A stretch of DNA of 64,000 nt, from the IMG/VR virus record IMGVR_UViG_3300031576_000008, positions 1 through 64,000 of that record; one strand, written 5' to 3'. Source of the DNA: a virus. A program made the translations under genes and the position numbers. The notes below the pieces were generated by a model, which saw only the letters and a list, made by a program, of their open reading frames with translations, was not told where the DNA came from and made no database searches. Below, one piece after another: positions 1 to 64,000 of the stretch (positions within the stretch are counted from its first letter, which is position 1; the number at the start of each line of letters is the position of its first letter).

Positions 1-128
1 TAGCGCTCTGCCTTTGAGCTACGGTGGCCCGAGGTCCATCACGCAGATGGAGCTTGGTGCCACCGGCTGGGATTCGAACCCAGCACCCTCTCGATTATGA
101 ATCGAAGAAACCTCGTTCTGCAGCCCCG
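1..128 (-). ncRNA. Y-RNA (YrlA)-like ncRNA with circularly permuted tRNA domain (3' end runs off window)
   Basis: Minus strand order: GGGGCTGCAG.., CAU anticodon arm, T arm (TTCGAAT), CGGTGGC-ACCA, hairpin linker, then GCCACCG plus D arm. The tRNA 3' half precedes the 5' half. Confidence 0.6.
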
Positions 129-134
129 AATGTT

Positions 135-253
135 TGGTGCGGGCAATAGTGACCAAGGAAATGCCTGCGCGTCACAGGCTTGCGTCTACTGGCGCTTAGC
201 CTTTCGGCCAGCACTCCAGTTCCTAATGAAGTAACCTCGATCGGCAGCCCGCA
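135..253 (-). ncRNA. Y-RNA-like ncRNA (non-tRNA core), CCA-ended
   Basis: Terminal stem TGCGGGC/GCCCGCA+CCA and inner stem GATCGAGG/CCTTGGTC. Shares 5' motif GGGCTGCMG-N2-CG-N-GG-N-TWCTTC with 1-128 and 6905-7028. Confidence 0.5.
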
Positions 254-258
254 ATGTT

Positions 259-334
259 TGGTACCCTCGGCGGGGCTCGAACCCGCATGGGCCTGCTTAG
301 AAGGCAGGTGGCCATCCAATTGGCCGACGAGGGC
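259..334 (-). tRNA. tRNA-Arg(UCU)
   Basis: Cloverleaf, anticodon loop CTTCTAA, CCA. Confidence 0.9.
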
Positions 335-340
335 GAATGT

Positions 341-419
341 TTGCTCCAGAGGCAGGAGTCGAACCTGCGACCTTCCGGTTAACAGCCGGTTGCGGCAAAC
401 CGACAGCCGCCTCTCTGGA
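341..419 (-). tRNA. tRNA-Asn(GUU), atypical D arm, ends CAA
   Basis: TCCAGAG/CTCTGGA acceptor, loop CTGTTAA. Confidence 0.8.
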
Positions 420-420
420 A

Positions 421-494
421 TGGAGCTCACGCCCGGACTTGAACCGGGATCACCGCTTTACGAAAGCGGTAGACTGCCATTGTCCTACGCGAGC
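421..494 (-). tRNA. tRNA-Thr(CGU)
   Basis: Cloverleaf, loop TTCGTAA, CCA. Confidence 0.9.
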
Positions 495-500
495 GAATAT

Positions 501-576
501 TGGAGGGCATGGCGGGTGCCGACCCCGCTCATAGCCGCTTTGCAGGCGGCCGCGTTTGCCGATTCGCCACATGCCC
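501..576 (-). tRNA. tRNA-Cys(GCA), non-canonical T loop
   Basis: Loop CTGCAAA, U73, CCA, T loop GTCGGCA. Confidence 0.85.
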
Positions 577-577
577 A

Positions 578-673
578 TGGCGGAGGAGGCCGGTGCTGCC
601 CCGGCAACGCCCGTTTGTGCGAGCGGCACGTTTAGCAAACGTGTGCGGCCACCTAACTATCCGCGTCTCCTCC
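578..673 (-). tRNA. tRNA-Ser(GCU)
   Basis: Long variable arm, loop TTGCTAA, G73, CCA. Confidence 0.85.
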
Positions 674-1046
674 GTAATCCTTTGGCATAACGCCATTCGC
701 GTGTGCTGGTGTTGTGAGCTTCACGACATGTATCGCACCGACATCCGCAGGTGTACTTGTTTTGCGTACCATGCGGAGCGGCATTCCAGCGATCTTCGGC
801 GGTTTTCTTCTTGTGGCACTTTTTGCAAAGAACTTGACACTTCGCCAGCTCCGCTTCGCGCCGTGCTTTGCTCCATGACCAGACCTTATGATCGACCTTC
901 TTCAACGGGTCGATGTGATCCAGTTGAAGGTCATTCCATGAGCCGCACCGCCGACACGGTCCATGTCGCTGGAACCATTCCTCTCTGCGTCGCTGGAGCC
1001 ATTGTCCCTGATAAGAGCGTTGCCTCGTCTGGTCAGTATATGGCAT
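657..1046 (-). CDS. HNH endonuclease
   Basis: CxxC..LQLDH..CQVLCxxCH motif. Start reassigned to MPYTDQ because the upstream part of the ORF is tRNA. Confidence 0.85.
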   Translation of the reverse strand: MPYTDQTRQRSYQGQWLQRRREEWFQRHGPCRRCGSWNDLQLDHIDPLKKVDHKVWSWSKARREAELAKCQVLCKKCHKKKTAEDRWNAAPHGTQNKYTCGCRCDTCREAHNTSTREWRYAKGLRRRRG

Positions 1047-1081
1047 GCGGTTCATGTACAGCTTTTTCCGCCAGCTGTCAA

Positions 1082-1172
1082 TGGAGGAAGGGGCCGGATT
1101 CGAACCGGCGGAGCTTTTACGCCCTCTCGTTTTCCAAACGAGTACCCGCAGCCAAACCGGGACGTCCCTTCC
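1082..1172 (-). tRNA. tRNA-Ser(GGA)
   Basis: Long variable arm, loop TTGGAAA, CCA. Confidence 0.85.
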
Positions 1173-1198
1173 AGAAGTGCCCAACGCCTCCAAAGTTT

Positions 1199-1283
1199 TG
1201 GCGGAAGCCGGAGTATTCGAAACCCAGCCCGAAGGGCCCATCTGCTTTCAAGGCAGCGCCGTCACCTCGACGGTTCAGCTTCC
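1199..1283 (-). tRNA. tRNA-Ser(UGA)
   Basis: Long variable arm, loop CTTGAAA, CCA. Confidence 0.8.
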
Positions 1284-1585
1284 AGATACTCGACGATCAC
1301 ATCTCCGTGACACTTCTCGGGAGAGCAGAAGCAGCCAAGTGTCTTCCCTCGCAGCGTCTCGATCCGCTGCTTGAATCCTGAGACCGTCTTGAGTCTCTCA
1401 TAGAACCAGATCTTGTACTTCAGGATGACCTCTTCCCGGGTGCCATCCCGGCCGATCCGGAACGGATTGCCGAAGTAGCCGTAGGTAACTTTCTGCGTGA
1501 CCATGCCGGGTTCTACAACTGCTCCCGACCGGCCGATGTAGACGTCGTACTTCTCTTTCTTCACATGCACGACTCGTGTCTTCAT
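1262..1585 (-). CDS. DUF4326-family protein
   Basis: YDVYIGR..GNPF..LRGKTLGCFC..CHGDVI signature. Confidence 0.85.
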   Translation of the reverse strand: MKTRVVHVKKEKYDVYIGRSGAVVEPGMVTQKVTYGYFGNPFRIGRDGTREEVILKYKIWFYERLKTVSGFKQRIETLRGKTLGCFCSPEKCHGDVIVEYLEAEPSR

Positions 1586-1599
1586 GCCTTCTCCAAAGA

Positions 1600-1685
1600 T
1601 GGCGGAAGGTGGGAGATTCGAACTCCCAAGCCAGTGACGGCTCTCGCTTTCGAGACGAGGGGGCTTGCCAATGCCCAAACCTTCC
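1600..1685 (-). tRNA. tRNA-Ser(CGA)
   Basis: Long variable arm, loop CTCGAAA, CCA. Confidence 0.85.
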
Positions 1686-1858
1686 TAGAGCTTCCCGAGT
1701 TCCTCGAGATGCAGCGCCAGATTCTCGAGCTGGCGGACACGTTCGCGGGTGACCTTGAGCTCTTGACCGATCTCGTAGAGGGTCTTCCCCGCTCGTCGCA
1801 GCTTCAAGACGCGCTTCATCCGCCGGCGTGCCTCCGGCGTGATCCTGTCATATGCCAT
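1685..1858 (-). CDS. 57-aa stand-alone sigma-70 region 4 (HTH) protein
   Basis: Manual translation MAYDRITPEARRRMKRVLKLRRAGKTLYEIGQELKVTRERVRQLENLALHLEELGKL. GAGGA RBS. Not in the ORF track. Confidence 0.8.
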   Translation of the reverse strand: MAYDRITPEARRRMKRVLKLRRAGKTLYEIGQELKVTRERVRQLENLALHLEELGKL

Positions 1859-1872
1859 TGAATCCTCAAGAT

Positions 1873-1946
1873 TGGTGCCTGCGGGTGGAGTCGCACCACC
1901 GTCTGCTCCTTATGAGAGAGCCAGTCTGCTGTTGACCTACGCAGGC
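1873..1946 (-). tRNA. tRNA-CAU (elongator Met or Ile2)
   Basis: Loop CTCATAA, fully paired acceptor, CCA. Confidence 0.85.
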
Positions 1947-2323
1947 TTGTAGTTCTTGATCTCTTCCCGGATCCGCGCCTCGACACACTTCTCGGGACCC
2001 TTGCAGCTCCAGCTGCCGCCACACATGACGCAGATGGCGTCGTCAGCTCCGGCGTCGTCTAGAATCTTCAGGAGCTCATTGAGCTTCTTCTTCCAGAAGT
2101 CGCTCGGCGGCTTGTCCATCGGCTCCTTCGGATGGTCGATGATCTCCTGCTCGATCCTGTCGAAGCCGCAGTCCTTATGCGGACCGGACTGCAGGCAGAC
2201 CGGGCATTCGCCCTTCTCATCCATCCGCCGGTAGCAGCCTTCCCGAAGTTCGTAGAGCTTCGTCCTCCAGAAGTCGAATGGGCCCGGTCCAACGAGCTCG
2301 GTCTTGATGAATGGGCTGTCCAT
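1937..2323 (-). CDS. Hypothetical protein with internally duplicated Cys-rich module
   Basis: DFW-x-x-KL..CxxC..C..RI-x-x-EI present twice. GGAGG RBS. Confidence 0.7.
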   Translation of the reverse strand: MDSPFIKTELVGPGPFDFWRTKLYELREGCYRRMDEKGECPVCLQSGPHKDCGFDRIEQEIIDHPKEPMDKPPSDFWKKKLNELLKILDDAGADDAICVMCGGSWSCKGPEKCVEARIREEIKNYKPA

Positions 2324-2340
2324 GATTGCCTCCGAAGATT

Positions 2341-2414
2341 TGGAGCCCTCGGGGAGATTCGCACTCCCATCGCTTGGATACAAGCCAAGCAGACTGCTGT
2401 TGTCCTACGAGGGC
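2341..2414 (-). tRNA. tRNA-Thr(UGU)
   Basis: Loop CTTGTAT, CCA. Confidence 0.85.
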
Positions 2415-2418
2415 TGGA

Positions 2419-2793
2419 TTACCTCGGATGCTCCGCGTGATAGCGAGTCATCCGCACAGCCTGATGCGTCCGACATCTTTCACACCGGCATCCACGATCG
2501 TAGCCACCGCGAGTCCCATGGGTGATCGGACGCCATGCTTCTTGTGCTGTTTTCTCCTTATGGCACTCGGCACAGAGAACCTGACACTTTCGCAATTCCT
2601 CTTCTCTGCGCTTTCGCGACCAAGACCAGATTCGATGATTGACCTTGGTCTTTGGATCTCGATGATCGACTTGAAGATCATTCCAGCTTCCACATAGAAC
2701 ACATGACCCATTTTCTTGGAGCCATGCCGCTCTATTGGAAGCGGCCCTGAGCCGTTGGTACTCACGGTGCTTTGCCGGATCCTTGTAGGGCAT
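2419..2793 (-). CDS. HNH endonuclease (paralog of 657-1046)
   Basis: CVLCGSWNDLQVDH..CQVLCAECH, C-terminal HGT..GCRC. Confidence 0.85.
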   Translation of the reverse strand: MPYKDPAKHREYQRLRAASNRAAWLQENGSCVLCGSWNDLQVDHRDPKTKVNHRIWSWSRKRREEELRKCQVLCAECHKEKTAQEAWRPITHGTRGGYDRGCRCERCRTHQAVRMTRYHAEHPR

Positions 2794-2834
2794 GCTGGGT
2801 TATAGCACAACTTACGGCTCCATAGCCAGAAGAC

Positions 2835-2908
2835 TGGAGCCAACAGCGGGAGTCGAACCCGCGTTTCCGCTTTACCGAAGCGGTGTCTTGCCGTTAGACG
2901 ATGCTGGC
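2835..2908 (-). tRNA. tRNA-Thr(GGU)
   Basis: Loop TCGGTAA (C33), CCA. Confidence 0.85.
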
Positions 2909-2911
2909 GAG

Positions 2912-2985
2912 TGGTCCCCGCTGGCGGAGTTGAACCACCGTCTCGTGCATGTCACGCACGTGTTCTACCGCTGAACTAAGCGGGG
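2912..2985 (-). tRNA. tRNA-Val(GAC)
   Basis: Loop GTGACAT, CCA. Confidence 0.85.
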
Positions 2986-2986
2986 A

Positions 2987-3063
2987 TGGTCAGGGCACCG
3001 AGATTCGAACTCGGACTACCAGTCCCCCAGACTGGCGTGCTAACCATTGAACACTATGCCCTG
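2987..3063 (-). tRNA. tRNA-Pro(GGG)
   Basis: Loop CTGGGGG, C1-G72, CCA. Confidence 0.9.
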
Positions 3064-3221
3064 ATGTTCTTCGGAGGCGGAATCGGGGGGAAGCCCTTGG
3101 GGACCTTGCATACGATGGTCGCCCCGAGGGCCTTGGCGACTTCCTTCGGATCGATGCGCTCGGCTTTCGGGCCGATGTCGACGATCTTCGGATACGTCTT
3201 GCCGGTGTCCTTGATACTCAT
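3054..3221 (-). CDS. 55-aa hypothetical protein
   Basis: MSIKDTGKTYPK...PPPKNIRA*. AAGGA RBS and phage-like codon use. Confidence 0.6.
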   Translation of the reverse strand: MSIKDTGKTYPKIVDIGPKAERIDPKEVAKALGATIVCKVPKGFPPIPPPKNIRA

Positions 3222-3238
3222 GAGAATCCTTTCAGGAT

Positions 3239-3315
3239 TGGGGTAAGCGACGGGGATCGAACCCGCACCTCTTGGGCCACAACCAAGCGTGCAGAACCAC
3301 TACACCACGCCTACC
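3239..3315 (-). tRNA. tRNA-His(GUG) with encoded G-1
   Basis: Loop TTGTGGC, G-1:C73, CCA. Confidence 0.9.
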
Positions 3316-3326
3316 GTGTAAAAGAT

Positions 3327-3400
3327 TGGTGCGCCTCACTGGTTATGCTCCAGTGTCTGGCGGTTATCAGCCGCCTGTTCTTCTATTGAACTAGAGGCGC
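3327..3400 (-). tRNA. tRNA-Ile(GAU), non-canonical T loop
   Basis: Loop CTGATAA, T loop AGCATAA, CCA. Confidence 0.8.
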
Positions 3401-3401
3401 A

Positions 3402-3476
3402 TGGAGCGGCTGAGGGGACTTGAACCCCCACTATCCACCATGGCAAGGTGGTGCCCTACCATTGGGCTACAGCCGC
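3402..3476 (-). tRNA. tRNA-Gly(GCC)
   Basis: Loop TTGCCAT, U73, CCA. Confidence 0.9.
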
Positions 3477-3485
3477 ATGATTTTC

Positions 3486-3559
3486 TAGCTGGGGCAGAAG
3501 GATTCGCACCTTCACAACCGGGTTCAAGGCCCGGTGGGCTACTGTTACCCGATGCCCCA
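3486..3559 (-). tRNA. tRNA-Gln(UUG), ends CUA
   Basis: Loop CCTTGAA, U1-A72, G73. Confidence 0.8.
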
Positions 3560-3560
3560 G

Positions 3561-3648
3561 TGGTGCCGGAGAGAGGAATCGAACCTCCAAGGTCCAAAAG
3601 GACTACGGCTTTACAGGCCGCTGAGCCCACCTCCTGCTCAACTCCGGC
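3561..3648 (-). tRNA. tRNA-Tyr(GUA)
   Basis: Long variable arm, loop CTGTAAA, CCA. Confidence 0.85.
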
Positions 3649-3649
3649 A

Positions 3650-3675
3650 TGAGGAGACGACGGGATTTGCACCGT
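3650..3675 (-). pseudogene. tRNA 3' remnant (T loop plus acceptor strand)
   Basis: CGGTGCAAATCCCGTCGTCTCCTCA without a 5' half. Confidence 0.4.
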
Positions 3676-4172
3676 TAAGATTGGTGGACCGTGCGGGAAC
3701 CGCCCCCGCCTATGCCTGCTTGCAAAGCAGGTGAGACCCTATTGCCTCCCACGGCCCGTTGATGTGTTCTTTCTGCATGACAATTAGCACAAACCACCTC
3801 GCACTTTTTCATCTCTGCGCGGAGCGCTTTCTCTGTGGAGTTCCCGTGAGCAAAGAATGAGACATTTCCCAACTTCGTCCCATTCTCAGGCAAATGATCA
3901 AAGTGCATGACCCATGAAGAATACGACTTTCCGCAGTCAGCGCAGGGTCGTCGCTTCTCTTCATCTGCGATCCGCTGAAATCGTTGTCTTCTCTCCTGAT
4001 TATGAATGACAGATTGCCTGATGTGTTCCGCTCTGCTTCGAGGATTAGAATACCAGCGTTTCCAGTATTTCTGCTGACACTCTCGACAGCAGGAGTTCCT
4101 GCCCTTGCCCTTTCGGCTAAACTCTTTGACGAATTTCTTGCGATCGCATTTGCCGCATCGCTTTTTCTCCAC
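3675..4172 (-). CDS. HNH endonuclease
   Basis: CxxC N-terminus, CADCG..MHFDH..CEVVCANCH. Confidence 0.8.
   Translation of the reverse strand: MEKKRCGKCDRKKFVKEFSRKGKGRNSCCRECQQKYWKRWYSNPRSRAEHIRQSVIHNQERRQRFQRIADEEKRRPCADCGKSYSSWVMHFDHLPENGTKLGNVSFFAHGNSTEKALRAEMKKCEVVCANCHAERTHQRAVGGNRVSPALQAGIGGGGSRTVHQS
3682..3757 (-). tRNA. tRNA-Ala(UGC)
   Basis: G3:U70, loop TTTGCAA, CCA. Lies entirely inside the HNH ORF. Confidence 0.8.
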
Positions 4173-4244
4173 AAGACAAGCATATCATAGAGTTGCAGCC
4201 TTTAATGCGTGCAAGTCACGAATCCTTCTGTTGAACGACAGGCC

Positions 4245-4850
4245 CTAATTGACGATCTCGCACGCTGCGAACTTGACATGCCTCCATTTCTCGTTCAGCT
4301 TGGCCCGGTACTCGCTGTACTTGGATCTCCACACCGTCTCCTTGGAGACGTAGCGGAGCGACAGATGCTTGGCGTCCGCCTGCGGCACAACGATCTTGCA
4401 CTTCTTGACACCAGCCTCGATGCAGAAGTCCTCAACGCAGCAATGGAAGCTGTCGAAGGTCTTGTCATCGAAGCGCAGTCCGCTTTGCCGGCGGAAGAAG
4501 ACCGAACACGAGTCGAGCGTCGAGACTTCGGCGGGGCGTCCCTGCGAGAAGGCGTTCTCCCCCTTGATCGTCCGGCCATGCATGCCGGCAACCGACCCTT
4601 GGATGGCCGCCGCCGCGAAGATCGCGATCGCGCCGGGACCGAAGACCGTGTCGGCGTGGACGATGCCAAGCACGTCGCCGCGCGCATGGTCGATGTAGTA
4701 ATTCCCAATCTTGCCCAGTCCCCCGAAGATGCCGCTTGGGTTGGACACGAGAATCAGCTCATCAACGACTGGAATCACATGCTGGGACTGGAATTCCCCC
4801 AACTCCTTGCTGTTGGCAGCCAGCACGACCAAGCTGATGGTTGGCTTCAT
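4245..4850 (-). CDS. Glycosyltransferase-like protein (GT-A fold)
   Basis: ARGDVLGIVHAD motif, TLD..FDxxTFDSFH. Confidence 0.6.
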   Translation of the reverse strand: MKPTISLVVLAANSKELGEFQSQHVIPVVDELILVSNPSGIFGGLGKIGNYYIDHARGDVLGIVHADTVFGPGAIAIFAAAAIQGSVAGMHGRTIKGENAFSQGRPAEVSTLDSCSVFFRRQSGLRFDDKTFDSFHCCVEDFCIEAGVKKCKIVVPQADAKHLSLRYVSKETVWRSKYSEYRAKLNEKWRHVKFAACEIVN

Positions 4851-4856
4851 AGGTCG

Positions 4857-5582
4857 TCACCGGATGACCGGCCTCGACTTCTTGAGCGCGTCCATGAAGA
4901 CCTTGCGATAAGGATTCGCAGGATCGTTATGGATGCCCCATCCATTCTGCCGATTATCGTCGCTCTGGCGATTCCACCGGCCGGCACGTTTGGTCTCGAG
5001 AAACTCCGGCCCCATGTAATGGTAATGAAGGAGCTTGATGTCGGGTTGCATGCTCTCTTTGACTTTTCCACTGGTCTGGCACTTGTGGCTGCCGGGACCG
5101 AAGGTCACGTCGATGACGGGATTGAAGCACACCCGCTTCGCGTAAAACGCGTCGGGGAATCCCATCTTGCAATGGGTAAAGATGCTGGCATCCCGCTTTG
5201 GGAAGATGGGAGACACCATCTCGTACCCGTCGATCTTGGGGAAGGTGATGCCCCACGCTTTGTATGACTCCAGAAGAGGTGGCAGGCTTGGATAGTGGTA
5301 CAGGAACTCGTCCACATCCACGACCATCACCCAATCGGCCTTGCCACGGGACTCCATCCATGCGGTGTTCCGGATCTCCGTCAGCCGCCTCTCCACGTAC
5401 TTGCCGCCGGTATCGAAGACGATGCGCTTCGTCTTCGGATGGCCATCGATGATCTTTGCGGACTTGTCGGTGCTCTGGTTGTCGTAGATGACGATCTTCT
5501 CGGCGAACGAGCCGTAGTATTGCAGGAAGAAGGGGAGCATCTTCTCCTCGTTCCAGCAGACGGTGTAAACGTGGATGATCAT
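4857..5582 (-). CDS. Glycosyltransferase family 2
   Basis: WNEE..IYDNQSTD..DWVMVVDVDEF..LLHYHY. Confidence 0.85.
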   Translation of the reverse strand: MIIHVYTVCWNEEKMLPFFLQYYGSFAEKIVIYDNQSTDKSAKIIDGHPKTKRIVFDTGGKYVERRLTEIRNTAWMESRGKADWVMVVDVDEFLYHYPSLPPLLESYKAWGITFPKIDGYEMVSPIFPKRDASIFTHCKMGFPDAFYAKRVCFNPVIDVTFGPGSHKCQTSGKVKESMQPDIKLLHYHYMGPEFLETKRAGRWNRQSDDNRQNGWGIHNDPANPYRKVFMDALKKSRPVIR

Positions 5583-6173
5583 CTACTTGATCCACCAGCA
5601 GCATTCGTAGTTGCAGATCTCGATTTTTCTTTCTCCGGCCACTTCGGACACGGCCTTCTGTACGCCATCGGCCCAGAGGTCGTCGCCGACGATCCGCGCC
5701 TTGGGGAAGAGGGACAACGTCATCTCGATGTCGGCGCGGACGGATGCGTACTCGTGGTCGGCGTCGATGTAGACCAGATCCGGCATGATGTTGAGACTGC
5801 GGACCAAGCGGAGTCCCGAAATGGTGTTCATCCGCAGGGGGATGATCTGGTTGCGATATGCCCAGCAGCTTGCCAGAAATGTCTCATACAGGGCCGGGAG
5901 GTGCTTCCTCCACTCCTTGTCCTCGTGGCATGCCGCCGATCCAAGCCAGTGATCGATCGCGATGATGGCGGCCTTCGGCGCGGTCTTGGCAAGGAACCGG
6001 GTGGAGAGCCCAAGCCACGAGCCCAGCTCGACGATGACCTTGAACTTCGGCTTGATGATCGCGGTCAGGACTTCACGGTTGGCGACGCCAAACCAACCGT
6101 GGTTGGATTTTGGCACCAGCGGCGGCTTGGGAGGGAACGAGAATCTCCTCCTTAGTTCTGCTAGACCGTCCAT
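5583..6173 (-). CDS. Class I SAM methyltransferase (Methyltransf_24-like)
   Basis: VELGSWLGLST, DLVYIDADHEY..VGDD. Confidence 0.85.
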   Translation of the reverse strand: MDGLAELRRRFSFPPKPPLVPKSNHGWFGVANREVLTAIIKPKFKVIVELGSWLGLSTRFLAKTAPKAAIIAIDHWLGSAACHEDKEWRKHLPALYETFLASCWAYRNQIIPLRMNTISGLRLVRSLNIMPDLVYIDADHEYASVRADIEMTLSLFPKARIVGDDLWADGVQKAVSEVAGERKIEICNYECCWWIK

Positions 6174-6187
6174 GAAGTTATCTTACA

Positions 6188-6826
6188 ATGCCTTTCATGG
6201 ATAACGTCCTTCCTGCGCTGATCGACCAGCTGACGAAGACGCAGCCCCCGAAGCTTGTCGCCGACGTCGAGGGGATGATCTCCGCCCGGATCCAGACGCT
6301 TCTCAACCGGTGCGTCGCCGCTCTGCCGGCGACGGAGTCGTATCTCGAGATCGGCTGCTGGCAGGGAGCGTCGCTTATCTCCGCGCTCCTTGGCAACACC
6401 AAGGCCACCGCCCTCGCCTGTGACAATTTCGCCCAGTTCACGGAGGCGAATCCTAGGGACAAGTTCAAGGCGAATACCGCCCGGTATGCCGCCCGTCTTC
6501 CCAAGTTCACGTTCCACGAAGGAGACTGCTTCGAGCTCCCGAAGAAGCCGCTCTTCCCCAAGCCCGTCGGCATCTACTTCTACGACGGGGACCATTCGGA
6601 GATCAGCCAGATGCGGGCGCTCACGGAATTTCACACCGTCTTGGCCACGAACGTGGTCGTCATCGTGGACGACTGGAACTGGGACTACGTCCGCCGGGGG
6701 ACGTGGAAGGGCATCGACATCGTAAGGCCTAAGAACGTCTGGTTCCGCGACCTCCCGTCGAAGGGCAACTGCGACCTCGACGGCTTCTGGAATGGCATCG
6801 GCGCGTTCCATCTCGTGCTGCGCTAA
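6188..6826 (+). CDS. Class I SAM methyltransferase (Methyltransf_24-like), possible start 6197
   Basis: YLEIGCWQGAS, FYDGDH..IVDDWNW. Confidence 0.85.
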   Translation: MPFMDNVLPALIDQLTKTQPPKLVADVEGMISARIQTLLNRCVAALPATESYLEIGCWQGASLISALLGNTKATALACDNFAQFTEANPRDKFKANTARYAARLPKFTFHEGDCFELPKKPLFPKPVGIYFYDGDHSEISQMRALTEFHTVLATNVVVIVDDWNWDYVRRGTWKGIDIVRPKNVWFRDLPSKGNCDLDGFWNGIGAFHLVLR

Positions 6827-6827
6827 G

Positions 6828-6901
6828 TGGTGGACCCGAAGGGAATCGAACCCTCATCTGCCGATTGCGAACCGGCTGCTCTCCCGTTGAGCTACGGGCC
6901 C
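6828..6901 (-). tRNA. tRNA-Ala(CGC)
   Basis: G3:U70, loop TTCGCAA, CCA. Confidence 0.9.
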
Positions 6902-6904
6902 ATA

Positions 6905-7028
6905 TGGGGCAATTGTCGGTCACGGCCATTTAACGTGCTGCCATTACACCACGGCACCTTGCGGCACCGCCGGGACTCGAACCCGGACCTTTTCATTATG
7001 AGTGAAGTAGCCGCGACCTGCAGCCCCG
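6905..7028 (-). ncRNA. Y-RNA (YrlA)-like ncRNA with circularly permuted tRNA domain
   Basis: GGGGC/GCCCC and GGTCGCGGC/GCCGTGACC stems enclose a CAU arm, a T arm, an acceptor stem closed by a GCAA tetraloop, and then a D arm. Confidence 0.7.
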
Positions 7029-7034
7029 AATGTT

Positions 7035-7108
7035 TGGTGGACGCGGCGAGAGTCGCACTCGCAACTGCAGAATGCCATTCTGCTGTGATCCTGCTTCACC
7101 ACGCGCCC
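7035..7108 (-). tRNA. tRNA-Ala(GGC)
   Basis: G3:U70, loop ATGGCAT, CCA. Confidence 0.85.
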
Positions 7109-7169
7109 TATTGAACACCTGCCCGGGAGTTGCGATCCAGAGACCGCATTCAGCGGGCAGGGAGGAATT

Positions 7170-7244
7170 TGGTGGACGGTACAGGAATTGAACCTGTTCC
7201 TCCCGGTCTTCAGCCGGGCGCTCGACCATGTAAGCTAACCGTCC
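7170..7244 (-). tRNA. tRNA-Phe(GAA)
   Basis: Loop CTGAAGA, CCA. Confidence 0.9.
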
Positions 7245-7245
7245 G

Positions 7246-7322
7246 TGGTAGCGTAGGGTGGGAGTCAAACCCACTAGCTCCGGCTTATGAGACCGGCGAG
7301 GTCGTCGTGCCTCTCCCTCGCA
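7246..7322 (-). tRNA. tRNA-Met(CAU), initiator-like, atypical
   Basis: Loop CTCATAA, 1:72 mismatch, bulged acceptor. Confidence 0.65.
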
Positions 7323-7326
7323 AGAT

Positions 7327-7400
7327 TGGTAGCGGGCTACCGAGTCGCACGGTCACTCCAAGGTTATGAGCCTCGGCGAGGCACTCGCCTCAAACCCGCA
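7327..7400 (-). tRNA. tRNA-Met(CAU), initiator-like
   Basis: Loop CTCATAA, U1:U72 mismatch, CCA. Confidence 0.7.
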
Positions 7401-7409
7401 TCGTAATTT

Positions 7410-7483
7410 TGGCTGCCCCGGGAGGACTCGAACCTCCATCGCCTGATTCAGAGTCAGGAATGCTACCGTTACACCACAAGGCA
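7410..7483 (-). tRNA. tRNA-Gln(CUG)
   Basis: Loop CTCTGAA, CCA. Confidence 0.9.
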
Positions 7484-7486
7484 GAA

Positions 7487-7600
7487 TGGAGATGGAGGTC
7501 CCAAAGTGTCGGCTTTCGCCGCCGGTCTTTCTACTGCGATGCCTATCGCGATTCGGCACTGCGCGGGAACAGGCGACCGGACTACCACGACTCCATCTCC
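7487..7600 (-). ncRNA. Unknown structured ncRNA, CCA-ended
   Basis: 10-bp terminal stem GGAGATGGAG/CTCCATCTCC, inner CCGGTC/GACCGG, CGGC-GAAA-GCCG hairpin. Confidence 0.5.
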
Positions 7601-7606
7601 GAAGAT

Positions 7607-7685
7607 TGGCAGCGGTGACGGGACTCGCACCCGCTCTATCTCCTCGTTGACAACGAGGCGGCTCGTCTACTTTGCCATCACCGCT
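7607..7685 (-). tRNA. tRNA-Asp(GUC)
   Basis: Loop TTGTCAA, G73, CCA. Confidence 0.8.
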
Positions 7686-7690
7686 ATAAA

Positions 7691-7765
7691 TGGCAGGTCG
7701 TGCAGGGGTCGAACCCGCGCCTTCCGCTCTGGAGGCGGACGTGCTACCAGTAACACCTACGACCT
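7691..7765 (-). tRNA. tRNA-Trp(CCA)
   Basis: Loop CTCCAGA, G73, CCA. Confidence 0.85.
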
Positions 7766-7768
7766 GAA

Positions 7769-7876
7769 TGGGCCGCACCCTCCCGGATGCAGCCCCTGCA
7801 TCGCCTGCGGATGACGGGTTGTCGGCCGACCTTCAGCGAAGCTGCATGGTCTGCGCCTATCCGTCTTCTCCGGCCC
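7769..7876 (-). ncRNA. Unknown structured ncRNA, CCA-ended
   Basis: GGGCCG/CGGCCC-A terminal stem, GACC..CAGC-TTCG-CTG..GGTC arm, GATGCAG/CTGCATC hairpin. Confidence 0.4.
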
Positions 7877-7954
7877 TCGAACGAATCCTTGGGGATGGTT
7901 ACCCTATGTCCCTCATCGGGCGATTCGATCCTATTGAGGACCTATGGCGAGTAT

Positions 7955-8029
7955 TGGTGCGGGCGACCGGTAACGCTCCGGTTCTTCAACCTTGGGAAAG
8001 TCGCGTGCTAACTTTCACACTCCGCCCGC
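7955..8029 (-). tRNA. tRNA-Gly(CCC), atypical
   Basis: Loop TTCCCAA, T loop AGCGTTA, CCA. Confidence 0.75.
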
Positions 8030-8526
8030 TTGAGCCACTTCTTTACGGCGTTAAAGGATACGCCGAATTCTTTGGCGACATGATTGACGTTGGATTCAGC
8101 CACCATTCGCAGAAGCTCCGTTTTCGACGGGCGGATCGCTTTCCGCTGCCCAAGAGCGGTGCATTTTCTAGAACAGTACTGATTGTATCTACGCCTGATG
8201 ATGGAGAGCTTCCGATGGATTGCGGAACCGCATACTGCGCACTTCACTTCAATGGAGGCATGCCCAAGCTGATGCTGATGATGCATGGAATGCTCTCTAT
8301 TCGTGAGGAGCTTGAGATTTGCCGGACGGTTGTCCCTTTTGTTGTGGTTCTTATGGTGAACCACCTCATCCGGCAGCAAGTGCCTGCCAATCATGTCCTC
8401 CATCACCAGCCGATGTTCGTAGAACTTCTTGCCTTTGTTGTCAAAGTAGAAGAAGTAGCCCTCATTGACGTAAGGGCCACGACCTGCTCTAGACCATTGA
8501 CTACGAATCTTTTCGAGTGCATCCAT
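8008..8526 (-). CDS. HNH homing endonuclease (HNH_3) with C-terminal Zn ribbon and HTH
   Basis: YEHRLVME..VVHHKNHNKRDNRPANL. Confidence 0.9.
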   Translation of the reverse strand: MDALEKIRSQWSRAGRGPYVNEGYFFYFDNKGKKFYEHRLVMEDMIGRHLLPDEVVHHKNHNKRDNRPANLKLLTNREHSMHHQHQLGHASIEVKCAVCGSAIHRKLSIIRRRYNQYCSRKCTALGQRKAIRPSKTELLRMVAESNVNHVAKEFGVSFNAVKKWLKRAECES

Positions 8527-8600
8527 GGACCGGGTAGCGGGAATTGAACCCGCCCTTGAACTGTGGAAAAGTTCCGTGCTTGCCACCACACTCTACCCGG
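8526..8600 (-). tRNA. tRNA-Gly(UCC), atypical
   Basis: Loop TTTCCAC, U73, CCA. Confidence 0.7.
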
Positions 8601-8603
8601 ATA

Positions 8604-8659
8604 ATTGCACCCGCGTCAAGGCTTGGGAAGCCGGCGCACTGCTCTTGTGCTACGGCCGC
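8604..8659 (-). pseudogene. 3'-truncated tRNA-Gly(CCC)
   Basis: 5' acceptor strand, D arm, CTTCCCAA loop and start of T arm, with no 3' acceptor strand. Confidence 0.6.
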
Positions 8660-8812
8660 TAGTTCGTAGAATGGGAGCCGGACCCAAACCGTTCCCGGGT
8701 CTGGGTCCGGCCCGTTGCTCTTTCTCGACCAGCCCGATTGTCAGGGCGGCTGGCGTCTCACCGCCGGCCGCTGCTACTTGGGTGCCCTGCCGGGGCAGTC
8801 CAAGGTCCAACG

Positions 8813-8843
8813 AAAAACCCCGCGTTCTTGCGAGCGCGGGGTT
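8813..8843 (-). terminator. Intrinsic terminator (attenuator) upstream of tRNA array
   Basis: AACCCCGCGCTC-GCAA-GAACGCGGGG-TTTTT. Confidence 0.75.
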
Positions 8844-8867
8844 CTTTTTACTTCTCCGGGTCAGGCG

Positions 8868-9044
8868 CTACATCTTCACCCCGCGCTCGCGCGCCCACCC
8901 GGCCTCTCGATTCACCTGCTTCGTACCTTCGAGGGCCAAGGGGCGGACGATGTACGACGGCAGGTGCGCGAACATATCTGGACTGGAGGCGCTGGGTAGG
9001 CTGCACCTTGTCGCTACTTGGCGGGATGATCTGGACATGATCAC
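8868..9044 (-). CDS. Putative 58-aa attenuator leader peptide
   Basis: GGAGGT RBS 9 nt before GTG. The 3' end carries a 13-nt complement of the terminator 5' strand. Confidence 0.55.
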   Translation of the reverse strand: MIMSRSSRQVATRCSLPSASSPDMFAHLPSYIVRPLALEGTKQVNREAGWARERGVKM

Positions 9045-9071
9045 GGAACGCGCACCTCCGTAAGTAGAACA

Positions 9072-9100
9072 ACCGTAGCTGGTGAAAGGTTCGAAGTCAA
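9072..9100 (-). promoter_or_regulatory. Sigma-70-type promoter of leader/tRNA operon
   Basis: TTGACT-17-TACGGT. Confidence 0.55.
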
Positions 9101-9109
9101 GCAAGAAAT

Positions 9110-9523
9110 TTATTCAAGCTTGAGATTGAGCGCTTCCTTCAGCTGCTCGAGCACTTTCGGCGGGGTCACGTGATGGTATTCGCGACTGTGCTCATCGATG
9201 TTGTCGATCGCCAAGGCAAGCGCATCAGTCTTGGCCTTGATGACCTCCCGGGCGCGCTCAAGCAGCTTCTCGACATGCTTGGCCACCATCGGGCGCGCCA
9301 GCTCCAGATGCTCGGGGCGCACGCAAAGCTTGTTGCCGCAGGTGGCGCTCACGACCGTGCGCGGGGGAATGGGACCCTTGACGATCTCCCATGACGCACG
9401 GCGCGGATAGGTCGATCTTTCGCCCCAGCGAAGCGAACCGTATCCGTTCTTCCCAACGGGGCCGGTCCAGTTCCAGCAGGTATCGGTCTTCTCGACACGC
9501 TTCCAGAATTCGTCGGCATTCAT
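9110..9523 (-). CDS. HNH-endonuclease-like protein (degenerate)
   Basis: FWKRVEKTDTCWNWTG..GYG..CGNKLCVRPEHL. Expected catalytic His absent. Confidence 0.7.
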   Translation of the reverse strand: MNADEFWKRVEKTDTCWNWTGPVGKNGYGSLRWGERSTYPRRASWEIVKGPIPPRTVVSATCGNKLCVRPEHLELARPMVAKHVEKLLERAREVIKAKTDALALAIDNIDEHSREYHHVTPPKVLEQLKEALNLKLE

Positions 9524-9537
9524 GGTTTCTCCCAATG

Positions 9538-9570
9538 AAAAGGCCGGGACAGCAGAACCCTGTCCCGGCC
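9538..9570 (-). terminator. Intrinsic terminator
   Basis: GGCCGGGACAG..CTGTCCCGGCC-TTTT. Confidence 0.65.
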
Positions 9571-9615
9571 ATCCGACTGGCCGCTTGCCCAGCGACCGTC
9601 TCTTACCCGGCTTCA

Positions 9616-10134
9616 TCATGCCTCATCGGGCTTGGGAGTCAAGTCCAAGACCCGGCGGGCCAGCGCGGCCACGAAGCGCCATGTCGGCGGCTCCGTGTCG
9701 CGCCAAGGAGCCGGCACGATAGTCGTGTATCGGGACTTGGCAGTCGGATCAACCTCGACCAGTCCACATTCGATCGGCACGTCCTCGCGCTTGATGATGC
9801 CCGGCGGAGCGGCAAAGTAGTACTCGTTCGACAGCCGGAGCGCCGGCCGGCGCTTGTTGGGCTTCCGGAGCTCACGCTGGAAGTCCTCGCGGCTCACCTT
9901 GATCTCGTAGGACCTCCGGAACATCTTCGACGGATGCGGATGGATGACCCAGAGGTCGATCCATCCCTCCCCGTCCTTGCCGAAGCCGGTGCCGATCCGG
10001 AGATTCGGCAGGAGCAGGCAATGGGCGAATTGGTAGTGGTCGAGCAGGAGGGTCAGGACTTCATTGGAAGTCATGGGCATCTCTTTGGTCGCTGGGGGTG
10101 AATGGTCACTCCCTCCATACGGCTCGCTGTTCAC
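9616..10134 (-). CDS. MmcB-like PD-(D/E)xK nuclease
   Basis: IDLW..YEIKVSREDF..EYYFAAPPGII..CGL. Confidence 0.75.
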   Translation of the reverse strand: MNSEPYGGSDHSPPATKEMPMTSNEVLTLLLDHYQFAHCLLLPNLRIGTGFGKDGEGWIDLWVIHPHPSKMFRRSYEIKVSREDFQRELRKPNKRRPALRLSNEYYFAAPPGIIKREDVPIECGLVEVDPTAKSRYTTIVPAPWRDTEPPTWRFVAALARRVLDLTPKPDEA

Positions 10135-10197
10135 ATACGGTCACTCAGTTAACACGGCTCGCTCGTGCACCTAGGTCACTATAGAACTTCGGCTTGC

Positions 10198-10638
10198 TTA
10201 CCTGCGCTTTTTCGACTCAAGAGGATCGATCACGTCGCCGTAGTCCCACTCCTCGTATTCGTAGCCCTTGCGGATCTGGAGGAGTATCTTGAGGGCCTTG
10301 TCGTCGCCATTTTTGGCGGCTTCATAATACCCGTTCTGCTCCTTGAGGCTGGCGAACTCGCGCTTGGCACGTTCATAGGCAACGGCGTTGTTGCGCCCCG
10401 CCGCCTCAAGGGCCTTCGGGATCTTCCCGTTCTTCACCTCTTCGACGGCCTCCCGAAGCTCCTCGACCTTCTTCTCCTGCCGCTTGACCTCCTTCGTGTC
10501 CTTGATCTCGCCATAGACCTGCCAGCTCTCGTCCAAGCATTCGAACAGCTGGCGCAAAGCGGCCTTCTCCTTCTCGGGCGTCGAGGCATCCCACATCATG
10601 TCATCCTGCTTGCGGTTGCCGTAGATGAGCACCTTCAT
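10198..10638 (-). CDS. Hypothetical protein
   Basis: Operonic ORF with phage-like codon use. Confidence 0.7.
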   Translation of the reverse strand: MKVLIYGNRKQDDMMWDASTPEKEKAALRQLFECLDESWQVYGEIKDTKEVKRQEKKVEELREAVEEVKNGKIPKALEAAGRNNAVAYERAKREFASLKEQNGYYEAAKNGDDKALKILLQIRKGYEYEEWDYGDVIDPLESKKRR

Positions 10639-10844
10639 GCGCGCACCTTCTTCCGCTTTTGTTTCGAAGGCTGGATCGTCACGACGACGGGGACTACCCT
10701 CGTGCCCGCCACGTCTGTAGTGGGTCTAATCCAAGCGCCATCAGCCGCCGCAACTCGGAGCCAGCCGCCAAAGAGAGCGAGATCCCCGCTGGCTTTATCG
10801 ACCACCGCCCATCCGGCAAACTCGATCGGACGCAGCTTCTTCAT
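10635..10844 (-). CDS. Hypothetical protein
   Basis: ATGA-coupled ORF. Confidence 0.55.
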   Translation of the reverse strand: MKKLRPIEFAGWAVVDKASGDLALFGGWLRVAAADGAWIRPTTDVAGTRVVPVVVTIQPSKQKRKKVRA

Positions 10845-11389
10845 TTCTTGTCCTTCTTGAAGATACCCGTGTCGTCCTCCTTGCCGGTCTTGAAGCTCGC
10901 ATCAGTCTTCGAGCTCGTCACGATCGTGATCTCGACCGGCTTGCGGCTTCCGACGAAGACGCTGCCCGGGATCTTCTGGAGCAGGTCGTCGTGCTCGCGC
11001 TTGATGTCGATCAGCTTCTGCTGGTCGCGCTTGAAGACCGTGCGCTGCGCCTCGATCGAATTGGAGACCTTCTCGTAGAGCTTCATGTCGAAGTTCGGGT
11101 TCGACTCCGTGATGAAGCTCAGAAGCGGGTCCTTGCCGCTATAGCGCTTCTCCATGATGTCGCCGTAGATCTTGGCGAAGGCGTCCTTGTGGCCCTCGGC
11201 CACCTCGGCCTGCTGGGAGATGATCTTCCAGCAGGTGTCAAAGGACGTCTCGTTCGCCTTCTGCTGGGCGATCAGCTGATTTCTGAGCCCCACCTCCGCG
11301 TTGCTGTAGTGGGCGTACATCAGGAGCGGGACCATCGCCAGCACCAAGACCGCCACGCACACTCCGCCAAGCACTGCGAACTTGTTCAC
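10841..11389 (-). CDS. Membrane-anchored helical phage protein (LemA-like)
   Basis: N-terminal TM segment, GTG start with GGAGG RBS. Confidence 0.7.
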   Translation of the reverse strand: MNKFAVLGGVCVAVLVLAMVPLLMYAHYSNAEVGLRNQLIAQQKANETSFDTCWKIISQQAEVAEGHKDAFAKIYGDIMEKRYSGKDPLLSFITESNPNFDMKLYEKVSNSIEAQRTVFKRDQQKLIDIKREHDDLLQKIPGSVFVGSRKPVEITIVTSSKTDASFKTGKEDDTGIFKKDKK

Positions 11390-12569
11390 TGATATCCTCC
11401 TTCGTAGGGAATCCTTGATCGGCCCTGACGTCGGGGTCGATGGCGTCATTCATGATCGCCCATGCCGACAACCCGATGCTCACGACAATCGTGAGGATGA
11501 AGACAAGCGCCACCGCCCAGCCGGGCGGATCGACCGAGAGATATGAGAAGTCCTTGAATGGCTTCCGGACCCACTTCTCGGCGACGGCGGGTCCCAGCCA
11601 GTCTGCATACGCGCCCAGATCGAGCTCCTTCTGCCCCATGATCTTCTGGCGCGCTTCGATCTTAAGGATCTCGACTTCGGTCCACGAGAAGACGTAGCAC
11701 CACTGGACTTCATGCGCATCATTCACGCCGATGCAGGTGACGAGCTCGTTCTTGTTGCCTCCCTTCCAATGGGCCTCCTGATCGGCGGCGACCTGCATGG
11801 GCTGGTTCTGCCAGACGAGAACATACATGCGGACCTGCTTGGGACCGCCCAGCTTGGCGTTCCAGTAGGCGAGCTTCATCTCGCCGGCCCCCGTCGTCGG
11901 GCCTGTGCTTCCAAGGACGCACCGCTGGTCATAGTAGCCCGTGATTCCGGGATACTCGAAGACGGCCGTCGTCTTGGGGTCGACGGCCCGGAAGTTGAAG
12001 ACCGAGCGGGACGCCTGAATCCGGTTCTCGTAGGTGTGACTTGTCGTGACAGCTTCGATCTTCTCAGGCTCCCCCTTGTAGTCGCTGACGTAGAGATCGC
12101 CGTCGTCAGTGTGATAGCTGCGACCCAGCTCAACGAAGCTCTTGTTGCCGAACTTGTGGTAGAGCCGATCAAATGTACCGCTATCGACCCCGATCGCCCC
12201 GCAGGTCGTCTGAACCTGCCAGTAGGGCGGATGGTAGTCCACGTCGTAGAGGTGCTCGTAGCCCTTAAAGACCCTGCGTGTGTGCGTCTTGCCGTCGGAA
12301 TCCGTGTACGTCTCGTCCTCGTAGATTGGGTGCCGGCAGGAGACCCGCTCGTTCCAATCCTCGTAGTACTCGGTGCGTGTGACGTAGCCGCCCCAGTACT
12401 CCGTGTCGGCCGTCTGGCAGGTCTCGATGAGCGCCTTGGCGGTGATGATCGCCACGACCGGCGTGACGAGCATGATGAGCATTTCCCACCACGTCACGCT
12501 CCTCTGGAAGCGCCACGCCACGACGATGGCGACGATGATGGGAATGAGCAGCGAAAACCAGATGATCAT
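11238..12569 (-). CDS. Phage membrane protein
   Basis: Two N-terminal TM segments and one C-terminal TM segment. The 3' tail overlaps the next gene. Confidence 0.75.
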   Translation of the reverse strand: MIIWFSLLIPIIVAIVVAWRFQRSVTWWEMLIMLVTPVVAIITAKALIETCQTADTEYWGGYVTRTEYYEDWNERVSCRHPIYEDETYTDSDGKTHTRRVFKGYEHLYDVDYHPPYWQVQTTCGAIGVDSGTFDRLYHKFGNKSFVELGRSYHTDDGDLYVSDYKGEPEKIEAVTTSHTYENRIQASRSVFNFRAVDPKTTAVFEYPGITGYYDQRCVLGSTGPTTGAGEMKLAYWNAKLGGPKQVRMYVLVWQNQPMQVAADQEAHWKGGNKNELVTCIGVNDAHEVQWCYVFSWTEVEILKIEARQKIMGQKELDLGAYADWLGPAVAEKWVRKPFKDFSYLSVDPPGWAVALVFILTIVVSIGLSAWAIMNDAIDPDVRADQGFPTKEDISEQVRSAWRSVRGGLGAGDGPAPDVRPLQQRGGGAQKSADRPAEGERDVL

Positions 12570-12600
12570 GTACTCACCTTAGACCTCGTTCCTTGGTCTC

Positions 12601-12885
12601 TTACGACGTCATCTTGCGAACATGGATGGCCTGCTCGAGCTGGAAGACCTCCGGCAACAGCTTGTCGTAATAGGGTGTCACGGCGGCCCATTCGTCCAGA
12701 CGGGCGATCGCGTCGTAGCCGACGACGCCGCTGGAGCGGTCTCCAGAGCAAAGCTCATGATGGCCGTTGGTGTAGCAGACGTGGATCAGCTCGCGCCTGA
12801 TGAAGCTGCCGGGCCCATGGAAGACATGCCGTTCCTGAACTCCGATGCGCCGCAGGCCCGGGGTCGACTTCTTGTTCTGTTTCAT
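12601..12885 (-). CDS. Hypothetical protein
   Basis: ORF with RBS. Confidence 0.6.
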   Translation of the reverse strand: MKQNKKSTPGLRRIGVQERHVFHGPGSFIRRELIHVCYTNGHHELCSGDRSSGVVGYDAIARLDEWAAVTPYYDKLLPEVFQLEQAIHVRKMTS

Positions 12886-12892
12886 TAGGTCC

Positions 12893-13222
12893 TCACAAAG
12901 CGGTGATCATGGCCTCGAGAAACTGCTCCAGACCGTCCCCGTTGATGGGGCCCGTCAGCCGCTTGATCTCCTTGTTCCTCCGATAGACCACGATCGTCGG
13001 GGCCAGCTCGACCAGCCGCTCATGCGCGACCCCCGGATTCTCGTCCATGAAGATCCGAACGAAGATCACCCGGTCGTCGTACCTGTCGGAGACAAGATCA
13101 GTCTCTCGGCGCATCATCTTGCTCAGCGAATCGTCCGCCATCGTGTATTCCACGAAGACAGGCGATGCGGCTGCATTCAGCACCTTCTGGAGCATCTCAT
13201 CGGTCACGGTTGGAATGTGCAT
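12893..13222 (-). CDS. Thioredoxin-fold protein lacking CxxC
   Basis: PVFVEY..F-x-RI-x-x-DENP..APTIVVY..EIKRLTG pattern with no Cys. Confidence 0.65.
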   Translation of the reverse strand: MHIPTVTDEMLQKVLNAAASPVFVEYTMADDSLSKMMRRETDLVSDRYDDRVIFVRIFMDENPGVAHERLVELAPTIVVYRRNKEIKRLTGPINGDGLEQFLEAMITAL

Positions 13223-13240
13223 GGTCCTCTCTCCTTTCGA

Positions 13241-13825
13241 TTAGCTGTGGATGTCCACAGTGACGATCTTTCCGTCCTCGATGCCCTCCCTCTTGAGGAC
13301 GGGAGCGATCTTGCCGTCGAACTCGGTGGGCTTGAATCCTTGTCCGGGCACGTACTTCTCGACTTCGAGGATACGGACGCGTGACCGGCGCTCGTGCGTG
13401 CCCTTGGGCCCCTTGGGCAGGACCAAGGTGTAGCAGCCCAAGCGGGGCGGGCAATCGATCACATCAATGACGTCGTCGCCGAGCCCGTCTGCCGCATAGC
13501 AATTCCGGTAGACGGGCGGCGTCCCCCGGTACTGCGGGAAGTGCTCTTTCCAAAGAGCCCATGCCGCCTTGCGACGCTCTTCCTCAGGATGCTCTGCGCT
13601 GGTCCAGCCAAGGCCGAGCTTCTCGAATTCCTGCCAGAATTTCTTGAGCCCATCCGAGCTCATCATCGCGAGCGTATGGTCGCCGCTCCAGCGGCCACCG
13701 ATGACATACCAATCCCAGCCAATTGCGGGACGGGCGCTATTCATGGCTTTCTCCACGACTCGACTGACGTTCTCCCATTCCTTGAGATCCTTAGGCGTCA
13801 GGACAACTTCCACGTGATAGTGCAT
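13241..13825 (-). CDS. Conserved phage hypothetical protein
   Basis: WDWYVIGGRWSG..VDIHS motif. Confidence 0.75.
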   Translation of the reverse strand: MHYHVEVVLTPKDLKEWENVSRVVEKAMNSARPAIGWDWYVIGGRWSGDHTLAMMSSDGLKKFWQEFEKLGLGWTSAEHPEEERRKAAWALWKEHFPQYRGTPPVYRNCYAADGLGDDVIDVIDCPPRLGCYTLVLPKGPKGTHERRSRVRILEVEKYVPGQGFKPTEFDGKIAPVLKREGIEDGKIVTVDIHS

Positions 13826-13834
13826 CTTGAATTC

Positions 13835-14047
13835 CTAGAACTTGGCCGCCTTGACAAGCTTCCGTTCGTCAGATCGGTCACAGAGTTTCCCGATCTCCTT
13901 CTCGGCCGCTTTCTTCGTGCGGAATGTGAGAGGCTTCCACTTCTCCTGCCATTCCTCACGGCGGAACCAGCGGCATTCGGTCTTGCCCGTGTAGCGGCCC
14001 CATGTCCAGCCGCGCAGCTTCCGTTGACCGATGATCTTCCACATCAC
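13835..14047 (-). CDS. Hypothetical protein
   Basis: Coupled ORF. Confidence 0.55.
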   Translation of the reverse strand: MMWKIIGQRKLRGWTWGRYTGKTECRWFRREEWQEKWKPLTFRTKKAAEKEIGKLCDRSDERKLVKAAKF

Positions 14048-14688
14048 GCTCTCTCCTTCTTGAACGAGAAGTCCTTCCGCAGCATGGGCCAGCCGTTCAG
14101 GTAGTCGTCGATGGCCGGCCCATACTCCCGGGACTTGCGCTGCAGCTTCCGGAGATAGTCGAGCGGAATCGTCAATCCCAGATAGCTTGCGCCGGCGAGA
14201 TTCTGGTCAATCCGCTCTATGGTCGCCGCCAGACCCGTCCTGATGTCTGTAAGCGATCGCCACGTGGGGTCGATCACCTTGTCATGCCATACCGCCCACG
14301 CGTGCTGGATCGGCAGGATGTCGACCCCGACCGAGAACCCGACCCCTTCGGCATATTGGAAGCCAAGGCGCTCGCCGGCCTCGGCAAGGTGGAAGGCGTT
14401 CATGAAGCAGAGCTTGCCCGGGAATTCCATCTGCGCGGCAAACTTGCGCAGGGCCTTCTTTTCGTCAGCTGTAAGCGGCTCCTGAGAGAAGGTGCCGCCT
14501 TTCGCCAAGATGTAATCGTCCGTCGAGTCATAGGCGTATTCCGCCGGCCGCATTTGCGCGAGCCCGTGCCGCATCAGGGCGAACGCCTCGCACTTGGCGC
14601 GAAGCTGCTTCCGTAGGTCCTCAGACCGCTTAGCTCCATTGACGGTGGTCTTCGGCAACCCATTCATTGCCATCGTATTCCTCGACAT
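14044..14688 (-). CDS. Transglutaminase/papain-like fold protein (putative)
   Basis: CFMNA..YAEG..HAW..VIDPTW (C-H-D). Confidence 0.55.
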   Translation of the reverse strand: MSRNTMAMNGLPKTTVNGAKRSEDLRKQLRAKCEAFALMRHGLAQMRPAEYAYDSTDDYILAKGGTFSQEPLTADEKKALRKFAAQMEFPGKLCFMNAFHLAEAGERLGFQYAEGVGFSVGVDILPIQHAWAVWHDKVIDPTWRSLTDIRTGLAATIERIDQNLAGASYLGLTIPLDYLRKLQRKSREYGPAIDDYLNGWPMLRKDFSFKKERA

Positions 14689-15016
14689 GCCACTTGACGC
14701 CGGCCGGAATCTTAATGATCTTCAGGCTCGAGCAGCCTCCATTGGCCTTCTTGCCGAGCCTCCTCACAACACGCAGAAACAGCGGGTCATTGCGCTTGAT
14801 GCCACTGCAGAAGCTGCCGGTGCCTTCGAGATTGCCCATCGACTGGCGGACGCTGCCATCTTCGTACTTCTCCCCATAATCCGGTTCCTTGAGGGCATCC
14901 GGCTGCTTCAGTTTGCGGAGCGCCAGAAATGCCTTTCGGGAAAGTGAGAAGCCGCCATAGCAGTTGTTGATGACGACTTCAATCACCTTCTTAGGCTTCT
15001 TTTTCTTCTTTATCAT
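14630..15016 (-). CDS. Conserved phage hypothetical protein
   Basis: VVINNCYGGFSLS..RNDP..EEYDGNEW. Confidence 0.75.
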   Translation of the reverse strand: MIKKKKKPKKVIEVVINNCYGGFSLSRKAFLALRKLKQPDALKEPDYGEKYEDGSVRQSMGNLEGTGSFCSGIKRNDPLFLRVVRRLGKKANGGCSSLKIIKIPAGVKWHVEEYDGNEWVAEDHRQWS

Positions 15017-15326
15017 CTCCGTCCTCCCTCTCCGAAATCTCGACGCCTGTCCCAAGAACCAGACCAAGCTCCAGCAGAAGCTTCGCCGCCTTCGAGAGCG
15101 TCAGTCGATAGGACTCGAAATCCGGCAGGAGCCGTAGCACGGCCTCTATGAGCGTATGGCATTCATACTTGCCACTTTCCCACGTCTCCTCACAGTCCGT
15201 CCCGGGTACGCGGATCTCCCAGAAGAAACCGGAGGAATTCTCCTTGGAGAACCGGAACTTGGACAACGGCTTTGGACACCCGCCCGGCGCACAATACGTC
15301 GGATCCTTTTCTCTCTTCCTCTTCAT
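14991..15326 (-). CDS. Hypothetical protein
   Basis: Coupled ORF. Confidence 0.55.
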   Translation of the reverse strand: MKRKREKDPTYCAPGGCPKPLSKFRFSKENSSGFFWEIRVPGTDCEETWESGKYECHTLIEAVLRLLPDFESYRLTLSKAAKLLLELGLVLGTGVEISEREDGDDKEEKEA

Positions 15327-15721
15327 GGGAACTCCCTCTCGAGCTCTCCTTCCCAGAAACAGAACAACCCCTGATCGCCGGACGGCCGTTCGATTCCGTC
15401 ATGATCGATCCACGTGTTCTTGTCGAGAGTGATGAAGAAGCAGAAGCGGCCCTCGACGCAGTCCACATCCTGCACCGTTCCGGTAGTCCCCTTCACCATC
15501 AAGTGCTTGACCGAGAGCCAGCCCCAATTGATCTTCTCGGTGATCTCCGGCGTCCGGGCAAGCCCCACCCGGTCTCCGATCTTGAGCGGGGCGAACCGGC
15601 TGAACAGCGTCTTGGCATAGCCTTCCAGCTTCGTCAGGTCGTACTCGGTCACGAGACTCGACCCGTGCTTCATGTGATGGACCGAGTTCTTCACTTTCTC
15701 GGTCAGCTCCTGATAGGGCAT
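15323..15721 (-). CDS. Hypothetical protein (SH3/KOW-like)
   Basis: LKIGDRV..KGTTGTV. Confidence 0.6.
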   Translation of the reverse strand: MPYQELTEKVKNSVHHMKHGSSLVTEYDLTKLEGYAKTLFSRFAPLKIGDRVGLARTPEITEKINWGWLSVKHLMVKGTTGTVQDVDCVEGRFCFFITLDKNTWIDHDGIERPSGDQGLFCFWEGELEREFP

Positions 15722-15730
15722 ACGTTTCCC

Positions 15731-16174
15731 TCAGCTAATGCTCATCCCCATTTCCTTCATTCGGCGTTCGGATTCGATCGCCCAGTCCCCCTCGTCCATG
15801 ACTTCGGTCATGAGGATTTCGCCGAGCGGCCGAGGGTTGATTGACGAAGCCTTTCTCGGACGCGGGAAGATCCGGAATCCGATGTCCTTCTTGGTCAGGA
15901 TCTGCATCGGATCAAACTCCTTGTTCTTGCCGCCCGAACAGGCGCTGGCCTGCAGATCGAAGAGGTAGTCGAGAGCTTCCAGAAGGCCGTACATGATCTC
16001 CGGCGTCCCCCATCTTTTCTTCATGACCTGCATGACCCAGTCGAGCGCGGATGCCGAGTCATGGACCCTGCGCAGATCGATCTCGTAAAGGTCGCCGCCG
16101 TAGGGGCCGAAGAGCACGAGATAAAAGTCGTCGCCGAACGGCATGTACACCCATTCGTTCTTGGGACGGGCCAT
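15731..16174 (-). CDS. Hypothetical protein
   Basis: ORF with GAGG RBS. Confidence 0.7.
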   Translation of the reverse strand: MARPKNEWVYMPFGDDFYLVLFGPYGGDLYEIDLRRVHDSASALDWVMQVMKKRWGTPEIMYGLLEALDYLFDLQASACSGGKNKEFDPMQILTKKDIGFRIFPRPRKASSINPRPLGEILMTEVMDEGDWAIESERRMKEMGMSIS

Positions 16175-16185
16175 GGAACCTCTCC

Positions 16186-16221
16186 AAAAAAAGAAAAGGC
16201 TCGGAGGATCCCTCCGGGCCT
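16186..16221 (-). terminator. Intrinsic terminator
   Basis: AGGCCCGGAGG-GAT-CCTCCGAGCCT plus long U tract. Confidence 0.75.
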
Positions 16222-16248
16222 CGCCCTACTCACCAACTGTAGAACTGT

Positions 16249-17214
16249 CTACTTAATCAGTTGGTTCAGATAACCCCTCAAGCGAGCTCGCACAACTTCC
16301 GGATCGCCGTACACTTCATGCTCCCAAAACCATTCGTGGTACCATCCAGCCCGCATCAGCTGGGCCAGCTTGCCCTTATCTCGGGCGACGCGATCACGGA
16401 CTACTGCATTCTGCCGAGCCATCGGGTAGCACTTCTCGCAACCATGCCAGAAGCAGCCATTGGCTTCAATATCCAGCTCGATCACCCGATTGGTCTGTCG
16501 ATCAACCAACACGATGTCCAAAGAATAGAATCGCCACGGGTATTCGGTCTGAATCTCGAGTGTAGACGATATTTCCGTTTCGCTGATTACTTCCCGGACC
16601 AATTCCACAAGGCGGCTATGCACCTTCGTCTTGATGGTCGGGAATGCCCCGGAAGCAAGCATTTGGAGCATCCGCCGTCGAGCCTGCGCTTTATATGCGG
16701 GTGTGTTGTGGGATTCCTTGGACGCGCTCAGCCGGCGTGCCCGCACTTGAGGATCTTCGTTGAGGATATTCAATCGACGACGTTCGATCTCTTCGGGGCG
16801 ACAGCCAATCTCGCGCATCGCGGCCTTGCGCCGCGCGATGCCCTCTGGACTACGATTTGCCATCAAGACTTTGTGACGGTAATCGTCAGTCTGCCACAAT
16901 TGGGTCACCGTAGCACTAATCCTCGCCCGCCTGTCGGCAGGGGATCTGAGCCCACTAGCCCTCAATCCGGCAATCCGGCGAGCCCGCACTCCTTGATCAG
17001 TCCACGAGTGCGCTACCCCACTTTTCAGCTTCTGTTTTACCTCAGGACGTGCGCAAATTTCCTTTGCGCGAGCAACGTATTCCGCACTGCAGAGCGGTCC
17101 AAACCGATCTTTATACTCATCGACAGTTAGGCCATGCATGCGGACGTGCTTCCAAGTCAGTAGCCTGCGGCGAACGCCGCAAACGCCGCAGGCTACCGTT
17201 GGGATATCAGTCAC
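16249..17214 (-). CDS. Free-standing Vsr/EDxHD-type endonuclease with N-terminal MucR-like Zn finger
   Basis: CGVC..KH..HGLTVDEYK and DIEANGCFWHGC..G..WFWE. Codon use differs from neighbours. Confidence 0.75.
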   Translation of the reverse strand: MTDIPTVACGVCGVRRRLLTWKHVRMHGLTVDEYKDRFGPLCSAEYVARAKEICARPEVKQKLKSGVAHSWTDQGVRARRIAGLRASGLRSPADRRARISATVTQLWQTDDYRHKVLMANRSPEGIARRKAAMREIGCRPEEIERRRLNILNEDPQVRARRLSASKESHNTPAYKAQARRRMLQMLASGAFPTIKTKVHSRLVELVREVISETEISSTLEIQTEYPWRFYSLDIVLVDRQTNRVIELDIEANGCFWHGCEKCYPMARQNAVVRDRVARDKGKLAQLMRAGWYHEWFWEHEVYGDPEVVRARLRGYLNQLIK

Positions 17215-17225
17215 TTCAGGCCCGC

Positions 17226-20200
17226 CTACTTGATGGGGCAGGATCCTCCACGACATTCCTTTTCCGCATCGGACACCTTGCCGAGCCCGCGTGCCCGCTC
17301 CTTCTCAAAATACTCCTCCGTGATCTTCTCGAACGGCAGCTGCTTGCGCCCGCTCAGTTCGGGCATCACGGTCGTGCCCTTGAGGTGGGGCAGATGGACG
17401 CGCAGAGCCTCTCGGAGCTCCCGAACGGTCACCTTCTTCGGATCGAAGTTGATCGTGTAGCTGATGCAGTTGTCGGCGAACTCGTTCTGGAGCATGGCCT
17501 GCACGGCGAGATGGTCCGAGATGGAGATCTCGGACTGCTCTTCGATGAGGGCCGTATCGACGGATCTCTTCTCACAAGATGCCACGAGTGGGTCCTTGCA
17601 CGGGAAGGACACCACAAGCGTGGCCTTCGTGTAGATCGACTTCTCGAGCGGATAACCCTCACGCCGGTACTTGGCGACATTCTTGTCGTTATCGGCGAGG
17701 TTCATCCGGCGCAGGAAATGGCGCGCGAAAATCGGCTGGCAGCCCGACATCGTGCCCGGAAGGTTCGAGATCGTCCCCGTCGGCGCGACGCAGGTCACCT
17801 TGATGGGCTCCGGGATCCGGAGCTTGAAGGAGTACTCGCGCGCCTCCTTCCGGCAGATGTCGTAGAAGCTGCGGAGGCGGTTGCGGATCTCCTTGTTGTG
17901 ATGGCTCTCGCTGAAGCGCACCCCCTGATAGATGAGCCACGAATGAAAACCGAAGAAACCAACGCCGATGCGCCGGTTCTTCGAGATGACTTCCTTCTGC
18001 TGGGGGCTGGCGATGTCGCCGAACGTCGCCCGGAGAAGGAATCGGGTCATGAGCCTGAAAGCCTCTCGAGCATCGGAATCGCGGCCGGCGAAACGCTCGA
18101 GATTGATGTGGCCGAGATTGCAGACATCCCACGGCGGCATGGCGATCTCGCCGCAAGGATTGGTCGTGAACGGGTACTCGCCTTCGCCGACGGCCGAAAG
18201 GCTCGAGTTCCAGAAGCCCGGCTCCCCGTCCTTGTGCATGCGCTCGGAGACGATCCTGAGCACCCGTTCAGCATGATGATCGCGCTTCCGGAGCGCCCGG
18301 AAAAAGGCGTCATCGACCTCCACGGAGACGTTCGTCGACCAGTGCTTCTTCTCGTCGCCGTCGCCATCGATCTTCTTGCAGTTGATGAAATCGAAGATGT
18401 CCGGATCGGCCCAGTACTTGAGGGACATGCGGGCCGAGTTGTGCACGAGCAGACCCCCGGCGACGAACTCGTTCTTGCCCTCCACCTCGATGTCATAGGT
18501 CTCGACGTTCCTCCCATCGGTCAATCCAACCACCTCGATCGGGATGAAATCGGTCTCCCCATACACATCCTCGAAGACGTCGTGATTCATCTGGCCGGTG
18601 CCGTCCCAGTGCGTCTTCCACGACTTGTTCGGCAGCTCGGCCTTGACCATCTCGTTCGAGAATCCATATCCCGCATGCGCCTTGACGCGCTCCGCCGGAT
18701 GCTTAGCGAGGAACGGCCCCACCCGATCCGTGAAGTCACGGAAGGACCGGCGTCCGACGAGCACCACATGCCACATTTCCTGCCACGACCCATCGGCTTC
18801 CCGATTGAGCTTCAGGCGCGTCGGGATGCCGAGCGATGCATAAAGCGCCTGCACCTCCTTGGCGAAGGACTTGTAGATGGTCGCCACGAGCAGGACCGGC
18901 CGGTTACCGGCCGCTCCGTCGGCGTCCATGAGCCCGGCGAGGAATCCAGCCCGCACTTCGGGCAGTCCCCGCCCGATGAAGTCGGGGACGACGATAGACT
19001 TCTTGGCCTCCTTGAACTTGGAGAAGTACCACGCCAGCTGCTTGGACTGGGCCCAGAGCTTGATGCACTTCTCGTCCTTCGAACTGTTGTCGATGACATT
19101 CACGCCCCAGCGTTCGACCTCCCGGCGGACGCGATCAACCGGATCGTTCTCACCGAGAGCGAAGGAAACGTGGGCATTGAAGCCGTTCTCCTCGAAATTC
19201 GGATAAACATACCCGTCACCACAGAAGAATCCGAGGAGCCACGCCGCATCTGCATCCAGTTCGGGGACGGTGATATCCTTGCAGGTCGTGCTGTTCTTGG
19301 GCTTCTGGTAGGACCACTCCGGGAATGACGTTTTCGTCCCTTCAAGCACGTTAGGCACGAAGACCAACCGGTCGCCCGGTTTCAGGTTCGATGCCTCGAC
19401 CCAGCAGTAGTTTCCCTCCACGTCCGACAAAACGGCCATCCTGTGATTGGGCGTGCATTCGAATTCGCCCATCTGAGTCACGATCCTGACCGTCTGCTGG
19501 ACACCCTGCGGGAAGACGGCCGAGACCCGGCGATACTCGCCATGGCTCGTCATCACTTCGTCGCCTACCGTCACGTCCTTGATCTTGATCAGGCCCTCGC
19601 GGGTGTGCACCGGCATCTCCTCCGGCAGGCAGCGGCGGATGTTCCCGCTGACGACGCAGGTGGCGATCTCATGATCGATCTGCATCATGTCGGTCGATGA
19701 GAGCTTCTGGCCGACCTTGGAATTGAGGATGCCATTCACCCGGATGAGCATCTCAAGGAGCGGCGTAGGACCGCTGGAGACGCCGCCGAAGCTCTTGAGA
19801 AGCGCCCCGCGCTCCCGGAGCGGGGTGATGTCGATGACGAGCGGCATGTCACGGCCGTCCCATGCGCCCTTGAGCACCTCGGCGAGCGACCCGCACCAGC
19901 CCTCACGGCTGTCGTCCACGACGTACCGGTCGCGGGTGAGATGATCGTACTTCTTGGAGAGGTGCCGTTTGAACTCCTCGATGTTCGGATGTGAGGGATT
20001 GCAGACGATGTGCAGCTCGACCTTCGAGAAGACCGGCGGATACATCCCGATGTACTTGTTGGAGTAATTGCTGCCGACCCCGCCGCCCTTCATGAGCTCG
20101 TCGAAGCTGAAGATGAAATGGAGCGTCAGGTCCTTGCGGGAGAATCCGGCGCTGTGACAATTTGCGAGATACTGCCGGCCGGGAACACCGGTGGCCCAGA

Positions 20201-20612
20201 GATGCCGCCCCGCAGGGATCATGTCCATCCGGAGCAGGAGTCCATAGAGCTTCTCCCGCTCCCCCGGCTCATGGTACTTCTCATCGACGAGCGCAAGGTT
20301 CCCGTCGACGACGCGGCGCACGGTCTCAGGCCACGTCTCATGGGTGCCATCGGCTTTGAGCCTCGAATACGTCCGCTGGTAGACATCCAGCCCGATCGGA
20401 CCGAACTGATACGACGGATGCGCCGCGCCTTCCGTGGCCGTCGTGATCGCCCCCGCCTTCTCGTCCTTCGCATGCCCGTTGCCATTTCCATTCCCATTGG
20501 AATGCCCGTTGCCGTTCTTGATCATCGGCTCGGGCACGGCCAGCGGACTGCTGGCCACATGGCGGGCGACACGCGAGCGAGACGTAGAGATAGTGTGTGC
20601 GCGCTGCCTCAT
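17226..20612 (-). CDS. nrdJ: Class II (B12-dependent) ribonucleotide reductase with intein
   Basis: RTYSR..ETW, PAGRHLW, NC, GGGVG, TNPCGEI, CNLG, APTGTIS, C-terminal CxxGxCPI. Confidence 0.95.
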   Translation of the reverse strand: MRQRAHTISTSRSRVARHVASSPLAVPEPMIKNGNGHSNGNGNGNGHAKDEKAGAITTATEGAAHPSYQFGPIGLDVYQRTYSRLKADGTHETWPETVRRVVDGNLALVDEKYHEPGEREKLYGLLLRMDMIPAGRHLWATGVPGRQYLANCHSAGFSRKDLTLHFIFSFDELMKGGGVGSNYSNKYIGMYPPVFSKVELHIVCNPSHPNIEEFKRHLSKKYDHLTRDRYVVDDSREGWCGSLAEVLKGAWDGRDMPLVIDITPLRERGALLKSFGGVSSGPTPLLEMLIRVNGILNSKVGQKLSSTDMMQIDHEIATCVVSGNIRRCLPEEMPVHTREGLIKIKDVTVGDEVMTSHGEYRRVSAVFPQGVQQTVRIVTQMGEFECTPNHRMAVLSDVEGNYCWVEASNLKPGDRLVFVPNVLEGTKTSFPEWSYQKPKNSTTCKDITVPELDADAAWLLGFFCGDGYVYPNFEENGFNAHVSFALGENDPVDRVRREVERWGVNVIDNSSKDEKCIKLWAQSKQLAWYFSKFKEAKKSIVVPDFIGRGLPEVRAGFLAGLMDADGAAGNRPVLLVATIYKSFAKEVQALYASLGIPTRLKLNREADGSWQEMWHVVLVGRRSFRDFTDRVGPFLAKHPAERVKAHAGYGFSNEMVKAELPNKSWKTHWDGTGQMNHDVFEDVYGETDFIPIEVVGLTDGRNVETYDIEVEGKNEFVAGGLLVHNSARMSLKYWADPDIFDFINCKKIDGDGDEKKHWSTNVSVEVDDAFFRALRKRDHHAERVLRIVSERMHKDGEPGFWNSSLSAVGEGEYPFTTNPCGEIAMPPWDVCNLGHINLERFAGRDSDAREAFRLMTRFLLRATFGDIASPQQKEVISKNRRIGVGFFGFHSWLIYQGVRFSESHHNKEIRNRLRSFYDICRKEAREYSFKLRIPEPIKVTCVAPTGTISNLPGTMSGCQPIFARHFLRRMNLADNDKNVAKYRREGYPLEKSIYTKATLVVSFPCKDPLVASCEKRSVDTALIEEQSEISISDHLAVQAMLQNEFADNCISYTINFDPKKVTVRELREALRVHLPHLKGTTVMPELSGRKQLPFEKITEEYFEKERARGLGKVSDAEKECRGGSCPIK
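18438..19631 (-). mobile_element. Intein (398 aa) with LAGLIDADG endonuclease in NrdJ
   Basis: GNIRR|CLPE...LVHN|SAR, LGFFCGDG and LAGLMDADG motifs. Confidence 0.92.
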
Positions 20613-20645
20613 GTAAGCTCCTTCCTCAAACGCTTGGCAGGGAGG

Positions 20646-20674
20646 AGACTAAAACGCCATTCACCTTTTGTCAA
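20646..20674 (-). promoter_or_regulatory. Sigma-70-type promoter for nrdJ
   Basis: TTGACA-17-TAGTCT. Confidence 0.65.
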
Positions 20675-20704
20675 GTTAGATTCTCTCGTATAGAATGAGA
20701 TTCG

Positions 20705-21958
20705 ATGCCCCTCTCATACATCGGCGGAGAAGCAAAGGTCACGTGGCGCGATGTGCTTCGGTTCGTCGTGACCAAGCGCTCGGTCACCGCGCAGGACCTC
20801 ATGAAGGCCTTGTCGATGCCCCAAGGCGAAGTGCGCATCCGGCTCAAGCGCCTTGCAGACTGGGGAATGATCAAGTTCGAGGGCAAGGAAGAACGCCGGC
20901 ACATCTTCGTGCCGACGGAGTACGGCATGCGTGTCGTCGCCAACCCGATCGAGAAGACCGAGCACGACGAAGAGCCGGAGACGGTCCTCTCGGGAGACGA
21001 GCCTGCCCACGAATATCCGATGCTGGGAAGCCTCGGGAGCGTCATCGAAGGACCGGTGGCGCTCCAGAGGCTTGTCGAGATCGACTCCGTCGATGATCTG
21101 CCGGACGGCATCGACTGGGCCGTTGAGAAGAAATTCGATGGATGGCTTTGTCAGGTTGCTGGCGGCCGGATCTACTCCCGGCGCGGCAAGGAGCTGACGC
21201 GGAACCTGCCGCCGGTGCTTGAGGCCGTCGGCCGTTTCAGGCACGAACATCTTGTCGGAGAACTGGTCTACTGGGGCCCGGACGGCAAGATGAATGAGTC
21301 GCTCGTCACGAGCGTGGCGGGCACAGCCAATCCGCTCGAGGCCTTTGCCAAGCTCCGGGCATTGCCGGGCATCTTCCAATTGGTCGCATTCGACCTGATC
21401 GGCGCGGGCGGGAGGGACATTGCAAAGCAGCCCTTTAGAGAGCGCAGAAAGAGGCTCGAAGGCCTCGTGCGTCCCTCCCGCCATCTTGCGTTGTCGCCGA
21501 TCTATGCCTTCTCCAAATGGCGCAGCGCCTACAACGAGGCGCTTGCCGAAGGTGGCGAAGGCGTTGTCGTCAAGAACATCGACGCCCCGTACTTCTGGCG
21601 GGAGCTCGGCGAACGCGAGCCCCAGCCAACGGGCGTCCAGTACAAGATCAAGGCCGTTCGCTCGGACGACTTCGTCGTCTTCGATCATTACCAGAGCGAG
21701 AAGGACAAGCTCATGGTTCGCTTCGGCCAGTTCTGGCAGGGGGAGCTTGTCGAAGTCGGGGAGATGGACAACTTCTCCGCCGAGACGGAAACAGTGATCC
21801 GGCGTCTGCTCAAGAAGGGGCCCTTCGTCATGGAGATCCTCTTCCAAGAGCGGTTCCCCAAGCCGCCGGGCCGGCTTCGGAATCCTCGCATGGGTCGCAT
21901 CCGGCTCGACAAGCCGATTGAATCGGCCACGCTCCCGCCTAAGTACGCGGAGGAGTAA
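20705..21958 (+). CDS. ATP-dependent DNA ligase with N-terminal winged HTH
   Basis: EKKFDG, YSRRG, VGE, AFDL, EGVVVK, KIK, LRNPR motifs. Confidence 0.9.
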   Translation: MPLSYIGGEAKVTWRDVLRFVVTKRSVTAQDLMKALSMPQGEVRIRLKRLADWGMIKFEGKEERRHIFVPTEYGMRVVANPIEKTEHDEEPETVLSGDEPAHEYPMLGSLGSVIEGPVALQRLVEIDSVDDLPDGIDWAVEKKFDGWLCQVAGGRIYSRRGKELTRNLPPVLEAVGRFRHEHLVGELVYWGPDGKMNESLVTSVAGTANPLEAFAKLRALPGIFQLVAFDLIGAGGRDIAKQPFRERRKRLEGLVRPSRHLALSPIYAFSKWRSAYNEALAEGGEGVVVKNIDAPYFWRELGEREPQPTGVQYKIKAVRSDDFVVFDHYQSEKDKLMVRFGQFWQGELVEVGEMDNFSAETETVIRRLLKKGPFVMEILFQERFPKPPGRLRNPRMGRIRLDKPIESATLPPKYAEE

Positions 21959-22181
21959 TGGCCTTGCTCTGTTCCATGATCTCGACACGATCGGCCATGA
22001 TCTCCCGGAAGGCCGCATCGAAGAACTTCTGGTGCTTCTCGACGGAACCAAGCAGATTGTAGACCTGCTTCTTCTCGGCGATGACCGTCTTCTCCCCCCA
22101 TATGTCGATGGCCAGCTTCATCAGGAACCGGTCCCAGATCTCCTTGGCAAGCCGGTCGACAGGACTGGGCTTGTTCGTCAT
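21939..22181 (-). CDS. Hypothetical protein
   Basis: ORF. Confidence 0.55.
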   Translation of the reverse strand: MTNKPSPVDRLAKEIWDRFLMKLAIDIWGEKTVIAEKKQVYNLLGSVEKHQKFFDAAFREIMADRVEIMEQSKAITPPRT

Positions 22182-22182
22182 C

Positions 22183-22494
22183 TTAGTTCTCCGGATGGAT
22201 CCTCGCCCGGGTCTTGTCGATGGCAATCTTGAGTTCGACTGACAGCCGCGCGATCCACGGCATCATCATGGTCAGGAATTGGGCCACCATTGGATCGCGT
22301 ATCGCCATCACGCATCTTTTGGCGCAGGCGGTGCAGATCAGGCACCAGATGCCTTGGGCCATGCCGCCGGCCCCATCGGTCGGCGGGACGCTTGCCGCGA
22401 CGTTGATCGAGCCCAAGTTGGCCGGCGGCATGGGGACCTGCGTCTCCTCGACCTGAATCTTGGCCTTGCAGATCGCGCATTCCGCCATCTTCAT
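22183..22494 (-). CDS. Hypothetical Zn-binding protein
   Basis: Two CxxC pairs. Confidence 0.6.
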   Translation of the reverse strand: MKMAECAICKAKIQVEETQVPMPPANLGSINVAASVPPTDGAGGMAQGIWCLICTACAKRCVMAIRDPMVAQFLTMMMPWIARLSVELKIAIDKTRARIHPEN

Positions 22495-22716
22495 CTAGAC
22501 CTCCTCAGCTTCTTCGTCTTCCTTGGGACGGCGCTTCTCCAGCTCCTCTTCGATCCACGTCTTGTCCTTGGGGTCGGGATCCATGATGACCTTAGCGATC
22601 TCCAGCGCCTCCGCCTGCCGCTTGGCCGTCTTCATCTGACGGTTGATGAGCCAAGGATACACGAGCGTGAGCGAAAGGGCGACCAGCGAACAGACGATGA
22701 GCACGAACGTGAACAT
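22495..22716 (-). CDS. Small membrane protein
   Basis: N-terminal TM segment, AAGGA RBS. Confidence 0.6.
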   Translation of the reverse strand: MFTFVLIVCSLVALSLTLVYPWLINRQMKTAKRQAEALEIAKVIMDPDPKDKTWIEEELEKRRPKEDEEAEEV

Positions 22717-22797
22717 GCATGTTCCTTTCTATGAAAGCGCGGATGGCTCCGCGCGGATGGAGGGATGGGCTACGGACGCTTCAAGGCATGCCGGGCA

Positions 22798-23163
22798 TCA
22801 GGACGCGCGCTTGATCGAAGGCCAGCGGCGGCGTTCGATCCAGTCATTGAGCATCTTCTCGGTCACGTTGTGCTTGGCGGCGAATGCGGATGGCGTAAGG
22901 CCGGACTGATCGAGCGCCTTCAGGATCTCATCGGGCGTGAGGACGCCAATGGCCTTGCAGCAGGCGTCATGGATGAGACCCTCACCCTCGTAGTTGTAGC
23001 AGGAGAACCCGCAGCTCCCGCACTTGTAGACGGGGAGCTTCTCGACCACGAATAGAACGGCATTCGGGCCGCTGCCGTAGCGGCCTTCGTAGCGCTCATA
23101 TTCGCGCTTCATGTCCTTGCTGTCGCAGTCGGGACAGCTTTCCATCGTCATTGACTCCGTCAT
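22798..23163 (-). CDS. MqsA/YgiT-type Zn ribbon plus XRE HTH (antitoxin-like)
   Basis: CPDC..CGSC..GVLTPDEI..GLT..FA..WI..RRWPS. Confidence 0.75.
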   Translation of the reverse strand: MTESMTMESCPDCDSKDMKREYERYEGRYGSGPNAVLFVVEKLPVYKCGSCGFSCYNYEGEGLIHDACCKAIGVLTPDEILKALDQSGLTPSAFAAKHNVTEKMLNDWIERRRWPSIKRAS

Positions 23164-23504
23164 TTCTTCTCCTCCTTCTTGGGCTCTTCCGGCTTTGGGA
23201 TCACCCTGTACTCGGGACCCAGCATCTGCGGGAATCGCTCCGCGTTCGGAATTTTTTCCGCCTTGTAGCTACCCGGCAGGGCCTCGATCTGCTTAGTGGT
23301 GTAGTAGTGGTCCATCCAGCAGCCGGCTGCAAAGACAAGGAAAAGAGTTGTCACGCAGAAGCCGACGATCCGGGCAATCCGCACGCTCTCATCGATGCCG
23401 CACTGACAGCGCTCTTTGATCGGCTGCACTTCGACTTCCATCGCGACGGGATGACCGCATTGACTGCATGGCGTCTTGAGCATTTGTTTCATGGCTGTCT
23501 CCAT
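23160..23504 (-). CDS. Hypothetical membrane protein
   Basis: CxxC plus TM segment. Confidence 0.55.
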   Translation of the reverse strand: METAMKQMLKTPCSQCGHPVAMEVEVQPIKERCQCGIDESVRIARIVGFCVTTLFLVFAAGCWMDHYYTTKQIEALPGSYKAEKIPNAERFPQMLGPEYRVIPKPEEPKKEEKK

Positions 23505-23517
23505 CGTTCGTAGGACT

Positions 23518-23787
23518 TCAGGCCTTGCGCTCCATGACCGACCAGCAGTCGAATGGGGCGTAATCACTGCCTCGGACCGTCTTCTGCAACTCCTTGGAAG
23601 CCTTGTAGATGGCCTCATCCTCGTCCTTGGCGACGACAGAAACCTTCCAGTTGAGCGTAACCTCGAACGGATGTTCCTTCTCATTCGAAGGACAGTCGTC
23701 GGCGGGACAAGGCTCGTACCAGACGCCGTCTTCGGTGCGCCCGCAATGGGGGCAAGTCCCCTGAATCTTCTGTCCGGGCATGTTCAT
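23518..23787 (-). CDS. Hypothetical protein
   Basis: Coupled ORF. Confidence 0.55.
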
Positions 23788-24116
23788 TTCCTCTTCGCTC
23801 GAGCTGTCTTCTTAGGCTTCACGAGATCACTCCACTGGTCGAAAGCACCCGACATCCGCCGGAAGAGCTCCTCGAACTCCGCGCCTTCATACGGCTTGGA
23901 CATCTCAGCATCCTGCCCGCGATCATGCCGCCGGCGCTTTTCGGGATCGGACAAGATCGTGTAAGCCTCGGACGCCTCCCTGAACAGCTTCTCCGCCTCG
24001 GCGTTGCCGGGATTGCGATCCGGGTGATGCTTGAGCGCGAGCTTCCGGAAGGCGATCCTGAGATCCTCGTCGGAGGCGCTCCGTTCGACGCCGAGGATCT
24101 TGTAGTAGTCCGTCAC
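23784..24116 (-). CDS. J-domain (DnaJ-like) protein
   Basis: [25 protein letters not shown]. Confidence 0.92.
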
Positions 24117-24168
24117 TTGTCCTCCTTCTTTTCGACCACCAGCATCCTACCGCGCTCTTCGGCAAGGA

Positions 24169-24465
24169 TCATCTTGGTCTCCGGGCTGTCCTTCTGGTGG
24201 CCTTCTTGCCGAAGCGCTCCATGGCGGAAGGACCGTCGAGCCATGTGCGCACCTTCTCATTGGAATACGTGCCATCCGCGTCAGAGCCATCCTTGTCGAA
24301 GAGCTGGCGGGCCGTGATGTCGCGCGCGAAGCAATCGGCAGGACCGCTCCGGGTGATCTGGATGATGGCCGTGCCTTCGAGATCGAGATGGCCTTGGATC
24401 ACGAGCACCATGTCCTTGAGGTGCTTCTCGATCGGCTTCGTCGGCATGCGCGCCAGAGTCTTCAT
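24169..24465 (-). CDS. Hypothetical protein (3' end uncertain)
   Basis: Coupled ORF. Confidence 0.5.
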   Translation of the reverse strand: MKTLARMPTKPIEKHLKDMVLVIQGHLDLEGTAIIQITRSGPADCFARDITARQLFDKDGSDADGTYSNEKVRTWLDGPSAMERFGKKATRRTARRPR

Positions 24466-24857
24466 GAGATCGTCTCCTCCTTGGATGGAAGTGCCAGAGG
24501 CTCTTCGCCACGCATCTCCCGGTAGCTAATGCCCTTCAGGTACTGTTTCTTGTGGAACCACTGGGCCCATTCATCGATGTCGAAGGGACGCCCATCCCTC
24601 TTATGAAGCGGCTCGATCTTCATGATTCTCTCATGGACATGTGTCACCCAGCAGGACAGGCCCTTGGCCTGCCGGAGGTATTCGAGCCCGAAGACCGCCA
24701 TGAAGCGCATCAGGAAGGCAATGTCCACAATCTGCCCGAGTCCTTGGCAGCCGCCATCCTCGTAATCGAACATGCAGTGGAGCATCGGCAGCCCGTGATC
24801 GTCGATCATGAAGTCGCACTCAGTGATTCTTGCCAGTGAACGTGTGGGTTCGTTCAT
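24462..24857 (-). CDS. Hypothetical protein
   Basis: Coupled ORF. Confidence 0.65.
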   Translation of the reverse strand: MNEPTRSLARITECDFMIDDHGLPMLHCMFDYEDGGCQGLGQIVDIAFLMRFMAVFGLEYLRQAKGLSCWVTHVHERIMKIEPLHKRDGRPFDIDEWAQWFHKKQYLKGISYREMRGEEPLALPSKEETIS

Positions 24858-25390
24858 TCGATGCCCCTCCCATCCAGCACAACTTCGAGATCGCGGATCG
24901 CCTGCTTCAACTCATCCGCAAGGATGTTATTGGTGTCTCCGACCACTTCCAAGAGAAGCCGGGATTCGTTGACGTAGAGCCGGCCGAACTTCTCCGGCGT
25001 GCCCTGCATCTCCCGCAGATTGTCGATCCGGTCGAGCATCTTGAGCTCCTTGGCCTCACGGCTGGCTTTGGAGAGAAACTCCCGGTCCATCCTCTTGCGC
25101 TCGGCGCGAGGAAGCGTGGATCCAATGGACACGTTGGTCAGCTGGATCACAATCTTGGTGACCTCGTCGCCGATTTCGGCGGCCATCTGCTGGGCCGTCA
25201 TCGGCGTGTCTTCGAGAACGTCGTGGAGAAAGGCGGCGGCGACCATGATCTCGGTCGCCCCCGGCAGGATGGCCGCCCGTCCGGCGACGCGGGCCGGGTG
25301 CTCGATGTAAGGACGGCCGGTGTACTTTCGAAGCTGGCCCTCATGGGCCCGGCGGCCGAGCATCGCCGCCTTGAGGATGATGTTTGTCAT
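24854..25390 (-). CDS. HD-domain (p)ppGpp hydrolase (small alarmone hydrolase, SpoT/Mesh1-like)
   Basis: AHEGQLRK..PYIEHP..LHDVLEDT..KMLDRIDNL. Confidence 0.88.
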   Translation of the reverse strand: MTNIILKAAMLGRRAHEGQLRKYTGRPYIEHPARVAGRAAILPGATEIMVAAAFLHDVLEDTPMTAQQMAAEIGDEVTKIVIQLTNVSIGSTLPRAERKRMDREFLSKASREAKELKMLDRIDNLREMQGTPEKFGRLYVNESRLLLEVVGDTNNILADELKQAIRDLEVVLDGRGIE

Positions 25391-25604
25391 GAATCAGGTT
25401 CCACATAAGTTGCATGCCGAAGACAAACTGCCGGAGCTCGGAGGTCGTCCGAAAGATGTAGATGCCCTTGTGGACTTCCACAGAGACGGGAATTGGTCCC
25501 GTCGACGAGAGATTCCAGAGGTACTCGATGAGCTCTTTCCAGTTGGCCAGTTCGGAGATGGAGTAGACGGGATGTGGCTTCTCCTGCACCTGTTCGATCT
25601 TCAT
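25341..25604 (-). CDS. Hypothetical protein
   Basis: ORF. Confidence 0.5.
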   Translation of the reverse strand: MKIEQVQEKPHPVYSISELANWKELIEYLWNLSSTGPIPVSVEVHKGIYIFRTTSELRQFVFGMQLMWNLIHDKHHPQGGDARPPGP

Positions 25605-25915
25605 ACGTCAAGACGGACAAGCGACAGGTACTCGCTCGGGATCGCCGGCAGCTTCTTCCAGAACTTCTCGCCGGGCTTCTCGCCAAAGAACTTCATCACG
25701 TCGGTCTTGGTGGGGCGCTTCGACCAGACAGCAACGAAGCGCACGGCCGACTTCCCGATCTCCACGACGAGCTGCTTGCGCTGCTTCATCGTCTCGAGCA
25801 GGATCTCGCCGAGCGCCTGCTTCTTGGTCTCGATCTTCTCGAGCTTCTTGGCGGTCCTCGCCCATTCCTTGGCGAGACGCCGCAGTCTCGAACCCGAACG
25901 CGTGTTGACAGACAT
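25601..25915 (-). CDS. Hypothetical basic protein
   Basis: AAGGAG RBS. Confidence 0.65.
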   Translation of the reverse strand: MSVNTRSGSRLRRLAKEWARTAKKLEKIETKKQALGEILLETMKQRKQLVVEIGKSAVRFVAVWSKRPTKTDVMKFFGEKPGEKFWKKLPAIPSEYLSLVRLDV

Positions 25916-26011
25916 GGAATCTCCTTCCTTGAATGGGAAAGGCGCTTTGACAGCGCCGGTCACTTGCGATGCGAACCGCTCTGGCGTGGCTCCGGTCGCT
26001 AACTCCTTCGG

Positions 26012-26248
26012 CTAAGCGTCGCACATGCACCGCCGGTCCAGCTCGCCCTCAAGCCAGACCAAGTGATGCTCGCCAAGCACGGCCTCGTTCTTCCGGTAAC
26101 CGACGATGTCGACCGACGGAGGATGGATGAAAATGTCATATCCACCCCGCAGGCCGTTCTTCAGGACCGTGCAACACTTTGTTTCGTGCTCGGCCCGTTC
26201 CCGGGCCTTCTGGTAGATGCAGTAGTTGCAGGGCTTCCGTTTGCCCAT
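26012..26248 (-). CDS. Hypothetical Cys-rich protein
   Basis: GGGAG RBS. Confidence 0.55.
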   Translation of the reverse strand: MGKRKPCNYCIYQKARERAEHETKCCTVLKNGLRGGYDIFIHPPSVDIVGYRKNEAVLGEHHLVWLEGELDRRCMCDA

Positions 26249-26357
26249 ATTCTCCCTCTCGTGGGGCCCAGTACTGCTATTCGTCCTCCGTCACGGCACG
26301 ACGTTCTTGCATTGTCAGGCGCTCCGCGCCCTTGGCCCACCGGCGTGGGTTGGCGCA

Positions 26358-26588
26358 TCAGCCGACGTAGCTGCGCGGCTTGGGCGTATCCTTGAATCTT
26401 GCCTGCGCCTTCGGATCATAAAAGCACGGGCACAACGTCGTCCCGTCATCGTTAGGGCTACGCACGACACGATAAAATGGACGCGGGTCACGCCGCCAGC
26501 CGTGGTCGTTCCAGTCGCTCTTGAGGCGCTTCAGGAACTTGTGCTTCGACCGCCAACGGCGATCGGCACGCTTCTTGGACTTCTCCAC
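26358..26588 (-). CDS. Hypothetical basic protein
   Basis: ORF. Confidence 0.4.
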   Translation of the reverse strand: MEKSKKRADRRWRSKHKFLKRLKSDWNDHGWRRDPRPFYRVVRSPNDDGTTLCPCFYDPKAQARFKDTPKPRSYVG

Positions 26589-26692
26589 TGAGACCGGCCT
26601 TTCTAGGCGCGCCCCGGCGGGACCATTCCCGGCGGGGCTGCGTCATGAGGCCGTCTCGTGCGACGTAGATCATGGTCACTCCTGATTCTATC

Positions 26693-27433
26693 CTAGATGA
26701 ACGTGACGTTCCCTTCGGTATGACAGACGACACCGCCATCGAGCATCTTCTTCCATTCCTCCTTCGTGGCTTTGCAATCCGCGAATGTCGAGGCATTCTC
26801 CGCCGCCCATGCGCAGAGCTCGTCGAGCGTCTTGAAGACGGGCGATATCGGGCTGCCTTCGCTCGTCGTCTCCCAGAGCTGATAGCCCTCGCCCGCAGGC
26901 GGCTCATAGTCCTTCCACGCGTCGTACTGCTCCTTGACGGCCGGATCGACATCCTCGCCCTTGCAGACCGAGCATTCCGTCCACTCGTAGGCGTGCTTCC
27001 TGCCGTTCTCGCCCTCCTCGTTTTTGATCCCGGCCATCTCGAGAAGCTTGAAGAAGAGAATGTGATCCGACCCAGTGAATCCGTAAGGCGGTTCGCCGTC
27101 AATCTTGGGCTCATGGCCGTCGTCAAGCAGCTTCCTGACGAGGTCAACCGCCTTCTGGCGAACTTCCTTCGGCTGGACCGCCCAGTCCGGATGTTCGCCC
27201 CGATAGGGAAGGTACGCGAGATAAGGATGCGACTCGCCGCGACGTGCGCTGTTCCCAACGACGCCGAACATTGATGCCAGATGGCTGAGATAGACAGCGG
27301 CCGCATTTTCGCCGTTGAAGCAGGTCTTCCCCTTCTCGGGGCAGGGCTTGGAGTGCGGATTGATGTAGCCCTTCCAGACCTTCTTGAGCGGCCAATCGAA
27401 GTCTGGCGCAATGCGCTTAAGATCACGACCCAT
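26693..27433 (-). CDS. Conserved phage hypothetical protein
   Basis: DFDWPLKKVWKGY..PPAGEGYQLWETTSEGSPISPVF. Confidence 0.8.
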   Translation of the reverse strand: MGRDLKRIAPDFDWPLKKVWKGYINPHSKPCPEKGKTCFNGENAAAVYLSHLASMFGVVGNSARRGESHPYLAYLPYRGEHPDWAVQPKEVRQKAVDLVRKLLDDGHEPKIDGEPPYGFTGSDHILFFKLLEMAGIKNEEGENGRKHAYEWTECSVCKGEDVDPAVKEQYDAWKDYEPPAGEGYQLWETTSEGSPISPVFKTLDELCAWAAENASTFADCKATKEEWKKMLDGGVVCHTEGNVTFI

Positions 27434-27917
27434 GAGGTTCTCCTTCCTCGTCCTTGAGATAAGCGGCGATCCTGCGAACATGCCCGATGAACTCGTCGGC
27501 AGTCATATCCGCCTTCATCGTGTTGCAGCCGATGCACGAAGGCACGAGATTCGGCGGATCATTCGTGCCGCCCCGCGAGATGGGGGTCAGATGGTCCACG
27601 CTCTCGTCCGGGCCCCCGCAGTAGAAACAGCACTTGTCGGAGAGCTTGCTCCGCTGCCGGCGGGCGAAGCTCTTGCGGATGGCCTGCTGATAGCCTTTGG
27701 CGACGCTTGCCCGGCCGCTCATGATGAGGGCAATCGTGCCGATGAGCCGCCCAACGGCGGCCCGCTGTTCGAGTGACAGTCCGGCTTGATCGAGCTCCTT
27801 GGCGTTCTCAGTCAATCTCGTGTAGATGTTCACGAGAGGATGCGTGTACGGCACCTGTTCGAAGAGCTTGGAACGCTTCAGGATCTCGATAAACGGGTCA
27901 TGTATGGCTTCCGTCAT
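27423..27917 (-). CDS. HNH endonuclease
   Basis: CFYCG..VDHLTPISRGG..NLVPSCIGCN..K. Confidence 0.9.
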   Translation of the reverse strand: MTEAIHDPFIEILKRSKLFEQVPYTHPLVNIYTRLTENAKELDQAGLSLEQRAAVGRLIGTIALIMSGRASVAKGYQQAIRKSFARRQRSKLSDKCCFYCGGPDESVDHLTPISRGGTNDPPNLVPSCIGCNTMKADMTADEFIGHVRRIAAYLKDEEGEPHGS

Positions 27918-27960
27918 TCATCCTCCCATTGGTTCTTCTCCCTCCTGCACCTAGACATCG

Positions 27961-28554
27961 TTAGGCCTGCTTCTGGGAATCGAGAATCTTCTGGAAATCC
28001 TCCATCAGTTTCGCCGTGACATCGAGCGCCCGTTTCACATCGGGGTCGTCATCTGCCTTGCCGGATCCGATCCTCTCGATGAGCTTCTTGAACCGGAGCA
28101 TGGGCGTCTCCGGCTGGCCGGCTCCATAAGCCATTAGCATCTCCACGAAGCCGTTCTCGATGAATTTCTGCGGAACCGAGAATTCGATCGAGGCGTACGT
28201 GCTGTCGAAGTCATCGTCATAGTCGGTGACGTAGTTTGGATGCCGCTTCAGGATCTCGAAGACGTAGTTGTACGAGCTCCGGTTGCCGCCACCATTGCGG
28301 GTGAAGAGGACAATCTTCTTGCCGTCGTTCGAGAGATAGATGTCCCGGAAGCGGCCGGTCGGCCAGCACTTGGAGCTGACGCATTCGGCATACCAGTCCT
28401 CGGCCTCCTTGTCGGTCGGGAAGCTGTGGTCGGACGGCGACCAGTCCTCCGGCTGGCCTTTGAGCGCCGGGAGCTTTCTCACATCAAGGTCGAGCATCGT
28501 CATCAGAAGCGCAGTGAAGCGATTGCGACCCATGAGCATGTTGTAGAGGGACAT
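27961..28554 (-). CDS. Conserved phage hypothetical protein
   Basis: GRFRD..TRNGGGNR..HPNY..DDDFDSTYA. Confidence 0.8.
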   Translation of the reverse strand: MSLYNMLMGRNRFTALLMTMLDLDVRKLPALKGQPEDWSPSDHSFPTDKEAEDWYAECVSSKCWPTGRFRDIYLSNDGKKIVLFTRNGGGNRSSYNYVFEILKRHPNYVTDYDDDFDSTYASIEFSVPQKFIENGFVEMLMAYGAGQPETPMLRFKKLIERIGSGKADDDPDVKRALDVTAKLMEDFQKILDSQKQA

Positions 28555-28574
28555 GGAATCTCCTTGGAGGTGAG

Positions 28575-29234
28575 CTACTTGGGGTTGACGTCGAAGACGT
28601 GGGGCGGGTTGGTGGGCACGTAGCCCTCGTCCATCATGGCGCAGTTGAAATACCGGATGCCGCCGACCTCACGCTTGCCGTAGGCGCAATGGATGTGCCC
28701 GAAGATGTGCGCCTGCGGCTTGATCTCGGTGAGCCGATGGGACAGAGCCGTGCATCCCAGATACTCATACTTGGGATGCCAGTCGAGAATGCCGTGCGGA
28801 GGCGCGTGCGTGATGAGGACATCGGTTTCGACAGGAATGGCAGCCCACTTGTCCTTGCGGCCCGCTGTCGGCATGAAAAAGGCCATGCCATCCAGATTGG
28901 GGACCCATGGGCTTCCGTAGAAGCGGACTCCATCGATTGTGATGCCCGAGTCCTCCAAGTACTTGATGCGCGTCATCAGGGCGCGCGACTGCTCCTTGCG
29001 TATGTCCAGACACCAATCGTGGTTGCCGCCGATCATGAGGACATGCTTGTAGGGCAGCTGGCCCACGAAGTGATTGAGGCTCTCGAGCTTGGGGAGCTGG
29101 TAATCGGCATTGCGGCCGGCATGCATGCTGAAGTCATCGGGCAGGAGGTCGCCGGCGAGGACGAGGATATCGCCGGGTGGGAAGTCGATCTTGCTCCATT
29201 CCCCATGGACGTCCGAAATGGCAACGATTCTCAT
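28575..29234 (-). CDS. Calcineurin-like metallophosphoesterase
   Basis: SDVH, AGD, GNHD, THAPP, FGHIH. Confidence 0.92.
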   Translation of the reverse strand: MRIVAISDVHGEWSKIDFPPGDILVLAGDLLPDDFSMHAGRNADYQLPKLESLNHFVGQLPYKHVLMIGGNHDWCLDIRKEQSRALMTRIKYLEDSGITIDGVRFYGSPWVPNLDGMAFFMPTAGRKDKWAAIPVETDVLITHAPPHGILDWHPKYEYLGCTALSHRLTEIKPQAHIFGHIHCAYGKREVGGIRYFNCAMMDEGYVPTNPPHVFDVNPK

Positions 29235-29437
29235 GATCCGTCTTTCCTATTTGGGCTCCTTCTCATAAAGGTCACCAGCGTCAGGGCCGCTCTCGGCGGC
29301 GATCTGGCGCGCGACTTCCGAGGGGGAACAGCGGCTACAGTACTTGTGGAGCTGCCCGTCGTTCCCTTCCTCGGACATCCTGCTCGTCACGAACCCGCAC
29401 GAGCAGCACCAGTCGTCGAAGACGCACTTGCAAGCTT

Positions 29438-30154
29438 TCACTTCTGCATCCTCCTCTCGGCAGCCAGCTTCTTGTAAAACGCGAGATCCTCCGGCGGAAT
29501 GACCTGATCGAGAGTCTTGTTGTACCGGTGGCGCGTCTCGAAGAAGGCGTCGGTCGAGATGCCGTAGTAAGTCGTCCAGAGGTGGCCACGCCCATGGCGG
29601 ATGACGATGACAAGCTCGGGTTCGACGGCCCGGATATGGGGTGCGCCGTTGTGATCGCGCAGGAACCAATAGTCCTCACGGAGGGACAGATCCCGGAACT
29701 TCGCCTTCTCCCAAAGCCCCTTCGAGAAAAGAAAGGCATTGCCAAAGAACATGCCATAGCCGGAGAACTTGAGCTCATCCAGATGGCTGAGATAGATGAG
29801 GCAGCAGCCGACCGACGCGATGGACGTCTCGGAGCCAGCGATCGTCTTCACCATTTCCCCCAGAAATTTGGGGGAATAGTAGTCGTCGTCATCCATCTTC
29901 TGGATGAAATTGCCCTTGGCCTCACCGATCCCGAGATTCATCTTGAGCCCGACCGACATCCCCTTGGGGGATTCGACCCGGCGGACACCTTCGGGCTTCT
30001 CTGGCCATGGCTCGTCGCTATCGTCGACAACGACCAGCTCCTTCTCGGGATAGGTCTGGCGCTCCCAGTACTTGAGCGCCTGTGCGAGAAAATCCCGCCG
30101 GCCGGCGTACGTGGCCATCACGCAGGAAATCATCATCTCAGGCTGTCCTTCCAT
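29438..30154 (-). CDS. Glycosyltransferase family 2
   Basis: SCVMAT..QTY..VVDD..MDDDD..ED. Confidence 0.88.
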   Translation of the reverse strand: MEGQPEMMISCVMATYAGRRDFLAQALKYWERQTYPEKELVVVDDSDEPWPEKPEGVRRVESPKGMSVGLKMNLGIGEAKGNFIQKMDDDDYYSPKFLGEMVKTIAGSETSIASVGCCLIYLSHLDELKFSGYGMFFGNAFLFSKGLWEKAKFRDLSLREDYWFLRDHNGAPHIRAVEPELVIVIRHGRGHLWTTYYGISTDAFFETRHRYNKTLDQVIPPEDLAFYKKLAAERRMQK

Positions 30155-30603
30155 GACTCGTGAACGATCTCGACCTGCAACTCGCAGGCCGTGCAGCGGT
30201 AGAACTCCCGGAAGAGCGGCTTCCCATTAGCATACGACATGCCGGTGGTGAGTTCACCTTTCGCATCCCGGATCTCTCGCACGACAGATCCGCCGCATCC
30301 ACAGCATGAGTAGATGTAGCTCTCGAAACAGGACGGGAACCCTACAAGGACACGCTGTTCATGGGTGTACCAGATGTTGTTGTAGCGGCGCTCCTGCGTA
30401 AATCTAAAGTTGCATGGATTGCAGCAGGCTCGCCTCCAAACATGATTGACGTCCTTGCCCTTCGGATCACCCACCATCGTCCGCTCGCTGCCAATGTCCG
30501 TGATGTCGGACCCATGGCAGAGCGGGCAGAACATTTCATGCTTGAGGTATGGGTCTGGCGCTTGTGTCACCAGACACTTGATGGCGTCATAAAGACGGTT
30601 CAC
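30133..30603 (-). CDS. Hypothetical multi-Zn-ribbon protein
   Basis: Four CxxC pairs, GTG start inferred. Confidence 0.55.
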   Translation of the reverse strand: MNRLYDAIKCLVTQAPDPYLKHEMFCPLCHGSDITDIGSERTMVGDPKGKDVNHVWRRACCNPCNFRFTQERRYNNIWYTHEQRVLVGFPSCFESYIYSCCGCGGSVVREIRDAKGELTTGMSYANGKPLFREFYRCTACELQVEIVHESWKDSLR

Positions 30604-30758
30604 GAGTACTCCAAAAATAAGGGAAGCCGGCTGCTCACGGTACGCCGGGAACTTCCAGCCCGTGGCTGGGCTAAGCCCTCTGCTGCGCCGACTTCGCCAC
30701 AACAGCGCCAGAGTACATGAGCTACTAACGCCCCCGACAATCACCGGCCTCCCACGGA

Positions 30759-31064
30759 CTATGCTTTGGGCGGCGGCATCCCGCGATTGGCCTCCCACAT
30801 CAGGTGGAGCAGATTCTTTAGAGCCTCTTCATTCGCCGGATCACTGCGCCATGCCTCGGCCTCGTTCTCGAACAGCAGTCCGAAGTCCTTGACCCGGCGA
30901 AACGACGGGTGCCATGACAAGGATACGACATACCCGTGGAAGAAGACTTCGAACTTGAAGCACGGCTTGAGGCACAGGTACATGCCGCTGGGCCGTTCCG
31001 GACCGTAGACGAAGCCCCAGATTTTTGCATCCGGGAAGCTGAACTTGCGGAATGCCTTCGGCAC
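30759..31064 (-). CDS. Hypothetical protein
   Basis: GGAGG RBS. Confidence 0.6.
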   Translation of the reverse strand: MPKAFRKFSFPDAKIWGFVYGPERPSGMYLCLKPCFKFEVFFHGYVVSLSWHPSFRRVKDFGLLFENEAEAWRSDPANEEALKNLLHLMWEANRGMPPPKA

Positions 31065-31073
31065 CGGAGCCTC

Positions 31074-31499
31074 CTAACGCTTGGGCAGCTTGGGCGGTAT
31101 TTGGGAGATCCCGAGCGACTCCGCCAATGCCTTCGGCTTGATCTTCTCATTCGGCACGGCCACCATCATGAACCCCCGGATCTTCTTCTCCGGATCGGGG
31201 CCGATGCCGCCCTCCGTCTTGCAGCCCAGCAGCCGGAAGACCGCACAGAACTGGTGGAACTGCCACGGCTCGTCGTACCAGACGGATTCACGCACGGGGA
31301 AAGTGGAACTGACCACCTTCGAGACCTTGTGCCATCCTTCTGGATCCTTCTTCAGCTCCACGACGTCGTCGATGTTGAGGTCGCCGGAGAAGGGAATGTT
31401 TCTGATGCGCGCGAGATTGGGGGCCAGAAGTTCAGCCCATCCAGATTCGCCGTGGGCAAACTTGACCTTGATCATCCGGTCGTTTTCGCTTTTGGGCAT
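31074..31499 (-). CDS. Hypothetical protein
   Basis: GGAG RBS. Confidence 0.65.
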   Translation of the reverse strand: MPKSENDRMIKVKFAHGESGWAELLAPNLARIRNIPFSGDLNIDDVVELKKDPEGWHKVSKVVSSTFPVRESVWYDEPWQFHQFCAVFRLLGCKTEGGIGPDPEKKIRGFMMVAVPNEKIKPKALAESLGISQIPPKLPKR

Positions 31500-31605
31500 G
31501 CTGACTCCATTGCAGGATCATGGGTCTTCAGGTATAAGGATGGAGAGCAAAAGGTTCTCCTTCCTTTTCTCACGAGCGCGGGTCCCGGTTGCGAAAACCG
31601 GGACC

Positions 31606-31908
31606 CTATTTTTCCTTGTACACCTTCCGGCGGATCTCCTTGCCCAAGGCCACGACTGCCTTGTCCATAACCTTTCCGCCGTAGGGACAGGTCCGGCAGA
31701 TCGCGAATGCCTCGACCGGACGCCGGCCGGAGATCTTGTAGACCTCTTGGGCCGTATCCTGAGCACCCATGCCGCCGTCAAATTCGAAGTGGCAGCATAC
31801 GGAGCAGATCTTCCCAACAAGCGGGCACTTGAAGTGATCGTCTATCCCCTTGCCCATGTCCTTGTGGTCCTTGCAGCTGCAGAGTGCACAAAAGACCTTC
31901 TTACTCAT
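31606..31908 (-). CDS. Hypothetical Cys-rich protein
   Basis: Coupled ORF. Confidence 0.6.
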   Translation of the reverse strand: MSKKVFCALCSCKDHKDMGKGIDDHFKCPLVGKICSVCCHFEFDGGMGAQDTAQEVYKISGRRPVEAFAICRTCPYGGKVMDKAVVALGKEIRRKVYKEK

Positions 31909-32219
31909 GCTTTCTCCCTCTCTTTCGCCAAAGCCCAGAATTTCTCAACATTCACCAGCGCCATTTCCATGTTCCGGCGGCCGACCGGATTGGCGCTATG
32001 GATCGCCCACTTGAGGTGCGGAAGCCTGCCCATTGCAGCAGCCCATTCCATCCACTTGGTCACGAAGTAGCCGGTACCTCCATCCTCGCCGAGATCGTGA
32101 TCAAGGGATATCTCGGTGACCTTGCCGCCCTCAAGCAGCTTGATGGCTTCTCCAGCCGTCTTGACATGCACATCGAATCCGGCCGGCATCGGCCGAAGAT
32201 CGTCCAACCAAAGTTTCAT
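31905..32219 (-). CDS. Cyclic-phosphate-processing receiver-domain protein
   Basis: LWLDDLR..ISLDHDLG..TGY..IHSANPVG. Confidence 0.85.
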   Translation of the reverse strand: MKLWLDDLRPMPAGFDVHVKTAGEAIKLLEGGKVTEISLDHDLGEDGGTGYFVTKWMEWAAAMGRLPHLKWAIHSANPVGRRNMEMALVNVEKFWALAKEREKA

Positions 32220-32279
32220 GTCGCACCCAGACGAGGCTGGCCCCGGGGAAGACCCGGGGCCAGCCGTGAGCAGGACCTG

Positions 32280-32945
32280 TTAGCCCTTGAACTCGAGGAG
32301 CGGCGGGCGATCGTCGACGTCGCCGTTGGCGATCTTGTCGAGCTGGTGCGCGAGGTCCTTGGACATCGGCAGCTTCGAATTCACCTTGGCGATGTCGACG
32401 GACTCGTGGTACGTCTCGGCCATCGACTTCGTCTTCTTGGCGGTCGACCACAGGTAGAACATCAGGTCTTCCGGCTCGCCGACCGCGAGCTTGAGCGTCT
32501 GGACGTCCACCATCGCCTGAATGTAGAAGACGTCCTCGCTCTTCTTCTCGGTGGTCGGGATCCACGTCATGAGCGGCTTGATGCTGGCAGCGGTGTAGAG
32601 TTTCTCGATGTCGGTACGGAAGCCACGGATCCCGTTGCGAAGCACCGTGCACTTGTCGCGGTAGAGGGCTTCCGTCACCTCCTCGTAGTCCTCCTTGTCG
32701 CGGAACTTGCGGGAGAAGCGGACGCACTCCTTCTTGTACTCGTCCTGAAGCGTGCTCTTCGACATCAGGTCCTCGAAGCGGAAGCAGCCGGCGTCGCGCC
32801 CGACGCGGTGCTCGACGATGAGCTGGCGGTTGCTACCGTCCTTCGCCCTCATCCGGACCGCGCCGATCCGGAACAGCTTGTCCAGCTTCTCCACGATCAG
32901 CGACCCCCGAACCCTCTTCCTCGACTCTGCCGTGCCCGTCGCCAT
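32280..32945 (-). CDS. Hypothetical protein
   Basis: AAGGA RBS, followed by GC hairpin at 32235-32264. Confidence 0.7.
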   Translation of the reverse strand: MATGTAESRKRVRGSLIVEKLDKLFRIGAVRMRAKDGSNRQLIVEHRVGRDAGCFRFEDLMSKSTLQDEYKKECVRFSRKFRDKEDYEEVTEALYRDKCTVLRNGIRGFRTDIEKLYTAASIKPLMTWIPTTEKKSEDVFYIQAMVDVQTLKLAVGEPEDLMFYLWSTAKKTKSMAETYHESVDIAKVNSKLPMSKDLAHQLDKIANGDVDDRPPLLEFKG

Positions 32946-33693
32946 GCTGGGTTTCCTTTCTGGAAGCCGTGATATCGGACTTCCTGTTGGTGAAGTTCAT
33001 GTACTGCAGAATCTCGTTCCAGTACCGGTGCCCGTACTCGTCCAACTTCTCGTAAAGGTCCTTCGTGGCATAGCGCGCATTCCAGATGGTGGTGTAGATC
33101 TTGGCATGCATCCTGCCCTTGTCGAACACGGAGAAGGGGAGCGTGTCAAAGACCAACCGCATCTTGAAGATGGCGTCATGCACCGCCTTGATGGCGTCAT
33201 TGACCATCTTCTCATTGAAGAGCTGCTCGACCTGCTTGGCGTCGTTCTGCTGTTCTCGTGGGGCGATTTGTCCTGTGGCCCGCATGACGGCCTCGGCCAT
33301 GAGGCAGCCGTCCTTCATGTAGGCCTTGATCTTGGCTACCACCGTGGGCGTGAGTCCTTGCTCGACTATCAGCTCGGCCAGCATGTCCCGGTTCTCGGTC
33401 GAGAGATCCCCAAAACCAAGCTCGGTGAGGATGCCGAACGAGATCTTTCCGGCAAGGAACATGTTGAACACCTTGTCGCTCGGCTTGCCCGCCACAATGG
33501 TGTAATCGCGGAGGGTCTTGGACGAGATGTGCTTGAATTCGGGGTCATCGGCCAGACGGTCTTGGATTTCCTTCCACGGCATCGCTTCGTCGTCGCCACG
33601 GATCGCCAGCGCCTTCTGGCGCAGGCTCGCCATCATCTTGGGCGTAAACTTCTGGGAGAACATCCCATCAGCCCGCTTCTTTCGCTCTGCCAT
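32833..33693 (-). CDS. Hypothetical protein, ParB-HTH-like central region
   Basis: GKISFG..EL..LAE-x-IVEQGLT pattern. Confidence 0.6.
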   Translation of the reverse strand: MAERKKRADGMFSQKFTPKMMASLRQKALAIRGDDEAMPWKEIQDRLADDPEFKHISSKTLRDYTIVAGKPSDKVFNMFLAGKISFGILTELGFGDLSTENRDMLAELIVEQGLTPTVVAKIKAYMKDGCLMAEAVMRATGQIAPREQQNDAKQVEQLFNEKMVNDAIKAVHDAIFKMRLVFDTLPFSVFDKGRMHAKIYTTIWNARYATKDLYEKLDEYGHRYWNEILQYMNFTNRKSDITASRKETQHGDGHGRVEEEGSGVADRGEAGQAVPDRRGPDEGEGR

Positions 33694-33726
33694 AAGATTA
33701 GCCTCGTTTCATATCCGTCACCTCCG

Positions 33727-35343
33727 TTATTGCCAGCGGGTCGGAATGTGCGCATCGAGATCGGTGCCATTGCGCTTCGCATTCTTGCATGGCTTACAGT
33801 ACTTTGGCGTCCTGAAGTCGCCGAACTTCTCGAACAGCCACTGCTTCTCCCCCTTGGTGAACACGAAGTTCGTCCCGCACTCGAAGCAGACGCAGCTCTC
33901 GTCTTCCAGAGACCCGCGCATCTGGATCGCGATCTTCCGATAGGGGACGTCGCCAAGCGCAGACCACGCGAGCCCGTCCCATTCCTCTGAAGTGAAGATC
34001 CCCTTCGGGAGTGGCTTGGAGGGGAGGCCCGCCTTCTTGAGGCGGTCGCAGATTTCCTGTTGGGCAACAGCATCCCAAAGACGGCCCGGCATGAGACTCT
34101 TCTGCAGCTTGAGCTGATCGGGCATGAGTTCGCATCTCTCGATCTTGCCGAGGACCTTCTTGAGGCTCTCCTCAGGCGACGAGACCGTAGAGGGCTGTTG
34201 TGCTCCATTCGATAGCGGCGTCACGGACTTCTGGACCAATGCTGGAGCCAGCCCAGCAAGGGGCACGTAATCGGTCGACAGCTTCTCGACAATGGACGGC
34301 TTGTGCTCAGGCTTGGGTTCGGGCGCGGAAGCCGGCTTCGGTGCTTCCTTTGCCGCAGGCTTCAGCTCGGCCTTCTTGGGAGCTTCCGGTGTAGTTGTAA
34401 GTTGAGGATTGATAGGTGTCAGCTGAATTGAGGGGTCACGCTCAATCACCCAGCCTTGGTTTTCCACCTCCTTGATGATCTTGAGCTCGATGGCGTTCTT
34501 CACCATCACCATCGCATACGTGCGGCTGGGAGGCTTGCCATCCAGCGTGAAGAATTCCTTGTACTTCTGAAGCTCCCCGGCAATCCCCCATTTGGAAGAG
34601 TGTGGCCCGGGATGCAAGCCGGCGATGAAAAGCGTCATCTTCGTCGCCTGCGACTCCTTCCGGGCCGGAGGCTTTGGAGCGGCTTCGGCATCGACCTTGT
34701 AGTCGGAGCCGGCCGCCAGACGCTTCCATGTCGTGCCGACGGTGTTGGCGAGGACGCCCTTGACCTTGAGCTCATCCGAGGCGATGAGCTTCGCCAGTGC
34801 CTGCTCCGAGATCGACAGCTCCTCGGCAAGGATGGGGAAAAGTTCAACCTGATCGAGTTTCTCATCAGGCAGCATAAGCGACTTCACGACCTCAATCAGG
34901 CGCTTGCCGTAGTTGGCCCAGAGATCTTCGACCGTCCAATCATCCGGAGAGTCCTTCTGGGACGGCGACTGGACTTCAGTCTTGGGCTTCTCGACCTCGG
35001 TCTCCTCGGCTTCTTCGACCTTCTCCGTCAGGTACGGATCGATGCGTTCCTTGAACTTGTTCTTGTCGTTGGAGTGTTTGATGAGTCCGGCAAGGATGTA
35101 GTTTCCTGTTTTGGATTGAATGAGTGGTAGTTTTCGCTTTTGGGCTATGTCCTGCGCAATTCGCCATGCAGGCCTGCCCAACCATCGCGTCAGCGCCACG
35201 ATGACCTCGACGTCGGGGGCAACGCTCGTCGGGAACGTCTCCCTTGTAGAGGGCACGTGGACGTAATCGATCGCCTCACGCACCACCTTGGGGATGTTCC
35301 GACGTTCGTCACCTCCAACGATGAGAGCCCGGATCTTTTGCAT
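33727..35343 (-). CDS. Multidomain protein: DUF2325-like N-terminus, zf-trcl-like Zn ribbon C-terminus
   Basis: ALIVGG..VIV..LPLIQ and CFECG..FVFTKGE..PKYCKPC. Confidence 0.7.
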   Translation of the reverse strand: MQKIRALIVGGDERRNIPKVVREAIDYVHVPSTRETFPTSVAPDVEVIVALTRWLGRPAWRIAQDIAQKRKLPLIQSKTGNYILAGLIKHSNDKNKFKERIDPYLTEKVEEAEETEVEKPKTEVQSPSQKDSPDDWTVEDLWANYGKRLIEVVKSLMLPDEKLDQVELFPILAEELSISEQALAKLIASDELKVKGVLANTVGTTWKRLAAGSDYKVDAEAAPKPPARKESQATKMTLFIAGLHPGPHSSKWGIAGELQKYKEFFTLDGKPPSRTYAMVMVKNAIELKIIKEVENQGWVIERDPSIQLTPINPQLTTTPEAPKKAELKPAAKEAPKPASAPEPKPEHKPSIVEKLSTDYVPLAGLAPALVQKSVTPLSNGAQQPSTVSSPEESLKKVLGKIERCELMPDQLKLQKSLMPGRLWDAVAQQEICDRLKKAGLPSKPLPKGIFTSEEWDGLAWSALGDVPYRKIAIQMRGSLEDESCVCFECGTNFVFTKGEKQWLFEKFGDFRTPKYCKPCKNAKRNGTDLDAHIPTRWQ

Positions 35344-35404
35344 GCGGTTCTCCTGTCCTCACGAGTTCACCTTATATCATGACACCGTGCCGGATGCCAT
35401 CAGT

Positions 35405-35635
35405 TCATGAGTCTTCCCCCGGGATGATGGGCTCGATCTCCTCCGTCGGCTCGCCGTCGAACAGCTTGGCCACCGGGATGATGACTGTCTTCCCCTCCTT
35501 TTCGAACTTCATGCACAGCACGGTAACGGTGTCGCGCGTGGTGACATAGCGGCATTCCATCAGGACGGTGCGGCCCTCGGCGAAAGCGTCCCGCAGGGCT
35601 TGGACGAGCTTCTTGTGATCATCGGGGATGGACAT
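35405..35635 (-). CDS. Hypothetical protein
   Basis: GAGG RBS. Confidence 0.65.
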   Translation of the reverse strand: MSIPDDHKKLVQALRDAFAEGRTVLMECRYVTTRDTVTVLCMKFEKEGKTVIIPVAKLFDGEPTEEIEPIIPGEDS

Positions 35636-35752
35636 GGTTCCCTCAGGTTAACACCTCGCGCGTTGGAGGTCTGCGCCTCCACCCAGCACAGGCACGGAAA
35701 GGTTAGTAACCCCACCAGCGCAAGGCCGCGCGAGGCGCGCTCATTCTAGACA

Positions 35753-35989
35753 TCATTGGCTCGCAACGCGCAGCGGTTCCTTGCTCGCCCGACGCGGGCG
35801 ATGGATGCGGTCCCATCGGGCCTGCTTGGATTGCCGATGAGCGTCTTCAAGGCAGTCGTCGCATAGCCGGATCACGATCCTGCCGGTCTTGATGACATTG
35901 ATCGAACTCACGGCCGAGTGCTGCTTCGTGCAGCCCATGCATCCGCCGACTTCGAAGATGCAGGCCCGGGTCACTACGATGTTAGACAT
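35753..35989 (-). CDS. Small Zn-binding hypothetical protein
   Basis: Two CxxC pairs. Confidence 0.45.
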   Translation of the reverse strand: MSNIVVTRACIFEVGGCMGCTKQHSAVSSINVIKTGRIVIRLCDDCLEDAHRQSKQARWDRIHRPRRASKEPLRVASQ

Positions 35990-36503
35990 GGCTGGTCCGT
36001 TCGTCATTCGATTCAGCTCGCAGGACGATCTCGATCCCCGCAAGTGCGCTGGCGGGAAGGCTTCGCAGCCTCCGGACCTGCTTCTGTGACCCAACCTCGC
36101 ACCGGCAAAGATGAATCTGCAGGCGACGCGCCTTGGTCAAGAATGGCCCAACGTCACGATTGGGGACCTCGCAGGAGATGCTCCTCATGAACGCCCCGGA
36201 ATCGCAATCATCCCGGAATGGGAGGCCCATGAGTTCGCTCAAGCGACTCAGATTGACCGCCATGACCATGTGCCGAAGCGTCTCCTCGAGGGGGCCATCC
36301 ATCTCCAGATCGAGACGGGCAATCACGCACTGGCCGGGAGTCAATCCTGAAGCTTGGGAAGATTCCTTTTCGAATTCATCCAGAATGCCCTTGTCCTCAT
36401 CGTCATCGTGCCAGAGATTACTGGCCACTTTGACGAGCTTCGGTTCCTTCTCGCGCTCCTTCTTGTCTTTCTTCTTGTCCTTCTTCTTGTGTTTTTTGCT
36501 CAC
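35982..36503 (-). CDS. Hypothetical protein with Lys-rich N-terminus
   Basis: GTGA-coupled start inferred. Confidence 0.55.
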   Translation of the reverse strand: MSKKHKKKDKKKDKKEREKEPKLVKVASNLWHDDDEDKGILDEFEKESSQASGLTPGQCVIARLDLEMDGPLEETLRHMVMAVNLSRLSELMGLPFRDDCDSGAFMRSISCEVPNRDVGPFLTKARRLQIHLCRCEVGSQKQVRRLRSLPASALAGIEIVLRAESNDERTSHV

Positions 36504-36844
36504 TTGAGCTTTCTCCCGGTACTCCCGTCGATGATGGTGATCTTCTTGAACTCGTCCCTGATGTATGCTTCCAGACCGGGACGATAGATGGTGACGTGCT
36601 GTAGCGTAGGCATGCAGTCGTAGAGCGTGTCGATCAGGACATCCCGGTTGTTGATCTTGATGACGATACGCCGCCAGTCCAGCTCGCTGCGCTCCTCGAC
36701 ACGGCACTTCCGTTCTTTCGCCCGAATCATCAGGGCGTTCAGGTCCCCCAGATCGTAGAGAAGCTCCACGATTGGCCGGCTCATGTCGATGCTCAAGACA
36801 ACCTCTGCGATCATCGGCGGGGCCTTGATCCGAGTCCTAGGCAC
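36500..36844 (-). CDS. Hypothetical protein
   Basis: Coupled ORF. Confidence 0.6.
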   Translation of the reverse strand: MPRTRIKAPPMIAEVVLSIDMSRPIVELLYDLGDLNALMIRAKERKCRVEERSELDWRRIVIKINNRDVLIDTLYDCMPTLQHVTIYRPGLEAYIRDEFKKITIIDGSTGRKLK

Positions 36845-37187
36845 GCTTGGCCTCCTTCAAGCGCTTCTTCTTGGCCGACTTGTGATCGTGCTTCTCCTGC
36901 TTGAGCCGCTCCCGGTCCTCGGCGCTGTAATTCAGCCTCAGGCGATAGAGCGATCGAATGGCCTGATCGAAGACGGTCTTCGTGCGGTCCAGTTCGCGGA
37001 TCATCTCGTCGATCTGCTTCTCATCAGGCAGGTCGGGCCGGTAGCTCCGCTCCATGATGGAAGAGAGGAACTCCTCCACGGCATGCGGGCAGGAAAGGGA
37101 GGTGCGGTCCGCATTGAAGTCGAAAATGCGCTCGAGAGCGGGTTGCTGGCGCGCGACCGATTTGACCATGTTCCCCAGAGTGATCAT
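36837..37187 (-). CDS. Hypothetical protein
   Basis: AGGAG RBS. Confidence 0.65.
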   Translation of the reverse strand: MITLGNMVKSVARQQPALERIFDFNADRTSLSCPHAVEEFLSSIMERSYRPDLPDEKQIDEMIRELDRTKTVFDQAIRSLYRLRLNYSAEDRERLKQEKHDHKSAKKKRLKEAKRA

Positions 37188-37198
37188 CTGACTCTCCT

Positions 37199-37244
37199 AA
37201 AAAGAGGCGGGCCAGTCCCTCGGTTGGGAGGGACTGGCCCCTCT
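37199..37244 (-). terminator. Intrinsic terminator
   Basis: GGGCCAGTCCCTC..GAGGGACTGGCCC..TTTTT. Confidence 0.65.
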
Positions 37245-37260
37245 CGAAGATCATCGTGTC

Positions 37261-37770
37261 CTACTTGAGCATTTCGTCGATCAGCTTCTGGAGCTTGTTG
37301 CGCATCGGTTCGAGATTGGTGAGCTTCGTACGCGCCAGATCGGCCATCGACGTGTACTTGGAGATCTCCTTGCTCACCGTCATGAGTCTGGACTGCATCT
37401 GCCGGTAGATCGGGTCGGTCTTACTGATGAGACCGTTCGACGGGCCGACCGCTTCGGCTTCCGCCTTGACCGGCTCACGCCCCGCGAGCTTCATGTCGAG
37501 AGGGACGTTCTTGAACTTGGCACGGGCGATGGAGCACGTGTGCAGATGGTCATTCCACATCTTCGACGGAATCGCTCCGTGCTTGGAACAGATCGGGCCC
37601 GGTGCGGCCGGCTTCTGCGAGACATCGGCCTGCGCCGCACCGTTGGTCCGGACGCCCTTTCTCGCGCAGATCGGGAAATGGCGGGCGTGGCCCAACCACT
37701 GGTAGCCACGGAATTCGCCATGCTTGCACTTGTAGATGTACTGATTCATCGCCAATTTGCTGGCAGCCAT
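37261..37770 (-). CDS. Hypothetical protein (two C..H..H..C motifs plus coiled coil)
   Basis: CKHG..H..C and CSKHG..H..C. Confidence 0.7.
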   Translation of the reverse strand: MAASKLAMNQYIYKCKHGEFRGYQWLGHARHFPICARKGVRTNGAAQADVSQKPAAPGPICSKHGAIPSKMWNDHLHTCSIARAKFKNVPLDMKLAGREPVKAEAEAVGPSNGLISKTDPIYRQMQSRLMTVSKEISKYTSMADLARTKLTNLEPMRNKLQKLIDEMLK

Positions 37771-37879
37771 TGTGGGTTGTTCCTTGAGTGGAAAATGGAT
37801 CGAGACCGTTAAGGACTGGGAGCCGGGGCGACAGGCCCCGGCTCCCCATCGTAGCGCTACGTCATGACTGCCGTGGGTC

Positions 37880-38368
37880 TTAGGCGATCACGCGGATGCG
37901 ATCGCGGAAGACGTACCCACTCTGAGGACGGCCGTCCGGCGTGGTCCAATGGCAATGGACCTTGCCGTAGTTCTCATCGACCGTCTGGACGATCCCCTTG
38001 GACCCGAGCGCCAGAGCCGGAAGCTCCTCCGCAACGCGGACGAGTTCGACCATGGAGCCCGGACGGATCACCTGAGGAAACGCGGACACCACCGGCGCGC
38101 GGGCCGGGAAGATGTCCTTGCCGAGGAACCGCTTGAGGGCCTCGCCGTAGTTCGCCCCGAGCCAGACAACCATCCACGCCGGGAAGGCCACGAGGCCCAT
38201 GGCGAGGGTCATCGGCCAGAGGAACGACAGGCCACCGACGATGAACGACGGCCAACGGCCCTTCGTGTGGACGGTGATGAACCGCCCGACGAGGACCGAG
38301 ATCGCGCCCCACGCGGGGACGCCGGCGGCCACGAGAGCCCACAGCGGAACGGTCAACGCGACGTGCAT
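37880..38368 (-). CDS. Membrane protein
   Basis: Hydrophobic N-terminal half, SH3-like C-terminus. Confidence 0.65.
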   Translation of the reverse strand: MHVALTVPLWALVAAGVPAWGAISVLVGRFITVHTKGRWPSFIVGGLSFLWPMTLAMGLVAFPAWMVVWLGANYGEALKRFLGKDIFPARAPVVSAFPQVIRPGSMVELVRVAEELPALALGSKGIVQTVDENYGKVHCHWTTPDGRPQSGYVFRDRIRVIA

Positions 38369-38485
38369 AGCACGTTCCCTTTCTCACGAAAGTGAGGATG
38401 TACCTACTACACAGCGGACAGGACTCAATAGAGGGCCTCCTTTCTCAATGGACACAGATATAGTCCAACATCACTCGTCCTGACT

Positions 38486-38810
38486 TGGAATTAGTCCGGG
38501 CCGCCTGCTCGACGCGAGCTGAAGATCTCGAGTTCGCGCGCTATGGATCCGAGGTGGATTAACTTCTCCTCGAGATCCGTGATTAATTTTCGATTCGAGG
38601 AACGCAGCTGTACTCGAATCGATCGAGTTTGCTGGTTGCCTGCGTAAGCATCTCCGCGTCCTTGACCGGCAAGCTCGATCGGTTCGAGTACAGACCGTTT
38701 CTCGAATCGATAATTAATCGCGGATCTCGGGGTGAAGTTAATCCACCTTCGGATCCATTGCGCGCGAGCTCGTGATCTGCAGCTGCGGAGTCTCTTGCAG
38801 GACTAACCAA
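38486..38810. repeat. Long imperfect inverted repeat (~120-bp arms, ~26-nt loop)
   Basis: 38517-38637 pairs with 38664-38784, and outer TTAGTCC pairs with GGACTAA. Confidence 0.9.
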
Positions 38811-38925
38811 CAAACCAAGCCAGCGGTGCGCCGGCCTACCATTGTCCCTTCAGACATGGCCTAGGCTCCAGCCTTCCGGAGCAGCTGGTTGTGCCAAGCG
38901 GACTAGACGTCCCAAGTCTTGACTT

Positions 38926-39192
38926 CTACCATTTCGAGACGATGTTTTTGAGCTCCTGCCGCGCCTGAGCGGCAAGCTCCTTCGCTTCCTTCTCGTCCTT
39001 CGCGACAGCCAGATAGACCACTTCGCTATGCATGGGATGCTCCACCGTCTGCTTGACGATGGCTCCTCGCGAAGTACGGCGCACCTCGACATGCCTTGGT
39101 GCCGTCCATCGGAGCTGGATTTCGTAGTCGGTCGTCTCGTCACTCACGAAATGAACTGGCACGACTTCGATGCGGAAGTCATCAGGGATCAT
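38926..39192 (-). CDS. Hypothetical protein
   Basis: Coupled ORF. Confidence 0.6.
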   Translation of the reverse strand: MIPDDFRIEVVPVHFVSDETTDYEIQLRWTAPRHVEVRRTSRGAIVKQTVEHPMHSEVVYLAVAKDEKEAKELAAQARQELKNIVSKW

Positions 39193-39713
39193 GGCTTGCG
39201 CCTCCCGGTCTTGGCAATGCCACGGCCAAGCTCGCGGATCCGTGTCTGGAGATGCCCCCAATCGGAAGTCACGAGTACAAAATGCGTCCCAACGAGAATC
39301 CGCTCGAGAATCGGACGCACTTCTGACGGGTCTAGGCCTCCGGCACCGCAGCCAACGATCGGCACGGCGATCGGGTCGAGATCAGGCCATTCGGCCAGCT
39401 CCTTGGCGCTCTTTTCGATGAGCTCGAGGCTTGCCTTCGATTTCCACGAAAGCCAAGGAGATTGCTTGTTGAACGGCTTGACTGGGAACAGAATGATCGA
39501 CGTACCGGAGTACTGTACGACCGTGATGTCCGCCCCCAGTTTCTTGCAGAGATCCCCGTACCATTCGGCAATCCCGGGGTACCGCTCCGCCGCATCCTTC
39601 GCCAGCCCCTTGCCCATGATGTTCGAGCCAGACGAATTCCAGCCGATGTTCGTAGGCACGACGATCAGGTGTGTCTTGGTGAGCTTCCAGATGTCTCCTG
39701 TCAGCGTTTTCAT
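39189..39713 (-). CDS. Macrodomain (ADP-ribose) protein
   Basis: GDIW..PTN..MGKGLAK..YP..FPVK..P-x-VGCGAGGL. Confidence 0.85.
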   Translation of the reverse strand: MKTLTGDIWKLTKTHLIVVPTNIGWNSSGSNIMGKGLAKDAAERYPGIAEWYGDLCKKLGADITVVQYSGTSIILFPVKPFNKQSPWLSWKSKASLELIEKSAKELAEWPDLDPIAVPIVGCGAGGLDPSEVRPILERILVGTHFVLVTSDWGHLQTRIRELGRGIAKTGRRKP

Positions 39714-39822
39714 TCCTCATTCCCGTACCGCAGCCTCCCGCTTCAAGCAGGGGGAGCGGTACCAAGAGTATGACTGCGATGTGATTTTTCATGGTTTCCT
39801 CTCTCCAGAACCGACCTAGCGA

Positions 39823-40053
39823 CTACTCTGCCCCGACTTCCTCGACCTCTTCGTCATCCTCCTCTTCGTCATCTTCTTCGTCATCCTCCTCTTCGTCCTC
39901 TTCGATTTCCTCTTCCTCCTCGCCTTCCTCCTCATCGTCCTCCTCATCGTCCTCTTCGTCATCCTCTTCGTCATCCTCTTCTTCGACTTCCTCGGGATCT
40001 TCTTCGATCTCTTCCTCGCGTCGTTTCTTCTCAGGCAGCATCATATCCTTCAT
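39823..40053 (-). CDS. Highly acidic D/E-rich small protein
   Basis: Long EEDD repeats, GGAGG RBS. Confidence 0.65.
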   Translation of the reverse strand: MKDMMLPEKKRREEEIEEDPEEVEEEDDEEDDEEDDEEDDEEEGEEEEEIEEDEEEDDEEDDEEEDDEEVEEVGAE

Positions 40054-40246
40054 CCCTCCGGATCCTGCGACAGCGACAAATCATCTCAAGGATGATCTCG
40101 AACTGCCATCCTTCTGCGTCATCGACCGGCACATCCTTCAAGATCGCCCGGCACTCCGGACAACGGTAGATCAATCGCGGGTAACCGACGATGGAGATCT
40201 CGAACTTGTCGTTCTCCCAGCAGACATGTTCCCGTGGATTCTTCAT
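40031..40246 (-). CDS. Hypothetical protein
   Basis: CPEC motif. Confidence 0.45.
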   Translation of the reverse strand: MKNPREHVCWENDKFEISIVGYPRLIYRCPECRAILKDVPVDDAEGWQFEIILEMICRCRRIRRDEGYDAA

Positions 40247-40249
40247 GCA

Positions 40250-40450
40250 TCACTTCCGGCCATGAGCCTCATGGCGATGCCGTTTGATGCAGGCTTTGCA
40301 GAAGATGTGACCGCAGGGGCATTTCACGGACGCGACGTACCTGCATCCCGACATGGGACAAAGCTCCACCCACGTTTCGCGATAGGCGACCTCGTCATTC
40401 GCCTGAGCCGTCGGTGGGCACGACTGCGCCAGCTTCCCTCTCCGCGCCAT
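40250..40450 (-). CDS. Small RING/Zn-finger-like protein
   Basis: C..C..CPCGHIFCKAC..H. Confidence 0.55.
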   Translation of the reverse strand: MARRGKLAQSCPPTAQANDEVAYRETWVELCPMSGCRYVASVKCPCGHIFCKACIKRHRHEAHGRK

Positions 40451-41075
40451 CCTCCCCTCCCTCCGGCCGCAGAACCGCGTATTTCTTGCGATGATGTGGC
40501 GTCAAGCCGTATTGCCTGATGGCCTCCCATTGCTTCTTGGTCCTGTAGCCGACCCCCGTGTCCCAGCCGTACTGGGGGTACTCCAGCGCCAATGCCTTCA
40601 TGTACGTATCCCGAGTCGCCTTGGCCACGATGCTTGCCGCCGCAACCGCAAATACTTTCCGATCGGCCTTGACGATATTGTACTGCACGACTCCGGGCTC
40701 GATGTCTACAAGCGTGTGGAAGTCGGTGATCACGGCCTCGGGGTTGACCTTGAGATCGGCGACAGCCCGTTCCATGGCCCGAATGGAGGCGTAGAAGATA
40801 TTGAACTTGTCGACCTCCGCAGGCTCCATCCATCCATAGCCGACGGCGATCGCCTTCGCCTTGATCTCCTCGGCGATTTGGACGCGCGTCTTGTGCTGTG
40901 AAATGAGCTTGGAGTCCCGGACGCCGTCAATCTGGACATCCTTTGGAAGGATGACGGCAACGGCAAGAAGTTTTCCTGCAATGGCGCTCACGCCGACTTC
41001 GTCGACGCCGGCATAGACAATCCCTTGGGCATCGAGCTTACGCTCGAGGACCGACCTCGGGATTGCCTTGTTCAT
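40395..41075 (-). CDS. rnhB: Ribonuclease HII
   Basis: AGVDEVG..DSK..VKAD..VAAASIVAK..RD..YPQYGW..GY. Confidence 0.92.
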   Translation of the reverse strand: MNKAIPRSVLERKLDAQGIVYAGVDEVGVSAIAGKLLAVAVILPKDVQIDGVRDSKLISQHKTRVQIAEEIKAKAIAVGYGWMEPAEVDKFNIFYASIRAMERAVADLKVNPEAVITDFHTLVDIEPGVVQYNIVKADRKVFAVAAASIVAKATRDTYMKALALEYPQYGWDTGVGYRTKKQWEAIRQYGLTPHHRKKYAVLRPEGGEDGAEREAGAVVPTDGSGE

Positions 41076-41084
41076 GCCGGGAAT

Positions 41085-41297
41085 CTATCCTTCGCGGCGC
41101 TTTTCCACGATCTCGTCGATGGAAGCGTACCCCGCGACATCCGACATGAAGGCCTGCCGGTCGTACGGCTTGTCGCTACGCACGGCAGGGGGTGACCGCC
41201 GTAGGGGCGACGTCCCATTCACCTGCGCCTGCATGCGGCCGACCCTGCTCACGATCATGAGCATCACCCATGCGATGATGAAGATGACGAGTTCCAT
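41085..41297 (-). CDS. Small membrane protein
   Basis: N-terminal TM segment, AAGGAG RBS. Confidence 0.55.
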   Translation of the reverse strand: MELVIFIIAWVMLMIVSRVGRMQAQVNGTSPLRRSPPAVRSDKPYDRQAFMSDVAGYASIDEIVEKRREG

Positions 41298-41298
41298 G

Positions 41299-41766
41299 CT
41301 ATTTCTCCTTAGAAATCCACAGCCGATATCCAGTGCCATTAGGCTGTTTCATTTTCGTCAATGTCGATTTGCGGATGGGTTTTGCCCTGCCACGAACGAT
41401 GTTACATGCCTGACATACGGGCGTCACTTCAAGAGGCCGATTGTAGTCGCGATGGTCATACATCGTCGCCTTAGTACCGCAATCCGCACAACGTATGCGC
41501 CCGTTGAGCTTTGGCAGATGCCCTGCCTTGATCGCGGAAGCCACAATGGCCATTGCGATGTTTTGCCCATCGTGATAACAACCCCGGCACATACGTCGGA
41601 CGCCGGGCTGCTCAAATCTCATATCCCACTGTTGCCCGCAAGTCCGGCAAAAGAAAGATTTTTTTCTCCAGAATGGACTCTTGCACTTCGCGCAGATGCG
41701 GACTGGCCACGTTCGAGGGGTCCAGCGATGCTTGCACCGAGCACAGGAAAGAGTTACGAGCTTCAT
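41299..41766 (-). CDS. Zn-finger/HNH-like protein
   Basis: Multiple CxxC, CADCG..HRDYNRPLEV..CQAC. Confidence 0.6.
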   Translation of the reverse strand: MKLVTLSCARCKHRWTPRTWPVRICAKCKSPFWRKKSFFCRTCGQQWDMRFEQPGVRRMCRGCYHDGQNIAMAIVASAIKAGHLPKLNGRIRCADCGTKATMYDHRDYNRPLEVTPVCQACNIVRGRAKPIRKSTLTKMKQPNGTGYRLWISKEK

Positions 41767-41955
41767 CAGACTATCTGAGCTTACTCTAGAGTAAGCTCGA
41801 TCGTCAAGATCTAAATTGACGGCTGGCGGAGATGGACCTCCGCCAGCCGCTGGAGAAACGAGGGGCATCCGGTGTCGGCTTCCCTCTAAGGGTGCAAAGA
41901 GAGGAGATTGACTCAGATACCCAAAGAACGAGCATCCGGCCACACGCCGGATGAA

Positions 41956-42417
41956 CTAATCAACCATGAGCACCAAGACCATGATAGCCCAGACCATCTT
42001 CTGGATGCCGGGCGACTTCGACTCACGGTTGCCTGCGACATTGATGGTCTTGATGCGGTGGGACTCGACCCATGTCTTGATGCGGGCAGGAGCCGCTTCA
42101 GCGTCCTTGGTCAGGTCGATCCACAGAGACGGCTTCTTACGCTCTTCACAAAGACGCATGGTGAGAAGGCTGCCGCGCTCCAGTACGCCGAAAGTGAACA
42201 CGACCGTGCCATCCGACTCGGCCACATTCCTGCGCGTCCGAGGAGGATAGTCGACCGAGTCCATCTCGGTGAGCTGATAGCGATCTGGGATTGGTCCCGT
42301 TTCCGAGCGCCGGCCGCTTGGACACCAACCTCCATGAGGTACGCCAGCATCGATGGCGGCATCAAGACCGCCTTGATCCGCCCCGGTCTGGCCGCCTGAG
42401 ATGATCTTCTCGATCAT
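41956..42417 (-). CDS. SLOG-family 'putative molybdenum carrier' protein
   Basis: KIISGGQTGAD..GGWCP..RTRRNV..SDGT..NVAGNRES. Confidence 0.88.
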   Translation of the reverse strand: MIEKIISGGQTGADQGGLDAAIDAGVPHGGWCPSGRRSETGPIPDRYQLTEMDSVDYPPRTRRNVAESDGTVVFTFGVLERGSLLTMRLCEERKKPSLWIDLTKDAEAAPARIKTWVESHRIKTINVAGNRESKSPGIQKMVWAIMVLVLMVD

Positions 42418-43082
42418 GGCGATGGTGCCTCTGGCGGCTGCCCATGCTTGGGCTTTGAGTAGAAGTGACCCAAGAACTGGGCATAGCTCTCGGAATCGAT
42501 TTTCTTGGCCATATCGATCAAGCTAGCGTAGGGCTCCGAGACAAAGAGATGGATCTTGGACTGCGGGGCGATCATCGAGTTCTTGTAATGATCCACGACG
42601 AGCACCGAAAGAATGAGCAACTCGGGCGGTATGAGATCGGCGTGGCGCAAGCCCTTGATCGCCAGATGATCGAGGCAGAAACACGCCATCTGGCGACGGT
42701 AGTCCTTGGCGACCGTTTCCGGCATGGTCGCAATCTTCTGGTTCAGCCCGTTGATGATCTCCTGAAGCTCGCCGACTTCCTCCTCATGCGCGGTTCTGAC
42801 GGTCCGCAGATCTTCATTCAGGTTCTGGGTCTCGAGCGTGAGCTTATCGACGGCCGCCTTCATCTCGGCTTCCTTGGCGGCGATCGTCTCCTGCAACTTC
42901 TGCGCCTCAGACTGCATCTTCTCCAACGCCTCGCGGGTCGCAAGCGCCGCGCCAGACAGCTCACGAAGCTTGTTGACGTGGGCGGGGCAGAAGCATCGCT
43001 CCTCTTCGATCAGTCGCTTGATGAGAGTCGAGGTGAGTTTCGTGTACTCGCGCGGGCCATCGTCTTTGGTTTTCTTGGCCAT
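42414..43082 (-). CDS. Coiled-coil hypothetical protein
   Basis: Heptad-rich centre. Confidence 0.7.
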   Translation of the reverse strand: MAKKTKDDGPREYTKLTSTLIKRLIEEERCFCPAHVNKLRELSGAALATREALEKMQSEAQKLQETIAAKEAEMKAAVDKLTLETQNLNEDLRTVRTAHEEEVGELQEIINGLNQKIATMPETVAKDYRRQMACFCLDHLAIKGLRHADLIPPELLILSVLVVDHYKNSMIAPQSKIHLFVSEPYASLIDMAKKIDSESYAQFLGHFYSKPKHGQPPEAPSP

Positions 43083-43091
43083 GGCTGGCTC

Positions 43092-43856
43092 CTAGGGGTT
43101 CGGCAGTCCATCCTTCTTGATCTGCTCCAGTAGATACTCGTCGTAGATCTTCCCGGTCGGGAGCTCCTCACAAACCAAGGTCATGCGCCGGGAGACCGTG
43201 ACCTCCTTCTTCAGCTTGGGATTGAATCCTTTCTTCAGGGTGCTGGCCCAATGGATGCCGGTCCCGTTGCGCTGCCATGCCGGCAGACGCGCGAAGTTGA
43301 CTCCGCGCTTGAAGAGAAGCTCGTTTTTGAAATGCGGCCCCTTGTTGAGCAGTTCCTTCGACGCGGCCGCCGCAGATTTTCCCTCGTTCCGGAGCATCCA
43401 GTAGGCCCAGCCATTGAGCGCGCAGCGTGCCGCATCCGCCTGACGCCAGCGGAAGTAATCCACGACCTGCTGATCCCCGATGCCCAGCCAGATGCGGCTG
43501 TCGAACTCGAGGGCGCAGTGCATCTGAAGCGTCATCTGCGAGGTCGCGATCGCGGCCGAGATCGACACGAGCTTCTCGACTTCCCTGTCGAACAGGTCGG
43601 CGTTCCGCCGCAGGAGCACCGAGATCTCGTCGCTTTCCGTGTAGGCATAGAGGCCCGAGAGCTTCTGAAGCAGGACGTTGGCCGTCTCCACCATCATGCG
43701 ATGGAAGCGGTCGTCGAAGGGCTTCTCCATCGTCTCCGTCAGCTTGCTGAAGCTGCGGCCATCCACCCGGATGACGATGTACGCGTCGTCGATCGCACGC
43801 AGGGAATGGAAGTATTCGCCCAGACGCATCTTGGCCTCGAACAGGTCGGGATTCAT
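43092..43856 (-). CDS. Thg1-like 3'-5' polymerase (tRNA-His guanylyltransferase family)
   Basis: IRVDGRSFS, KPFD, YTESDEIS, FDSR, YFRWRQADA. Confidence 0.92.
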   Translation of the reverse strand: MNPDLFEAKMRLGEYFHSLRAIDDAYIVIRVDGRSFSKLTETMEKPFDDRFHRMMVETANVLLQKLSGLYAYTESDEISVLLRRNADLFDREVEKLVSISAAIATSQMTLQMHCALEFDSRIWLGIGDQQVVDYFRWRQADAARCALNGWAYWMLRNEGKSAAAASKELLNKGPHFKNELLFKRGVNFARLPAWQRNGTGIHWASTLKKGFNPKLKKEVTVSRRMTLVCEELPTGKIYDEYLLEQIKKDGLPNP

Positions 43857-43930
43857 GGATGATCTCCTAGAGGAAGCCCCGGGCCCGTTGGGGGCGGGCC
43901 CGGGGCAATTGAGAGAGGGAACTAGCTTGG

Positions 43931-45022
43931 TTAGGCCCCGGCGAGGATCTTCTCCATCGGGGTCGCGAGGACCTTCGCGCCGGCGTCCTCGTACATGTTC
44001 TTGTCGTCGTCGGACAGGTTCTCCCCGTGGACCTGATACGTGACCGCCTGCACGAGACCATAGCGCGTGAAGTCCTTGTCCTTGATGAACTTCTCGCGGA
44101 TCCTGTCGATGGCGCTCTTGGGCAGCTCCGCCAGCTCGACAACCGCCTCGACGGCCTTGACCGGATCGGTGACCTCCTCCTTTTTCGCACCATTCAACTT
44201 GGCGATCACTTCCTCGAACTTCGCGGGATCGAAGGCCGTCCGGATGATGTCGCGGACCTTTCTCCACGTGAGATTGTCGTCCGCTTTCTTAGTGTCGTCC
44301 GACATCCAGCCCTCTTCCTCGATCTTGCGACCGAGGTGGATCTTGGTCAGGCCCTCATCCCAGACATTGAGGTTCCAGCACACGTAGCGAAGCGTCGCCG
44401 GACGCACCTTGAGCTTGCCCTTGCCCGTCTCGGAATTGCCGATCGAGATGGCGGCCACGTGCCGGTCTCCGGCTTCCCACTTGTATCCCGGGCGGTCTTC
44501 CTTGACCTCGCCGGTGATGCCCGGCGCAACGGCGTAGATCCGGAACTCATCATCGGAGAGCCGGGCCTCCCAGATCTCCGCCTTCACTTTCTCGAGCTCC
44601 TCGACCGAGACCATGAAGAGGTCGAAGTTGTCGAGCGTCTTGTAGCTGTTGGACAGGACCGCGCGCACGCGCCCGTCCAGCGTCCGCACCATCCGCTTCT
44701 GGGGGTCGGTGTGCAGGAGGTGCGTCGCGAAATGGGCGAGCTCCTCGCGGTTCTTGGGATTCGTCTCGACCCGGCTCCAGAAATCGAGCGGGAAGCGCAT
44801 CGACTCCGCCAGCTGCGCGCGGCCGGTGCGCGTGAATCCGTAGACCTGCTTGTCCTTGTCCTCCACGTCGAACGTGAAGACGAGCTCGTCGTCGGCGACC
44901 TTGAGCCTCATCTTGCGGGTGTCGCCGACGTAGTCCTTCGACGTCTTCTTGCGGCGCTCGATCTCGGTCATGATCCTGCCGATGCGCTCGCGATCGAACG
45001 TGAGTCCTGCCATGTCGACCAT
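43931..45022 (-). CDS. DUF932-family protein
   Basis: MVRTLDGRVRAVLSNSY..NSETG..RYVCWN..H. Confidence 0.8.
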   Translation of the reverse strand: MVDMAGLTFDRERIGRIMTEIERRKKTSKDYVGDTRKMRLKVADDELVFTFDVEDKDKQVYGFTRTGRAQLAESMRFPLDFWSRVETNPKNREELAHFATHLLHTDPQKRMVRTLDGRVRAVLSNSYKTLDNFDLFMVSVEELEKVKAEIWEARLSDDEFRIYAVAPGITGEVKEDRPGYKWEAGDRHVAAISIGNSETGKGKLKVRPATLRYVCWNLNVWDEGLTKIHLGRKIEEEGWMSDDTKKADDNLTWRKVRDIIRTAFDPAKFEEVIAKLNGAKKEEVTDPVKAVEAVVELAELPKSAIDRIREKFIKDKDFTRYGLVQAVTYQVHGENLSDDDKNMYEDAGAKVLATPMEKILAGA

Positions 45023-45061
45023 GAGTTCTCTCCAATTGGGTTGGTGGTTTCTGGGCCAGCA

Positions 45062-45718
45062 CTACGCGGCATGACGGATGCCGATCTCCCTGAGCTTGGT
45101 CTCACCCTCCTTGCCAGACTTGATGAGGAGCAGCTGCGCGATGAGCGTGTCCACCGGAGGCATGTTCAGATCCGCGTGGATCAGGCAAAACCGCTCCACG
45201 ACCTTATTGCCCTGTGGACCCGCCATGACGTCGATTTTGTGACTGGGCCGCAGGCGGTAGCGGATGCCGGAGATTCCACGAACTTCGAGGAACCCCCGCT
45301 TCTGGAAGCTCTTGTACGTCTTCTGGCCGATGACGCTCTTGAGCAGGATCAGTGCCTTGGCATTCGCTTTCGCGATGCGCTTCATGCGCTTCTTGAGCCG
45401 GCGACGTGCCATCCTCGAGCGGCGGGTAGGCGACCCAAACTGGAATGGATAAAAGCTGGATGCGACATGAGTCGAGATGATGGCATGGTACTGAATGCTC
45501 TCGATCTGCATCGGGGCGACGACATAGTCGCCGGCCGTCCCATGGTTGACCCAGAAGTTCTCGTCATGCACGTAGAGAGTGGACGCGTCCCCACTATTGC
45601 AGACAAACTCGTGCGTGGCATACATCGTGTCCGCCATCCAGCTTGTACTTGCGTCGTAAACGTAGCGGACGGACGTGGTCTGACCTCCGAACGCCGGGAA
45701 TCCCGTAAGCGCCGTCAT
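45062..45718 (-). CDS. Hypothetical protein, partner of GG-ended protein
   Basis: C-terminal ALILL..F-x-V-x-G..YR..FC..P..D..AQ-x-L. Confidence 0.65.
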   Translation of the reverse strand: MTALTGFPAFGGQTTSVRYVYDASTSWMADTMYATHEFVCNSGDASTLYVHDENFWVNHGTAGDYVVAPMQIESIQYHAIISTHVASSFYPFQFGSPTRRSRMARRRLKKRMKRIAKANAKALILLKSVIGQKTYKSFQKRGFLEVRGISGIRYRLRPSHKIDVMAGPQGNKVVERFCLIHADLNMPPVDTLIAQLLLIKSGKEGETKLREIGIRHAA

Positions 45719-45720
45719 GA

Positions 45721-46041
45721 CTAGCCTCCACGCACAGGCGGGGACATCACCAGCCGTTCCGCGAAAGGATCGAAATCGTTGATCATCTCGCCCTTCTTTC
45801 CGTCCTTGTCGAGCTTGAACGAGAGATAGCCCTCCTTCTTGAGTCGGTAGAATTCCTGCTTGGCGTCCTCGGTCTCCCACGGATTCTGCGGGTTCCACTT
45901 GACCGTGAGATCGCCGGACTTTCCCATGACCGCCATCTGGCCCATCGTCTCCTCCTTCTTTTCGGGCATCAGCTCTTCGAGGCGTGCCTTCTGGCATTCC
46001 GGGCACGTGCAGTCTTTCACAGATTTGAATTTGGCCATCAT
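45721..46041 (-). CDS. Small protein ending PPVRGG (ubiquitin/MoaD-like C-terminus)
   Basis: GD..W-x-P..E..A..F..GY..FDP-x-AE..PPVRGG*. Confidence 0.7.
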   Translation of the reverse strand: MMAKFKSVKDCTCPECQKARLEELMPEKKEETMGQMAVMGKSGDLTVKWNPQNPWETEDAKQEFYRLKKEGYLSFKLDKDGKKGEMINDFDPFAERLVMSPPVRGG

Positions 46042-46460
46042 GCTCCTCCTTCACGCATCGTGTTGGAAATGGCCACAGTCAGCTTGAGCTTGGGATACTG
46101 CGTCTGGATCATCTTGGCGACGGTCACGTACATCTCATTGGCGATGCCGACCATCCTCGGCTCGTCCAGAGCGTCAATGCCGTTGATGACAAGAGACGAC
46201 TGCAGGAGCGCCAAGATGTACCCTTCGATCGTGATGGCGATGACCTTGAGGCGATGGCGTTTCTCGCGCGCCGACAGGCCCCGTTCCTTCTTGATCTCGG
46301 GATAGTTGAGGGCCGCCTTGACGATCTGGTCATGCCAGAACTTGACCGTCTGCCGCGCAAGGCGTTCGCCAATCGCCTTGGTCCTCCTCTCGAATGCCTC
46401 CTGATTCAAACCGGGCCTCCTTGAGAGATATAAAATTGTGACCGGGCTCGGCATAGCCAC
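46038..46460 (-). CDS. Hypothetical protein
   Basis: Coupled ORF. Confidence 0.55.
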   Translation of the reverse strand: MAMPSPVTILYLSRRPGLNQEAFERRTKAIGERLARQTVKFWHDQIVKAALNYPEIKKERGLSAREKRHRLKVIAITIEGYILALLQSSLVINGIDALDEPRMVGIANEMYVTVAKMIQTQYPKLKLTVAISNTMREGGA

Positions 46461-46480
46461 GCCCGGTCGGAAGTTGTGAC

Positions 46481-47350
46481 CTACTCGCGATCGATGAGCG
46501 GCTCGATGTAGCTGGCCCGATCATGGCCGAGCACGCCAAACGGGAAGGGATCCGAGATCGGCAACCCGAAGATCTTCCGGCCCACGATGTAGTAGTGCGA
46601 GAGGAAGATCTTGATGGTCAGCCGGAGCGCCTTGGCGTGCTTGTGGGCATCGAAGCACGGGATCGGCTTCTTGGTCTTCTCATCGAGATGGACCTTGTGG
46701 CAGGGGCGCTGCTCGACCTCCTTGCGGAAATGATCGTAAAGCTTCCGGTAGGAATCGCCCTGCTTCACGAACTGGTTGCCGATCTTCCAGACGAGAACCT
46801 TCGCGCCCGGATTGTAGCCGAGCTTCTCGCCCCGCCGGCGGCGGTCCGCCTCCCCGATGCGAAAGAGCTGGCCCTTGCACTTGGGGCATCCATTCTCGAA
46901 TTCTGGCACATCCGCGACGGGGAACTCTTCCTTGCAGGCACCGCAGTGGTAACGGGTCGTCACGACCGCCATCCCGCAGTACTTCCAGACCGAGCTGACG
47001 TGCGTCGCCCGATAGAGATCGATCCACGCCAGAAGACCGCCCGACAGGCGGGGGCCGATGCCCTTGACCTTCGAAAGCCAGCGGTCATAGATGGGGTGGT
47101 CCTTGATGATCGCAAAGGACTCCTTCTCCATCCATTTCTCGTTCTCGGCATAAGATTCGTCGGCGTGGCTGTGGTACTCCTTGAGCTCGGCTTCCGTCGT
47201 GTCGGCGATCTCGCAGTACTTCTTGATGCGATTCGAGGTGGCGATGCGGACCTTCTGGAGATCGTACATCGTCTCCACGAGGAACCGAAGCTGGCCGATC
47301 TGCTTGGGCGGCAGATTGTTGACGGCCTGCAGGATCTCATTCTCGGCCAT
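46481..47350 (-). CDS. IS110/Nop-domain protein without RuvC (TasA-like), Zn-ribbon insert
   Basis: YDLQKVRIATSNR coiled coil, WLSKVKGIGP..LL..ID..SSVWKYCG, RRRGEK..YN..K, YRKLYD, HAKALR..KIFLSH. Confidence 0.7.
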   Translation of the reverse strand: MAENEILQAVNNLPPKQIGQLRFLVETMYDLQKVRIATSNRIKKYCEIADTTEAELKEYHSHADESYAENEKWMEKESFAIIKDHPIYDRWLSKVKGIGPRLSGGLLAWIDLYRATHVSSVWKYCGMAVVTTRYHCGACKEEFPVADVPEFENGCPKCKGQLFRIGEADRRRRGEKLGYNPGAKVLVWKIGNQFVKQGDSYRKLYDHFRKEVEQRPCHKVHLDEKTKKPIPCFDAHKHAKALRLTIKIFLSHYYIVGRKIFGLPISDPFPFGVLGHDRASYIEPLIDRE

Positions 47351-47412
47351 GTAGAACTCCTTTGTTTGGAAATGGCTGCGGGAGTATGGTTGCTGATGTG
47401 CCGTGGTGCGCG

Positions 47413-47688
47413 CTAGAGGATCTGCCACTGACCATCCGGGCGGACGGTCATGCCATTGACGCAGGGCCACGAGATGTGGAGATCGCGGAACCAACGGACG
47501 GCCAGACGAATGCCGCTGCAGCCGTCCATCTTGCAAATCCTCTCGCCATCGAGGACTCTGCCCTTCTGCTTCCCGTCGCGGGAATAAACAAGCTTGGCCT
47601 TGGGATTCGAGTTCACGAACATTCCCCCAAGGCCAAGCGGCTTCATGGCATCGCGGACCTCGTCGATGCGACGCCGGATGACGTGCAT
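47413..47688 (-). CDS. Hypothetical protein
   Basis: C..GC..RLAVRW..WPC..GM. Confidence 0.6.
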   Translation of the reverse strand: MHVIRRRIDEVRDAMKPLGLGGMFVNSNPKAKLVYSRDGKQKGRVLDGERICKMDGCSGIRLAVRWFRDLHISWPCVNGMTVRPDGQWQIL

Positions 47689-47689
47689 G

Positions 47690-48058
47690 CTAGGCTCCCT
47701 TCTTGCGATCCTCGGCCCTCATGGACACGGCGACCGCCTCGTAAAGCCGGAACGTGCACCGCAGGCACGACCTCTGATGGACTGCTTCCTTGGATTTGCG
47801 GTTCCGACTCGCCCGCTCAAGACCATCGATGTCAAGGCAGCTTTCGGTCTCCTGCGATGGATGCAGATGGCGAAACCGGGGAGGCAGCTCAATGACGGCC
47901 ACCGCCTTCACCTTCTGCGAGCATTCGTCGCAGACTCTGACACGGACCGCCAGATCGATGATCCAGTCCAGCCATTCGTTGCTCACGCAACGCGGCGGTC
48001 GACAGAACGCGCGGATCGACTTGAGAACATCCGCATGATCGACATGCAAATGGGCCAT
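47690..48058 (-). CDS. Hypothetical protein
   Basis: AAGGAG RBS. Confidence 0.55.
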   Translation of the reverse strand: MAHLHVDHADVLKSIRAFCRPPRCVSNEWLDWIIDLAVRVRVCDECSQKVKAVAVIELPPRFRHLHPSQETESCLDIDGLERASRNRKSKEAVHQRSCLRCTFRLYEAVAVSMRAEDRKKGA

Positions 48059-48101
48059 GTAGTTTCGCTCCTTTCTTCGAAGTTCCCTCTCCAAAGAAAG
48101 G

Positions 48102-48272
48102 TTACCCGATCAGTACCCGCGAGAAGCCGGTCTTCGACGCAACCGAGAAACGGCGCGGCTTCTTGCGACGCATCATCAGCCGGATTTTCCGGAGCGCATC
48201 CCGTTCGCTCTTCGCGCGGATGCGCACCGCCTGCTCATGCAGGCCGGCAATGTAAACCATGAAGTACGGCAT
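48102..48272 (-). CDS. 56-aa basic hypothetical protein
   Basis: MPYFMVYIAG..RVLIG*, AAGGAG RBS. Confidence 0.55.
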   Translation of the reverse strand: MPYFMVYIAGLHEQAVRIRAKSERDALRKIRLMMRRKKPRRFSVASKTGFSRVLIG

Positions 48273-48294
48273 TCGATATCTCCTTTCTGGAGCA

Positions 48295-48669
48295 TCATGG
48301 CACTCCCCTCCTCCGGGGCCGGATCTTCCTCTGCTGGACAGGCAGGGGCGGATACGGCCATGTCATCTGTTTGTCCTTCGCCTTCTGGACAGCAGCCTTG
48401 GCGGCCTTCCTGTCGGGTGGAAGCGTAACGACGACATTCTGGGCGACCATGGCGTACTGCTTCTTCACGTGTGTCTCATACTCCATCCGCTGCTTCTTGG
48501 TCGTCGGCGGATACGGCTGCAAACGGATGGGCGGGAGCACGCGGACCTCCACGTGCTCCCGCCCCGACTGACCCCAGCAGAATCCGATGAGCGGCACGGA
48601 ATTCCACCACCAATCCGTCCGCCCACAGAGACTGCAGGGTCCCACCGCCTTGTTTCTTAAGTCGCTCAT
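48295..48669 (-). CDS. Hypothetical protein
   Basis: Coupled ORF. Confidence 0.55.
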   Translation of the reverse strand: MSDLRNKAVGPCSLCGRTDWWWNSVPLIGFCWGQSGREHVEVRVLPPIRLQPYPPTTKKQRMEYETHVKKQYAMVAQNVVVTLPPDRKAAKAAVQKAKDKQMTWPYPPLPVQQRKIRPRRRGVP

Positions 48670-48932
48670 GGACCTGTCTTCGAGGCCTCTTTCCGCTCAC
48701 GGAGCTGCTCCTGCCGCTCCTTGATCTGGCGGTACTTGAGACCGTCGATCGAGATGTGGAAGAACTCCTTGTTGTCGCCGGCGTTGTCACCCTCGTCGTC
48801 GAGCATGATGACGATCGCGATCCCCTTGTACTTGATGACGGCGATGAGCAGCTCCTCGTCGGTGGGCGACTCGCTCTTCGCCTCGTTCTCGTCATCGCAG
48901 ATGATGACCTTCGCGGGGAATTTGAACGACAT
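48666..48932 (-). CDS. Hypothetical protein
   Basis: GGAGG RBS. Confidence 0.65.
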   Translation of the reverse strand: MSFKFPAKVIICDDENEAKSESPTDEELLIAVIKYKGIAIVIMLDDEGDNAGDNKEFFHISIDGLKYRQIKERQEQLRERKEASKTGP

Positions 48933-48947
48933 GATTGCCTCCGGTGG

Positions 48948-49214
48948 TTAGTAGTAGCCCCCGAGTTCCGGGGTCGGAACCGAGGAGAATCGCGCCCGTG
49001 TGACAAGCGAGCTGACACGGTCCCATTCGGAATCCGTGATCACTTCCTCATCACAAAGCGCCGCCCCCGTCCACTTCACGTACTTGCGGATCGTCTCGTA
49101 GAGATGATCGTTGGACGGGTTCCGCCGCAGCATGCTCGTGGCATTGGTCAGCACGCGGTAGAACTTGAGCCGCTTCAGGGCGCGCCTGATCGGATTCTTT
49201 TCAGGCTCCATCAT
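48948..49214 (-). CDS. Hypothetical protein
   Basis: AGGAG RBS. Confidence 0.6.
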   Translation of the reverse strand: MMEPEKNPIRRALKRLKFYRVLTNATSMLRRNPSNDHLYETIRKYVKWTGAALCDEEVITDSEWDRVSSLVTRARFSSVPTPELGGYY

Positions 49215-49224
49215 GGCATGACTC

Positions 49225-49992
49225 CTAGATCAGCGCGGCGGGGAACCTCGTCGCGATCGCGCCAACCAACATCCCGTTCTGCGCCTCGAAATTCTTGATC
49301 TCGCGGCGGACGACCAGCCGGTCGTGCTCGCTCTGGGCGATGATGGTCCCGGAGATGTCGGCGGAGATGAGGCGGTCGAGGAAGTCGCTGAACTCGCTGC
49401 AGACGCCCACCTCAACCGCGAACCGGCGCTGATTGTCGTCCTGACGGTCCTCTTCGCAGAGCTTGTCCTCTTCGAACACCTCGTCGGCGATCTGCTTGAC
49501 AAGGTGCAGCTTGGCGAGCTGGTGCACGAGGACGACCGTGTCGGCCATCATGTCGATCTTGATCTGGAAGGTCACCGAGTCTTCGAAATCGTTGTCTCCG
49601 ATGTCGGCGACCTCCTCGGGTTCCGGTCTGGCGTCCGGCACGCGCATGACATCGGGATCATTTTCCTCAGCCTCCTCGATGCCGAGCGCATCGAGCTCCT
49701 CGTCGTTCGCGTACATCTCATCGGATCCGACGCGGCACGGGGCGACGTCGAGCTTCCTGAGCTCGTGCGAGGCGCGCATCATGAGGTCGTACTCGATGCG
49801 GGTCTCGTCGGTGGACCGGCCTTCCTTGATGATCTTCATGAGCTCCCAGACCCGCTTCTCGATGATCGCGAGATAGCCCGACAGTCCGATCTCGCCATCC
49901 CAGCCCTGCTCCGCCGCGATCTCCTTGACCCGCGTCATGAGCTTGTTCGCCTTCTCCTCGTTCTTCAGGAAGGCCGCTGCGCTGGCGTTCAT
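49225..49992 (-). CDS. Acidic hypothetical protein
   Basis: AAGGAG RBS, strong codon bias. Confidence 0.7.
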   Translation of the reverse strand: MNASAAAFLKNEEKANKLMTRVKEIAAEQGWDGEIGLSGYLAIIEKRVWELMKIIKEGRSTDETRIEYDLMMRASHELRKLDVAPCRVGSDEMYANDEELDALGIEEAEENDPDVMRVPDARPEPEEVADIGDNDFEDSVTFQIKIDMMADTVVLVHQLAKLHLVKQIADEVFEEDKLCEEDRQDDNQRRFAVEVGVCSEFSDFLDRLISADISGTIIAQSEHDRLVVRREIKNFEAQNGMLVGAIATRFPAALI

Positions 49993-50216
49993 CTTGATTT
50001 CTCCTTTTTGATGTTCTTGAAAAGGGGCCGCACTTCCAGCGGGAGGAAGTAGAACCAAAGGGGTCTCCCATTCACGTACTGATAGGGATGCAGATAAGCG
50101 GCCATGGCCGCCTCTATCGCCATTTTCTGGAGCGCCCTCTGGTAGGCTTCCTCGTATTCAGGCATCAGTTCATGGCGCGGCTTCTTGCACTTAGATCTCA
50201 CAAGAACAGCCATCAC
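49989..50216 (-). CDS. Hypothetical protein
   Basis: Coupled ORF. Confidence 0.5.
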   Translation of the reverse strand: MMAVLVRSKCKKPRHELMPEYEEAYQRALQKMAIEAAMAAYLHPYQYVNGRPLWFYFLPLEVRPLFKNIKKEKSR

Positions 50217-50222
50217 GGCCTC

Positions 50223-50600
50223 CTAGACGCCGATCTCGCGTCCGATCTCTTCTTCCCTCCAAAGCGATTCTTCGACCGTCTCTCCATTGGGTCCCTTGAG
50301 CGCAAGGAAGAAACAGGGTCCGCTGGACCATGGCTCCTCCTGCACGAACTCCACGTAGATCCGCCCGTCCGGCAGGATGTAGCGATGCAGGTCGTACTCG
50401 ATGTCGAACATGCCGTAGAACTTCTCCCCGGACAACTCACACTTCACCGGGCTGCCATTCACCGGCCGAGGCCCGATGGTTTCCTGACTGCCGTCCGGAT
50501 AGATGCGGGTGATCGTCTCGGTGTAGAACAGCTCTTCCTTGGCTTCCAGCAGCTTCTTGGCACGCTCGCAAAGGCCGATGATCTGGTCAGACCGGCTCAT
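50223..50600 (-). CDS. Hypothetical protein
   Basis: Q..PWSSGPCFFLAL motif. Confidence 0.65.
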   Translation of the reverse strand: MSRSDQIIGLCERAKKLLEAKEELFYTETITRIYPDGSQETIGPRPVNGSPVKCELSGEKFYGMFDIEYDLHRYILPDGRIYVEFVQEEPWSSGPCFFLALKGPNGETVEESLWREEEIGREIGV

Positions 50601-50768
50601 GTGCTCACTCCTTCTCCGGCGCGGGCTCTTCACGCTTCCTGCTGAAGAGCGAGAGAATCCACGCCCCAATGAACTTCCTGAATCGGACGACGAATCCGAT
50701 GCCAGCCACCGAACTGGTGGCCACCGTGACGACGCAGTGCGGTCAGAGAGCCATGATTCCCCCTCCAA

Positions 50769-51131
50769 TTACGGCGTGATCTTCTCGAAGTACTTCGAGA
50801 TCCAGATGACCATGTGCTCGTGGTCCTTCTCGATGATCCGGATCCCTTCCGTCTTCTGAAGGTCCTTGCGCAGGATGTTGAGACGCTCGATCATGTCGCC
50901 ATCGATCACGCGCCCCACGAGGATCGAGAAGTTGATCTGGATGCGCTTGGGGCCGTCCTTGCTCTCGGTGTCGGGAGCCGCCCCGATGGTGATCATGTGC
51001 TCCGGCAGATGCAGGACGCCGGCGATCTTCTTCACGCATCCGTAGAGCGACGTCGGGTCGTCCGTGAACTTCTTGGCGAGCGGGATCTCCTTGCAGATCT
51101 TCTGTTCGAGCATCAGGTCCGTCTCGTTCAT
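50769..51131 (-). CDS. Hypothetical protein
   Basis: AAGGAG RBS. Confidence 0.7.
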   Translation of the reverse strand: MNETDLMLEQKICKEIPLAKKFTDDPTSLYGCVKKIAGVLHLPEHMITIGAAPDTESKDGPKRIQINFSILVGRVIDGDMIERLNILRKDLQKTEGIRIIEKDHEHMVIWISKYFEKITP

Positions 51132-51157
51132 CTCAGACTCCTTCTGGTTCCCGGGTT

Positions 51158-51194
51158 AAAAGAAAGGCCCGGCCCCCTTTCGAGGGCCGGGCCC
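51158..51194 (-). terminator. Intrinsic terminator
   Basis: GGCCCGGCCC..GGGCCGGGCC-TTTCTTTT. Confidence 0.7.
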
Positions 51195-51214
51195 CAACGA
51201 TCCATTCCGAGGTG

Positions 51215-51955
51215 CTAGGCGCAGCCAGCCTCGACGCAGTGGTTCTCGTTGCAGTCACGGCAGAACTGGACCGGGTGCGACTCATTGTTGGAGTCGTACG
51301 ACATGTCGCAGTCATTGCAATGGCTGTCATCATCCGGCTCGTCCTGACGAGAACGAACCGGGGACGGCACGGACGAGTACGAGTCGCAGCGGTGACCCTC
51401 GCGGATCGAAACCGCCAGACCGCACTTTCCGCAGGTCATGCCCGAACGGCGGGCGTTGACCGGCATCGGAGCATTGACGTTGCACTGGTGCGGAGCCATC
51501 GTCGCCACGGAAACACCGCACTTGCGGCAGTTCACGGCATTGACGACTCCCTTCCCATGGTGGATCACATTGACCACCGTGGGATGCTCAAGGGCATTCT
51601 TGATCGCGTTCGACTTCACGCGGTCCGCCGCCAGAATCAGCGGGTAGAACACCAACGAGCCCAGCTTGCGCCCGACCTTCCCGCCGGCGAAGAACGGCCA
51701 GAAGATCGACTGGATGGCCAGCTGCTTGAGCCGGAGACCGCGCTTCGACCGCGCGACCTCCTTCATCTTGGCGTAGATCTCCACCTCGTCCTTCACCCCG
51801 GGGTACGAGGCCGCTTCCTTGGCGTCCTCCTTCCACCAGCGCGAGAGGAAGAGATAGACCACCGCCGACGCGCCCATGGCCCACAGGCCGAAGAGGAGCG
51901 CATTGTGGTGATCGATCACGAACGGCAGGGCCTGAAAAACCAAGAACTCCTTCAT
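51215..51955 (-). CDS. Membrane protein with C-terminal CxxC..H-x-C repeats
   Basis: TM segments, CRKCG..HQC, CGKCG..HRC. Confidence 0.65.
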   Translation of the reverse strand: MKEFLVFQALPFVIDHHNALLFGLWAMGASAVVYLFLSRWWKEDAKEAASYPGVKDEVEIYAKMKEVARSKRGLRLKQLAIQSIFWPFFAGGKVGRKLGSLVFYPLILAADRVKSNAIKNALEHPTVVNVIHHGKGVVNAVNCRKCGVSVATMAPHQCNVNAPMPVNARRSGMTCGKCGLAVSIREGHRCDSYSSVPSPVRSRQDEPDDDSHCNDCDMSYDSNNESHPVQFCRDCNENHCVEAGCA

Positions 51956-52104
51956 GAGCCCTTTCTCCTTCCTTGAGTAAGAAACAGTCGTCGACTACGG
52001 TGTCATGCAAGCATAGGGTACCCTCCAATCACACGCGCTTGGCGCGTTCCAATGGGAACCAGACTCATGAAGAAGAAGGAGTCTTCTTGAGCCGATGAGG
52101 TTCT

Positions 52105-52362
52105 CTACGCGGACTTCTGCTTCGCCTGCTCTTCGAAAGCACCGGCGAGTTTGCGCAGAAACTCCGGAAATGTCTCAGTCGTCGCCGAGACGGTCTGCGA
52201 CACGGCATGGCCGCGACGCAGCTGCTCGATGTATGCCGTAGAGAGAAGTGTGACTACGTTCTTGAGGCCGAACTCAGCCGTGTAGGTGGTGAGGATCTTT
52301 TCGTTGACCGCCAAAAGGGAATCGTTGATCTCGCGCAAGGCCTTGTCTGCCTTCTCGTCCAT
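52105..52362 (-). CDS. Hypothetical protein
   Basis: GGAGG RBS. Confidence 0.6.
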   Translation of the reverse strand: MDEKADKALREINDSLLAVNEKILTTYTAEFGLKNVVTLLSTAYIEQLRRGHAVSQTVSATTETFPEFLRKLAGAFEEQAKQKSA

Positions 52363-52394
52363 GGCCGCCTCCTATCGGGACCTATTCATGTCCC

Positions 52395-54530
52395 CTAATT
52401 TTCATCGTCGTCGCTTTCATCATAATCGCCGCCGAGATCTTCTTCAACAGCGACGACGGGTGCCTTGTCATGGTCAGCCGCATTGCCATTGCCGTTGGTC
52501 GGCACAGGCACGGGCTTGTCCACAGGCTTGTCCACGGAAATGCCCAGCCGCTCCTTGATGCGGATGTTGGCGACATGCCGGCCGGCCTTCGCCTTCGAGA
52601 TCCTGAGACGGTCGTGGATGAACTGGATGAGCTCCTTCTCGGGGAGGTGCTTGGCCTCCACGTAAACTTTCTGGACCTCTCCCTCTTCGCTGGCTTCCTC
52701 GGAATACGGAAAGAAGCGGAGCGACATCTTGTCGCGGATCATCTTGAAGGGCTTGCCGCCGTTGGGCTCGTCCGAATCGCGCAGCTCGAAGCTGATCTCC
52801 ACGAACTTCTGGTCCAGAATCTCGTCCTTGCGGCGCTTGATGATCATGTGCGCGTTGCCCCAGTCGCCGATGACCGATGCGCCACGGATGGCCTGCAGGC
52901 CCTCGCGCTCCTGCCCCTCCTGAGGCTTGCCGTGGTGGTGCACAATGATGCTGGCGATGCAGCCGGCGTCCTGCGCAACCTTCTCAATCGTCGAGAGCAC
53001 CTTGGCCATGTCGCCCTGTTTGTTCTCGTTCAGGAAGTGGAAGCGCGCCAGAGGATCGATGACCAGATACTTCGCGCCGACCTTCCTGACCGTGTTGGTC
53101 AAACTGACGACATGGTTGGGCTCTCCCAGATTGAGCCGCTTGTGGAAGAAGAAGAGATCGTGCTGGAGCTTGCAGTAATCCCCGCCACGGGAGATCGACA
53201 TGCGTTCGAGACGGCTCCGGAGCGACGACTTGTTGAGCTCGCTCTGGAGATAGAAGACCGATCCGGTAATCCCGACATTGAAGTGCTCAAGGAATTTCCC
53301 GTTCGCGCCCGCCAAGAGTAGGATCAGGTCCTCGACCATCATCGACTTGCCCGCCTTGCCGGGGCCGGAGACGATCATCATGCCGCCCACGGGCAGCAGG
53401 TCCTCGATGGCGAACGTGACCATCGTGGCCTTGGACAGGTCATCGGCGGTCTCGTAGGGCAGGACGTCGCCATAGACTTCCTGACCGCGCGTCGACTCGA
53501 TCTCGACCTGCAGCCGCGCGTTCTTCCAGTTCTGATCGAGATAGTGGTCGAGATTGCCCTTCTGAGCCTCGGTCTTGAGCGCCTTCTCCGAGATGCCGAA
53601 GGCCGAGTTCTTGAAGATCGCGCAGTAGTCGTCGAACGAGAAGTTGGCCCTCAGGAGGTCCTTGGTGACCCGGAAGTCGACTTCAGAACGGTCGAGCTCG
53701 CCTTCGGGCGTGATCGCGTTCTTGGAGTAGATGCCGGCATGCTTGTAGCCGAACCAGATCGTGTTCTGCAGCTCGAGGTTCTGGATCTTGCGGACCTTCT
53801 CCTCGATCGACAGGGAGCTCATGTCGACCTTCTTCTCCGGCTCGGACACGTTGAGCTCGCGGGGGTTGACGCCCTCAAACACGTAATCGATGTCGCTCGA
53901 CCAGACCTCGCAGCGGAGCTCCTTGGTGAGGTCCTTCCAGTTCCTCGTGCCCGGCAGGCGCAGGAGCCGCCGGCAGTCGAACGTGTGGTCCGAGCCGACG
54001 TACTTCTTGATCAGGTGCTTCATCTCCCGCTCGGCCTGTTCGGCGGCCACGGGTGCGGCGGTCTTCAGGTAGACATGGCATCCATGTCCGCTGGAGATGA
54101 CGAACGTGCCACGGATGTTGTGGATGTTGAGCACCTTCTGCCATTCGGGATGGTCGATGTCCAGCCACAGGCACGGCACGGACGAGACGTGCTCCTTCTT
54201 GCCGGGCATGTAATGGCCGTTTGCGTACCGGTCCATCCGGAAGCGCGGGGCCACGCCGTAGTAGATCTCGTAGCCCTTCTGGTTGTGGTCGGTCACCCAG
54301 TTGCCGAGCGCGCCTTCGAAGGACTTCTCGAGCGCCACGATTGGCGTAACCTCCATGTACCGCTCTTTCATGCCTTGGGGCGGCGGGCGCTTGCGGCCCG
54401 TCTTCTTCCCTTCGGAATAGTCCTCGGGCATGATCGCCCAGAACTCCACGAGCCAGTCCTCCGGCACGTCGCTGAAGAGGAACATGAGCATCGCCTGAGC
54501 GGACGAGAGCGGGTGCTTTTCCGGGAGCAT
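52395..54530 (-). CDS. Primase (RepB'/AEP-like) fused to RecA-like/AAA_25 helicase
   Basis: LWLDID..SSGHGCHVY..RLLRLPGTRNWK and GPGKAGKS, LVIDPL, VHH, RGAS. Confidence 0.88.
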   Translation of the reverse strand: MLPEKHPLSSAQAMLMFLFSDVPEDWLVEFWAIMPEDYSEGKKTGRKRPPPQGMKERYMEVTPIVALEKSFEGALGNWVTDHNQKGYEIYYGVAPRFRMDRYANGHYMPGKKEHVSSVPCLWLDIDHPEWQKVLNIHNIRGTFVISSGHGCHVYLKTAAPVAAEQAEREMKHLIKKYVGSDHTFDCRRLLRLPGTRNWKDLTKELRCEVWSSDIDYVFEGVNPRELNVSEPEKKVDMSSLSIEEKVRKIQNLELQNTIWFGYKHAGIYSKNAITPEGELDRSEVDFRVTKDLLRANFSFDDYCAIFKNSAFGISEKALKTEAQKGNLDHYLDQNWKNARLQVEIESTRGQEVYGDVLPYETADDLSKATMVTFAIEDLLPVGGMMIVSGPGKAGKSMMVEDLILLLAGANGKFLEHFNVGITGSVFYLQSELNKSSLRSRLERMSISRGGDYCKLQHDLFFFHKRLNLGEPNHVVSLTNTVRKVGAKYLVIDPLARFHFLNENKQGDMAKVLSTIEKVAQDAGCIASIIVHHHGKPQEGQEREGLQAIRGASVIGDWGNAHMIIKRRKDEILDQKFVEISFELRDSDEPNGGKPFKMIRDKMSLRFFPYSEEASEEGEVQKVYVEAKHLPEKELIQFIHDRLRISKAKAGRHVANIRIKERLGISVDKPVDKPVPVPTNGNGNAADHDKAPVVAVEEDLGGDYDESDDDEN

Positions 54531-54556
54531 CAGATCTTCCTCCCCTTCCAGTTTGC

Positions 54557-55732
54557 CTAGATGCAATCCTTCGCAACGGTCATCGGCGCGTCGTTGTGCT
54601 CGAATTCGTCGGGACCCCAGTCTTCCATCGGGAGATCCATATCCGGCTTGCGGCCGACGCCATGGACCATCGTGAAGGCGGCTTCGATCGCCGAGCCCAT
54701 CTTCGCGTTCTCCCAGATGATGTCGCTGCCCCACTTCGGCTTGTCGTAGTGCTGCGTGATGTAGGTGGCGCGCTGGTCGATGATGCCGTGGACGCGGCGG
54801 TATTCCTTGACCCGCCGGCAGAGCCGGCGCGGCTTGCGGTTCGGGGCCTGATCGATGCGCTCCGACTTCTTGCCGCCGAGCAGAACGCCATAGGTGTACG
54901 CGAAGAAATGGCGGGCCCTGTCGCGGGCCTTGTAGATCAGCCTCTGGATCGCCCGGATCGGCACCGCGCGCAGGACCTCCCAGCGGAGATTCGAGTTCCA
55001 GTACTTCTGCTTGCCGTCGTAGTCGGGAATGAATGCACGAGTGCCGTTCTTGAGCCCGTTCTTGAGGATGTCGGAAACCTTGCGCACGTCACGGATGATG
55101 TTGAGCGGATCGTAGTAGTCGGGATACTTCAGGAACTCGTTCCGGCGCGAGACGCGCTTGGCGATGCCGGCCCAGAGCACCTTCTCGCCGGCCTCGGTGA
55201 TCATCCAGCGATCAGAGTTTCCACCGAGCTTCGACTTCTTGGCCACGAGCCCGTCCTTCTCGGCGCGCTTGAGCATCCTCGCGACCGTCTCGCGCGGGAG
55301 CTTCGTCTCGATCACGATCTCCTTGACGGTCTCGAAGTTCGAGACGTAACGACCCATCTCGTTGTAGCGCGTCGGGAAAAACTGCTCGTCCGGATCCACG
55401 ATGGAGAGGTCGATATTGGTGTTGAAGTCGCTCGCCTCGAGCTGGTTGAACGGATAGACGTCGCTCGCATCGAGATCGTACGAGACCGGCCCGTTCTTCA
55501 TGAACTGCGACTTCGACCGGTGCAGGCATCCGAACACGTGCAGCAGCTTGAGTGTCCAGCGGCTGCCATTGTTGTTGGAATGATTGAACGGCTGGTCGAT
55601 CTTCCTGTCGACTTTCTTGGTCCACGACCGCCATTCGCGCTGTTGCTGTTTGAAAGGGTCGAGTTCCTTCTTCGAAGTCCGATGCCGCCTAGCTTTTGAG
55701 ACGGCAGTACCCCCCTGCTTCACGAAAGGCAT
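54557..55732 (-). CDS. Winged-HTH DNA-binding protein (putative replication initiator)
   Basis: ETKLPRETVARMLKRAEKDGLV..WMITEAG, directly upstream of primase-helicase. Confidence 0.65.
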   Translation of the reverse strand: MPFVKQGGTAVSKARRHRTSKKELDPFKQQQREWRSWTKKVDRKIDQPFNHSNNNGSRWTLKLLHVFGCLHRSKSQFMKNGPVSYDLDASDVYPFNQLEASDFNTNIDLSIVDPDEQFFPTRYNEMGRYVSNFETVKEIVIETKLPRETVARMLKRAEKDGLVAKKSKLGGNSDRWMITEAGEKVLWAGIAKRVSRRNEFLKYPDYYDPLNIIRDVRKVSDILKNGLKNGTRAFIPDYDGKQKYWNSNLRWEVLRAVPIRAIQRLIYKARDRARHFFAYTYGVLLGGKKSERIDQAPNRKPRRLCRRVKEYRRVHGIIDQRATYITQHYDKPKWGSDIIWENAKMGSAIEAAFTMVHGVGRKPDMDLPMEDWGPDEFEHNDAPMTVAKDCI

Positions 55733-55752
55733 TTCTCCCCCTAGCCGGCGTG

Positions 55753-55890
55753 AAAAACAAAAACCCCGCTACAGGACGGGTGCGCGGCGCAATCAGTTAC
55801 TGTCCGGGAGGATTCCCAGAAGCAAACGAATTGGTGCGCGTTTGAGGAAGGTTTACGCGCACCGCGCCCTGTAGCGGGGTTTCGCTTTTT
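55753..55890 (-). promoter_or_regulatory. Structured 5' leader of replication operon
   Basis: 15-bp perfect inverted repeat (55761-55775/55868-55882) followed by U tract. Confidence 0.6.
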
Positions 55891-55973
55891 CGGACCTGCG
55901 TTGTCAGAGAGCATCGCTGCTCCTAAAAATCCAACCCCGACACAGAAACCGCCTGCGAACCTTCCTGACTTGA

Positions 55974-56002
55974 AGTCTATTCGACTGGTTATTTGGTGTC
56001 AA
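55974..56002 (-). promoter_or_regulatory. Sigma-70-type promoter
   Basis: TTGACA-17-TAGACT. Confidence 0.75.
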
Positions 56003-56075
56003 GTAGAATTCGTCAAAAATGTTCGATTTTTTCGATTGGTCCCATGGCTGATGGGCCGCCAAACGCGCTAGCCGT

Positions 56076-56265
56076 TGGCCATCTCACGAGGTACGTGAGG
56101 AAAACTACGCATCAATGGGTCTCTGTGACGTTAATTGAAGTGTAACTCCCCACTCCGTGGGGGTCTGGGGGATATAAGAGCTACGCAGGGGGAGTTACTC
56201 TTCAACTAACGTCACACCGGGTATCACCGACACATCGTACTCGTAGGACGTGAGACATTCTGGCC
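56076..56265. other. ~190-nt irregular hairpin (ncRNA or origin candidate)
   Basis: TGTGACGTTA..GTAACTCCCC pairs with GGGGAGTTAC..TAACGTCACA, outer TCTCACG/CGTGAGA. Confidence 0.6.
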
Positions 56266-56282
56266 CCAGTCTCGTACTCATG

Positions 56283-58973
56283 CTATCTAGTAGCATGTTT
56301 AGGCAACCGATCGGTGTCTGGTGCATTCTCAAGATTGAAGCCTTCCTTTCGACAAGTCCTGACCCGGTCCATCGAGTGCCTGAATGTGTACTTTGACCCA
56401 GTGTCGATGAAGTCGTGGATCGTTGCCTCAGTCTTGCCGGGCGCGATTCGAAGCGCGCGGCCAATCCTCTGGAGCACCCTTACCGCAGACTTTCCACCAG
56501 CGGCGAGCACAACTACTTCCAATTCGGGGAGATCCACTCCTTCATCGAAGATGGGGGTGGCCACGATGACTTCCAGTGCACCCGACCTCATGTCCTTTCT
56601 GGCCTGACTGCGGATCATGCCGGAGTGCTTGCCAGTCAAGATCTTGCAGCGGACGTTCTCCCCGCGCAGGATCTCGGCCACGATCCGTGCGTGACGGATG
56701 GTGTCGCAGATGATGAGGCAGCGCCGGCCGACGTCTACTTCGGACATGGTGATGGATACGACCTCGGCGTTGCGGTTGGGGTTCTCCTCGATGAGCATCC
56801 GCCGGGCGTCCATGTATGGCGTCCCCGGCGGCACGGACTCGTTCTCGACCTTGTGGTACATGACCTTGCACTTTGAGCTCCACCCGATCGCCTGCAGGTC
56901 CTTGGTCTTGACCTGATCGATGATCGGGCCGGTCGCGGCCTCAAGGCGCAGGTCCCGGACCGGATCGCCGGTCTCCGGGGTTCCCGTGAGTCCGATCCTG
57001 TAGAAGGCTGGAATCGCCTGCGTCACCTTGTACCACGTGGCTGCAGCACCCGTCCGGTGGGCCTCGTCGAGCATGATGACGTTGGCATCCTTGACCAGAT
57101 CACAGAAGTACCGGAGCTCGTCCTGCACAGTCTGGGGCATGATGATCACGAACTTCTGGTCGGGCTTGATGTCGTCCCAGCAGCCGTCTCCAAAGAGAGC
57201 AGCCTTCTGGCCGGTCCGGAGCTTGATGCGCTCCGAGGTCTGGTGCAGCAGGTCCTTCCGGTGGACGATCCAGATGCACTTTCCGGCGATGTGGGAAGCG
57301 ATCGCGATGCCGACCTCGGTGTTATGGGTGACGAAATTCTCGACGAGGAAGCTGTGGGTATCCTCGATCTCGATGTCCCATGTCTGTTTGAGGCCGACGT
57401 TTCGAACCTCCTTCACGACATCCCAGCCGACCGAAGATTTCGCCATCGACAGTAGGAGATCGTCATCCAATGCGGTTCCAAGCTTCTCGGCCAATCCACG
57501 GGACATGAGGGAGTCCGGCAGATAGGACATGCTCGTCTTGATGGGGGCGTTCCAAGCCGGCGAGGTGTCGCGCCCGATGCCATAAGGCCGCGAACGCCAT
57601 TTTGAGGCGTATTCCATCGTGCGCAGCGGGAGGCGGTCATGACCGCTGTTCTTTCTGGGAGCCAGCGCCATCTGCAAGGCGGCCGTCTTGCCTAGAGGAG
57701 GACAAGCGCTCAGGCCGGACACTGAGCGCCTGAGCGAGGCATCGAACTGGAATGCCAGTCGATCAGTAGTTTCTCCCTTATACGTGTACTTGATGTGGCG
57801 TTCCCGCAGCTTCCCGAATACCCCAAAGCGTAGAAGGAGATCGCGGATGTCTTCAGCCAAGGACTTAGAAACGCTCGTGAAGCTGAAGTCCCCCCGAGGC
57901 ATGGTGATTGATCCATCACAACCCAGATAGGCCGACAGAAGATCGGCCACTCGCGCTTTCGGCCAGCTGAAGATGCAGGACGGCACGAACTTTTCGTGCG
58001 CATTCTTGCCCAGCAGTCCATATCGTTCTAGAATCTCGACACAGGCAGGCCGGGGCCTGTGGGCACCTCCTCGAGGCCCCCTACGAACCCTGTAGTCGAC
58101 CCTGTCGACGTAGACGAGTTCATCACCGAAGAATTTGACTACCCTCTTCAGCGTCTCCAAACGAGTTGCGTCGGCCACCGAGAATCGCAGAAGCGTGGAA
58201 TTAGTGCCATTGCCATCGCCCAAATAGAATCCCAAAAGCAGGGCTTCCTCGCTGCTAGGTCCATCCTGATTGCCGTCGACTTCGATCTTGTCGGCCACGC
58301 CAACAAGCATGCCGGGCTTCAGGTCTTCTGCATGGGTCCATTCATCCGCGCCAGTCAGGAACGGATGGTCATGGGAGACGATGACCGAGTGCCCACGCTT
58401 CGTGATGACTTCGACACAATCCTTGAGTCCATTGCTGACCAAGGCCTTAACGGCGGAAGGCTTGAGATCGTGCGAGATTCTGTCATACCCAAAAACGCAG
58501 TCTCCCTGCTGCAGCTGCTCAATAGCTGTCCGCCGGCCATCGGAGGTCGTCAGCCTCATTCCGCTGGCGACGCATTTGCCGGCGTTCACGGCCAAGGCAA
58601 GGATCCCCCTAGCCTTGTCGAGCGCGATCTTGATCGCCTTCTCCTGATGATCGGCGAAGGTGATGTCCTTCAGGATCTTGGCGTTGTACTCCACCGTCGG
58701 GGGCCGGACGCGCTCGTCGATGACCCGGGCGATTGGGATGATCTTCCTGATGCGAGTGAGCATGCCCGTCGGGAAGGTGCCACGGATGGGGTCCACGGGG
58801 TGCCAGCGGCCGTCCCAAAGCGGGCGGTGCCGGCGGGCGTATTCCGCTCCGGGAAATTCGACCGCTGTCGCCGTGTCGAGCTTGTAGAGCAGTTGCCGAT
58901 CGCACTCGATCTTCGAGACGGCGTTCCCGACCCTGATGATGGGCTGTTCCATATGAGGTAATCTTCTCGGCAT
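56283..58973 (-). CDS. SF2 (UvsW-like) DNA helicase with intein (alternative start 58952)
   Basis: GK|T, DEAH, LTGTP, EGVDLP, QRIGRALR. Confidence 0.92.
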   Translation of the reverse strand: MPRRLPHMEQPIIRVGNAVSKIECDRQLLYKLDTATAVEFPGAEYARRHRPLWDGRWHPVDPIRGTFPTGMLTRIRKIIPIARVIDERVRPPTVEYNAKILKDITFADHQEKAIKIALDKARGILALAVNAGKCVASGMRLTTSDGRRTAIEQLQQGDCVFGYDRISHDLKPSAVKALVSNGLKDCVEVITKRGHSVIVSHDHPFLTGADEWTHAEDLKPGMLVGVADKIEVDGNQDGPSSEEALLLGFYLGDGNGTNSTLLRFSVADATRLETLKRVVKFFGDELVYVDRVDYRVRRGPRGGAHRPRPACVEILERYGLLGKNAHEKFVPSCIFSWPKARVADLLSAYLGCDGSITMPRGDFSFTSVSKSLAEDIRDLLLRFGVFGKLRERHIKYTYKGETTDRLAFQFDASLRRSVSGLSACPPLGKTAALQMALAPRKNSGHDRLPLRTMEYASKWRSRPYGIGRDTSPAWNAPIKTSMSYLPDSLMSRGLAEKLGTALDDDLLLSMAKSSVGWDVVKEVRNVGLKQTWDIEIEDTHSFLVENFVTHNTEVGIAIASHIAGKCIWIVHRKDLLHQTSERIKLRTGQKAALFGDGCWDDIKPDQKFVIIMPQTVQDELRYFCDLVKDANVIMLDEAHRTGAAATWYKVTQAIPAFYRIGLTGTPETGDPVRDLRLEAATGPIIDQVKTKDLQAIGWSSKCKVMYHKVENESVPPGTPYMDARRMLIEENPNRNAEVVSITMSEVDVGRRCLIICDTIRHARIVAEILRGENVRCKILTGKHSGMIRSQARKDMRSGALEVIVATPIFDEGVDLPELEVVVLAAGGKSAVRVLQRIGRALRIAPGKTEATIHDFIDTGSKYTFRHSMDRVRTCRKEGFNLENAPDTDRLPKHATR
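57321..58574 (-). mobile_element. Intein (418 aa) with LAGLIDADG endonuclease in helicase P-loop
   Basis: NAGK|CVAS...VTHN|TEV, LGFYLGDG and LSAYLGCDG. Confidence 0.92.
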
Positions 58974-59024
58974 TCTGCAGGAATTTCATGAAATTCCTCT
59001 GCAGTCCGGAGAAGAGTACCTTCC

Positions 59025-62000
59025 ATGGGAAACTACGGCATTTTGCACGCTCACTCCGAATACAGCGTCCGCGACTCGCTCATCCGCGCCGAAGACCTGC
59101 CTGTATTGGCCAAGTCGAAGGGCTGGGATGCCTGCGCCCTGACCGACCACGGCGGCATCGAGGGCTTGTACACCTTCTCCAAGGCCTGCCGTGCGAACGG
59201 CGTGAAGCCAATCCTTGGCTGTGAGTTCTACGTCGGATGCTCCGACTCCGACAGGGCCCATCACCTGACGGTGCTGGCTAAGAACGTCCGGGGCTTCACG
59301 TCGATGACGGAGCTCCTGTCGATCGCCCACCGCGATCATTACAACGGCAGGAGGCACCGCGCCGACATCCCCATCGACATGATCCTCGAGAAGCTGACCG
59401 ACTGCGTCATCCTCTCAGGCTGCTTCTCGAGCCCGTTCTGGAGGGCGTCGGACAAGTCGATGGACGAACTCGTGGCGTTCGTCGACAGGTTCGGCGACGA
59501 CTTCTACTTCGAATTTCAGGGTCTCTGGGATTGGCATGAGCAGGTTGATCTTAATTCGCTCGTCATCACCATGTCACGCGAGCTCGGCCGGCCGCTCGTG
59601 GTCACCCCCGATTGTCATTTTGCGACTCCCGACGAATCGCGCTTCCATGAGGCTCTGCTCGCCGTGGCATCCCGCGCTCCTGTCGGTAGCCCCAAGGCAT
59701 GGAGGTTCTCGACGCATCTCAACTACGTCCTGACGCCGGAAGAAAGCGTCGCTGGCCTCGTCAAGGCGGGCGTGCCCGAATCAGATGCAAGGAAGGCGCT
59801 GGAGGAGACCGGGAAGATCGCCGCCAAGATCTCCGACTGGTCGTGGGACGACCTGCCTATGCCGAGGATCCCCGACGTCGGCGGCGACATGAAGAAGCTC
59901 GTCTGGGATGGCCTGACGGCCAAGGGGCTCGACCAGACCGATGAATACAAGACCCGGCTCACCGACGAGCTCGACTGCTTCACCAAGGCCGGCCTCGATC
60001 GCTACCTGCTCCTCGTTAGGCATTGCCTGAATCTCTTCCGCAACAATGGAGCCGAGATCGGGCCGCGCGGATCGGTCGGTGGCAGCCTCGTCGCCTACTG
60101 TCTCGGCATCACCAATCTTGATCCGGTCAAGCACGGGCTCATCTGGCAGCGCTTCTACTTCCCCGGCCGCAAGGGCTGGCCGGACGTCGACATCGACGTC
60201 GACACCCATTTCCGCGAGCGGGTGCCCGAAGTGCTCAGGAAGGAGTTCGGGGATGACCGAGTCGCCCAGATCTCGAACTTCGGTACGTTCGGGCTCCGGC
60301 AGGCGATCAACGACGCCGCCAAGGCCTACGGCATGAAGGTCGATAATCCGCTGTCGGAGTTCGAGCTCCGGGATCTCATCAAGGCGCATGAAGGCGACGA
60401 GGACAAGGTCCCCATCGAGGAGCTCAGGACTTGGCAGGCTCTCCGCGCCAAGAGCCCCGATGCATCCGAGTTCGCCAAGAAGCTCCGGGGCCGCATGCGC
60501 CAGTTCGGTGCCCACGCTGGCGGATTCGTCATCGCCGCCGACAGCCTCCTGTGCGGACGCGGCGCGGTCGTCACGCGCGGCAAGGACAAGGCGCTCGTCT
60601 GGGACATGGGGACCGCCGATGCGCTCGGTTTCGTGAAATTCGACTTCCTCGGGCTCGATTCGCTGGCGGCCATCCGCGAACTCGGACGCTCGATCGACAT
60701 CAAATGGGATGAAGTGCCGCTCGACGATCCGGCGGTCTACACCGATATCTCCGAGGGGCGCACCGCCGCCGTTCCCCAGTTCCTGACGAGCGGACTCAGG
60801 AGTTTCGCAGAGCGGCTACAGCCCGACAAGTTCGAGGATCTCGTCTGGGCCAACGCCGCGTTCCGGCCGGGCGCGCTCGGGCAGTTCTCCCCGCAGGAGC
60901 TCGCCGAGCGCTACCACGAGAACCCCGACAGCCTGATCGTCTATCAGGAAGACATCATGGCCATCTGCGTCTACATGGCCGGCTTCTCGTGGAAGGAGGC
61001 CGACGGCGTGCGCAAGGTGGTCGCCAAGAAGGAGGGCAGGGACGAGTGGAAGAAGCTCGCCCCCAAGTTTGCCGAAGGATGCGTCAAGCAGGACTCCATG
61101 ACCTACGAGGAGGCGATCATCCTCTGGTCGAGCCTCGAAGAGTTCACAAGGTACGCGTTCAACAAGGCGCATTCGGCCGCCTACAGCTGGAACGCCTATC
61201 GCATCGCATGGGCCAAGCGCCGCCATCCGATCCACACGTTCGCGGCGCTTCTCAATTCGAGCAAGGAGGAGAAGATTCCGCGCATTCTCGAAGAAGCCGA
61301 GGACAGCTTCGGGCTCAAGCTCCTGCCGCCGGACGCCAACAAGTCCGGGCTGGTATGGATGATCGAGGGGGACGCAATCCGGGCTCCGCTCAATCAGTCG
61401 GAGCTGATCGACCTGCGCATCACCAAGGCGATCATGAAGCGCCGGGAGTCGGGTCCTTTCGTCTCCAAGAACGACTTCATCACCCGGATGAGTACGATCA
61501 AGTACCACCCGCAGGTCGTGGACATCCTCTTCGACGGGCGCGGCTTCGCGGCCCATTTCGCGCTGCCGCTCGTCGATCCGAGGATCATCGTCTCCAAGGA
61601 CTACATCGAGACGATCCGCTCCTGCATGCAGTGCGATCTCCGGGGCACCTGCCGTCAGGTCGTTCCTCCCGATCTCGGGAAGACGAATGTCCTCATCGTC
61701 GGAGAGGCTCCCGGCAAGGATGAGGACCGCCGGGGCAAGCCGTTCGTGGGCCCATCGGGCCAGCTTCTTTTCAAGCTTCTCGAGGAGAACGGCATCAAGC
61801 GCACCGATGTGACGGTGACCAATGCCTGCCACTGCAAGCCGCCGTTCGTGCCCGACGAGGATGCCGACGCGTCCGAGCGCCGCTCCCGCAACGAGGCGCT
61901 CATGCTCGACTGCCCGTGGGTCTTCAAGGAGATCGAGCTCATGAAGCCGCCGCTCATCCTCGCCGTCGGGGCCAAGGCGTGGAAGAAGCTCGGCGGCGAG

Positions 62001-62204
62001 GGCGGGATCACCAAGGCCAACGGCACCGAGATCGAGCGCGGCGGATCGAAGATCATGGCATGCCTGCATCCGGCCTTCGTCCTCCGGGACCCGACCCAGA
62101 TGCCTGAGATCGAGCACGCCATCCGCCGCTTCGGCAGGCTTTACCACGCACTCGTGCCCAAAGTGGCCGCTAAGCCTCTCGTTTCGAAAGGAGCGACGTC
62201 ATGA
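59025..62204 (+). CDS. dnaE: DNA polymerase III alpha (DnaE-like) fused to C-terminal family-4 uracil-DNA glycosylase
   Basis: PHP (LHAHSEYS, TDHG, PDCH), RGSVGGSLVAY, PDVDID, HAGG, FNKAH. UDG: CxxC..GEAPG..PFVG..TN..C..HPA. Confidence 0.92.
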   Translation: MGNYGILHAHSEYSVRDSLIRAEDLPVLAKSKGWDACALTDHGGIEGLYTFSKACRANGVKPILGCEFYVGCSDSDRAHHLTVLAKNVRGFTSMTELLSIAHRDHYNGRRHRADIPIDMILEKLTDCVILSGCFSSPFWRASDKSMDELVAFVDRFGDDFYFEFQGLWDWHEQVDLNSLVITMSRELGRPLVVTPDCHFATPDESRFHEALLAVASRAPVGSPKAWRFSTHLNYVLTPEESVAGLVKAGVPESDARKALEETGKIAAKISDWSWDDLPMPRIPDVGGDMKKLVWDGLTAKGLDQTDEYKTRLTDELDCFTKAGLDRYLLLVRHCLNLFRNNGAEIGPRGSVGGSLVAYCLGITNLDPVKHGLIWQRFYFPGRKGWPDVDIDVDTHFRERVPEVLRKEFGDDRVAQISNFGTFGLRQAINDAAKAYGMKVDNPLSEFELRDLIKAHEGDEDKVPIEELRTWQALRAKSPDASEFAKKLRGRMRQFGAHAGGFVIAADSLLCGRGAVVTRGKDKALVWDMGTADALGFVKFDFLGLDSLAAIRELGRSIDIKWDEVPLDDPAVYTDISEGRTAAVPQFLTSGLRSFAERLQPDKFEDLVWANAAFRPGALGQFSPQELAERYHENPDSLIVYQEDIMAICVYMAGFSWKEADGVRKVVAKKEGRDEWKKLAPKFAEGCVKQDSMTYEEAIILWSSLEEFTRYAFNKAHSAAYSWNAYRIAWAKRRHPIHTFAALLNSSKEEKIPRILEEAEDSFGLKLLPPDANKSGLVWMIEGDAIRAPLNQSELIDLRITKAIMKRRESGPFVSKNDFITRMSTIKYHPQVVDILFDGRGFAAHFALPLVDPRIIVSKDYIETIRSCMQCDLRGTCRQVVPPDLGKTNVLIVGEAPGKDEDRRGKPFVGPSGQLLFKLLEENGIKRTDVTVTNACHCKPPFVPDEDADASERRSRNEALMLDCPWVFKEIELMKPPLILAVGAKAWKKLGGEGGITKANGTEIERGGSKIMACLHPAFVLRDPTQMPEIEHAIRRFGRLYHALVPKVAAKPLVSKGATS

Positions 62205-62497
62205 AGAGTTACGCGGAAAAAGGCGCGGAGATCGGTCTCTTCGTCGAGGAGAAGAACAAGGCCTATGGCAGCGCCTTCGCCAAGGCTGGGGAATTTCTCA
62301 AGCTGCTATACCCGGAGGGGGTGGAGCCCGGGCAGTACCGGGACATGCTCCTCCTGACCCGCATCTTCGACAAGATGATGCGCATCGCGACCGACAAGGA
62401 TGCGCTGGGGGAAAGCCCGTACCGGGACATCGCAGGCTACGGCATCATCGGCGATGACACCGAGGAGCGCGAAGCCCGCGCCAAGAAGCCCGTCTAG
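62201..62497 (+). CDS. DUF1599-like nucleotide-modification-associated protein
   Basis: KN-x-AYG-x-AF..RI-x-DK..RI..DIAGY. Confidence 0.7.
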   Translation: MKSYAEKGAEIGLFVEEKNKAYGSAFAKAGEFLKLLYPEGVEPGQYRDMLLLTRIFDKMMRIATDKDALGESPYRDIAGYGIIGDDTEEREARAKKPV

Positions 62498-62506
62498 GAG
62501 GACCTC

Positions 62507-63283
62507 ATGCACCGCGTCACGCCAAAGCCGTTCCTCGTCGGGGAGACCAAGCTCGATCAGGGGGCCATCAAGGCCTATCTCGACCATGTCGGGACGAAGT
62601 GGTGGGAGATGGAGGATGGCGCTTCGGACTCCGAGAAGCTGATCGAGATCATGGGCCGCCTTTGTTACAGGAGCTGGGAACCCGGATTGAATAAGAATGT
62701 CTCCAAGATCCGCAAGGGCAACGATCTCTACGTCGGCAACATCCTCAAGTCGAAGCACGGCTCGGTGACCGAGCACGGCGTTTCGAACTGGATCATCGCC
62801 GACTGCTCGAGAGTTCTGACACACGAGCTCGTTCGCCATCGCGCCGGGACGGCCTTCTCGCAGGAGAGCCTGCGGTTCGTCCGGCTCGACGATCTGGGGC
62901 TCTGGATGCCGCCGGAGGTGACCGACCCCGTGCTCATCCGGATGTGCGAGGAGAAGTTCAAGGCCGACGAGGAGTTCCAGAAGAGGCTGTCGGACTACCT
63001 CAAGCTCGACGAGCCCGGGAAGGACTTTCACTACAAGAAGCTCTGGACGAGCTTCATGCGCCGGTTCGCCCCGGAAGGCCTCGCCACCACGATCGGCCTC
63101 TCGATCAACATGCGCTCGATGCGGCATGTCATCGAGTACCGCACGGCCGAATCGTCGGAGGTCGAGATCCGGTTCGTCTTCGACCAGATCGGCCGGATCG
63201 CCAAGGAGCGCTGGCCGAACCTCATGCAGGATTTCGTGAGGCAGGAGGACGGCGAGTGGAAGCCGGAGCACTCGAAGATTTGA
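62507..63283 (+). CDS. thyX: Flavin-dependent thymidylate synthase
   Basis: GRLCY, HGSVTEH, THELVRHR..SQESLRFV, NMRS..R. Confidence 0.93.
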   Translation: MHRVTPKPFLVGETKLDQGAIKAYLDHVGTKWWEMEDGASDSEKLIEIMGRLCYRSWEPGLNKNVSKIRKGNDLYVGNILKSKHGSVTEHGVSNWIIADCSRVLTHELVRHRAGTAFSQESLRFVRLDDLGLWMPPEVTDPVLIRMCEEKFKADEEFQKRLSDYLKLDEPGKDFHYKKLWTSFMRRFAPEGLATTIGLSINMRSMRHVIEYRTAESSEVEIRFVFDQIGRIAKERWPNLMQDFVRQEDGEWKPEHSKI

Positions 63284-63367
63284 CCGTGATGCGAGAATCT
63301 CAGGAAATAGTTCTGGAAGGTCGAGAAGACTACCTATTAGGACCCGAAAGGAAAGGAGGACGGCAGG

Positions 63368-63841
63368 ATGAGGGACGCGCCCTTTGAGGTCACGGTCGGC
63401 GGGGAAAAGTTCACCTTCTCCACGAAGAGCGAGCTTTTCATCGACCGGGACAACCTCGACGATGATCTCGCAAGGCAGGCGGCCCTGTACGCATTCTTCG
63501 GCATCAGGCTGTCGGCGGAGCTGAAGAAGGAGAAGGCCATTTTGGAGGCCGACTACGAGGAGCTCTTCAACCGGCTCGATCAGGAGGTCCGCCCGACGTT
63601 CAAGACGAAGCCGACGGAGACCGAGATCAAGAACAAGATCAAGACCGATCCACGGATCATCGTCTTGTCCAAGAAGCTCACGAAGCTGGAATTTGACGAA
63701 TACAAGATTTCGATCATGCTCAAGGCGCTCGAGCAGCGCAAGGACATGCTCAAGGCCTTGAGCATGAACCGGAGCATGGAACGCACGATGCCGTCGTCCG
63801 ACGAGATCGAGCGCATGAAGTCGAACTTGCTTGGCCGTTAA
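63368..63841 (+). CDS. UvsY-like recombination mediator
   Basis: Helical, KPTETEIK..ALEQRKDML, position before SSB. Confidence 0.55.
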   Translation: MRDAPFEVTVGGEKFTFSTKSELFIDRDNLDDDLARQAALYAFFGIRLSAELKKEKAILEADYEELFNRLDQEVRPTFKTKPTETEIKNKIKTDPRIIVLSKKLTKLEFDEYKISIMLKALEQRKDMLKALSMNRSMERTMPSSDEIERMKSNLLGR

Positions 63842-63871
63842 CCCAAAAACCTATTTGAAAGGAGATCAGTC

Positions 63872-64000
63872 ATGGCCATGGGTCGCAGCGATTACCAGTC
63901 CGCCAAGGAGCGCTTCCTCGACCGCCAGAAGCGCAAGAGCGAGTCCGAGGGATGGTGGAAGCCCACCGAGGGCCGGCACCGCATCCGCATCCTGCCCCCG
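63872..64000 (+). CDS. Probable gp32-like ssDNA-binding protein (partial)
   Basis: WWKP..G..RIRILPP, AAGGAG RBS, runs off window. Confidence 0.6.
   Translation, partial: MAMGRSDYQSAKERFLDRQKRKSESEGWWKPTEGRHRIRILPP

What the first reader, a model, noticed from the sequence alone, without database searches (positions are those of the whole stretch)
1..253. Three-member ncRNA family: constant stem, swappable cargo domains
Seen: elements 1-128, 135-253 and 6905-7028 begin CGGGGCTGCAGAACGAGGTTTCTTC, GCGGGCTGCCGATCGAGGTTACTTC and CGGGGCTGCAGGTCGCGGCTACTTC. Each follows a CCA-AACATT spacer. The two complete copies show compensatory changes in the stem. The cargo differs: a permuted CAU tRNA with encoded ACCA and hairpin linker, a non-tRNA multi-hairpin core with 3' CCA, and a tetraloop-closed tRNA mimic. 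Inference: a modular adaptor system in which one protein binds the stem and different effectors bind the cargo. The first copy could alternatively be matured into a true permuted tRNA.
Basis: partly seen in the sequence, partly recalled or inferred. Interest (0 to 1): 0.7.

Follow-up and report, generated by a model that had tools for sequence, protein, structure and literature searches.

The report
Phage Y RNAs inside tRNA array
The three elements are phage-encoded Y RNAs: small RNAs that share one conserved two-helix "handle" of the kind bound by the ring protein Ro60 and carry different inner modules (two sealed or nicked tRNA look-alikes, one other fold). This is a divergent, multi-copy version of a known RNA class, not a new kind of system.

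Summary
On the minus strand, E1 (128→1, cut by the contig end), E2 (252→138, then CCA) and E3 (7028→6904) share a handle: a 6-bp outer stem, a UGC/AAUU internal loop, an 8-bp inner stem GNNCGAGG/CCUUGNNC, and UUACUUC.

- **Independent detection:** a covariance model built only from relatives finds exactly these three in the 64-kb window (73.7, 56.6 and 40.5 bits).
- **Covariation:** both helices covary across 21 copies. 93.5% of cells pair, against about 48% in slid controls.
- **Identity:** they are YrlA/YrlB-type Y RNAs. Rfam YrlA aligns end to end (29.3 bits to E3, 54.1 to E1's complete homologue). The published 5' motif and the following YUAY are present.
- **Link to Ro60:** in every related contig with flank, arrays of 2 to 12 copies lie directly upstream of a Ro60 (TROVE+vWA) gene. 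Five of these contigs were fetched by protein alone.
- **Gap in this window:** this contig has no Ro60 gene. Synteny places it just beyond base 1.

The true-permuted-tRNA alternative is unlikely.

What differs from canonical YrlA is a full anticodon-arm mimic, E1's internal ACCA plus spacer, and paralogue arrays.

This scan has noted similar arrays on other DNA.

The parts
1..128 (-). E1: Y RNA with a permuted tRNA-like module, cut off at its 3' end by the contig end. The inner-stem and outer-stem 3' strands are missing.
   Evidence: R2 gives 40.5 bits and flags a 3' cut. R1 gives 37.9 bits. The window starts at base 1 of the contig.
123..128 (-). E1 outer-stem 5' strand (CGGGGC)
   Evidence: Read from the sequence. 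Aligned in model R2.
111..118 (-). E1 inner-stem 5' strand GAACGAGG, the Ro60-site-like motif. It is followed by UUUC, which corresponds to the YUAY of YrlA.
   Evidence: Motif as described in Chen 2014.
90..106 (-). E1 anticodon-arm mimic: UUCGA-UUCAUAA-UCGAG, a 5-bp stem with a 7-nt loop carrying CAU.
67..83 (-). E1 T arm: CUGGG-UUCGAAU-CCCAG
55..65 (-). E1 acceptor 3' strand CGGUGGC followed by an encoded ACCA
29..54 (-). E1 linker with a 6-bp hairpin, lying between the two acceptor strands
5..28 (-). E1 acceptor 5' strand GCCACCG, then UA, then the D arm GCUC-AAAGGCA-GAGC
   Evidence: The Rfam tRNA model aligns positions 1-28 of its consensus here. Parsed.
135..252 (-). E2: Y RNA with a non-tRNA module (YrlB-like). 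The handle closes as GCGGGC/GCCCGC, followed by A and CCA (137-135).
   Evidence: R2 gives 56.6 bits. Fold. Orthologous module found in two other phages.
235..242 (-). E2 inner-stem 5' strand GAUCGAGG, pairing with 151-158 (CCUUGGUC)
6904..7028 (-). E3: complete Y RNA with a tetraloop-sealed permuted tRNA mimic
   Evidence: R2 gives 73.7 bits. Rfam YrlA model positions 1-114 align at 29.3 bits, E 6.4e-5. Fold z-score is -3.8.
7011..7018 (-). E3 inner-stem 5' strand GGUCGCGG, pairing with 6918-6925 (CCGUGACC)
6992..7006 (-). E3 anticodon-arm mimic: UUCA-CUCAUAA-UGAA
6935..6986 (-). E3 T arm (6970-6986), 7-bp acceptor-like stem sealed by GCAA (6952-6969), UG, and D arm (6935-6949)

Best explanation
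E1, E2 and E3 are phage-encoded Y RNAs of the YrlA (E1, E3) and YrlB-like (E2) kind.

Shown:
- Each is a small RNA whose 5' and 3' ends pair into a conserved, covarying two-helix handle. The handle has a 6-bp outer stem, an internal loop (5' UGCN, 3' NNNAAUU), and an 8-bp inner stem GNNCGAGG/CCUUGNNC with an invariant G.U pair. It is followed by UUACUUC.
- The handle encloses a variable module.

Inferred:
- They are transcribed with the tRNA array. The same AACAUU spacer and U at -1 suggest they are cut out like tRNAs, with RNase P acting at the acceptor-like outer stem.
- The handle is bound by a phage Ro60 (TROVE+vWA) protein. Its gene most probably lies just beyond the left end of this contig.
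- As in other Ro60-Y RNA particles, the RNA would gate the Ro60 ring and tether it through the module to a partner. For E1 and E3 the partner would be a tRNA-binding factor that reads the elbow and/or the anticodon-arm mimic. E2 would have a different partner.
- E1's inner acceptor stem (7 bp, A73, encoded CCA, spacer hairpin) is probably nicked by RNase P, as in M. smegmatis YrlA. That would give a two-piece RNA with a free CCA end.
- The architecture fits the published idea that YrlA arose from a dimeric tRNA transcript. E1 still keeps the CCA and the inter-tRNA spacer.
For: 1. Family reality. 21 copies in three phage contigs share the handle. 93.5% of cells pair against 46-51% in slid controls, 8 of 14 pairs show double changes, and there are 40 compensatory cells. 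The leave-window-out model R2 recovers exactly the three elements.

2. Homology to YrlA. Rfam RF02553 aligns over its full length to E3 (29.3 bits, E 6.4e-5). It also aligns to E1's complete homologue at L005:1029-1166 (54.1 bits, E 1.6e-9). The published mycobacteriophage ET08 YrlA scores only 37.4 bits in the same search. The alignment matches handle to handle (AUGC loop, CUAC, AAcUUG), T arm, sealed acceptor and D arm.

3. Published defining motifs. Chen 2014 describes a 5' GNCGAAN0-1G motif resembling the metazoan Ro60 site GGUCCGA, followed by YUAY. Here these are GNNCGAGG and UUAC.

4. Gene neighbourhood. The two viral relatives encode TROVE+vWA_Ro60 proteins with the arrays upstream on the same strand. 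Five metagenome loci were fetched by Ro60 protein similarity only, and all have R1 arrays ending 50-100 nt before the Ro60 start.

5. Synteny. In G001 the order is Cys, Thr(cgt), Asn, Y, Y, ORF, methyltransferase, Ro60. In the window it is Cys, Thr(cgt), Asn, Arg, E2, E1, contig end.

6. A tRNA-like fold. All arms are present. T-loop UUC goes with D-loop GG (6 copies), and T-loop UGC goes with D-loop AG (5 copies), with no exception.

7. Precedent for E1. M. smegmatis YrlA has a 7-bp acceptor stem, is cut by RNase P, and carries CCA in vivo.
Against: - No TROVE gene is present in the 106 kb held for this phage, which is estimated 65% complete. The Ro60 link for this genome therefore rests on synteny.
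- All Rfam YrlA scores are below the family's gathering score of 69 bits.
- The inner-stem motif differs from the published consensus by one base (CGAGG, not CGAAG) and lacks the bulged C of animal Y RNAs.
- All Ro60-linked relatives belong to one phage clade, so the co-occurrence is few independent events.
- R1 does not detect the handle of ET08 beyond 11 bits, and finds nothing in Myxococcus phage Mx1.
- No binding, expression or processing data exist.
Confidence: 0.8

Rival explanations
1. E1, and possibly others, is a genuine permuted or split tRNA-Met/Ile gene. Processing, with or without circularisation, would yield a decoding tRNA, and the handle would be only a processing scaffold that is removed.
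For: Rotating E1's cargo gives a default-threshold ARAGORN tRNA-Met(cat). E1 has a perfect 7-bp acceptor stem, A73, an encoded CCA and a canonical anticodon loop. If RNase P and 3' trimming acted, a two-piece tRNA body held together by the handle would result.
Against: - E1's homologues G1_1164 and M92_634 seal the same stem with a 5-nt loop and have no CCA. E3 and others use GNRA tetraloops.
- The handle is the most conserved part of the family and is kept in copies with no tRNA body.
- No RtcB ligase is in the contig, and bacteria have no splicing endonuclease of the kind used for permuted tRNAs in algae (general knowledge).
- The array already has a canonical tRNA-Met (1873-1946).
Confidence: 0.05
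2. The elements use the same conserved handle but work with a protein other than Ro60, or with none. For example, they could be RNase P/tRNA-processing decoys or stable structural by-products of the tRNA operon. Their position next to Ro60 in relatives would then be operon hitch-hiking.
For: This contig has three copies and no Ro60 gene. Several copies lie kilobases from Ro60 among tRNAs, such as E3 and the L006:5557-6427 cluster. The outer stem plus A, and sometimes CCA, looks like an acceptor minihelix.
Against: There is full-length homology to YrlA, including the handle. The Ro60-site-like motif is the invariant core. In all seven Ro60 loci of the clade the densest array abuts the Ro60 start codon.
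Confidence: 0.1
3. The elements are decaying remnants of tandem tRNA genes (pseudogenes) with no function of their own.
For: The Rfam tRNA model hits the first 66 nt of E3 at 31.6 bits. ARAGORN at relaxed settings calls the same region tRNA-Met. The array also holds other odd CAU tRNA-like genes.
Against: - Compensatory changes maintain both handle helices.
- The E2 module is conserved with covariation in three phages.
- D-loop and T-loop changes are coordinated.
- The modules are not recent copies of the phage's own tRNAs.
Confidence: 0.03

Closest known systems
YrlA-type bacterial and phage Y RNAs with Rsr/Ro60 (Rfam RF02553; Chen et al. 2014, PMC4201824; structure preprint 10.1101/312249)
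   Same: - The terminal stem formed by the 5' and 3' ends has an internal loop and a 5'-strand motif (GNCGAAN0-1G there, GNNCGAGG here), followed by YUAY.
- The module order is permuted in the same way: (V hairpin), T arm, sealed acceptor-like stem, U8-type dinucleotide, D arm.
- The genes lie upstream of, and co-oriented with, a TROVE+vWA gene in relatives, and the phage setting is within or near tRNA genes.
- The Rfam model aligns end to end.
   Different: - Scores are below the Rfam gathering threshold.
- Canonical YrlA is described as lacking an anticodon loop and a CCA end (10.1101/312249). Here most tRNA-type copies carry a 5-bp/7-nt anticodon-arm mimic with U33 and a purine at position 37. 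The triplets are CAU, GCA, CUU, UCC and UUU, followed by a 4-6-nt variable loop.
- The outer stem looks like an acceptor stem followed by A, and by CCA in E2.
- There are 3 to 12 paralogues per genome with swapped modules, against one or two.
Mycobacterium smegmatis YrlA/YrlB (Chen et al. 2014)
   Same: E1 has a 7-bp acceptor-like stem that is not simply sealed. The M. smegmatis RNA is cut there by RNase P and carries CCA in vivo, giving two Ro60-bound halves. YrlB is a second Y RNA with the same 5' motif but a different module, processed from the same precursor. This parallels E2 lying next to E1.
   Different: In E1 the CCA is encoded and a hairpin spacer follows it. Cleavage and CCA status are untested here. 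The handle sequence differs.
Mycobacteriophage ET08 and other phage Y RNAs (Chen 2014; Thermus phage phiLo Yrl1/Yrl2, PMC12135203)
   Same: These are phage Ro60 genes with Y-like RNAs immediately upstream. By eye, ET08 has three tandem units with a shared handle at L011:3520-3880. phiLo has two units that bind its Ro60 and host PNPase in vitro.
   Different: There is no detectable DNA similarity. R1 gives only 11 bits on ET08. The Ro60 proteins are 22-28% identical.
Permuted tRNA genes of Cyanidioschyzon merolae and split tRNAs of archaea (from general knowledge, not tested here)
   Same: The 3' half of a tRNA body is encoded upstream of the 5' half.
   Different: Those are matured by the splicing endonuclease and a ligase into decoding tRNAs, and their flanks form bulge-helix-bulge motifs. 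Here the acceptor is usually sealed, and the flanks form a conserved Y RNA handle that is retained.

Membership tests
YrlA / bacterial-phage Y RNA (RF02553) | Terminal stem formed by the 5' and 3' ends, with an internal loop | tested here: met
   The outer 6-bp and inner 8-bp helices pair in 93.5% of cells, and 8 of 14 pairs covary. The Rfam alignment matches helix to helix.
YrlA / bacterial-phage Y RNA (RF02553) | 5'-strand motif GNCGAAN0-1G (the Ro60 site), followed by YUAY | tested here: inconclusive
   The motif here is G-N-N-C-G-A-G-G, or CGCGG in E3, which is one base off the published consensus. YUAY is present as UUAC, CUAC or AUAC in nearly all copies; E1 has UUUC (Chen 2014).
YrlA / bacterial-phage Y RNA (RF02553) | tRNA-like module in the order T arm, sealed acceptor-like stem, D arm, with elbow nucleotides | tested here: met
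   Met in E1 and E3 and nine relatives. The T-loop/D-loop pairs UUC/GG and UGC/AG are correlated 6:5. Not met in E2, which is YrlB-like.
YrlA / bacterial-phage Y RNA (RF02553) | Rfam curated gathering score of 69 bits | tested here: not met
   E3 scores 29.3 bits, E1 13.4 (partial) and G1_1164 54.1. The published ET08 YrlA scores 37.4 in the same kind of search, so the threshold also excludes accepted phage members.
YrlA / bacterial-phage Y RNA (RF02553) | Encoded within about 4 kb of, and co-oriented with, a Ro60 (TROVE) gene | tested here: inconclusive
   Not met in the 106 kb held for this phage. Met in all seven related contigs with flank. Synteny puts the gene beyond base 1.
YrlA / bacterial-phage Y RNA (RF02553) | Physical binding to Ro60/Rsr | not testable with these tools
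   Needs EMSA or RIP.
Functional tRNA (permuted gene) | Free 5' and 3'-CCA acceptor ends and a continuous D-stem/anticodon-stem junction after maturation | tested here: not met
   E3 and most relatives have a sealed acceptor. The junction is occupied by the conserved handle with 8-12-nt linkers. Only E1 has an openable acceptor with CCA.
tmRNA (standard or two-piece) | Tag reading frame, pseudoknots, and a match to a tmRNA model | tested here: not met
   Rfam tmRNA_permuted gives 7.3 bits. ARAGORN gives only spurious relaxed-threshold calls. A real tmRNA exists in relative G002 at L006:3523-3882.

The most novel reading that the evidence does not exclude
These phage Y RNAs are complete four-arm tRNA decoys mounted on a Ro60 handle. 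Each paralogue would display a specific anticodon arm (CAU, GCA, CUU, UCC, UUU) and so capture or present a particular anticodon-reading factor to the Ro60 particle. Candidates include host anticodon nucleases or other tRNA-targeting defence enzymes, a synthetase, or a modification enzyme. E1, after RNase P nicking, would be a two-piece, CCA-ended and possibly aminoacylatable Met-type mimic tethered to Ro60. On this reading the paralogue arrays are a programmable panel of tRNA baits. E1 would be a surviving intermediate of the proposed dimeric-tRNA origin of Y RNAs.
Probability: 0.15. Interest if true: 0.8.

Novelty: new variant of a known kind. Interest (0 to 1): 0.45.

Why it matters
Bacterial and phage Y RNAs are known, but what their tRNA-like modules bind is still open.

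This clade offers a natural panel. One handle is combined with many modules: up to 12 per genome and three in this window. Several modules keep a canonical anticodon-arm mimic, which canonical YrlA lacks. One module (E1) still has the CCA and the spacer of a tRNA dimer. The clade therefore provides comparative material for three questions:
- which features Ro60 reads;
- which partners the modules recruit;
- how Y RNAs arose from tRNAs.

Practically, these genes are mis-called as tRNAs by ARAGORN (E3 at relaxed settings; its relative at L090:2673-2745 at default settings) and by the Rfam tRNA model on E3. They also fall below the Rfam YrlA threshold, so they go unannotated in phage genomes.

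Tried and rejected
- **tmRNA or two-piece tmRNA.** I considered this because of the GGGGCUG start. There was no model match, no tag frame and no pseudoknots.
- **tRNA with an intron.** ARAGORN intron modes give only noise at very relaxed thresholds.
- **Extending the contig to the left.** This is impossible, because the window starts at base 1 of the record.
- **TROVE and RtcB in the own contig.** Neither is present.
- **BLASTN against GenBank phages.** E1+E2 and the G002 array both gave no match. The 1-1100 query matched only an HNH gene and tRNAs.
- **A looser DNA pattern in viral contigs.** It returned 74 extra single-hit loci. None matched model R1, so they are chance matches.
- **Ro60-based search of viral contigs.** It returned only the same two contigs.
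- **R1 on Myxococcus phage Mx1 and mycobacteriophage ET08.** It found nothing with default filters, and 11 bits on the ET08 YrlA with filters off.
- **Recent-copy origin of the modules.** I tested whether the E1 and E3 modules are recent copies of the phage's own tRNAs. They are not.
- **ARAGORN on rotated cargos.** Only E1 gives a clean tRNA. In the others the 8-12-nt linker spoils the call.
- **Two review papers.** Neither was held in the library.

Full report
**Setting**

The window is bases 1-64000 of a 105,993-bp IMG/VR viral contig that CheckV estimates to be about 65% complete. Base 1 is the contig end. Bases 1-8600 hold a dense minus-strand tRNA array: 22 ARAGORN calls at default settings, and more at relaxed settings or by Rfam. 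HNH endonuclease, glycosyltransferase and methyltransferase ORFs are interspersed.

**The observation**

- E1 runs 128→1.
- E2 runs 252→138 and is then followed by CCA.
- E3 runs 7028→6904.

The shared pattern occurs three times without mismatch. Shuffles give 0.51 expected matches even with up to three mismatches allowed. E2 and E3 fold with their ends paired into two stacked helices, with z-scores of -3.0 and -3.8. E1 cannot close because its 3' part lies beyond the contig end.

**A real family**

The exact pattern recurs in two other viral contigs: G001 (137 kb) and G002 (266 kb, 92% complete). A motif scan found 18 full-length copies there.

In the 21-sequence alignment A1 the handle reads as follows:
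- a 6-bp outer stem;
- 5' UGCN;
- the 8-bp inner stem GNNCGAGG/CCUUGNNC;
- UUACUUC, then the cargo;
- the inner 3' strand, then NNN-AAUU;
- the outer 3' strand, then A.

The pair counts support both helices:
- 93.5% of cells pair, against 46-51% when the partner is slid by 1-3 columns.
- 8 of 14 pairs have changes on both sides, giving 40 compensatory cells.
- The fifth inner-stem pair is G.U in 20 of 21 copies.

Model R1, built from A1, finds 3, 7 and 11 copies in the three genomes and none elsewhere in this contig. Model R2, built from 23 relatives with no window sequence, finds exactly E3 (73.7 bits), E2 (56.6) and E1 (40.5, flagged as 3'-truncated) in the whole window.

**What the elements are**

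In a focused search, Rfam YrlA (RF02553, "Y RNA-like") aligns over its full length, positions 1-114, to E3 at 29.3 bits and E 6.4e-5. The alignment matches:
- outer stem to outer stem;
- the AUGC loop to CUGC;
- inner stem to inner stem;
- CUAc to CUAC;
- the T arm, the sealed acceptor-like stem and the D arm;
- AaAcUuG to ACAAUUG.

E1's complete homologue in G001 (L005:1029-1166) scores 54.1 bits, E 1.6e-9, over the full length. Two G002 copies score about 30 bits. The published YrlA of mycobacteriophage ET08 scores only 37.4 bits in the same search. All are below the curated 69-bit cut-off, but that cut-off evidently excludes accepted phage members too.

Chen et al. 2014 (PMC4201824) define YrlA by four features:
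- a 5' GNCGAAN0-1G motif that resembles the GGUCCGA contacted by Xenopus Ro60;
- a following YUAY;
- an optional V stem-loop;
- then a T arm, an acceptor-like stem-loop and a D arm.

They report such RNAs within 4 kb of, and co-oriented with, Ro60 in 254 bacteria and 22 phages. The handle here has GNNCGAGG followed by UUAC, and the same module order.

**The Ro60 link**

This contig has no TROVE gene and no RtcB gene. Both viral relatives do have TROVE genes, and their proteins carry TROVE plus the Ro60-type vWA domain.
- In G002, eight units in tandem (L006:11096-12142) end 50 nt before the Ro60 start codon.
- In G001, the last two units lie upstream of Ro60 on the same strand, separated from it by an unknown ORF and a SAM methyltransferase.

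As an independent test I fetched metagenome loci by Ro60 protein similarity alone. All five with upstream flank carry R1 arrays that abut the Ro60 gene on the same strand.

Synteny with G001 supports a Ro60 gene just off this contig. G001 reads Cys, Thr(cgt), Asn, Y, Y..., Ro60. The window reads Cys, Thr(cgt), Asn, Arg, E2, E1, contig end. The Ro60 gene of this phage therefore most probably lies just left of base 1. This is inference.

**The modules**

E1, E3 and nine relatives share one plan:
- a hairpin with a 5-bp stem (4 bp in E3) and a 7-nt loop that has U at the second position and a purine after the triplet; the triplets are CAU three times, GCA, CUU, UCC and UUU;
- a 4-6-nt variable loop;
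- a T arm;
- a 6-8-bp acceptor-like stem;
- a U8-type dinucleotide;
- a D arm;
- an 8-12-nt linker back to the handle.

The acceptor-like stem is sealed by GNRA in E3 and others. It is sealed by ACUAC or ACUGC in E1's homologues. In E1 it is interrupted by ACCA plus a hairpin spacer.

T loops reading UUC go with D loops containing GG (6 copies), and T loops reading UGC go with D loops containing AG (5 copies), without exception. This is what a conserved elbow contact would predict, although the 5 copies represent about three paralogue lineages.

E1's cargo, once rotated, is called tRNA-Met(cat) by ARAGORN at default settings. The modules are not recent copies of the phage's own tRNAs.

E2's module is different. 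It has a bent hairpin capped by GAAA and a second hairpin. This module is conserved, with two covarying pairs, in G002 and in metagenome contig L090, both times within the array next to Ro60. The pairing of a tRNA-type unit with a non-tRNA unit that shares the handle parallels YrlA/YrlB in Salmonella and M. smegmatis.

**How it probably works**

Shown here:
- the handle, its covariation, and its homology to YrlA;
- the constant neighbourhood with Ro60 in the clade.

Established for the class:
- Ro60 binds the terminal stem, mainly its 5' strand.
- The module tethers partners such as PNPase (Chen 2014; 10.1101/312249). For a phage, phiLo Ro60 binds two upstream Y-like RNAs and host PNPase in vitro (PMC12135203).

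Inferred for this locus:
- co-transcription with the tRNAs;
- release by the tRNA-processing enzymes, given the shared AACAUU spacer, U at -1, the acceptor-like outer stem and the following A;
- binding by the phage Ro60;
- recruitment of tRNA-binding factors by E1 and E3, and of another partner by E2.

M. smegmatis YrlA has a 7-bp acceptor stem, is cut by RNase P and carries CCA in vivo. That makes the same fate likely for E1, which would become a nicked two-piece RNA.

The 3'-terminal CCA of E2 is not conserved in its orthologues. It is probably not essential.

**Comparison with what is known, and novelty**

The class is known, including in phages.

The differences from canonical YrlA are as follows:
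- Canonical YrlA is described as lacking an anticodon loop and a free CCA. Here an anticodon-arm mimic is present in most copies.
- The outer stem is acceptor-like.
- E1 has an internal CCA plus a spacer.
- There are 3-12 paralogues with swapped modules.

E1 looks like the intermediate predicted by the dimeric-tRNA origin model quoted in 10.1101/312249. In that model the 5' part derives from tRNA 1 and the 3' part from tRNA 2. Consistent with this, the Rfam tRNA model hits the first 66 nt of E3 at 31.6 bits.

I found no paper describing such arrays in the held library. Two reviews could not be read. By eye, ET08 also has three tandem units, so multiplicity as such is not unique to this clade. 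Earlier notes of this scan report similar handle-plus-tRNA-mimic arrays beside Ro60-like genes on other DNA. I did not test those.

**Verdict**

The elements are a divergent, multi-copy variant of a known RNA class. Interest is moderate.

Noticed in passing
window 7251-7322 and 7331-7399 (minus strand): Two further CAU-anticodon tRNA-like genes with aberrant D regions. ARAGORN finds them only at relaxed thresholds, and Rfam tRNA gives 23.8 bits on the first. With 1873-1946, E1 and E3, the array holds five CAU-bearing units.
   Followed up: partly
window 7035-7108, 3682-3757, 1199-1283, 7959-8032 (minus strand): tRNA genes missed by default ARAGORN but found at relaxed settings: Ala-ggc, Ala-tgc, Ser-tga and Gly-ccc. 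Ala-ggc scores 53.5 bits with the Rfam tRNA model.
   Followed up: partly
window 6961-7027 (minus strand); L090:2673-2745: The 5' two-thirds of tRNA-type Y RNAs are mis-called as tRNAs. For E3, Rfam tRNA gives 31.6 bits (above gathering) and ARAGORN gives tRNA-Met at relaxed settings. For a relative, ARAGORN gives tRNA-Lys(ctt) at default settings. This is an annotation pitfall.
   Followed up: yes
window 335-342, 129-134, 253-258, 7029-7034 (minus strand): The spacer AACAUU (AAAAAUU or AAUAUU in relatives) precedes both true tRNAs and Y RNAs, always leaving U at -1. It may be a shared processing signal.
   Followed up: no
window 657-1241, 2419-2793, 9110-9619 (minus strand): HNH endonuclease ORFs are interspersed in the tRNA array. 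The first shares about 71% DNA identity over roughly 135-160 nt with HNH genes of cluster C mycobacteriophages.
   Followed up: partly
window 5583-6173 (minus strand); L087:5192-5923: A Methyltransf_24 SAM methyltransferase lies inside the array near E3. A protein with the same domain sits directly upstream of Ro60 in relative G001. It could be an RNA methyltransferase partner.
   Followed up: no
L006:3523-3882: Relative G002 encodes a standard tmRNA (Rfam 116 bits) at the head of its tRNA array.
   Followed up: no
L011:3520-3880 (Mycobacterium phage ET08): By eye there are three tandem Y-like units upstream of the Ro-like gene. They share GCCGA..., CGGUUAYC and a 3' CAUGUCU element. Rfam recognises only the middle one (37.4 bits).
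   Followed up: partly
window 34003-34082 (+) and 35657-35740 (-): Isolated ARAGORN calls (tRNA-Lys ctt and tRNA-Ser act) lie far from the array. I did not check them.
   Followed up: no
L006:6300-6427: One G002 unit appears to carry its tRNA-like parts in the opposite order: D arm, a tetraloop-capped stem, then T arm. This resembles the Yrn1 orientation rather than the YrlA one.
   Followed up: no

What the first reader, a model, noticed from the sequence alone, without database searches (positions are those of the whole stretch)
8813..9100. Candidate translation-sensing attenuator that gates the whole phage tRNA array
Seen on the minus strand, in order: promoter TTGACT-17-TACGGT (9100-9072), GGAGGT RBS, a 58-codon ORF (9044-8868), a 24-nt gap, a terminator hairpin with U tract (8843-8813), and then the tRNA array. 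The last codons of the ORF (8878-8890) are a perfect 13-nt complement of the terminator 5' strand (8830-8842). This antiterminator helix is longer than, and mutually exclusive with, the terminator stem. The peptide contains all 20 amino acids and 39 different sense codons, including AGA, AGG, CGA, CTA, TCA, GTA, ACA and CCA, which are scarce in this phage's core genes. Established: in trp/his-type attenuation, a ribosome reaching the stop masks the antiterminator and transcription terminates. Inference: stalling on any depleted or cleaved host tRNA would cause read-through, making this a general tRNA-damage sensor that induces replacement tRNAs. Caveat: 39 codons out of 58 is also about what random sequence gives, so the geometry is the stronger evidence.
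Basis: partly seen in the sequence, partly recalled or inferred. Interest (0 to 1): 0.88.

Follow-up and report, generated by a model that had tools for sequence, protein, structure and literature searches.

The report
Switchable terminator before phage tRNA genes
Just upstream of this orphan phage's tRNA genes lies a real transcription stop signal with a built-in, statistically non-random competing RNA helix that overlaps the end of a 58-codon reading frame; it looks like a translation-sensing on/off switch, but nothing yet shows that the frame is translated or that the switch controls every tRNA gene.

Summary
OBSERVATION: confirmed at the stated coordinates, minus strand.
- T2 (8843-8813) is a canonical intrinsic terminator, about -20.6 kcal/mol.
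- 8890-8878 is a perfect 13-nt complement of 8842-8830. This is not chance: no 11-mer or longer of the motif occurs elsewhere in 2x106 kb; local shuffle P=7e-5; the other 15 strong terminators have at most 7 nt.
- An upstream segment (8966-8934) can sequester the antiterminator arm, which gives a trp-like four-segment layout.

THE ORF: ambiguous.
- No homolog in two very large protein libraries.
- Codons 1-22 look non-genic.
- Codons 23-58 look translated in this frame (about 0.3% of non-coding windows score as high).
- 39 distinct codons and all 20 amino acids put it in the top 2-4% for this genome.

WEAK POINTS:
- The promoter matches only 8 of 12 positions, one of 129 such sites.
- ORF codons do not mirror the phage tRNA set.
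- A plus-strand methyltransferase gene sits inside the array.
- The phage has no usable relatives, so conservation could not be tested.

VERDICT: most likely a ribosome-coupled, whiB7/trp-style attenuator in front of the proximal tRNA block (about 0.37). "General tRNA-damage sensor for the whole array" remains speculative.

This scan has noted similar leader/terminator units before tRNA arrays in other phages. I treated those notes as unverified leads.

The parts
9072..9100 (-). Promoter-like site TTGACT-17-TACGGT (weak)
   Evidence: Read. It matches 8 of 12 positions with a -10 hexamer of only 3/6, and is one of 129 such sites in the genome. It falls below the threshold of the consensus scan. 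It sits in a 49% GC stretch with no coding signal, directly after the HNH stop codon.
9054..9059 (-). Shine-Dalgarno GGAGGT, 9 nt before GTG 9044
   Evidence: Part of it and the GUG are predicted to lie in a local 8-bp hairpin of -8.6 kcal/mol. GGAGG occurs 368 times on both strands of the genome, 108 of them with a start codon 4-10 nt after.
8868..9044 (-). 58-codon leader ORF (ORF58), stop TAG 8870-8868
   Evidence: No Pfam or PHROG hit. No homolog and no atlas look-alike. Codons 1-22 score -0.87 per codon and codons 23-58 score +0.48 per codon.
8934..8966 (-). Region 1: predicted partner that sequesters the antiterminator arm (imperfect hairpin with 8904-8877)
   Evidence: Pair list from the MFE fold. 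Region 2 is about 80% paired before region 3 is transcribed. This is a prediction only.
8878..8890 (-). Region 2: antiterminator 5' arm, ORF codons 52-56
   Evidence: Exact 13-nt complement of 8842-8830. It is unique in the genome. Shuffle P=7e-5.
8830..8842 (-). Region 3: shared strand (antiterminator 3' arm, which is the terminator 5' arm plus half of the loop)
8813..8843 (-). Terminator T2: hairpin 8843-8816 plus U tract 8817-8813; also a terminator on the plus strand
   Evidence: Energy is -20.6 kcal/mol on the minus strand and -22.7 kcal/mol on the plus strand.
8601..8812 (-). 212-nt structured spacer between T2 and the first tRNA
   Evidence: Minus-strand folding z-score is -3.3 against -2.3 for the plus strand. 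Two long hairpins lack U tracts. The only promoter-like site (8619-8590) has its -10 inside the tRNA.
8526..8600 (-). tRNA-Gly(UCC), first gene of the array
   Evidence: ARAGORN and Rfam at 50.3 bits.
9110..9523 (-). HNH homing-endonuclease gene directly upstream (true start ATG 9523)
   Evidence: Pfam HNH_3 and PHROG HNH families match from residue about 31 of the long ORF. An RBS and ATG lie after terminator T1. Codon score is 0.50.
9535..9570 (-). Terminator T1 (11-bp stem plus TTTTCATT) between the 172-aa gene and the HNH gene
   Evidence: -25.2 kcal/mol. It has no upstream competing helix (longest complement 5 nt).

Best explanation
The element is a ribosome-coupled transcription attenuator, a leader ORF plus an RNA switch. 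It lies between an HNH endonuclease gene and the first tRNA of the phage's tRNA region.

Proposed mechanism. RNA made from the weak site at about 9100, or by read-through from upstream, carries four segments:
- region 1 at 8966-8934
- region 2 at 8890-8878
- region 3 at 8842-8830
- region 4 at 8827-8816

Pairing 3:4 forms terminator T2. Pairing 2:3 is a stronger 13-bp antiterminator. Pairing 1:2 keeps region 2 occupied in naked RNA.

A ribosome that translates ORF58 briskly reaches codons 48 to the stop and covers region 2, so T2 forms and transcription stops near 8810. A ribosome that lags or stalls over region 1 (A site at roughly codons 23-47) leaves region 2 free to capture region 3 as it emerges. 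The polymerase then reads on into tRNA-Gly and the genes behind it. The net effect is more tRNA transcription when decoding is slow. This is the logic of the trp leader and of the whiB7 uORF.

Shown: the terminator, the non-random competing helix, and the position of the ORF relative to them.
Inferred: translation of the ORF, the kinetic outcome, and which downstream genes depend on it.
For: - T2 is a canonical terminator.
- The 13-nt complement is unique in the genome and an outlier among terminators.
- The antiterminator helix (-29 to -32 kcal/mol) is more stable than T2 (-20.6 kcal/mol). At transcript lengths 8836-8820 it has pairing probability 0.98-1.0.
- The full leader has two near-isoenergetic folds: 1:2 plus terminator at -108.8 and antiterminator at -108.4 kcal/mol.
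- Estimated barriers suggest a kinetically decided switch: about 10 kcal/mol for 1:2 to 2:3, and about 21 kcal/mol for antiterminator to terminator.
- A ribosome footprint at codons 48 to the stop excludes the antiterminator.
- GGAGGT lies 9 nt before GTG.
- Codons 23-58 score +0.48 per codon in this frame only. Just 0.4% of off-frame windows and 0.3% of non-coding windows reach that value.
- Codon diversity and amino-acid completeness are in the top 1.6-3.7%.
- The minus-strand RNA is more structured than shuffles (z -2.1 to -3.8), while the plus strand of the ORF part is not.
- T2 is the only strong minus-strand terminator between 9543 and the left end of the genome.
- The same logic is established for whiB7 (PMC10274678).
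Against:
- ORF58 has no homolog in 5.8 billion or 1.8 billion proteins. It is absent from the gene calls held for this genome, although a neighbouring gene of the same contig is present there.
- Codons 1-22 score -0.87 per codon, lower than 99.8% of real coding windows.
- Three of the six frames are open across this stretch, so the ORF alone means little.
- SD and GUG are predicted to lie in a -8.6 kcal/mol hairpin.
- The promoter is not distinctive.
- With a ribosome mask upstream of codon 47, the antiterminator and terminator stay within about 4 kcal/mol of each other, so thermodynamics does not predict the switch.
- There is no run of regulatory codons and no match between ORF codons and array tRNAs: 35 of 58 covered against a gene mean of 37.5.
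- No relatives are available to test conservation or covariation.
Confidence: 0.37

Rival explanations
1. T2 is an ordinary, bidirectional intrinsic terminator. It closes the HNH and small-ORF cassette and insulates it from the tRNA region. ORF58 is either a small orphan gene or the decayed 3' remnant of one. The 13-nt complement has no regulatory role. The tRNAs are transcribed from other promoters or by leak-through.
For: - Small genes followed by terminators are the rule in phage genomes, and small real genes are interleaved with tRNAs elsewhere in this array.
- A 24-nt gap between stop codon and hairpin is typical.
- The hairpin works on both strands.
- The split codon signal fits a gene remnant: the 5' half is non-genic and the 3' half is genic, while another frame scores +0.28 in the 5' half.
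- HNH genes are mobile and could have disrupted a gene.
- The promoter is not distinctive.
Against: - It leaves unexplained a perfect 13-nt complement with chance of about 1e-5 to 7e-5, which none of the other 15 strong terminators has.
- The peptide resembles no protein family.
- No convincing promoter lies between T2 and tRNA-Gly.
Confidence: 0.28
2. The terminator is conditional, but the control does not run through translation of ORF58. One option is a passive "leaky terminator": the 2:3 helix sets a fixed fraction of read-through from upstream transcription. The other is a switch set by a phage or host RNA-binding protein, a small RNA, or polymerase speed.
For: - The competing helix is real and stronger than T2.
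- The leader RNA is unusually structured on the minus strand.
- Equilibrium folds are balanced within 0.4 kcal/mol.
- Evidence that the ORF is translated is weak.
Against: - No Rfam family reaches threshold, and no T-box, riboswitch or known protein-binding leader is listed even at E up to 10. The sub-threshold Thr and Leu leader hits cover only the hairpin.
- No candidate binding motif or repeat was seen.
- The stop codon lies 8 nt after region 2, and the 3' half shows a coding-like signal in that frame. This model would have to treat both as coincidences.
Confidence: 0.2
3. One reading: a pan-amino-acid sensor of tRNA damage. A stall at any codon turns on the entire tRNA array so as to replace depleted or cleaved host tRNAs.
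For: - All 20 amino acids and 39 distinct codons, which puts the ORF in the top 1.6-3.7%.
- No other strong minus-strand terminator lies inside the array.
- The attenuator geometry described under the best explanation.
Against: - The rare codons cluster in codons 5-22, upstream of region 1. A stall there should leave 1:2 intact and favour termination.
- 23 of 58 codons are read by no array tRNA, and coverage is not enriched.
- A plus-strand gene is embedded in the array at 6188-6826.
- The diversity statistics are post hoc.
Confidence: 0.1

Closest known systems
Leader-peptide transcription attenuators of enterobacterial amino-acid operons (trpL, hisL, leuL, thrL, pheL, ilv leaders); textbook knowledge, not tested against a model here
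   Same: - A short ORF early in the transcript.
- Four segments able to form 1:2, 2:3 (antiterminator) and 3:4 (intrinsic terminator).
- A ribosome at the end of the ORF masks segment 2.
   Different: - No run of codons for one amino acid.
- The ORF is longer (58 codons).
- The stop codon lies after segment 2, not before it.
- The downstream genes are tRNAs in a phage, not biosynthetic enzymes.
- Rfam leader models match only the terminator hairpin, far below threshold.
whiB7 / wblC uORF-mediated attenuator of Actinobacteria (PMC10274678)
   Same: A general sensor of translation efficiency. Efficient uORF translation lets a rho-independent terminator form. Inefficient translation lets an antiterminator form and gives read-through. 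Responsiveness depends on the amino-acid content of the uORF, whose sequence varies between species.
   Different: - It regulates a transcription factor with positive feedback, not tRNA genes.
- It is a cellular element, not a phage one.
- Its uORF is enriched in alanine, whereas this ORF contains all 20 amino acids.
- There is no sequence relationship.
Anabaena trn operon: a long tRNA array that is silent until translational stress (PMC8421152; repressor TrcR, PMC10272220)
   Same: An accessory array of tRNA genes whose transcription is coupled to the state of translation.
   Different: - Control there is by a ribbon-helix-helix repressor acting at the promoter, not by an attenuator.
- It is carried on a cellular plasmid, not a phage.
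Plain bidirectional intrinsic terminators
   Same: A GC-rich hairpin flanked by an A tract and a T tract. Two other such pairs occur in this genome, at 75.9 kb and 105.0 kb.
   Different: Those terminators have no upstream competing helix (5-7 nt at most, against 13 nt here).

Membership tests
Leader-peptide (ribosome-mediated) transcription attenuator | Intrinsic terminator between the leader and the regulated genes | tested here: met
   Hairpin at 8843-8816 plus U5, -20.6 kcal/mol. It lies 212 nt before tRNA-Gly.
Leader-peptide (ribosome-mediated) transcription attenuator | Antiterminator helix that shares a strand with the terminator and excludes it | tested here: met
   Perfect 13-bp helix between 8890-8878 and 8842-8830, -29 to -32 kcal/mol. 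Shuffle P=7e-5, and the motif is unique in the genome.
Leader-peptide (ribosome-mediated) transcription attenuator | Short ORF with a ribosome-binding site, placed so that ribosome position decides which helix forms | tested here: inconclusive
   The geometry fits: SD, then GTG, with the stop 8 nt after region 2, and codons 48 to the stop mask region 2. The codon signal is split. There is no homolog and no expression data.
Leader-peptide (ribosome-mediated) transcription attenuator | Segment 1 that pairs with segment 2 (protector or pause hairpin) | tested here: inconclusive
   It is predicted, pairing 8966-8934 with 8904-8877. The z-score of 8845-8966 is only -2.4. No covariation data exist.
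Leader-peptide (ribosome-mediated) transcription attenuator | Clustered regulatory codons for the end product of the operon | tested here: not met
   There is no codon run, and all 20 amino acids are present. Codons served by the array tRNAs are not enriched, at 35 of 58 against a mean of 37.5.
Leader-peptide (ribosome-mediated) transcription attenuator | Conservation of the ORF frame and of the alternative pairings in relatives | not testable with these tools
whiB7-type uORF attenuator | Efficient uORF translation gives termination; impaired translation gives read-through | not testable with these tools
   The geometry is compatible. The property is defined experimentally in PMC10274678.
T-box riboswitch | Match to the T-box leader model (Stem I/specifier, T-box bulge in the antiterminator) | tested here: not met
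   RF00230 is not listed even at E up to 10. The antiterminator is a continuous 13-bp helix with no 7-nt bulge.
Intrinsic (rho-independent) terminator | GC-rich hairpin immediately followed by a U tract | tested here: met

The most novel reading that the evidence does not exclude
The phage wires transcription of its tRNA genes to a pan-amino-acid "test" ORF. Whenever ribosomes decode slowly, the antiterminator wins and the phage makes more of its own tRNAs. Slow decoding could come from amino-acid or tRNA shortage, or from tRNA cleavage by host anticodon nucleases. This would be a virus-encoded feedback sensor of translation capacity. I found no publication describing such control of tRNA genes.
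Probability: 0.13. Interest if true: 0.85.

Novelty: new variant of a known kind. Interest (0 to 1): 0.55.

Why it matters
Phage tRNA arrays are usually discussed as codon-usage helpers or as counter-measures to host tRNA-cleaving defences. How their expression is controlled is largely unknown.

A leader-ORF attenuator in front of them would mean the phage measures translation and responds by making tRNA. That would carry a classic bacterial amino-acid-operon mechanism over to RNA genes and to viruses. It would also give a compact, portable, translation-sensing regulatory part.

Here the RNA-switch geometry is solid, but the link to translation rests on inference. The value of this locus is therefore as a clearly testable candidate, not as a demonstrated case.

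Tried and rejected
COMPARATIVE GENOMICS (no usable relative found)
- blastn of 8400-9700 against INPHARED found nothing. blastn of 1-8000 gave only short hits of 70-73% identity lying on an HNH endonuclease gene in the mycobacteriophage records.
- tblastn with the 172-aa neighbour, the RNR and the DnaE-like polymerase gave at most 45%, 46% and 32% identity.
- IMG/VR scans with ORF58, the 172-aa protein and the 443-aa protein returned one chance hit in an AT-rich jumbo phage (L001) and two remote loci without tRNAs.
- A metagenome scan with a 15-sequence profile of the 172-aa family returned 80 loci, all at most 55% identical and none syntenic with a tRNA array.
- Bradyrhizobium phage BDU-MI-1, which holds the most identical (41.9%) tblastn match to the 172-aa protein, is T5-like and not syntenic.
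- The genome search does not draw relatives for a virus record.

TOOLS UNAVAILABLE

PROTEIN-LEVEL SEARCHES FOR ORF58 (all blank)
- Pfam, PHROGs, a 5.8-billion-protein word search, a 1.84-billion-protein HMMER scan, and the ESM atlas.

IDEAS CONSIDERED AND DROPPED
- T-box riboswitch. The stretch GGGUGG...GCG just upstream resembles the T-box motif, but there is no Rfam hit and no bulged antiterminator.
- tRNA remnant or group I intron in 9109-8845. No Rfam hit.
- Duplication of the terminator's 3' arm as the origin of the complement. Only 8 nt are shared as a direct repeat, and the other 5 nt pair with the loop.
- The \"codon mirror\" idea from earlier scan notes. It was tested here and is negative.

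LIMITS OF THE FOLDING TESTS
- Thermodynamic folding with a ribosome mask does not discriminate between stall positions upstream of codon 47.
- The findpath barriers are rough upper bounds.

Full report
**Context**

The window is the first 64 kb of a single 105,993-bp phage contig with 59.7% GC. The left 9 kb carries at least 22 tRNA genes on the minus strand. That count rises to 29 with relaxed ARAGORN settings, and Rfam adds one clear extra tRNA at 7038-7108. The tRNAs are interleaved with small genes and HNH endonucleases. Upstream on the same strand lies a nucleotide-metabolism and replication module.

The order immediately upstream of the finding, on the minus strand, is:
- a 172-aa gene (PHROG 5429) ending at 9616
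- a strong terminator T1 at 9570-9535
- an HNH gene whose real start is ATG 9523, ending at 9110
- the element under study
- a 212-nt structured spacer
- tRNA-Gly(UCC) at 8600-8526

**Observation**

T2 has a 9-bp GC-rich stem, a C.A mismatch, 2 bp and a GCAA loop, followed by U5, at -20.6 kcal/mol. On the plus strand the mismatch becomes G.U, so the hairpin is bidirectional.

The segment 8890-8878 is the exact complement of 8842-8830. Three tests show this is not chance:
- No 11-mer or longer of the required motif occurs elsewhere on either strand of the genome. Counts elsewhere are 24 for 9-mers, 4 for 10-mers and 0 for 11-mers, which extrapolates to about 1e-5 for a 13-mer in a 120-nt window.
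- A conservative local dinucleotide shuffle gives 14 of 200,000.
- Among 16 strong terminator-like hairpins in the genome, this one has 13 nt of upstream complement and the rest have at most 7.

I take the competing helix to be a selected feature.

**RNA switch**

The 2:3 helix is worth -29 to -32 kcal/mol against -20.6 for T2. It is chosen in the MFE of 9065-8800. There is also a region 1: 8966-8934 pairs imperfectly with 8904-8877. As a result, region 2 is about 80% paired before region 3 is transcribed.

The complete leader has two folds within 0.4 kcal/mol of each other: 1:2 plus terminator, and antiterminator.

Rough path barriers are about 10 kcal/mol for 1:2 to 2:3, and about 21 kcal/mol for antiterminator to terminator. 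The outcome should therefore be decided kinetically, by whether region 2 is free when region 3 emerges.

Minus-strand RNA of the ORF part is more structured than shuffles (z -2.1 to -2.5), and the plus strand is not (-0.3 to -0.8).

This is the four-segment layout of trp-type attenuators.

**Is the ORF translated?**

In favour:
- GGAGGT lies 9 nt before GTG.
- The stop lies 8 nt after region 2, so a ribosome with its A site at codons 48 to the stop necessarily blocks the antiterminator.
- Codons 23-58 score +0.48 per codon with a codon model trained on this phage's long genes. Real small genes in the array score 0.5-0.7. Only 0.4% of off-frame windows and 3 of 1120 windows from unannotated stretches reach this value, and no other frame of that segment is positive.

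Against:
- Codons 1-22 score -0.87, below 99.8% of real coding windows. Nine of them are rare codons.
- Three of the six frames are open here.
- SD and GUG sit in a -8.6 kcal/mol hairpin.
- The peptide matches nothing in Pfam, PHROGs, two very large protein libraries or the ESM atlas.
- The gene calls for this contig held in the protein collection do not include it, although they include its neighbour.

A leader peptide needs neither homologs nor good codons, so these negatives weaken the ORF but do not kill it.

The peptide does contain all 20 amino acids and 39 distinct codons. These are post hoc statistics.

**Claims that go beyond the evidence**

- Promoter. It matches 8 of 12 positions and is one of 129 equal matches. 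Transcription may equally enter from upstream through T1.
- "Any stall gives read-through". The rare codons are concentrated upstream of region 1, where a stalled ribosome would leave 1:2 intact. With a ribosome mask anywhere upstream of codon 47, the two states stay within about 4 kcal/mol.
- "Induces replacement tRNAs". 23 of the 58 codons (all Leu, Glu and Lys, most Arg) are not read by any tRNA of the array. Coverage is 35 of 58, no higher than in ordinary genes, where the mean is 37.5.
- "Gates the whole array". In favour, T2 is the only strong minus-strand terminator from 9543 to the left end, and σ70-like sites inside the array are few. Against, a plus-strand methyltransferase gene (6188-6826, codon score 0.64, Pfam Methyltransf_24) is embedded in the array. 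It is divergent from a minus-strand paralog starting at 6173. That implies other promoters, and at the least antisense conflict. T2 can safely be linked only to the proximal block, 8600-6828.

**Comparison with known systems**

The mechanism I favour works like the trp/his/leu leaders. In its lack of amino-acid specificity it works more like the whiB7 uORF attenuator. There, efficient uORF translation allows a rho-independent terminator and impaired translation allows an antiterminator (PMC10274678).

The only tRNA array known to me from the library that responds to translational stress is the Anabaena trn operon. It is controlled by a repressor, TrcR, and not by attenuation (PMC8421152, PMC10272220).

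Two full-text searches found no paper on attenuators before phage tRNA genes.

Membership in the enterobacterial leader families fails on the regulatory-codon criterion. A T-box is excluded.

**Earlier notes of this scan**

A word search returned many notes, from other genomes, of "leader-peptide attenuator gating a phage tRNA array". I used them only as leads. They pointed me to the whiB7 and Anabaena papers and to the codon-mirror test, which is negative here. They are not independent evidence for this locus.

**Verdict**

My estimates are:
- ribosome-coupled attenuator in front of the proximal tRNA block: about 0.37
- ordinary terminator of a small-gene or remnant cassette: about 0.28
- conditional or leaky terminator not driven by ORF58 translation: about 0.20
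- the full "pan-tRNA-damage sensor for the whole array" reading: about 0.1

The decisive tests are therefore experimental: Term-seq, Ribo-seq, and reporter mutants that separate the trp-like model from the two-state model.

Noticed in passing
window 9535-9570 (-) and 9615-9642 (-): A strong terminator T1 (11-bp stem, -25 kcal/mol) sits between the 172-aa gene and the HNH gene. A 9/12 promoter-like site (TTGACT-16-CATGAT) lies just upstream of it. The HNH gene's real start is ATG 9523, not 9619. HNH expression therefore seems to depend on read-through of T1.
   Followed up: partly
window 6188-6826 (+) and 5583-6173 (-): Two paralogous Methyltransf_24 genes are arranged divergently, with starts 15 nt apart, in the middle of the minus-strand tRNA array. 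The stop of the plus-strand gene abuts tRNA-Ala (6828-6901). A 9/12 promoter-like site at 6162-6189 (+) fits the plus-strand gene.
   Followed up: partly
window 8601-8812 (-): The spacer between T2 and the first tRNA is highly structured on the minus strand (z = -3.3). It has a 13-bp hairpin at about 8722-8688 and a 10-bp hairpin at about 8771-8746, neither followed by a U tract. It may be a processing or stability element, or another non-tRNA RNA.
   Followed up: no
window 7035-7108, 1199-1283, 3682-3757, 7251-7322, 7331-7399, 7959-8032, 6961-7027 (-): Default ARAGORN settings miss several additional tRNA-like genes. Ala-GGC at 7035-7108 is solid (Rfam 53.5 bits). Ser-UGA, Ala-UGC, three CAU species and Gly-CCC appear only at a relaxed threshold. 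Gly-CCC overlaps the 3' end of the HNH gene at 8008-8535.
   Followed up: partly
window 17226-20612 (-): The 1128-aa ribonucleotide reductase aligns to phage RNRs in two pieces that cover only about 60% of it. That suggests an intein or another large insertion.
   Followed up: no
genome 82,658-82,944 (outside the window): Within stretches not covered by my crude gene map, the only windows that score higher on the codon model than the 3' half of ORF58 lie here. This is probably an unrecognised small gene.
   Followed up: no
window 20660-20700 and 55900-56010: The best σ70-like sites in the window share a TTGACA-17-TAGnnT form (TAGAAT, TAGACT, TAGTCT). They fall in divergent intergenic regions, which hints at the promoter type the phage actually uses. 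The 9100 site, with -10 TACGGT, does not fit this form.
   Followed up: no
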